Shown piece after piece: positions 1-24,015 of a stretch of 24,015 nucleotides of DNA (the stretch's first letter is position 1; every line of letters begins with the position of its first letter). Under the pieces are notes generated by a model. The model was not told the origin of the DNA and did no database searches. It saw nothing but the letters and a program-made list of their open reading frames with translations. The DNA lies in the IMG/VR virus record IMGVR_UViG_2609459938_000002, positions 62,001-86,015 of that record, one strand, 5' to 3'. The DNA is from an uncultured virus (IMG/VR IMGVR_UViG_2609459938_000002). Lineage: Duplodnaviria > Heunggongvirae > Uroviricota > Caudoviricetes. Position numbers and translations under genes: made by a program.

Positions 1-2
1 GC

Positions 3-1025
3 GAAGAAACACTAAAAACGGTCGTTAACACTGACTTTGGTCGCCCTTATCTGCCGCGGGCGAGTACCGAACAGCGTAAAAGCGAACTGCTCGAACAGCG
101 GGCCGAAGATGTCCCGAAACGTTGTGTGCCTGATGGTGTTTGTTTCCTGGTGGCAACGGTTGACGTTCAGGGGGGACGTAATCGCCGCTTTGTCGTTCAG
201 GTCACTGGCTACGGAAGCATGGGCGAACGGTGGCTGGTGGACCGTTATAACATCCGCCAGTCACTCCGCTGCGACGCTAACGGCGAAAGCCTGCCCATCG
301 ATCCAGCCAGTTACCCGGAGGACTGGGATCTGCTGCTGACCGATGTCTTTTACAAGACGTGGCGAATGGCATCCGATCCCCGCCGGTGTATGCGCCTGAT
401 GGCAATGGCAGTCGATTCCGGCGGTGAGGATGGTGTCACCGATAATGCCTACCGATTCTGGCGTAAATGCCGTCGGGAGGGAATTGGCCGGAATGTTTAC
501 CTGTTTAAAGGTGACGGTCATCGACGCGAAAAGCTGATCACCCAATCCCTGCCAGATAACACCGGCCGTTCGGCGCGCCGGGCGAAAGCCGCTGGGGATG
601 TCCCGCTATATCTGCTGCAAACCAATGACCTCAAAGACCGGGTAAACAATGCCTTGTGGCGCGAAACACCGGGGCCGAATTACATCCATTTCCCGAAGTG
701 GCTGGGGAGCTGGTTTTACGACGAACTGACTTACGAGGAGCGTGATTCTGATGGCAAATGGAGCAAGCCGGGTCGCGGCGCCAACGAAGCTTTTGACCTG
801 CTGGTTTACGCTGATGCGCTGGTTATCCTTCGCGGATACGAAAAAATTAAATGGCCTGATGCGCCTGACTGGGCGCGGCGGGAAACGTGGATGGAGAACG
901 TGCCGCCGGAAACTGGCGAAGAAGCACCCCCGGCGCCAGCGCCGGTGCAGACCAAAAAGCGCAAACGCAAAAAAACCGTAACTGATGATGCTAACCCATG
1001 GGCCACCTCAGGAGGCTGGTTATGA
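3..1025 (+). CDS. gpA: Terminase large subunit (lambda gpA family), C-terminal nuclease part; 5'-partial
   Basis: The frame is open from nt 3 (EETLKTVVNTDFGRPY...), upstream of the ORF-track start at 126. It shows gpA-like motifs LVATVDVQG, MAVDSGG and RGANEAFDLLVYA, and lies directly before the W and portal genes. Confidence 0.93.
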   Translation, partial: EETLKTVVNTDFGRPYLPRASTEQRKSELLEQRAEDVPKRCVPDGVCFLVATVDVQGGRNRRFVVQVTGYGSMGERWLVDRYNIRQSLRCDANGESLPIDPASYPEDWDLLLTDVFYKTWRMASDPRRCMRLMAMAVDSGGEDGVTDNAYRFWRKCRREGIGRNVYLFKGDGHRREKLITQSLPDNTGRSARRAKAAGDVPLYLLQTNDLKDRVNNALWRETPGPNYIHFPKWLGSWFYDELTYEERDSDGKWSKPGRGANEAFDLLVYADALVILRGYEKIKWPDAPDWARRETWMENVPPETGEEAPPAPAPVQTKKRKRKKTVTDDANPWATSGGWL

Positions 1026-1234
1026 ATAAAAGTGATATTGAGGCCATGATCCAGCGCTATGCCGAAGCGGAGATGGCGGTACTGGATGGCAAATCCATCA
1101 AATTTAACGGTCAGGAAATGACTATGGAAAACCTGTCCGAAATCCGTAAAGGGCGGCAGGAGTGGGAGCGGCGTCTTTCTTCCCTGAATAATCAGCGCCG
1201 GGGGCGGCCTGGCTACAAACTGGCGAGGTTTTAA
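1022..1234 (+). CDS. gpW: Head-completion/adaptor protein, gpW-like (70 aa)
   Basis: GGAGG at 1011-1015 and ATG at 1022 overlapping the terminase stop (ATGA). Small protein (MNKSDIEAMIQRYAEAEMAVLDGKSIKFNGQEMTMENL...) between terminase and portal, the gpW position. Confidence 0.8.
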   Translation: MNKSDIEAMIQRYAEAEMAVLDGKSIKFNGQEMTMENLSEIRKGRQEWERRLSSLNNQRRGRPGYKLARF

Positions 1235-2736
1235 TGTCTTTACTTGATGATGCGATAGGTGTCATTTCTCCCGGCTGGAAGGCTGCGAGGCTAAGATCCC
1301 GCGCCATGATACAGGCATATGAAGCCGTTAAGCCCACCCGCACCCACAAAGCCCGAAGAGAGAATCGTTCCGCTGACCAGCTCAGCAAGATGGGGGCCGT
1401 CTCTCTCCGTGAGCAGGCGAGGTGGCTTGATAATAACCACGATTTAGTGATTGGCATTTTCGATAAGCTTGAAGAGCGGGTGGTAGGTAAAAGCGGGATT
1501 ATCGTGGAGCCGCATCCGAAGCTCAAGAATGGCAAGATCGCTAAAAAGCTGGCGGCGGATATCCGGCAGAAATGGGGGGAATGGTCTATTCGACCGGAAG
1601 TGACCCATCAGTTTACCCGCCCCATGCTGGAGCGCCTGATGTTACGCAGCTGGTTGCGCGACGGGGAGGTTTTTGCACAGATCGTCAGCGGCACAGGCAA
1701 TGGCCTGACGCCTACCGCCGGGGTGCCGTTCTGGCTGGAAGCGCTTGAGGCTGATTTTGTTCCCCAGACCAGCAACGAGTCAGACAAGCTAAATCAGGGT
1801 GTATATACCGATAACTGGGGCAGGCCAAAGGGCTATCTGGTTTATAAAAGCCTGCCGGTCTCTGGCAGGCAACTGGAAACGAAACGGGTTGATGCGGAAA
1901 ACATGCTCCACCTGAAGTTTGTCCGCCGGCTGCATCAGACGCGCGGAACGTCGCTTTTGTCCGGCGTTCTTATGCGACTCAGTGCTCTGAAAGAATACGA
2001 AGATGCTGAACTGACTGCAGCACGCATCGCCGCCGCCCTTGGGATGTATATCAAAAAAGGGGATGGGCAAAGCTGGGATGAAAACGCCGGTAAGGATGAC
2101 GATCGTGAGCTGAATATTCAGCCCGGCATTATCTACGACGACCTGCTGCCCGGCGAGGATATCGGCATGGTCAAATCCGATCGCCCGAATCCCAATCTTG
2201 AAACCTTCCGCAACGGCCAGCTGCGAGCTGTGTCTGCGGGCAGCCGTCTGAGTTTTTCCAGTACCGCCAGAAACTATAACGGCACTTACAGTGCTCAGCG
2301 GCAGGAGCTGGTGGAATCGACAGACGGATATCTCATTCTCCAGGACTGGTTTATTGGCGCAGTGACACGTCCGATGTATCGCGCCTGGCTGAAGATGGCT
2401 GTCGCCAGCGGCCAAATCACGTTACCACGCGGGCTGGATATTGAGTCCTTATACACCGCTGTGTATTCCGGCCCGGTCATGCCATGGATTGATCCCGTCA
2501 AGGAGGCTAATGCCTGGAAGGCTCAAATACGCGGTGGCGCTGCGACGGAATCAGACTGGGTTCGTGCCAGCGGGCGTCATCCCGATGATGTGAAAGCACG
2601 CCGGAAGGCCGAAATCGATGAAAACCGTGAGCAGGGGCTGATATTTGATACTGATCCTGCCAATGACAGAGGAGGCACCAGTGCCGATGCCAAAGACCTG
2701 GACGCTTCAACGTCCGAAAGCAAGCGTAAAAAGTAA
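1234..2736 (+). CDS. gpB: Portal protein, lambda family (500 aa)
   Basis: TAATG coupling to the upstream gene. Lambda-portal-like motifs RSWLRDGEVF, HLKFVRRLHQTRGTS, NYNGTYSAQRQELVE and MPWIDPVKEA. Size and synteny fit. Confidence 0.95.
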   Translation: MSLLDDAIGVISPGWKAARLRSRAMIQAYEAVKPTRTHKARRENRSADQLSKMGAVSLREQARWLDNNHDLVIGIFDKLEERVVGKSGIIVEPHPKLKNGKIAKKLAADIRQKWGEWSIRPEVTHQFTRPMLERLMLRSWLRDGEVFAQIVSGTGNGLTPTAGVPFWLEALEADFVPQTSNESDKLNQGVYTDNWGRPKGYLVYKSLPVSGRQLETKRVDAENMLHLKFVRRLHQTRGTSLLSGVLMRLSALKEYEDAELTAARIAAALGMYIKKGDGQSWDENAGKDDDRELNIQPGIIYDDLLPGEDIGMVKSDRPNPNLETFRNGQLRAVSAGSRLSFSSTARNYNGTYSAQRQELVESTDGYLILQDWFIGAVTRPMYRAWLKMAVASGQITLPRGLDIESLYTAVYSGPVMPWIDPVKEANAWKAQIRGGAATESDWVRASGRHPDDVKARRKAEIDENREQGLIFDTDPANDRGGTSADAKDLDASTSESKRKK

Positions 2737-4708
2737 TACGTGGTTCCGTATGAAGGCGAGCGCCAACAACGAAGCGGATATCTATATCTATGATGAAATT
2801 GGTTATTGGGGAGTGACGGCCAAACAGTTTGTTAACGACCTTAAAGCGCTGGGTGATGTCAGCCATATTAATCTTCACATTAACTCGCCTGGTGGCGATG
2901 TCTTTGATGGCATCGCCATTTTTAATGCCCTGAAACATCACGGTGCCGCAATCACCGTTCACATAGATGGCCTGGCTGCCTCCATGGCTTCTGTCATCGC
3001 AATGGTGGGTAATCCGGTCATCATGCCGGAAAACACCATGATGATGATCCATAAGCCATGGGGCTTTGCCGGCGGCGATGCCAACGACATGCGCGACTAC
3101 GCTGATTTGCTGGATAAAGTTGAATCGGTCTTAATCCCCGCCTATGCAGCAAAAACCGGAAAAACCTCTGATGAGATTGCCGCAATGCTGGAAGACGAAA
3201 CCTGGCTGGATGGCGCTGAATGCCTTGCCATGGGTTTTGCTGACCAGGTGATCCCATCCCTTCAGGCAATGGCCTGTATTCATTCAAAACGTATTGAGGA
3301 ATTTGAAAAAATGCCAAACAGCATTCGTAATATGGTCACCCCGCCGCGTAATTCCACCCAGCGCGAACCGCAGCAGCCTGTACCACAACCTCAGGCACAC
3401 CAACCTACCGCCCCTCAGCCTGCCGCTGTGGATGAGAATGCTATCCGGGCGCAGGTTTATGCCGAACAGCGTAACCGTGTGAACGGGATTAATGATCTGT
3501 TTGCTATGTTCGGCGGTAAGCACCAGGAGCTGCAAAACCAGTGTATTGCGGACCCCGATTGCACTGTGGAGCAGGCGAAAGATGTTCTGCTGGCTGCTCT
3601 GGGCAAGGCTGCTACTCCATCGAACAAAAGCGAACAGCCGCACATTTATGCCGGGAACGGGAATTTTGTTGGCGATGGCATCCGCCAGGCGCTGATGGCC
3701 CGTGCAGGGTATGAAAATCAGGAGCGCGATAACGTGTACAACGGGATGACGCTACGTGAGTATGCGCGTATGGCACTGACGGAACGCGGTATCGGGGTCG
3801 CCAGTTACAATCCGATGCAGATGGTTGGCCTGGCGTTGACTCACAGTACCTCTGATTTTGGCAATATTCTGCTCGACGTGGCGAATAAGGCGCTTCTGCA
3901 GGGGTGGGATGAGGCAGCAGAGACCTTTGATCTGTGGACGAAGAAAGGTCAGTTGTCTGATTTTAAAACTGCTCACCGCGTGGGAATGGGCGGTTTTAAC
4001 TCCCTCCGCAAGGTTCGCGAAGGGGCTGAATATAAATATGTGACCACGGGCGATAAAGGCGAAACGATCGCACTGGCTACCTATGGGGAAATTTTCTCAA
4101 TTACCCGCCAGGCGATTATCAACGATGATCTGAACGCATTGACTGACGTCCCGGCGAAAATGGGACGTGCTGCGAAAGCTACCATTGGTGATTTGGTATA
4201 TGCGATTCTGCTGGATAACCCGAAACTGTCCGACGGCAAACCGCTGTTCCATGCCGATCACAAAAACCTCTCCTCTGGCGCCATTTCTGTTTCGAGCATT
4301 GATGGTGCCCGCAAACTGATGCGCCTGCAGAAAGAAGGGGAACGATCGCTGAATATTCGTCCAGCTTACATGCTGGTGCCGGTAGGGCTCGAAACGATTG
4401 CCAGTCAGACCATTAAATCGGCAAGCGTTAAGGGCGCAGATATTAACGCCGGGATCATTAACCCTATCCAGAACTTTGCCGAAGTGATTGCTGAAGCACG
4501 GCTGGATGACAAGGATCCGAACGCCTGGTACCTGGCCGCTGCGAAAGGCACCGATACCATCGAAGTAGCTTATCTGAATGGTGTTGACACGCCTTACATT
4601 GACCAGCAGGAAGGTTTCAATACCGACGGGATCGCCACGAAGGTGCGTATCGATGCGGGTGTTGCGCCGTTAGACTTCCGCGGCCTGGCGAAATCAACTG
4701 GCAAGTAA
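2681..4708 (+). CDS. ClpP-like (S14) prohead protease / scaffold / major capsid protein fusion
   Basis: GGAGG at 2671-2675 precedes GTG 2681 (ATG 2687 is an alternative start). ClpP-like motifs INSPGGDVFDG, DGLAASMASVI (Ser), MMIHKPW (His) and ETWL...GFAD. A Pro/Gln-rich linker follows, then a capsid-like region (HSTSDFGNILLDVANK...TYGEIFSITRQAIINDD...KVRIDAGVAPLDFRGL). No separate capsid gene is present. Confidence 0.92.
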   Translation: MPMPKTWTLQRPKASVKSNTWFRMKASANNEADIYIYDEIGYWGVTAKQFVNDLKALGDVSHINLHINSPGGDVFDGIAIFNALKHHGAAITVHIDGLAASMASVIAMVGNPVIMPENTMMMIHKPWGFAGGDANDMRDYADLLDKVESVLIPAYAAKTGKTSDEIAAMLEDETWLDGAECLAMGFADQVIPSLQAMACIHSKRIEEFEKMPNSIRNMVTPPRNSTQREPQQPVPQPQAHQPTAPQPAAVDENAIRAQVYAEQRNRVNGINDLFAMFGGKHQELQNQCIADPDCTVEQAKDVLLAALGKAATPSNKSEQPHIYAGNGNFVGDGIRQALMARAGYENQERDNVYNGMTLREYARMALTERGIGVASYNPMQMVGLALTHSTSDFGNILLDVANKALLQGWDEAAETFDLWTKKGQLSDFKTAHRVGMGGFNSLRKVREGAEYKYVTTGDKGETIALATYGEIFSITRQAIINDDLNALTDVPAKMGRAAKATIGDLVYAILLDNPKLSDGKPLFHADHKNLSSGAISVSSIDGARKLMRLQKEGERSLNIRPAYMLVPVGLETIASQTIKSASVKGADINAGIINPIQNFAEVIAEARLDDKDPNAWYLAAAKGTDTIEVAYLNGVDTPYIDQQEGFNTDGIATKVRIDAGVAPLDFRGLAKSTGK

Positions 4709-4732
4709 TTCTCTGCCAACTCATATCTCATT

Positions 4733-4752
4733 AGCCCATCAGGGCTTTTTTT
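4733..4752 (+). terminator. Intrinsic terminator-like hairpin after the capsid gene
   Basis: AGCCC-ATCA-GGGCT followed by a T run to 4752, 24 nt after the stop codon. Confidence 0.6.
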
Positions 4753-4791
4753 ATACCTGAAATCAGCCCTGCGGGGCTGCCAGGAGATGTT

Positions 4792-5118
4792 ATGGCTAAA
4801 AACTTTGTGCAGGAAGGAAAGACGATTCATCTGGTTAATGCCGGACAGGAACCGATTCTGAGTGGGGCAGCTGTTGTTGTCGGTGAGCTGATTGCTATCG
4901 CGATCACTGATATTCCCGGCGGCGATACTGGCGATGGTCTTACTGAAGGGGTATTCCAGCTGCCGAAGCTGCCCGCTGATGAAATTAAAGCGGGAAAGAA
5001 GGTGTATTTCAAGGCGGGCAAGGTACAGCTGGAAGCAACAGGCGCAGTTTTTGCTGGGGTTGCCTGGGAAGATGCGGGCTCAAACAGTACCGTCATTGAC
5101 GTCAAGATCAATGCCTAA
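4792..5118 (+). CDS. DUF2190-like small head protein (capsid decoration/cement candidate)
   Basis: AGGAG at 4782-4786. MAKNFVQEGKTI...GEL.AIA.TDI..G.TG...TEGVFQLPK is the pattern of the family typically found after protease-capsid fusions. Confidence 0.75.
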   Translation: MAKNFVQEGKTIHLVNAGQEPILSGAAVVVGELIAIAITDIPGGDTGDGLTEGVFQLPKLPADEIKAGKKVYFKAGKVQLEATGAVFAGVAWEDAGSNSTVIDVKINA

Positions 5119-5386
5119 CCCTTTCGACAAGATGGCGGCCCGGATGGATGCCGCCACCCTCAAAAAAATGGGTAAGGAAGCGGTCATTAACGGCATAAGC
5201 GTGGACGTCGTGCCTGCTGAGTTGCTGGAGGAGATGGGCGCACTTTCCGGAGCCGCCACGGTGCTGGTCGTGTTTGCTGCTGGTTATCGGCCCGCCAGAA
5301 ACGATGCCGTGGAATATGACGGTAAAGACTGGATCGTTACCCGCTATCAGTTTTTTAACGGGAAGCCTCAAATCTGGCTGGAGTGA
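5111..5386 (+). CDS. Head-tail joining protein (FII-like, Gifsy-2/phage-attachment type), 91 aa
   Basis: ATG 5111 overlaps the end of the upstream gene (MPNPFDKMAARMDAATLKKMG...). It sits immediately before gpZ. The longer ORF-track start at 4892 is rejected. Confidence 0.7.
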   Translation: MPNPFDKMAARMDAATLKKMGKEAVINGISVDVVPAELLEEMGALSGAATVLVVFAAGYRPARNDAVEYDGKDWIVTRYQFFNGKPQIWLE

Positions 5387-5389
5387 ATC

Positions 5390-5968
5390 ATGTCTCTGAA
5401 AGGTCTTGAGCGTGCTATCCAGAATCTGAACAGTCTGAGCCGACTGATGGTACCGACGGCTACCGCGCAGGCGCTTAACCGGGTTGCCGGGCGAACAATT
5501 ACGCAAGGTAGCCGCAAGGTGGCGAAAGAGGCAACGGTTGGTGATAACCGCAAAAAAGGGTTGCCGGTGAGGCTGGTCCGGCAGCGGTCGCGTCTTAAGC
5601 GCGCGAAATCTGATCGTCTGGTGGCGGCCATTCGTATTAACAGAGGGAACCTGCCTGCAATCAAACTGGGTGCTGCACGGGTGCAGCTTTCGAGGCGAAA
5701 AGGCGAAAAACGCGGGCGCGGGAGTGTGCTTCGTATTGGACCGTACATTTTCAAAAATGCATTTATCCAGCAGCTTACGAACGGGCGGTGGCAGGTGATG
5801 CACCGTCTGGGTAAATCCCGCTACCCGATTGATGTTGTGAAAGTTCCTCTCGAAACCCCGTTAACCCAAAACTTCACCGCTATATCAAAGCAGCTTATCG
5901 ACAGTGACATGCCGAAGGAGCTGTCGTCCGCGCTGAAAAATCAACTGAGGATCCACCTGAAGCGATGA
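5390..5968 (+). CDS. gpZ: Minor tail protein Z
   Basis: MSLKGLERAIQNLNSL...AQALNRVA...IRINRGNLPAIKLG...FIQQLTNGRWQVM..RYPIDVVKVP resembles lambda gpZ. Basic protein in the expected position. Confidence 0.92.
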   Translation: MSLKGLERAIQNLNSLSRLMVPTATAQALNRVAGRTITQGSRKVAKEATVGDNRKKGLPVRLVRQRSRLKRAKSDRLVAAIRINRGNLPAIKLGAARVQLSRRKGEKRGRGSVLRIGPYIFKNAFIQQLTNGRWQVMHRLGKSRYPIDVVKVPLETPLTQNFTAISKQLIDSDMPKELSSALKNQLRIHLKR

Positions 5969-6366
5969 GCAAACACACCGCTATTCGTCTTGCTGTTCTG
6001 GACCAGTTAAAGACGTCCATTCCGGACCGTGTGACATGGTTTGACGGACGCCCTGTCTTTCTGGAAGAGCAGGATCTACCGGCGCTCGCAGTCTATCTGA
6101 CGGATGCCGAATACACGGGAGAAAGCCTGGATGAGGATAGCTGGCAAGCAGTCCTTCATATCGAGGTATTTCTGAAATCCACCACGCCGGATAGCGCGCT
6201 GGATGCGTGGATGGAAGAGAAGGTGTATCCGGCTCTTGAAACTATCCCGGCGCTATTTCCCTTAATCGAAACGATGATCCCCATGGGCTACGACTACCAG
6301 CGTGATGACGAAATGGCCACCTGGGGATCGGTCGATCTGACCTATACCCTCACTTATTTTAGATAA
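5965..6366 (+). CDS. gpU: Tail terminator / minor tail protein U
   Basis: [12 protein letters not shown]...FDGRPVFL...[15 protein letters not shown]...LHIEVFL...GYDYQRDDE is gpU-like. ATGA overlap with Z. Confidence 0.93.
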
Positions 6367-6374
6367 GGAATTTT

Positions 6375-7118
6375 ATGGCAACTCCTAATCCAATGGCCCC
6401 GGTAAAAGGGGCTGGTACCACGCTCTGGCTGTATACCGGAACGGGGAACCCCTACGCTAACCCGCTTTCCGATGCTGACTGGCAGCGCCTGGCGAAAATT
6501 AAGGAACTGACGCCGGGCGAAATGACGGCGGAGTCCTACGATGACACCTACCTTGACGATGAAAACGCAGACTGGACTGCGACAGCGCAGGGGGCAAAAT
6601 CGGCAGGTGATACGTCTTTAACCCTGGCCTGGAAGCCAGGGGAAGAGGGGCAAAAGTCGCTGGTGGCCTGGTTTGTCGATGGCGATGTGCGGGCCTACAA
6701 AATTAAATACCCGAATGGCACCGTGGATGTGTTCAAAGGGTGGTGCAGTAGCCTGGGTAAAGCCATTCCCGCGAAGGAAGTGATCACCCGTACAGCCAAA
6801 ATCACCAATACCGGGAAACCTGAACTGGCGGAAGAAAGCGGTAATCCGCCGATCGCGGTGACCGGGATCAAACTCGATAAGGCAACGGCCAGCGTGGCAG
6901 TCGGCACCACCACAACGCTAAATGTTACTTTCCTGCCTGCCAGCGCGTCGATGCAGTCGTTCCGCGCAGCGACCTCGGATAGCTCGAAAGCGAAGGTGGT
7001 CGTGAGTGGCAAATCTCTGATCGTCACCGGCGTGGCACCTGGTGCTGCCGACATTATTGTCATGAGTAATGACGGTAATTTTGTGGCGACCTGCAAAACC
7101 ACCGTGACGGCTTCCTGA
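6375..7118 (+). CDS. gpV: Major tail tube protein V with C-terminal Ig-like (Big_2) domain
   Basis: [10 protein letters not shown]...[25 protein letters not shown]...AWKPGEEGQ is lambda gpV-like. The C-terminal [21 protein letters not shown]...SDSSKAKV...[11 protein letters not shown] (about 6850-7112) is an Ig-like pattern. AAGGA SD lies upstream. Confidence 0.95.
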
Positions 7119-7134
7119 TAACAGAGGAATGAGC

Positions 7135-7557
7135 ATGTTTCTGAAAAAAGACGAATTTACCCATAACGGCGCTACGGTGCCGATCACCGAATTGTCGGCA
7201 TTGCAGCGCATTACTTATCTCGAATATCTGGCCGCAGAAGAAAAAGCCTTATCCGCCATTTCTGATGACGTGGATGACCAGAAAATGTCCGCCGGGCTGG
7301 TCAGTATGAGTATCCGCGCAGGCGCGCGCCTGATTGCGCTCTCGCTCTGGCATAACGATCCTAAAGGGCCCTCTGAAGAGGAGCTCCACCAGCAGGTGAT
7401 GAGTACCTGGCCGCCGGAAGCGATTGGCAAAGCGGAAATGCAGATCAAGCTGCTCTCCGGCATGCTGGCGCCGGTTGCCGAAGAAGAGCAATCTACGGAT
7501 GAAGATATTGATACCACCGTGCTGGGTGATGAACCTGTTACAGCGGAAAAGCCCTAG
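7135..7557 (+). CDS. gpG: Tail assembly chaperone G
   Basis: AGAGGA at 7123-7128 fits ATG 7135 better than ATG 7129. MFLKKDEFTHNGATVPITELSALQRITYL is gpG-like. Confidence 0.9.
   Translation: MFLKKDEFTHNGATVPITELSALQRITYLEYLAAEEKALSAISDDVDDQKMSAGLVSMSIRAGARLIALSLWHNDPKGPSEEELHQQVMSTWPPEAIGKAEMQIKLLSGMLAPVAEEEQSTDEDIDTTVLGDEPVTAEKP
7545..7551 (+). other. Programmed -1 ribosomal frameshift site (G-T)
   Basis: G_GAA_AAG lies just before CCC TAG at the end of G. The -1 frame reads [29 protein letters not shown]..., continuous with the gpT ORF. Confidence 0.8.
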
Positions 7558-7892
7558 CCAGCGAGCTTGATTTTGTCCTGAAGCTGGCGCGTGAGTTCGG
7601 GCGACCTGACTGGCGCGCCATGCTTGCTGGCATGACGTCCTCCGAGCTGGGCGACTGGCATCACTTTTACCGGGAGCGTTTTTTTCAGGACGCGCAGCTC
7701 GATGCCCACTTCTCCGGGCTGCTTTACACCATTTCAACCTTCTTATACCGGGATCCGGACATCACCCCTGCACACTTCAGCCTGCTGTCTCCCTCCGCTG
7801 AGGCTGCAGCGGATAATATACAGGACGATGAAGCCATGATGCTGGCCGCGGAGGGAATTACAGGAGGCACCAGATATGGCCCAGCAGATTAG
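7548..7892 (+). CDS. gpT: Tail assembly protein T (expressed as the gpGT frameshift fusion)
   Basis: Open in the -1 frame relative to G from the slippery site. The [23 protein letters not shown] motif matches lambda gpT. The ORF-track ATG at 7620 is internal. Confidence 0.9.
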
Positions 7893-10800
7893 CGACCTTG
7901 TCATTAACCTGGATGTCGACAGCGCCACATTCACCGAACAGATTGCCAGGATTAAGGGGCAACTGTCCGGTGTGGCGAATGAGTCGGAAAAAGTGCAGAC
8001 GCGCATGCGCAGTGTGGCAGAGGCGCAAATCACCGCGCTTAAAACGACCTGCGATGCCGGTGCCGGCGCCGTGTCCGATATGCAGAGGCGGCAGGCGGAT
8101 GCCGCCGCCGGGCTTCAGAACGAATTGCAGCGGGTCTCCAAATCGGTCGATGAGACTTACCAGCGCGTCACCGGGTTAAACCAGCGTTATCGGGAGAACG
8201 ACGCTCAGGCAGAGGCGCTGGCGCGGCGGCAGGATGCGCTGGCGGAATCGTTCTTTCGGCAGATAGATGGCGTTCGATCCCTCAGTGGTGAAACACGGTC
8301 GCTGGCCAGTGTACAGGAACAATTCCGCAAGGCCCGCGCGCAGGGGAACATCACTCAGGGTGATTATCTCTCCCTGATTTCCCGCACTACGGCACGGCAG
8401 AAAGAACTCCAGCAGGTTGAGGAAAAAGCGAACCAGGCGCGCGAAAAATTTCTTCGCCAGCTTAAGGCCCAGGTGGTCGAACAAAAACTATCTGGTACTG
8501 AGCTGTTGAGAATGAAAGCCGCGCAGGTAGGCGCCAGCGATGCTGCTGAAGTTTATATCCGCAAACTGGAAGCGGCAAAGGTCGCAACGCACAGCCTTGG
8601 TTTCGAGAGCGCCGGTGCACGTCGGGAGCTTGGTGTTCTGGCTGGAGAGTTATTGCGGGGCAACTTCGGCGCTCTGCGTGGCTCCGGGATAACCCTGGCG
8701 AATCAGGCCGGGTGGCTCGAAAAAATGATGACGCTACGCGGACTGGGGATCGCTGGCGTGGTCGGTGGCATAGCAGCATCCGTCGTTCTGCTGGGAAAGG
8801 CGTGGTATGAGGGCGGGAAGGAAGCCGAGGAGTTTAACAAACAGCTCATTCTCACCGGGAACTATGCCGGTAAAACCTCGGGACAACTGCAGGCACTGGC
8901 ACGGAACATCTCAGGAAATGGAGTCACTCAGCACGCCGCGGCAGCCGTATTAGCGCAGGTTGTGGGAAGCGGGGTATTCGGCGGCGCCGACGTCGAACGG
9001 ATTGCCAATGTGGCTGCGAGGCTTCAACAGGCTACCGGCCAGGCTGTGGATGAAACCATTAACCAGTTTAAGCGGCTAAAAGAAGATCCGGTTAATGCGG
9101 TCGCAACGCTGAATGAATCTCTGCATTTTCTGACCGCAAGTCAGTTTGAGCAGATTTCAGCTGCTCAGGCGATGGGCGATTCTCAACGCGCTGCCGAGCT
9201 CGCGATGCGCGCATATTCAGATGCTGTTATCCAGCGCGCAAATGCAGTAAAGGACAACCTGGGAACGCTGGAAACGGCGTGGAACTGGGTTAAAAATGCC
9301 GCCAGCGGCGCCTGGGATGCCATGATGGGCATTGGTCGTAATCCTGATGCGGCCATGAAGCGGCAGGGGGCTTTTGCAGAATGGCAGGCCGCGGAAAAAG
9401 AACGCCGTCAACTGGCCGCCAATCTAAACGTCGATCCCAACTATTCCGGTAATAACCCCCTCATTAAGGCTGATGTAGAACGTTTGCGTATTGCCACTCA
9501 ACGTGCTGAGTTGCTGAAACAAACTTATGATGAGGCCGATAAAGCATACGCTAAGGAAGGTTTAGCCGCGGCACGCGAGAAGCTGCGTAACGAACAACAA
9601 CAGCAAGCCATCAGGAACCAGCAGCAGTTTAATCAACTTCTGGAAGCAGGCCTCAAGCCAGCAGAAAGACGGGCTCGCGCCCAGGCCGAATTTAATAAGC
9701 TCGTTGAGAAAAACAAGCAAGATGCGATCGATGGGATTGCCACCCGCTGGACAGCCAGCGATATAGAAAAAATCCGCGCAAGTATTGATGCCAGGTACAA
9801 AGACCCTAAAACCCCGAAAGGGAGGCAGTACACAACACCCGCCGGGAGTAAAGCAGAGGAAGGGGCCCAGGCCGAATTACTGACCCTGCAGGCTCAGTTG
9901 AAAACCCTCCAGCAGCATACAGACGTCAACGACGTGATCAGTAAGCAACGTCGGGATCTCTGGCAGGCAGAAAATCAGTATGCTGTTTTGCAGGAAGCGG
10001 CCGGCCGCCGCCAGCTCTCCGCCCAGGAAAAATCACTGCTGGCCCACAAAAACGAAACCCTGGAATACAAACGTCAGCTGGCAGATCTCGGTGATAAGGT
10101 CGCCCGGCAGCAGAAGCTGAATAATCTGGCAGATCAGGCCAATAAATTCGCTCAGCAGCAGAGTTCGATCCGGGCGGGGATCAAGGCTCAGGCCGACGGA
10201 CTTTCCGGCAGGGAAGCGAACAGAAGAAGCACGCTTGAAAAGCTGAGTGAAACGTACGCCTTCAATCCTGGTGCGCAGCGCAAGGTGCTGGAGGAACAGC
10301 AAGCCACCTATGAAGCCGAGGACGCATTGCGCGGTAACTGGCTGGCCGGCGCCAAACAGGGCTGGGCAGAGTATCAGGATTCCGCCACTAATGTATTTTC
10401 CTCTGTTCAACAAATATCCCAGGCTACCTTCGGGGGGCTGGCAAATCAGCTGACATTGCTGAATACCACCGGCAAAGCGAGTTTTAAGGAATTCACCACA
10501 TCCATTCTGAAGATGATCGCTCAGGTCATCGATCAGCTTATTGTGGCCTACACCTTTCAGGCTGCAATGGGGTGGATCAGCGGCGGGAGCAGTTCTTCAA
10601 ATTATGGTCAGTCTTTTGCCGTTCCTTCCTATCGTCCCTCTGGCTTTGATGGTGGTGGTTATACCGGGCATGGTGGTAAGTACGAGCCCGCGGGGGTTGT
10701 CCACCGCGGCGAATTCGTTTTCACCAAAGAGGCAACCAGCCGCATCGGCGTGAGCAACCTGTACCGGATGATGCGTGGTTATGCTTCAGGCGGGTATGTT

Positions 10801-11019
10801 GGTGCTGGTGGTGCGCCTGCAGGTGTATTCGCAGGCGGCGTGAATGTCTATGCGCCTGTCAGCGTGACAACACAGCAGACTGGAAACAATCTGCAGCAGG
10901 GTAATTCTGATTCTGTCGGAAAAGCTTATCAGCAGGTTGTAAATCGATCCGTGCAGGATGGGATAGCCAAAGCGCTGCGTCCGGGTGGACTTATCTGGAA
11001 TGCAACTAACCGGAGGTAA
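7876..11019 (+). CDS. gpH: Tail tape measure protein (1047 aa)
   Basis: AGGAGG at 7862-7867. Ala/Gln-rich helical protein with the N-terminus [22 protein letters not shown] and the lambda-H-like C-terminal motif [47 protein letters not shown]. Confidence 0.96.
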
Positions 11020-11023
11020 TATT

Positions 11024-11371
11024 ATGGCAATTGAAACATTCGCCTGGCGTATTCAGGCAGCCAGTCAACCTACGTTAAAAAGCAAAGATAATATCCGGAG
11101 GGTTCAATTTGGTGATGGCTATGCACAGGTATCCGGGAACGGCATAAATAATGAAACACTGAGTTATGAGTTCTCTTTTTCTGGCGACCCGGATACTGCT
11201 CTGGAAATTTATAAATTTTTGCGTCGTCACAAAACCAAGGCGTTTTCTTTTAAACCGCCAGGTGGTGAATTAGCGTTGTGGCGGGTTCAGGCCGACAGCC
11301 TGCAAAAAGTTATTCAGGGAAAGAAAGTCATCACCATTACTGCAACGTTTGAACAGGCATTCGTACCATGA
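11024..11371 (+). CDS. gpM: Minor tail (distal tail) protein M
   Basis: GGAGG at 11012-11016 and ATG 11024. MAIETFAW...RRVQFGDGYAQ...GIN...FLRRH...AFSFKPP...ATFEQ is gpM-like. Confidence 0.92.
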   Translation: MAIETFAWRIQAASQPTLKSKDNIRRVQFGDGYAQVSGNGINNETLSYEFSFSGDPDTALEIYKFLRRHKTKAFSFKPPGGELALWRVQADSLQKVIQGKKVITITATFEQAFVP

Positions 11372-12123
11372 GTCTTCACGCTGATTATCAGAAACTGGAG
11401 CCGGGAGATGAAATCCGGCTATTCGAAATTGACGGAAGTGCTTTTAATATGGGTGATATTTTATATTTTCACGGATATAACATACCCCATACCGAAGCGG
11501 AAATTGTGGCTGCTGGTGGCGATGAATCGAAGCTACCGGCCAAAAGCATCTGGTGGCAGGGCATCGAATATAAAGCATGGCCTTGTGAATTAGAGGGGAT
11601 TGAATCCTCGACTTCAGGAAGCGACGCGCAGCCGACACTGAGGGTAGGCAACATTGATGGTTCGATTTCCGCGCTCTGTCTTCATTACGACGATCTGGCT
11701 CTGGCGCGGGTTGTCATCCACGATACGCAAAAACAGTATCTCGATGCGAAGAACTTTCCGGACGGGAATGCTTCAGCTGATCCGACACAGGAGAAACGGC
11801 GCCTTTTCTTCATCGACGTAAAGCATTATGAAGACGATGAGAAGGTGGAATTTACTCTCTCCAGCCCGTTTGCCCTGCAGGGGATGATGATCCCCACTCG
11901 CCAGCTGCATGCGATTTGCAGCTGGTGTATTCGCAATCAGTACCGCAGTGGTAACGGGTGCGATTATGCCGGCACCCGGTATTTTGACAGGAACAATCAG
12001 CCAGTTGATGACCCGTCGCAGGATGTCTGCCCCGGCACGCTCACGGCCTGCAAATTACGTCATGGTGAGAATAGTGAACTGCCGTTTGGCGGGTTCCCTG
12101 GCACCTCATTAATCAGGAGCTGA
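11368..12123 (+). CDS. gpL: Minor tail protein L (Fe-S cluster-binding tail tip protein)
   Basis: IWWQGIEYKAWP, YLDAKNFPDGNASADP, C-terminal cysteines (CSWC...GC...VC...AC) and PFGGFPG. Confidence 0.94.
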   Translation: MSLHADYQKLEPGDEIRLFEIDGSAFNMGDILYFHGYNIPHTEAEIVAAGGDESKLPAKSIWWQGIEYKAWPCELEGIESSTSGSDAQPTLRVGNIDGSISALCLHYDDLALARVVIHDTQKQYLDAKNFPDGNASADPTQEKRRLFFIDVKHYEDDEKVEFTLSSPFALQGMMIPTRQLHAICSWCIRNQYRSGNGCDYAGTRYFDRNNQPVDDPSQDVCPGTLTACKLRHGENSELPFGGFPGTSLIRS

Positions 12124-12124
12124 T

Positions 12125-12835
12125 ATGCGTCAGAAAACGATTAAGGCCATCCAGGAACATGCCGACGCAGAATATCCGCGCGAGGCCTGCGGCCTTGTCG
12201 CCCAGAGGGGCCGGGCGGAGCGTTATTTCCCCTGCCGGAACCTGGCCACAGAGTCGAAAGATAATTTTGTGCTGGCGCCGGAGGATTATGCGGAGGTTGA
12301 GGAATGGGGAGCGATCACCGGTATTGTTCACAGCCATCCTGATGCCACCACCCAGCCGAGCGAACTGGATAAAGCACAATGCGACACGACCCTTCTCCCC
12401 TGGCATATTATCAGCTGGCCAGAAGGAGATCTCCGTACCATTCACCCGCGTGGTGAGTTGCCGCTCCTCGAGCGACCATTCGTGCTGGGCCACTACGATT
12501 GCTGGGGCCTGGTGATGAGCTATTTTCGGCAAACCCACGGCATCGAGCTGCACGATTACCGCGTCGACTATCCGTGGTGGGAAAAGGAGTATCCCGATAA
12601 TTTTTATCAGGACTGCTGGTATGAATGCGGGTTCCGTGAGTTTGATGGTCCACCGCAACCGGGTGATATGGTTATCATGCAGGTGCAGGCGGATAAGTGG
12701 AACCACGCCGGGATTTTGCTGGAAGGGAACATGCTACTTCACCATTTGTATGGTCACCTGAGTCAGCGCGTGCCCTATGGCGGGTACTGGCAGGAAAGAA
12801 CAATGAAAATCGTCAGGTATTTTTCACTATGTTAA
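12125..12835 (+). CDS. gpK: Tail assembly protein K (JAB/MPN plus NlpC/P60 domains)
   Basis: JAB motifs EACG...HSHP...PSELD. NlpC/P60 motifs YDCWGLV, NHAGI and LLHH. Confidence 0.94.
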   Translation: MRQKTIKAIQEHADAEYPREACGLVAQRGRAERYFPCRNLATESKDNFVLAPEDYAEVEEWGAITGIVHSHPDATTQPSELDKAQCDTTLLPWHIISWPEGDLRTIHPRGELPLLERPFVLGHYDCWGLVMSYFRQTHGIELHDYRVDYPWWEKEYPDNFYQDCWYECGFREFDGPPQPGDMVIMQVQADKWNHAGILLEGNMLLHHLYGHLSQRVPYGGYWQERTMKIVRYFSLC

Positions 12836-12866
12836 TGAACCTCACGGTAAGTTTGGGAGCGGGATA

Positions 12867-13457
12867 ATGCATGAAGTTATGATGCGAATTGAACTGAACG
12901 GGCCGTTGGGGAAACGGTTTGGGAAAATTCATCACCGACTTATTTCCACCACTAAAGAGGCGGTGGTGGCGCTGGCAAAAACAATTCCTGGATTTGAAAA
13001 GTTCATGATCACCAGCGAAGACCGTGGATTAACCTATGCGATATTTCAGGATGAAAAAAATATAGGGCTGGATGATCTTGGTTTTCCTGTGAAGGGTGAC
13101 GTGATACGGATAACGCCGGTTGTTATCGGGAGTAAAAAGGCGGGGCTTTTACAAACTATTCTCGGTGCAGTCCTTGTTGTTGTGGGGGTCATTTCCACAT
13201 TCACTCCGGCTAATGCGGCCGCACCATATCTTTATAGTACAGGAGCATCAATGATGCTCGGCGGCGTCGTTCAGATGCTTTCCCCACAGCCAGCAGGCCT
13301 GGCACGAAAAGAATCCGCTGACAATAAAGCGTCCTACGCCTTTGGGGGCGTGACGAATACTGCCTCTCAGGGATATCCGGTCCCTTTGCTTTATGGCAAA
13401 CGCCGAATTGGCGGCGCCATTATATCAGCCGGTATTTACACAGAAGATCAGCAATAA
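12867..13457 (+). CDS. gpI: Tail assembly protein I
   Basis: L.GPLGKRFG N-terminus, IRITPVVIGSKKAGLLQTILGAVL, MMLGGVVQMLSPQP, SYAFGGVTNTASQGYPVPLLYG. Confidence 0.93.
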   Translation: MHEVMMRIELNGPLGKRFGKIHHRLISTTKEAVVALAKTIPGFEKFMITSEDRGLTYAIFQDEKNIGLDDLGFPVKGDVIRITPVVIGSKKAGLLQTILGAVLVVVGVISTFTPANAAAPYLYSTGASMMLGGVVQMLSPQPAGLARKESADNKASYAFGGVTNTASQGYPVPLLYGKRRIGGAIISAGIYTEDQQ

Positions 13458-13484
13458 GTTTTATTCAGTAAACCATCCAGTTCA

Positions 13485-13508
13485 GGCCACCTTGCGGTGG
13501 CTTTTTTT
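13485..13508 (+). terminator. Intrinsic terminator-like hairpin between I and J
   Basis: GCCACC-TTGC-GGTGGC (13486-13501) followed by T7 (13502-13508). Confidence 0.7.
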
Positions 13509-13519
13509 ATGGGCGTAAT

Positions 13520-16500
13520 ATGGCAAATAACATCATTAAAGGGCGCAAGGGTGGCGGCTCAAAGCAGCGTACACCGACGGAACAGCCGGATGATTTACAG
13601 TCCGTTGCGAAAGCCAAAATTCTGCTCGCATTAGGTGAGGGTGAATTTGCAGGTGGTTTAACCGGTAAAGATATTTATCTTGATGGCACCCCGCTTGAAA
13701 ATGCTGATGGTTCGCAAAACTTCAGTGGCGTGTCCTGGGAATTTCGCCCCGGCACGCAGGCTCAGACTTATATTCAGGGTATTCCCGGTACTGAAAATGA
13801 AATCAGTGTGGGATTGGAAGTTTCCAGCAAGACAGCCTGGACCCATACCTTTACTAATACCCAGCTTTCTGCCGTTCGTTTTCGTCTGAAATGGCCGTCC
13901 CTGATGAAACAGGAAGATGACGGCGACGTGGTGGGCAATACCGTCAGGTATGCGATTGACCTGCAGACCGACGGCGGCGCCTGGCAGACGGTGCTGGAAA
14001 CCGCTGTCTCGGGTAAAACCACCACCGGTTATGAGCGGAGCCATCGTATTGATCTGCCCCAGGCCTGCAGTACTTGGACGCTACGTCTGCGTAAAATCTC
14101 TCCGGATGCAAACAGTGTCAAAACTGGCGACGTGATGACGCTGCAGAGCTATACCGAAGTGATTGACGCGAAGCTGCGTTATCCCAACACCGCACTGCTT
14201 TATATCGAGTTCGACTCCAGCCAGTTTAATGGCTCCATTCCGCAAATTTCCTGTGAGCCGCGTGGGCGCGTAATCCGGGTGCCGGATAACTACAATCCGG
14301 AAACCCGCGAATATACCGGCGTCTGGACCGGCGGGTTTAAATGGGCCTGGACGGATAACCCGGCCTGGATCTATTACGACATTGTTATCGCTGACCGTTT
14401 TGGTCTCGGTAATCGTCTGAGCAGCGCCAATATTTCGAAATGGACGTTGTACCAGATTGCACAGTACTGCGATCAGCTGGTTCCTGACGGGCGCGGTGGT
14501 GACGGCATGGAGCCGCGCTATACCTGTAACGTCTATGTCCAGGAACGCAACGATGCTTACACCGTGCTGCGAGATTTTGCCGCCATCTTCCGGGGCATGA
14601 CCTGCTGGAACGGTGAGCAGATTGTTGTGCTGGCTGATATGCCGCGTGATGTCGATTTTACTTATACGCGCGCCAATATTGTCGGCAAACCCCGTTATTC
14701 GAGCAGCAGCAGCCAGGTTCGGTACACCAACGCCCTGGTTTCCTGGTCTGATCCGGATAATGCTTATGCTGATGCGATGGAGCCTGCGTTTATCCCTGAA
14801 CTGGTTTCCCGCTACAGTTTTAACCAGCTCGAAATGACCGCGATTGGCTGTACGCGCCAGAGCGAAGCCCACCGTAAGGGACTGTGGGGTATACTGACCA
14901 ACAATAAGGACCGCATGGTCGAAATTGATGTGGGGCTGGACGGTCGCATTCCTCAACCCGGTTATATCATTGCCCTGGCGGATGAGTTGCTGGCCGGACG
15001 GGTCAACGGCGGGCGAATCAGCGCGGTGAATGGCCGGGTGATTACGCTGGATCGTGATGTGGATGCCAAACCTGGCGACCGCCTCCAGCTAAACCTGCCA
15101 TCAGGGATCTCACAGAGCCGGACCATTCAGGCTGTTAATGGACGCCGACAGATTACGGTCACAACGGCGTACAGTGAGACGCCGGAACGGGAATGCGTCT
15201 GGGCCATTGAATCCGATGACCTCTTCCTGCAGCAGTACCGGGTTACAGGGGTAAAAGAGAACAACGATGCCACCCTCACGATCACCGGCGTGGCACATGA
15301 CCCGGATAAATTCGCCCGCATCGATACCGGCGCTATTATCGACCAACGCCCGGTTAGCGTATTGCCGGCGGGCAACCAGTCACCTCCTGACGATATTGTC
15401 ATCACATCCCGCTCGGTCGTGAATCAGGGGATCAGCGTCGAAACGATGCAGGTTAACTGGTCAGCGGTCAGCGGTGCTATTGCCTACGAGGCGCAGTGGC
15501 GCCGTAACGACGGGAACTGGATTAATGTGCCGCGCAGCTCGACCACCTCGTTTGAGGTCAGCGGCATCTATGCCGGTCGTTACCTGGTTCGCGTCCGCGC
15601 GATCAATGCGGCGGAGATTTCGAGCGGGTGGGCGTATTCCGAAGAGAAAACCCTGACCGGCAAGGTCGGCGAGCCGCTGGCACCGCTGGCGCTGGCAACC
15701 CGTTCGCTGGTTCATGGGGTCCAGGTTAGCTGGGAGTTCCCGAGCGGCTCCGGGGATACGCTGCGCACGGAACTGCAGTACAGCAAAAATCAGGACGGCA
15801 GTGCGCCGATGCCGTTATCAGACGTGGCCTATCCGGGGAAAAGCTATCAGCAGATGGGCCTCAGTATGGGCGCAGAATTCTGGTATCGGGCGCGCCTTGT
15901 TGATCGTCTGGGCAATGAAAGCCCGTGGACCGGCTGGGTCCAGGGGATGGCCAGCGATAACTTTGATGACTACTACGAAAACCTGACTGACGCGATCAAG
16001 GATACGGCTGCCTGGGAGGAAACGCAGCGTACCATTAGCGAAACGCAGGAAGGTATCCGCAATACGCAGCAGGAACTGGAGCAGACCGCTGAAGAGCTGC
16101 GTCAGGAAGCCGCAGATCAGGCGAAGCAGGTCAGCCAGAATATTGATGCATCGGCGAAAAGCATCACTGCTGATGTGAATCAGCAGATAGCAGTTTTGAG
16201 CAAGTCGCTTGCCGACGGCGATGCCGCATTGAATGCGCAGATTAAAACTGCCGAGAATGGCCTGAAGCAGTCGTTGTCTCAGGTCAACACCACGTTAACC
16301 AATGCGGTTAAGCAGGAAACTGCGGATCGTATCGCAGATATTAACGCGAAGGCGGCACAGGCTGCTGATGAACTGCTGGCGGCAACGCAGGGGATTGAGG
16401 CGAGTATCGAGAGCCTGACTCAGGTAATGAAGAGTGCCGATGAAAATCTGGCGCGGGAAATGTCCAGCCTCGCTGCCGGCGCCAATATCCAGTTCGATTC

Positions 16501-19500
16501 GCAGGTTATCTGGCATTTCAACAGTCAGACGACCGAGGGCTGGACCGGCAGCGCCGGCGTACCGGGTGTGTCCCGGGATGGCTGGTTACGCCCTGCGGAC
16601 AGCGCCACCGATCCGTACATTACCTCTCCCGGCGGTCTGGCTGTCGATGGTGCAGCGTACCGCTTCATCATGCTGCGCTTTCGTAAAACCGGCAAACCAG
16701 TCTGGGCGGGTGAGATCCGTTGGGTGTCTGCCGGCGAAAACTTTAATAACACGAAGCGATACATTGTTGCTGAGCCGGAATATGCCGATGGGGTGGCAAC
16801 CCTGACGGTGCGTGATATTCCGTGGACAGGGAACATTGATCGTATTCGCCTGGACCTGACGAACCAGCAGGATGCCAGCAACTTTATCGAATTCGACTGG
16901 ATCGCCGTTGGCCGGCCAGCACCCGGCGCCAGTACGGCGGCTCTGCAGGATGTGCGCAGTACGCTGAGTAACGCGCTGACCTCCGAAGCACAGGCACGCA
17001 GCACGCTGGCGGCGCAGATGCGTGGCTCCTATGATGGCAGCGATCTGGAGAAAGTCACCTCCGGGCTGCTATACCAGGAAAAAACGGCGCGCGTTACCGC
17101 CATCCAGGCGGAAGTTAAGGCCAGAGAGTCCCTTCAGATGCAGTTTAACGACAACAAAGCTGCTGTTTCTGGTGAACTGAGTTCTCTGACGACAGAGCAG
17201 CGCGCGCAGGCGAGCCGTATCGGTGGTCTGGAAACCAGCCTCGGGAAAAAAGCCGATGCGACCGCGCTGACGTCCCTGACGCAGAAAGTTGAGCAACAGG
17301 GCGCCACGCTGACATCGCAGGGCGCCGCGTTAACATCACTCACTAACCGGGTGGGCCAGACGGAAACGGGCCTGGCTGGTACGAATGAGGCGCTGAGCGG
17401 GCTGCAGTCTGTTGTTACCCGTCAGGGCGACAGGATAACCAGCCAGGGTCAGTCCATCACAAAACTGACGAGCGATTTGGGCACGACAAATTCCGCGCTG
17501 GTGAAGAAAGCCGAAGCGGCTGCGGTCACTGCCTTAACGCAGCAGGTGGAGCAAAACGGGCGGGATATTCGCAGCAATACTGACAGTATCACCCGCCTGT
17601 CGAATCAGCTGGTCAATGGCCAGCCGAATAGCTGGTCCCGTCGGATCTATCCTGTGCAGCTGGCTAACGCCGTGACAGTCCCGTCATTCAGCGATATTCG
17701 CGCCGTGGCGCCAGTGGTCGTGGATGAGGTGGCCGACGCGACCAGACTGGACTTTACGTCCGCTGGGAGCTATCTGATCGCGCTGTATTCCTGCCAGGTG
17801 AAAGTGGCGGCCGATACCACCATCACAATGACGCCCGGTAACAGGGTTTTTGATGATACCGGTGCTGTATTTGTAAATGGCGTTCAGGTTGCCTGGGGAA
17901 ACGCCAGCTGGACTACCGTCAGTTTTGATCTGAAAGCCGGCTGGAACACAGTTGAGTTTCTGGTGAATCAGTGGGCTGGCCAGGCGTATATCAACCTGGG
18001 ACTGAAGCTGTCAGACAAGGTTGCTGAGATGTACTCCGGTCTCGGTGTTTCCGCGCTGGCAAACGCAGCCGGCGTACTCAACTCGAATGTCAGCCAGATT
18101 GGCAACGATGTGGTCAGCAATTCGCAGAGCATCACCCAGCTCCGGAATGCGCTGACGCAGACAGACGCGAATGTGGCCAGCAAAGCGGATCAGACGGCGA
18201 TGAACTCCCTAACCGGACGAGTGGAGAAGACGGAGTCCGGTCTGACGGCGGCGAACAGCAACATTACGTCGCTCAGCAGCTCTCTGAGCCAGCAATCCAA
18301 ACGCGGCGCTAATCTGCTTCCTGATGGCACTTTTGAAAGTTACGCGGTTGGTCACAATCTGGCGAATAACCGTGCCATCGTGACCACTGACGACTCGCAT
18401 GGCGGCAATAAATGCATTCGTGTGACGCGTCCGAATGACTACAATGCCAATGCAACTGACAACACTGACACCCACATTTTCAGCGGATTCCAGGTTCGCG
18501 ATAACGCAGTCTTCTATATGGAATGCTGGGTTAAGCTGGATTCCAGGAGTACCGCTATGGCCGGGAACGTGCAGATTTCCGTCGGCTTATCGCTCCAGTA
18601 TCAGGACAACTCCTGGCAGTGGCCGGCAGTTACCAAAGCGGCAAAGGATCTCTCTTCAACTCAATGGACGAAGGTTTCTGGTTACCTGAAATCAACGAAG
18701 AGCGGTATTAAGCAGGCAATGGTCAGGATTTCTATTCCTAACGTTAGCAGCGTTAAGGCGGGTAACTCATTCCTCATTGATGACCTGGTCATTACCGAAG
18801 TGACTGATGCCTACAATGCGCAAAGTACAGCAGATGCTAACGCTAATGCGATTTCGACACTGAACTCGACCGTATCCCAACAGGGCGGCCAGATCACCAG
18901 TCAGGGTAACAGCATCACTAAACTGATAAATGACCTGGCGAAGACTAATAATAACGTCAGCAATAAAGCAGACGCTAATGCTCTGACGGCACTGACCAAC
19001 CGTGTTACCCAGACCGAAAAAGACATTAACTCAACGAGTTCTTCTGTCACGAATCTGAACAACAAGGTTGATGCAATTTCTGTCGGCGGTACAAACCTGA
19101 TCAAGAACTCCGGCGATATGACCGGCTGGTCGAACGTTGTCAGCGATACGTATCGTGGTAACGCGGTAATTAGCACAACTGTAAAAGCCGGCTCCGGTTA
19201 CAGGGATTTGCGGGAAATCACGCTTGAGTCGCCGCTCGATGCAGGGGAGTACGTTTACAGCTTCTATGCGAAAGGCGGCGTTGCTGGCCAGACGATGACG
19301 GCGTTCTTCTACAATCCGAACACCACAACGTCTATCGAGACCAGCCAGGGTGCGAAAGGTAACAACACTGATGGTCGTGCGCAGTTCACGCTGACCACTT
19401 CATGGGCCCGCTATTGGGTTAAGTGGAAACAGACACCTACCACGGGCACCAAGCGCCTGATTCTGTGCCGTATCGAGAGCAATACCTCCAAAGACCAGAC

Positions 19501-22456
19501 GGTGTACATCAACAGTCCGAAGTTTGAGGTAGGTAACGTTGTTTCCGACTGGAACGAGTCTCCGTCTGATAGCGCCAGTGCGTCGGCTGTGGATTCGCTG
19601 ACAACGAAAGTGAATCAGCAAGGCACTTCCATTAGCTCTATCGGAAATCGCACCACATCGTTGGAAAACAGGTTATCGACAGCTCAGAACAACATTGCCA
19701 GGAAGGCTGATGCTTCTGCATTGCAGGATCTCCGGAACACGGTGACATCTCAGGGGGGCGATTTAACCGCGGCGAACAGTAGCATTACCAGCCTGCAGGC
19801 CTCGATGAACCGTCGCACTGTGTTTACTGTCACTGCACGGGGGAATGGCAACAGCGTAACTCCTGGGGTTTTTGATGAAAGCGGCAAAAACCTGTTTACC
19901 CCTGGTCGCAGCTGGGCACTGGTCACTTTTGCAAAACACAGCAACGGATCAACGGTGATTGCGACATCCAAAACATACGATGTCTTTGGCAGCGCGAATA
20001 ATGGTGCCACGATGTCGGCTGATATCGAGGCGTTGGCCAGTGGCACTTACGTTTGCGTCCTGACATTCGATGAGCCATCTGGCAACCGAGGTAAGATATT
20101 GTCTGCTCTGGAATCTCTTGGTGGTACATCCGAAGTCGTCAACTCCCTGCCGTATCGTGGTGCCTATATTCTCCTTGGCCGCAAAGGCATGAGGCCGGGC
20201 GATGGTCTGGAACTGCGTGCGCCAACCGGTGGTGACGCCACTGCCCACATTTCGACCTCAGTCGAGTTTGTGAACGGGGTAATGATGGGACTGGGCGCCG
20301 CCGGCGGTGTGATGATGAAGGCTGATGCGAACGCGTCGGCAATTACCACGCTCCAGAACACAGTGAAGGCCCAGGGGGGTAATATTGACTCCCTGAGTTC
20401 CTCGGTAACGGCGCTGGAGAACAGCCTCAGGTCGACAAACGATACGGTGAGTAAAAAGGCCGACACGTCCGCGGTGAGTTCACTGACCGGTCGCGTAAGC
20501 CAGGTGGAAAACACCATCACCAGCCAGTCGCAGAGCATCACGTCGCTGACCAGCACCATCAATACCATCCGCACTCAGGGAGCTAATCCGTGGGTTGACG
20601 GTACGTTCGAAAGCTACGGAGATGGTCATGTGCTGGGCGGGGGCGGCACCGCCGTTGTGGTGGAGTCGCAGAAATTCACCGGCAATAAGAGCCTGCAGGT
20701 GAGCCGGGGAGCGAACAATAACGGCAACAGCGATAAACAGCTTGGGAGCTGGCAGTCAGTCCGTGAGGATGCGAAGTTCCGGTTTGAGTTCTGGGCCATG
20801 ATGCCGGCGGATCAGAAACCCTCCTCCGGGTGGACAACGCTGGTCGGTATCAACTCACTGAATGCTGCCGGTCAAAACTCCTGGCAGTCGGCGGTCACTG
20901 TCAGCGAAGCCGCTCTTGGTGCGCGTGATAAGTGGGTGAAATTTACGGGTATTGCCAGTAACAACGGGGGTGGTAGAACACGCGCGGTGGTCTGGATCTC
21001 CACCCGTGGCGCCTCCGGCAGCGGCACCCCCGGTTATTCGCTGTATATCGACGATCTGGTTATCACGGATGTTACCGATGCGAAAGCGGCACAGGATGCC
21101 TCTGACGCGACGGCGAGTGCCGTAAGCGGTCTGACGGCTCGCGTAACGGATGCCGAAGGGAAAATCACCGCCCAGGCGCAGCAGCAGGCGGCACTGGCCA
21201 CGAAAGTGGATAATGCCAACTCCCGCGTCGATAACATGGCGAAGACGCTGAGCGACAGCCAGAACACACAGGCCAGTCTGAATACCTCGCTTCAGTCGCA
21301 GATTGACGCGCAGGCGGCCGCCAACATCAAAAACCAGACGACGCTGGACAACACGATTAAATCGGTGGCCAGTATCACCAGTACCCAGCAGACGCATGCA
21401 ACGGCACTGGAGGCCCTGGCAACGCAGCAGACGACCCTGACATCCAGTGTCGGGGATCTCAGTGCTTCCGTTCAGAATACCGCCAAAACCGTGGCGGCTG
21501 TGAATGGTACGGTGAGTTCTCTGTGGTCGATGAAGGTTGAGACGGTTAACGGGAAGAAGGTTGGCGCGGGGATTACGCTGGGCAGCAATGGTGAAACGAG
21601 CGACATTATCCTTTATGCCGACCGCTTCTCGCTGTTTAACCGTAATAATGCGACGGCTGTTCCGGTGATGGTTGCCGAAGGCAATGAACTGTATATCGAT
21701 ACGGCACGTATCAAAAACAGTTCCCTGACCTCAACCAAAATCGCGGACGGTTCCATCACGAACGCGAAGATCGGCAACGAGATCCGCTCGAATGACTTTG
21801 TTGACGGGTCACGCGGCTGGCGTATCGCTAAGGATGGCTCTTCGCAGTTCAACAACGTGATCGTTCGCGGTGCGGTTTATGCGACTGACGGCTGGTTCCA
21901 GGGTACGGTATATGCGAACCACATCGAGGGCGACATCGGGTCATTTGCGATCAACATCGCTCAGCACCGCACGCGCAAGGTGCCGAAGGCTACATGGCAG
22001 TGGTTTGAGCTGGCCCGGTTCCGGCGGCAGAATTTCGACCAGGTGATCAATATTCGCGGTGGACTCCTCCAGACGGATAGCATCACTATCGACGGCGGCG
22101 CGAAACTCAGAGCGGGGATGTCCTACGCGCCAGGGGCTGACGGCGGACTGAATCCTGGCTATCTGTCGTATGCAATGCTTCTTCGTGGCACAGGCGCTAC
22201 GTCTGGTGGCGGCAGTATGGAGCTAGGCATTGAGCTTATGTATGAAACAGGTGGAGCAACACGCCTGTTAACGGCGCAAGAGTCAATGAACGTAGACAAC
22301 ATGTCATTTGTCGTCCCTGCCGGTACTGGCGACGCTGTTCTGCGATATGGCTGTTACCTGGACCGTAACGGACAGATGGTATTAACCATCCTCTCAAGAT
22401 TCGACGCCTTCGCCGCGCGCAATAACAACGTAATTAGAGCTGCATCATCTGCTTAA
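13520..22456 (+). CDS. gpJ: Giant host-specificity / central tail fibre protein J (2978 aa) with six inserted globular modules
   Basis: The N-terminal ~830 aa are lambda-J-like (GRKGGG, LGEGE, WAWTDNPAW, EPRYTCN, GCTRQSEAHRKG, FN3-like YEAQWRR...YLVRVRAIN). A long S/T/Q/N/A-rich coiled coil is interrupted by modules at about 16481-16930, 17615-18045, 18305-18811, 19082-19570, 19811-20296 and 20579-21082. A DUF1983-like region (ADRF...LYIDTARI..ITNAKIG..IRS...GWRI.KDG) spans 21518-21937. Confidence 0.95.
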   Translation: MANNIIKGRKGGGSKQRTPTEQPDDLQSVAKAKILLALGEGEFAGGLTGKDIYLDGTPLENADGSQNFSGVSWEFRPGTQAQTYIQGIPGTENEISVGLEVSSKTAWTHTFTNTQLSAVRFRLKWPSLMKQEDDGDVVGNTVRYAIDLQTDGGAWQTVLETAVSGKTTTGYERSHRIDLPQACSTWTLRLRKISPDANSVKTGDVMTLQSYTEVIDAKLRYPNTALLYIEFDSSQFNGSIPQISCEPRGRVIRVPDNYNPETREYTGVWTGGFKWAWTDNPAWIYYDIVIADRFGLGNRLSSANISKWTLYQIAQYCDQLVPDGRGGDGMEPRYTCNVYVQERNDAYTVLRDFAAIFRGMTCWNGEQIVVLADMPRDVDFTYTRANIVGKPRYSSSSSQVRYTNALVSWSDPDNAYADAMEPAFIPELVSRYSFNQLEMTAIGCTRQSEAHRKGLWGILTNNKDRMVEIDVGLDGRIPQPGYIIALADELLAGRVNGGRISAVNGRVITLDRDVDAKPGDRLQLNLPSGISQSRTIQAVNGRRQITVTTAYSETPERECVWAIESDDLFLQQYRVTGVKENNDATLTITGVAHDPDKFARIDTGAIIDQRPVSVLPAGNQSPPDDIVITSRSVVNQGISVETMQVNWSAVSGAIAYEAQWRRNDGNWINVPRSSTTSFEVSGIYAGRYLVRVRAINAAEISSGWAYSEEKTLTGKVGEPLAPLALATRSLVHGVQVSWEFPSGSGDTLRTELQYSKNQDGSAPMPLSDVAYPGKSYQQMGLSMGAEFWYRARLVDRLGNESPWTGWVQGMASDNFDDYYENLTDAIKDTAAWEETQRTISETQEGIRNTQQELEQTAEELRQEAADQAKQVSQNIDASAKSITADVNQQIAVLSKSLADGDAALNAQIKTAENGLKQSLSQVNTTLTNAVKQETADRIADINAKAAQAADELLAATQGIEASIESLTQVMKSADENLAREMSSLAAGANIQFDSQVIWHFNSQTTEGWTGSAGVPGVSRDGWLRPADSATDPYITSPGGLAVDGAAYRFIMLRFRKTGKPVWAGEIRWVSAGENFNNTKRYIVAEPEYADGVATLTVRDIPWTGNIDRIRLDLTNQQDASNFIEFDWIAVGRPAPGASTAALQDVRSTLSNALTSEAQARSTLAAQMRGSYDGSDLEKVTSGLLYQEKTARVTAIQAEVKARESLQMQFNDNKAAVSGELSSLTTEQRAQASRIGGLETSLGKKADATALTSLTQKVEQQGATLTSQGAALTSLTNRVGQTETGLAGTNEALSGLQSVVTRQGDRITSQGQSITKLTSDLGTTNSALVKKAEAAAVTALTQQVEQNGRDIRSNTDSITRLSNQLVNGQPNSWSRRIYPVQLANAVTVPSFSDIRAVAPVVVDEVADATRLDFTSAGSYLIALYSCQVKVAADTTITMTPGNRVFDDTGAVFVNGVQVAWGNASWTTVSFDLKAGWNTVEFLVNQWAGQAYINLGLKLSDKVAEMYSGLGVSALANAAGVLNSNVSQIGNDVVSNSQSITQLRNALTQTDANVASKADQTAMNSLTGRVEKTESGLTAANSNITSLSSSLSQQSKRGANLLPDGTFESYAVGHNLANNRAIVTTDDSHGGNKCIRVTRPNDYNANATDNTDTHIFSGFQVRDNAVFYMECWVKLDSRSTAMAGNVQISVGLSLQYQDNSWQWPAVTKAAKDLSSTQWTKVSGYLKSTKSGIKQAMVRISIPNVSSVKAGNSFLIDDLVITEVTDAYNAQSTADANANAISTLNSTVSQQGGQITSQGNSITKLINDLAKTNNNVSNKADANALTALTNRVTQTEKDINSTSSSVTNLNNKVDAISVGGTNLIKNSGDMTGWSNVVSDTYRGNAVISTTVKAGSGYRDLREITLESPLDAGEYVYSFYAKGGVAGQTMTAFFYNPNTTTSIETSQGAKGNNTDGRAQFTLTTSWARYWVKWKQTPTTGTKRLILCRIESNTSKDQTVYINSPKFEVGNVVSDWNESPSDSASASAVDSLTTKVNQQGTSISSIGNRTTSLENRLSTAQNNIARKADASALQDLRNTVTSQGGDLTAANSSITSLQASMNRRTVFTVTARGNGNSVTPGVFDESGKNLFTPGRSWALVTFAKHSNGSTVIATSKTYDVFGSANNGATMSADIEALASGTYVCVLTFDEPSGNRGKILSALESLGGTSEVVNSLPYRGAYILLGRKGMRPGDGLELRAPTGGDATAHISTSVEFVNGVMMGLGAAGGVMMKADANASAITTLQNTVKAQGGNIDSLSSSVTALENSLRSTNDTVSKKADTSAVSSLTGRVSQVENTITSQSQSITSLTSTINTIRTQGANPWVDGTFESYGDGHVLGGGGTAVVVESQKFTGNKSLQVSRGANNNGNSDKQLGSWQSVREDAKFRFEFWAMMPADQKPSSGWTTLVGINSLNAAGQNSWQSAVTVSEAALGARDKWVKFTGIASNNGGGRTRAVVWISTRGASGSGTPGYSLYIDDLVITDVTDAKAAQDASDATASAVSGLTARVTDAEGKITAQAQQQAALATKVDNANSRVDNMAKTLSDSQNTQASLNTSLQSQIDAQAAANIKNQTTLDNTIKSVASITSTQQTHATALEALATQQTTLTSSVGDLSASVQNTAKTVAAVNGTVSSLWSMKVETVNGKKVGAGITLGSNGETSDIILYADRFSLFNRNNATAVPVMVAEGNELYIDTARIKNSSLTSTKIADGSITNAKIGNEIRSNDFVDGSRGWRIAKDGSSQFNNVIVRGAVYATDGWFQGTVYANHIEGDIGSFAINIAQHRTRKVPKATWQWFELARFRRQNFDQVINIRGGLLQTDSITIDGGAKLRAGMSYAPGADGGLNPGYLSYAMLLRGTGATSGGGSMELGIELMYETGGATRLLTAQESMNVDNMSFVVPAGTGDAVLRYGCYLDRNGQMVLTILSRFDAFAARNNNVIRAASSA
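17249..20578 (+). repeat. Degenerate intragenic stalk repeats in J (KAD/KAE...LT..V...IT.L units)
   Basis: KAD/KAE-initiated units start at 17249, 17507, 18182, 18965, 19703, 20318 and 20456. DNA-level remnants: TCGCAGAGCATCAC at 18122 and 20528, and a 27/34 match between 17435-17468 and 18893-18926. Confidence 0.8.
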
Positions 22457-22461
22457 ATCAT

Positions 22462-22487
22462 GGCCCCGCAAGGGGCCTTTTCTTTTT
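22462..22487 (+). terminator. Intrinsic terminator after J
   Basis: GGCCCC-GCAA-GGGGCC followed by TTTTCTTTTT, 5 nt after the J stop. Confidence 0.75.
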
Positions 22488-22518
22488 CCAGGGAAGAGCA
22501 TCCAGGAGGAACTTTATT

Positions 22519-24015
22519 ATGGCGATGTATGAAGTCGGCACCGTCACGGGTGCAGCGTCGCAAGCACGGGTGACAGGTGCGACAACAAAATGGTCACAGG
22601 TGGCGCTGGGGATACTGCCCGGGTCGATTCTGGTGGTCTACCGCAGCGGTAGTGCTGACCTGTATGCGATCAAATCTGTGGACAGCGACACGCAACTGAC
22701 GCTGACCCGGAATATCACCACCGCATTTTCCGGTGCCTCTTACGGCATTATTACAGCTGAAACCGCCAGCACCTCGTCGTTTGCTAACCAGCTGGCCAGC
22801 GCGTTTGCATTCTGGCGTAGTGTAGTGGAGGGCTGGTCGATGGCCCTGACCGGCAGCGGCAATATTACCCTGACTGACCCGATCACAGGAAAGCAGGTGA
22901 CCGTGCCGGCGATAGCCGGGATGGCGAAAGCATCGGATCTTAACGCGCTGGCAAAACTCACCGGAGGAAACAACCTCGCCGGCTCGCAAATTATAACTAG
23001 CGATAATTCCGGTTTTATTTTGGGCAGGAACTCAGATCTGGCTCTGCTTAAAAAACAAGGGCAAGGCGGGACAATTGCCGTCGGCTCGGGAACACCGTTC
23101 AGGGTTCAGCGTTCAAGAGCGACCACTGTATCACCGTCAGAAACCTATGATGACATCCTCGTTATTGGCACCAATAACCAGACGACGTTGCCCGGAGATT
23201 TGGTTGTCGGTGGTGGTTTCGATAATACGGCAAAGGGCAAGCTGTATTCCCAGGCGTTAGAGCTGTCGATGGGCACTCCGTACATCGATTTTCACCATAA
23301 CAAAAGTGCTAACGACTACACCGCACGCCTCATCACCACCTCTGCAGACCAGCTGAGTGTGCAGGGAAGCCATCTACGGGTAGACAGAGACCTGCGGGTG
23401 GGGCAAGCGGCCGACATCGGCAGCTGGATACAGTGTCGCTATGACTGTGTGTCGCAGCGGAGCGACTTCGGTTCTCCTGCCATTGGCTCGTTAGTTTCCG
23501 GGGGCAGAGTTCGGTCCCGCATATCAGGGCGCGGAGGAAACGGGGACACATCAGGAGCGTGGGGGGGATTCTACCTTGAGGAGTACGTAGGCACTGAGCA
23601 CCGGATCGTTCTGTACATGGATGGGTTCGGCAGGACGGACGCGTGGACCTTCCGCTCTGGCGGTGCCGTCTCCACCCCGAAGGGGGATGTCATGACCACC
23701 GGCTCAGACGTGCGGCTGAAAGAGGATTTTACGGAATCCCAGGAAGGGGCCTCCAGGCGTATTAACGCGCTGGGGATATGTGAGTTCAACATGAAAGGCG
23801 AAACACGCCGTAGGCGTGGATTTATTGCTCAACAAGCTGAAAAAGTTGACCCGATTTACACCTTTCAAAGCGGCGATGTAGAAATTGATGGCGAGAAGAT
23901 CAATATCCTTAACGTAGACCATACGGCCATCATCGCGGATCTTGTTCTTACGGTGCAGGAGTTAACAAAACAAGTGCGTGATTTGAACAAGCAGGTTCAA
24001 ACAAAAGAGTACTGA
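22519..24015 (+). CDS. Side tail fibre with C-terminal intramolecular chaperone (peptidase S74-like), 498 aa
   Basis: AGGAGGA SD at 22504-22510. Fibre-anchor N-terminus (YEVGTVT...VTGATTKW...IKSVDSDTQLTL), a PYIDFH...DYTARLI fibre motif, GSDVRLK (Ser at 23704, Lys at +5), then RRGFIAQQ and a terminal coiled coil. Confidence 0.88.
   Translation: MAMYEVGTVTGAASQARVTGATTKWSQVALGILPGSILVVYRSGSADLYAIKSVDSDTQLTLTRNITTAFSGASYGIITAETASTSSFANQLASAFAFWRSVVEGWSMALTGSGNITLTDPITGKQVTVPAIAGMAKASDLNALAKLTGGNNLAGSQIITSDNSGFILGRNSDLALLKKQGQGGTIAVGSGTPFRVQRSRATTVSPSETYDDILVIGTNNQTTLPGDLVVGGGFDNTAKGKLYSQALELSMGTPYIDFHHNKSANDYTARLITTSADQLSVQGSHLRVDRDLRVGQAADIGSWIQCRYDCVSQRSDFGSPAIGSLVSGGRVRSRISGRGGNGDTSGAWGGFYLEEYVGTEHRIVLYMDGFGRTDAWTFRSGGAVSTPKGDVMTTGSDVRLKEDFTESQEGASRRINALGICEFNMKGETRRRRGFIAQQAEKVDPIYTFQSGDVEIDGEKINILNVDHTAIIADLVLTVQELTKQVRDLNKQVQTKEY

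Follow-up and report, generated by a model that had tools for sequence, protein, structure and literature searches.

In lambda, the tail-tip protein J forms a trimer. It comprises 1132 residues (8iyk_J), and the domain order given in the available part of PMC11101478 places a helical shaft at residues 809-861 and contains no array of additional modules, in agreement with the original prediction, which had put lambda J at about 1130 aa and free of such an array. Tail-tip proteins with modules assigned to sugar binding are known from other phages. Tal of Streptococcus thermophilus phages is a trimeric central tip protein that joins one to three CBMs to a long helix and a beta-prism (PMC9437275), and residues 482-629 of the megatron of roseophage R4C were termed a carbohydrate-binding domain by the authors (PMC10276861, available part). 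Further, the central fibre of F-type pyocins has a shaft that is described as a trimeric coiled coil before firing (PMC12874032, available part). In this study, gene J was analysed from a window of 24,015 nucleotides, that is, the whole stretch of DNA examined (Table 1).

Results

J is an intact lambda-type tail-tip protein with an enlarged shaft

The J product was annotated with FNIII-A_GpJ, Phage-tail_3 and Phage_Tail_Tip (Pfam) and as 'central tail fiber J' (PHROG). Its N-terminal hub domains PF24801 (156.7 bits) and PF13550 (44 bits) both exceeded the Pfam cut-offs, and its C-terminal tail-tip domain PF09327 (107.3 bits) was homologous to solved J proteins. Directly upstream of J lie Phage_min_tail, Phage_tail_L, JAB+NlpC/P60 and Lambda_tail_I genes, the M, L, K and I homologues of a lambda-type tail operon, and J is the HK97/lambda-type tail-tip protein of a temperate Klebsiella siphophage. 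Its architecture is not an assembly artefact, as J of phage Kp4865-4 (GenBank) was 99.8% identical at 100% coverage, and aa 1-2806 were common to five IMG/VR contigs at 98.7-99.4% identity. Just downstream of J, another gene encodes a fibre or spike equipped with a Peptidase_S74 chaperone, and the tube protein of the same phage carries a Big_2 domain.

Residues 6-987 of HK97 J were collinear with aa 5-989 of the query at 67% identity, covering hub, FN3 and stalk S0, and its residues 820-1189 aligned to aa 2510-2809 at 28% identity. Because HK97 J aligns to both flanks, the array sits within the helical shaft, flanked by the FN3 region (ending at aa 811) and PF09327 (aa 2651-2791), so that about 1,530 residues are added inside the alpha-helical shaft connecting the beta-prism tip with the FN3 collar. 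The ORF and Pfam bounds agree with the earlier proposal that the 2978-aa J carries its extra length between an FN3-like region and a DUF1983-like tip.

Table 1. Features of gene J, with positions in the window and residues in the protein
Feature	Position	Strand	Residues	Description
Gene J (P0001)	13520..22456	+	2978 aa	Intact tail-tip / central tail fibre protein, stop codon included; ORF list and translation
Hub core and FN3 region	13520..15952	+	1-811	PF24801 aa 91-217, PF13550 aa 342-503; HK97 collinear
Stalk S0	15953..16489	+	812-990	Proximal helical shaft, common to HK97 J (alignment ends aa 989)
Module M1, type C	16490..16924	+	991-1135	R4C megatron 'carbohydrate-binding domain' homologue
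Stalk S1	16925..17623	+	1136-1368	Three 42-aa units at aa 1244, 1291, 1330
Module M2, type B	17624..18025	+	1369-1502	PA14-fold lectin-like domain
Stalk S2	18026..18310	+	1503-1597	Two 42-aa units at aa 1513, 1555; S2-S5 alignment
Module M3, type A	18311..18808	+	1598-1763	CBM22/16/4-related jelly roll
Stalk S3	18809..19093	+	1764-1858	Two 42-aa units at aa 1773, 1816
Module M4, type D	19094..19561	+	1859-2014	CBM4/16-type jelly roll, distant relative of type A
Stalk S4	19562..19819	+	2015-2100	Two 42-aa units at aa 2019, 2062
Module M5, type E	19820..20290	+	2101-2257	ILEI/FAM3-type domain
Stalk S5	20291..20581	+	2258-2354	Two 42-aa units at aa 2270, 2313
Module M6, type A	20582..21073	+	2355-2518	Paralogue of M3
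Stalk S6	21074..21523	+	2519-2668	Distal helical shaft; one 42-aa unit at aa 2530
Tip	21524..22453	+	2669-2978	Tail-tip beta-prism and C-terminal receptor-binding part; PF09327 aa 2651-2791

Globular modules alternate with aromatic-poor stalks

The globular modules were delimited by aromatic-density segmentation of J, which returned segments at aa 986-1137, 1365-1502, 1596-1763, 1866-2014, 2106-2224 and 2351-2518. The modules contain 12-18 F/W/Y and 4-9 Pro per 134-166 residues, while stalks S2 to S6 contain 1, 1, 0, 0 and 0 F/W/Y in 95, 95, 86, 97 and 150 residues, respectively, with at most one Pro. S0 and S1 hold 4 and 3 F/W/Y, those of S0 all within the first 21 of its 179 residues, and S0 is free of Pro. 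The density segments match the predicted layout of six aromatic-rich inserts alternating with stalks, and the predicted starts of modules 2-6 (aa 1366, 1596, 1855, 2098 and 2354) were mostly a few residues off the segmentation, the larger discrepancies at M4 and M5 being aromatic-poor module edges. Consistently, start-to-start distances of 230, 259, 243 and 256 codons reproduced the expected period of about 230-260 codons. The expected stalk length of about 80-95 aa applied to S2-S5 (86-97 aa) but not to S1 between modules 1 and 2, a 233-aa stalk that had been overlooked.

The six modules are of lectin and CBM kinds

With 38.5% identity (E 2e-20), M3 is a paralogue of M6, and the array accordingly comprises five sequence types from four superfamilies; the six modules are therefore not all different, as had been supposed, although the accompanying estimate of about five types was right. 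The profile of type A, in which M6 was included along with M3, matched CBM22, CBM16 and CBM4 structures in the PDB at E 4e-11 to 2e-7 (4xup, E 4.4e-11; 2zew, E 8.9e-11; 1gui, E 2.2e-7). As a single sequence, M3 scored 24.3 bits with Pfam CBM_4_9 (PF02018), just below the cut-off of 25.9, M6 scored 17.8 bits, also below it, and M4 gave no CBM_4_9 match; among 13 giant representatives of the family, six passed with 57.6-117.3 bits. At the profile level, the CBM4/9/16/22 modules showed homology to solved CBMs together with the same fold.

M1 matched residues 494-622 of 8gtc_M in a phmmer search of the PDB (E 1e-8), and its atlas look-alikes were CBM or galactose-binding-like families (0.90-0.93), which we take as a lead only. 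M2 displayed a PA14 beta-barrel fold across the whole domain. Among 11 members of its type, the Pfam matches to PA14 (one member, E 0.018) and GLEYA (two members, E 0.017) were all below threshold. The Asp pair D84-D85 was invariant in 11/11 M2-type sequences and aligned to the DD of 'DDxxxYVNG' in the lectins 6t0q and 6kbj, only at E 0.013; in PA14 lectins, the Ca2+-binding Asp-Asp sugar site is termed 'DcisD'.

M5 was recognised by Pfam ILEI (PF15711; cut-off 27), scoring 42.8 bits as an isolated module and 37.6 bits within the whole protein, and 25 of its 30 atlas hits were ILEI-bearing clusters, while its matches to FAM3C/FAM3A in the PDB were weak (E 0.096-0.27). The POMGnT1 stem fold is presumably linked to FAM3, which bears on M5. 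A CBM matching the sugar-binding POMGnT1 stem domain is present in Streptococcus phage Tal (PMC9437275). Profile comparisons detected no relation between types C and A (probability 0.2%) or between types B and E (0.6%). The module diversity used for the folds was taken from 50%-identity representatives, as viral-contig scans with M2 and M4 gave mostly near-identical copies.

All six modules are thus autonomous beta-sandwich domains of lectin or CBM kinds, with affinities unequal in strength and with putative sugar binding, and the expectation of discrete lectin-like domains was borne out by beta-rich inserts with such affinities, all six mounted on helical spacers. A lectin or CBM fold does not, however, prove sugar binding.

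Lectin-type folds might also recognise glycans from the animal host or from its environment and not those on the bacterial surface, so that the phage would adhere to mucus, and Klebsiella inhabits mucosal surfaces. Nevertheless, the domains are placed on the infection organelle, between hub and receptor-binding tip, while mucus-binding Ig-like domains usually occur on the capsid or tail tube, and the tube protein of this phage already has its Big_2 domain. Further, the related CBMs in Tal, BppA and the megatron were assigned to host-cell binding (PMC9437275, PMC10276861, available parts), and mucus adherence is very unlikely as the main role of the array.

The stalks are built from a recurring 42-residue unit

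Twelve copies of a 42-43-residue unit with a/d heptads were found in the stalks, with two copies between neighbouring modules from M2 onward. The 12 units have common hydrophobic residues at unit positions 7, 10, 14, 21, 28, 31 and 35, as well as a conserved Gly (in a 'QQG' motif), while two of their d positions are polar; given this Gly and the polar d positions, the rod may be interrupted or otherwise folded. Of the 105 representatives in the family with 1500 aa or more, 91 contained the same unit (median 10 copies). Unit E-values derive from a model built on those very units. This model was weak in the HK97 shaft (i-E 0.075-0.56), and we abandoned the view that the units arose by plain amplification of the HK97 shaft.

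A 3.5-residue periodicity was evident in S6 (power 2.65, reached by 0/2000 shuffles). At the level of whole stalks it was not significant for S0-S5, the values of S2-S5 being equalled by 701-1614 of 2000 shuffles, and the heptad pattern in S2-S5 is visible only within the units. In S0, a 43-aa indel relative to P0002 was found at aa 886. The coiled-coil rise is 0.148 nm per residue, by which the total of 935 stalk residues would give a coiled coil about 138 nm long, a length similar to that of the tail, which is determined by the 1047-aa tape measure of the same phage. The module spacing of about 13 nm given in the original prediction follows from the 86-97 residues of the stalks, on condition that the coiled coil is continuous.

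S6 was homologous to the shaft found in short J proteins and in the central fibres of F-type pyocins (phmmer against the PDB: 23gd_D, E 1.5e-21; F2-pyocin fibre 25vf, E 2.7e-12), and it holds the unit that recurs 11 times upstream. This homology would suit a contractile shaft, in which the 12 units are fold-switching elements like those of the pyocin fibre and the lectin domains are grips: a fibre of about 140 nm would shorten about threefold, and the virion would be reeled in across the capsule of Klebsiella, with the lectin domains keeping hold of polysaccharide. If true, a contractile device would lie inside a 'non-contractile' tail. According to the available part of PMC12874032, a 163-residue switch turns the pyocin fibre's coiled coil into a beta-prism and is predicted in 21 of 24 phage fibres; the fold switch was shown for pyocins and would be speculation for J. 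The lambda shaft also partly becomes beta-sheet upon LamB binding (PMC11101478, available part). However, the published SxSxxMxxLxS pattern was enriched in S1 only (9 vs. 2.5 expected; 1/2000 shuffles) and not in S0 or S2-S6 (S6, 3 observed vs. 2.35 expected), although the pattern was scored as a loose regular expression and is uninformative in that form. Together with the weakness of the unit model in the HK97 shaft, this makes a contractile shaft quite improbable.

Module order is shuffled and the tip is exchanged among relatives

The J family comprises at least 2794 close proteins and at least 1458 clusters at 50% identity, and central fibres with six to ten or more lectin-type domains are very common in Klebsiella prophages. 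Family entries are named only TipJ/DUF1983, and a scan of the genome contigs returned a single locus. Among the 121 closest proteins, nine modules were counted in 87, ten in 15, and six in the query only, the commonest relatives having the module order C-B-F-G-B-A-D-E-A. Aligned to the 10-module form, the query showed an in-register gap of 1018 aa and was without B-A-F-G; its sequence matches a putative in-register deletion of 1018 residues from that form. The junction relative to 10-module relatives falls at aa ~1325-1395, from the last ~45 residues of S1 into M2, as judged by the register switch against P0002, and lies in a duplicated stalk end and B module. In 47 diverse representatives, 34 module orders were observed; type C opened the array in 35 of them and type A closed it in 31 representatives. 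Direct DNA repeats within J formed three families of 30-47 nt that were only 70-80% identical, and a recent tandem duplication within J was rejected because these repeats are short and diverged.

In 168 relatives, a sample biased towards close ones, the modules had median identities of 94.8-98.8%, and the proposal that modules are more variable than stalks was rejected, since no such difference was found among them. The tip matched residues 858-998 of lambda gpJ (8iyk_J; E 1.1e-3), while aa 2801-2978 were matched in only 90 of these 168 relatives and replaced in 78; likewise, the five contigs sharing aa 1-2806 diverge after aa 2806, and the last ~170 aa of J are exchanged in many relatives. 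Conserved modules beside a tip that is so often replaced argue, within this biased sample, against capsule-type-specific recognition by the modules, and the downstream Peptidase_S74 fibre or spike gene could deal with the capsule instead.

The conservation of the modules while the tip is swapped, the conserved places of type C at the start and type A at the end of the array and a coiled-coil length similar to that of the tail would all accord with a spacer or ruler, that is, an array that lengthens the fibre across the capsule, with the beta domains as trimerisation or stiffening nodes and not as lectins. This is unlikely, as the six domains are all of sugar-binding kinds and come from four superfamilies, for which structural need alone is a poor explanation, and the order of the modules is shuffled in the family.

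Discussion

We favour the interpretation that the lectin/CBM-type domains in the J shaft probably constitute a multivalent sugar grip ahead of an exchangeable receptor-binding tip. By analogy with the lambda J trimer, the units would form a segmented three-stranded coiled coil that bears three lectin-type domains, arranged as a ring, at intervals of about 13 nm; a fibre of about 140 nm or longer would then display 18 of them. Their targets would be polysaccharides of the cell surface (capsule, O antigen or some other common sugar), bound weakly and in a multivalent manner, and the virion would be held reversibly while the tip crosses the thick sugar layer of Klebsiella to its receptor in the outer membrane. 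As in lambda, the DNA-release trigger would subsequently travel up the shaft. This raises a mechanical question, as the receptor signal in lambda crosses a shaft of about 50 residues from tip to FN3 collar, whereas about 1,850 residues are to be crossed here. Module number and order may be altered by in-register recombination between repeated stalk units and duplicated modules. Such a cassette build, with fixed first and last modules, a shuffled middle, a swappable tip and stalk-unit recombination, could offer a natural scaffold for the study and engineering of adsorption.

The host range of Klebsiella phages is usually ascribed to capsule depolymerases. These enzymes seem unexpectedly rare in Klebsiella prophages (PMC13123978, available part), and fibres such as J could represent a second, non-enzymatic route past the sugar coat. 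A lectin-studded J-type shaft would then be a means of holding on to a sugar-coated host that is widespread yet has hardly been described. The original prediction of an undescribed system has to be narrowed, as the J family is abundant in databases and multi-CBM Tal fibres are known from AlphaFold2 models (PMC9437275), but on the J-type coiled-coil/CBM array itself no paper was found in the literature searched.

Compared with known systems, the query resembles lambda gpJ and HK97 gp24 (TipJ; PDB 8iyk, 8xci and 8xcj) in gene position and in the hub, FN3 and tail-tip domains. The shaft of HK97 J is single, uninterrupted and aromatic-free (168 aa), whereas that of the query is broken by six lectin-type domains and 12 extra units. 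Family and module types are shared with the giant TipJ proteins of Klebsiella phages and prophages (phiKO2 gp21, 48ST307 and KpLi5; entries of 3738-4071 aa), which bear generic names only, and the query is a short, six-module form of them. F-type pyocin central fibres (25vf and 9l9p) are homologous in S6 and tip (E 2.7e-12 and 1.4e-7; PMC12874032, available part) but, at about 1200 aa, too short for an array of the size found in J. The megatron of roseophage R4C / RcGTA (8gtc), a tail-tip baseplate protein, has a 'carbohydrate-binding domain' homologous to M1; in the available part of PMC10276861, this domain appears as one insertion within a baseplate protein of compact build, without a coiled-coil array.

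Among the systems described so far, the closest analogue is Tal of Streptococcus phages with its CBM-bearing extension, whose CBMs include POMGnT1-stem-like and CBM4/16/BppA-like ones, BppA of Tuc2009 (5e7t) being a related Gram-positive device. The hub of Tal is Tal/gp27-like and not J, and its linkers consist of collagen-like segments and '3-beta' domains instead of 42-aa units. Further, Tal carries at most three CBMs and serves Gram-positive hosts, while members of the J family carry 6-10 or more modules.

Gene J and its locus

The window carries the structural-gene arm of a temperate lambda-like siphophage, with genes in the order terminase nuclease domain, lambda-family portal, ClpP-capsid fusion, cement protein, Z, U, tube (the Big_2-bearing tail tube protein), G, T, tape measure, M, L, K, I and J. 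J was a single ORF (13520-22456) of 2978 aa, carried the PHROGs labels 'tail protein' and 'central tail fiber J', and belonged to the TipJ family by every feature examined.

Further genes of the arm were also noted. The 687-aa ORF at 2645-4708 (+) is a protease-(scaffold)-capsid fusion, with a ClpP-type protease domain at aa 31-203 and a major capsid domain at aa 377-684. The lambda-type tail tube protein (6375-7118, +) carries a C-terminal Big_2 Ig-like domain at aa 161-241, the customary position of tube decoration or adhesion domains, and the tail assembly chaperone ORFs (7129-7892, +; G-like 7129-7557, T-like 7620-7892) have the layout expected for a conserved -1 frameshift G-T product. 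The gene directly after J (22519-24015, +, running past the window end; at least 498 aa) includes a domain of the Peptidase_S74 intramolecular-chaperone type (aa 396-445). It specifies an additional fibre or tailspike distinct from J, a candidate for the capsule-directed receptor-binding protein of the phage.

Alternating modules and stalks in J

Aromatic density was scanned along J to segment it into six globular modules (M1-M6) and the stalks before, between and after them (S0-S6). Each module contained 12-18 aromatic residues, whereas S2 to S6, 86-150 residues long, contained 1, 1, 0, 0 and 0, and S0 and S1 contained 4 and 3, respectively. The scan and this contrast in composition bear out the original prediction of six aromatic-rich globular inserts alternating with stalks; the stalk that joins M1 to M2 measured 233 aa and so falls outside the stalk length of 80-95 aa given there.

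Domains, modules and stalk units of J
Feature	Position (J aa)	Assigned by	Originally predicted start (J aa)
FNIII-A_GpJ	91-217	Pfam	
Phage-tail_3	342-503	Pfam	
M1	986-1137	aromatic density	988
Stalk units, S1	1244, 1291, 1330	unit model	
M2	1365-1502	aromatic density	1366
Stalk units, S2	1513, 1555	unit model	
M3	1596-1763	aromatic density	1596
Stalk units, S3	1773, 1816	unit model	
M4	1866-2014	aromatic density	1855
Stalk units, S4	2019, 2062	unit model	
M5	2106-2224	aromatic density	2098
ILEI	2146-2223	Pfam	
Stalk units, S5	2270, 2313	unit model	
M6	2351-2518	aromatic density	2354
Stalk unit, S6	2530	unit model	
Phage_Tail_Tip	2651-2791	Pfam	

The modules are of sugar-binding kinds

M1 (type C) had a match at E 1e-8 in the R4C megatron protein (8gtc_M, residues 494-622), for which residues 482-629 were delimited by the authors as a 'carbohydrate-binding domain' (PMC10276861). 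The language-model look-alikes of M1 came from CBM as well as galactose-binding-like families (scores 0.90-0.93) and serve as a lead only. M2 (type B) as a single sequence received no Pfam assignment, and sequence-level matches to PA14/GLEYA were not significant; its AlphaFold2 model from an 11-sequence alignment (pLDDT 92.7, pTM 0.88) had the PA14 adhesin Cea1A as top Foldseek match (E 7.9e-5). An Asp-Asp pair was invariant in M2 (11/11 sequences) and aligned weakly, at E 0.013, with the DD of a lectin with tandem domains; a pair of this kind coordinates the sugar-binding Ca2+ of PA14 lectins, a role that is putative for M2. PA14-named proteins from uncultured phages were among the BFVD matches of M2, so this is not the first case of the fold in phages.

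As single sequences, M3 and M6 (type A) fell just under the Pfam CBM_4_9 cut-off (24.3 and 17.8 vs. 25.9 bits), and their 23-sequence profile matched CBM22 (4xup, E 4.4e-11), CBM16 (2zew, E 8.9e-11) and CBM4 (1gui, E 2.2e-7). M5 (type E) exceeded the Pfam ILEI cut-off (42.8 vs. 27 bits), ILEI-bearing clusters made up 25 of its 30 atlas matches, and its PDB matches to FAM3C and FAM3A were weak. The FAM3 fold is also that of the POMGnT1 stem domain. On this sugar-binding domain a CBM of Streptococcus phage Tal was reported to superimpose (PMC9437275).

Profile comparisons found no relation between types C and A or between B and E; therefore, with M4 as type D, the six modules fall into five sequence types, which belong to four superfamilies and are all of sugar-binding kinds, the binding itself being putative. 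The number six held, but not that all six differ, as M6 is a paralogue of M3 (38.5% identity, E 2e-20). That the modules bind mucus or other non-bacterial glycans appears very improbable.

The array interrupts a helical shaft

HK97 J matched aa 5-989 of J (67% identity) and again aa 2510-2809 (28%), and has a single unbroken 168-aa run free of aromatics and proline. A PDB search with aa 2500-2978 retrieved the 'J-like tail tip protein gp24' (23gd_D, E 1.5e-21), F-type pyocin fibres (25vf, E 2.7e-12; 9l9p, E 1.4e-7) and lambda gpJ (8iyk, residues 858-998). Lambda J is described as hub domains, two FNIII, an alpha-helical shaft (809-861), a beta-prism fibre and a receptor-binding domain (PMC11101478). 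Because HK97 J aligns on both flanks and the lambda order is known, the array is placed within the helical shaft, S0 being its proximal and S6 its distal part.

S2-S5 and two pieces of S1 were mutually alignable, and a unit model built from them located 12 copies in J, spaced 42-43 residues apart within stalks. The E-values of this model are circular, since it derives from the same units, while three observations are independent of it. First, unit positions 7, 10, 14, 21, 28, 31 and 35 show conserved hydrophobics, an a/d heptad with two polar d positions and frequent Gly. Second, of 105 family representatives that were 1500 aa or longer, 91 had the unit (median 10 copies). Third, sub-threshold or marginal matches to the helical SlyX family were found in 7 of 13 giant relatives. 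A 3.5-residue periodicity over the whole stalk was significant for S6 alone (reached by 0/2000 shuffles) and not for S2-S5 (701-1614/2000), which fits phase slip between units spaced by 43 residues, interruptions also being possible.

The lambda and F-type pyocin shafts to which S6 is homologous are described as trimeric bundles of helices (PMC11101478; PMC12874032). Because of this homology and the heptad pattern, we infer a parallel, trimeric coiled coil for the stalks. With the textbook coiled-coil rise of 0.148 nm per residue, nodes would then be spaced 12.7-14.4 nm apart (86-97 residues) and the 935 stalk residues would span ~138 nm. The F-type pyocin work also suggests a contractile, fold-switching shaft, but a motif test gave no support, and we consider this improbable. 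At window 16175-16180 (J aa ~886, in S0), the 10-module relative P0002 and the contig L014 carry a 43-aa insertion relative to J; this is one stalk-unit length, so the shaft can also differ in length by one unit at a time.

Remodelling of the array among relatives

The phage collection contained a single full-length twin, Kp4865-4 (99.8% identity), and several Klebsiella phages, phiKO2, 48ST307 and KpLi5 among them, matched the first 70% of J. At least 2794 related proteins were found by word-indexed search, those listed being mostly from Klebsiella, 3738-4071 aa long and named 'TipJ family' or 'DUF1983'; exhaustive search (E up to 1e-3) gave 1458 clusters at 50% identity, the longest protein reaching 4797 aa. 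In the species-representative genome collection, the sole match was a 4349-aa giant J (match 3394-9570, 61% identity in the best segment) in L001, a record titled Limoniibacter endophyticus, a non-enterobacterial species; it may be either a genuine prophage of that species or contamination.

Among J and its best 120 relatives, a list favouring long proteins, 87 had the order C-B-F-G-B-A-D-E-A (F and G being types found in relatives), 15 had C-B-A-F-G-B-A-D-E-A, and J alone had C-B-A-D-E-A. The six-module form also occurred in five IMG/VR contigs and in one further contig with the 43-aa insertion. J differed from P0002 by a single 1018-aa gap, the register switching between aa ~1325 and ~1395, in a stalk end and B module that are duplicated almost exactly in P0002. 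Homologous recombination between these duplicates would produce such a gap. Stalks within this J gene showed no similarity to each other at the DNA level.

More broadly, 34 module orders occurred among 47 diverse representatives in which three or more modules were assigned, type C being first in 35 and type A last in 31. Whole scans of 13 giant representatives placed CBM_4_9 above cut-off in 6, ILEI in 3 and the J N-terminus in 9. Three giant relatives (P0208, P0180 and P0161) contain runs of one module type, P0208 for instance having seven of type D; serial duplication is therefore a further way, besides shuffling, in which arrays can grow.

The tip is exchanged independently of the array

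Across 168 relatives, the median identity of the modules was 94.8-98.8% and that of the stalks 78.4-98.9%, so the modules were not more variable than the stalks. In contrast, the last 178 residues (aa 2801-2978) were matched in just 90 of the 168, and five IMG/VR contigs (L002, L003, L004, L007 and L016) followed aa 1-2806 at 98.7-99.4% before continuing into a different, shorter C-terminus (diverging over window 21935-22453, J aa ~2806-2978). These results indicated that the receptor-binding tip is the exchangeable element, swapped independently of the array. In this sample of mostly close relatives, conserved modules with a swapped tip argue against capsule-type-specific recognition by the modules.

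We consider it fairly probable that the array makes J a multivalent sugar-gripping central fibre. The segmented coiled coil would display rings of three lectin-type domains, these rings would attach to surface polysaccharide in a weak, reversible manner, and this grip would hold the virion at the cell so that the tip can find its outer-membrane receptor. That the array is a passive spacer with structural knobs seems unlikely.

Comparison with known systems

Our literature search found no paper on a J-type array with the 42-residue unit. J-type fibres with elongated coiled coils were reported in E. coli phages by RBPseg (PMC12143355). CBMs strung on a central tail-tip protein are known from AlphaFold2 models of Streptococcus phage Tal extensions, which have one to three CBMs on collagen-like and 3-beta linkers and, after these, a beta-prism preceded by a long helix (PMC9437275); single carbohydrate-binding domains are found in the R4C megatron (PMC10276861). 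The J-type lectin/coiled-coil array is real and widespread, its sugar-binding function putative.
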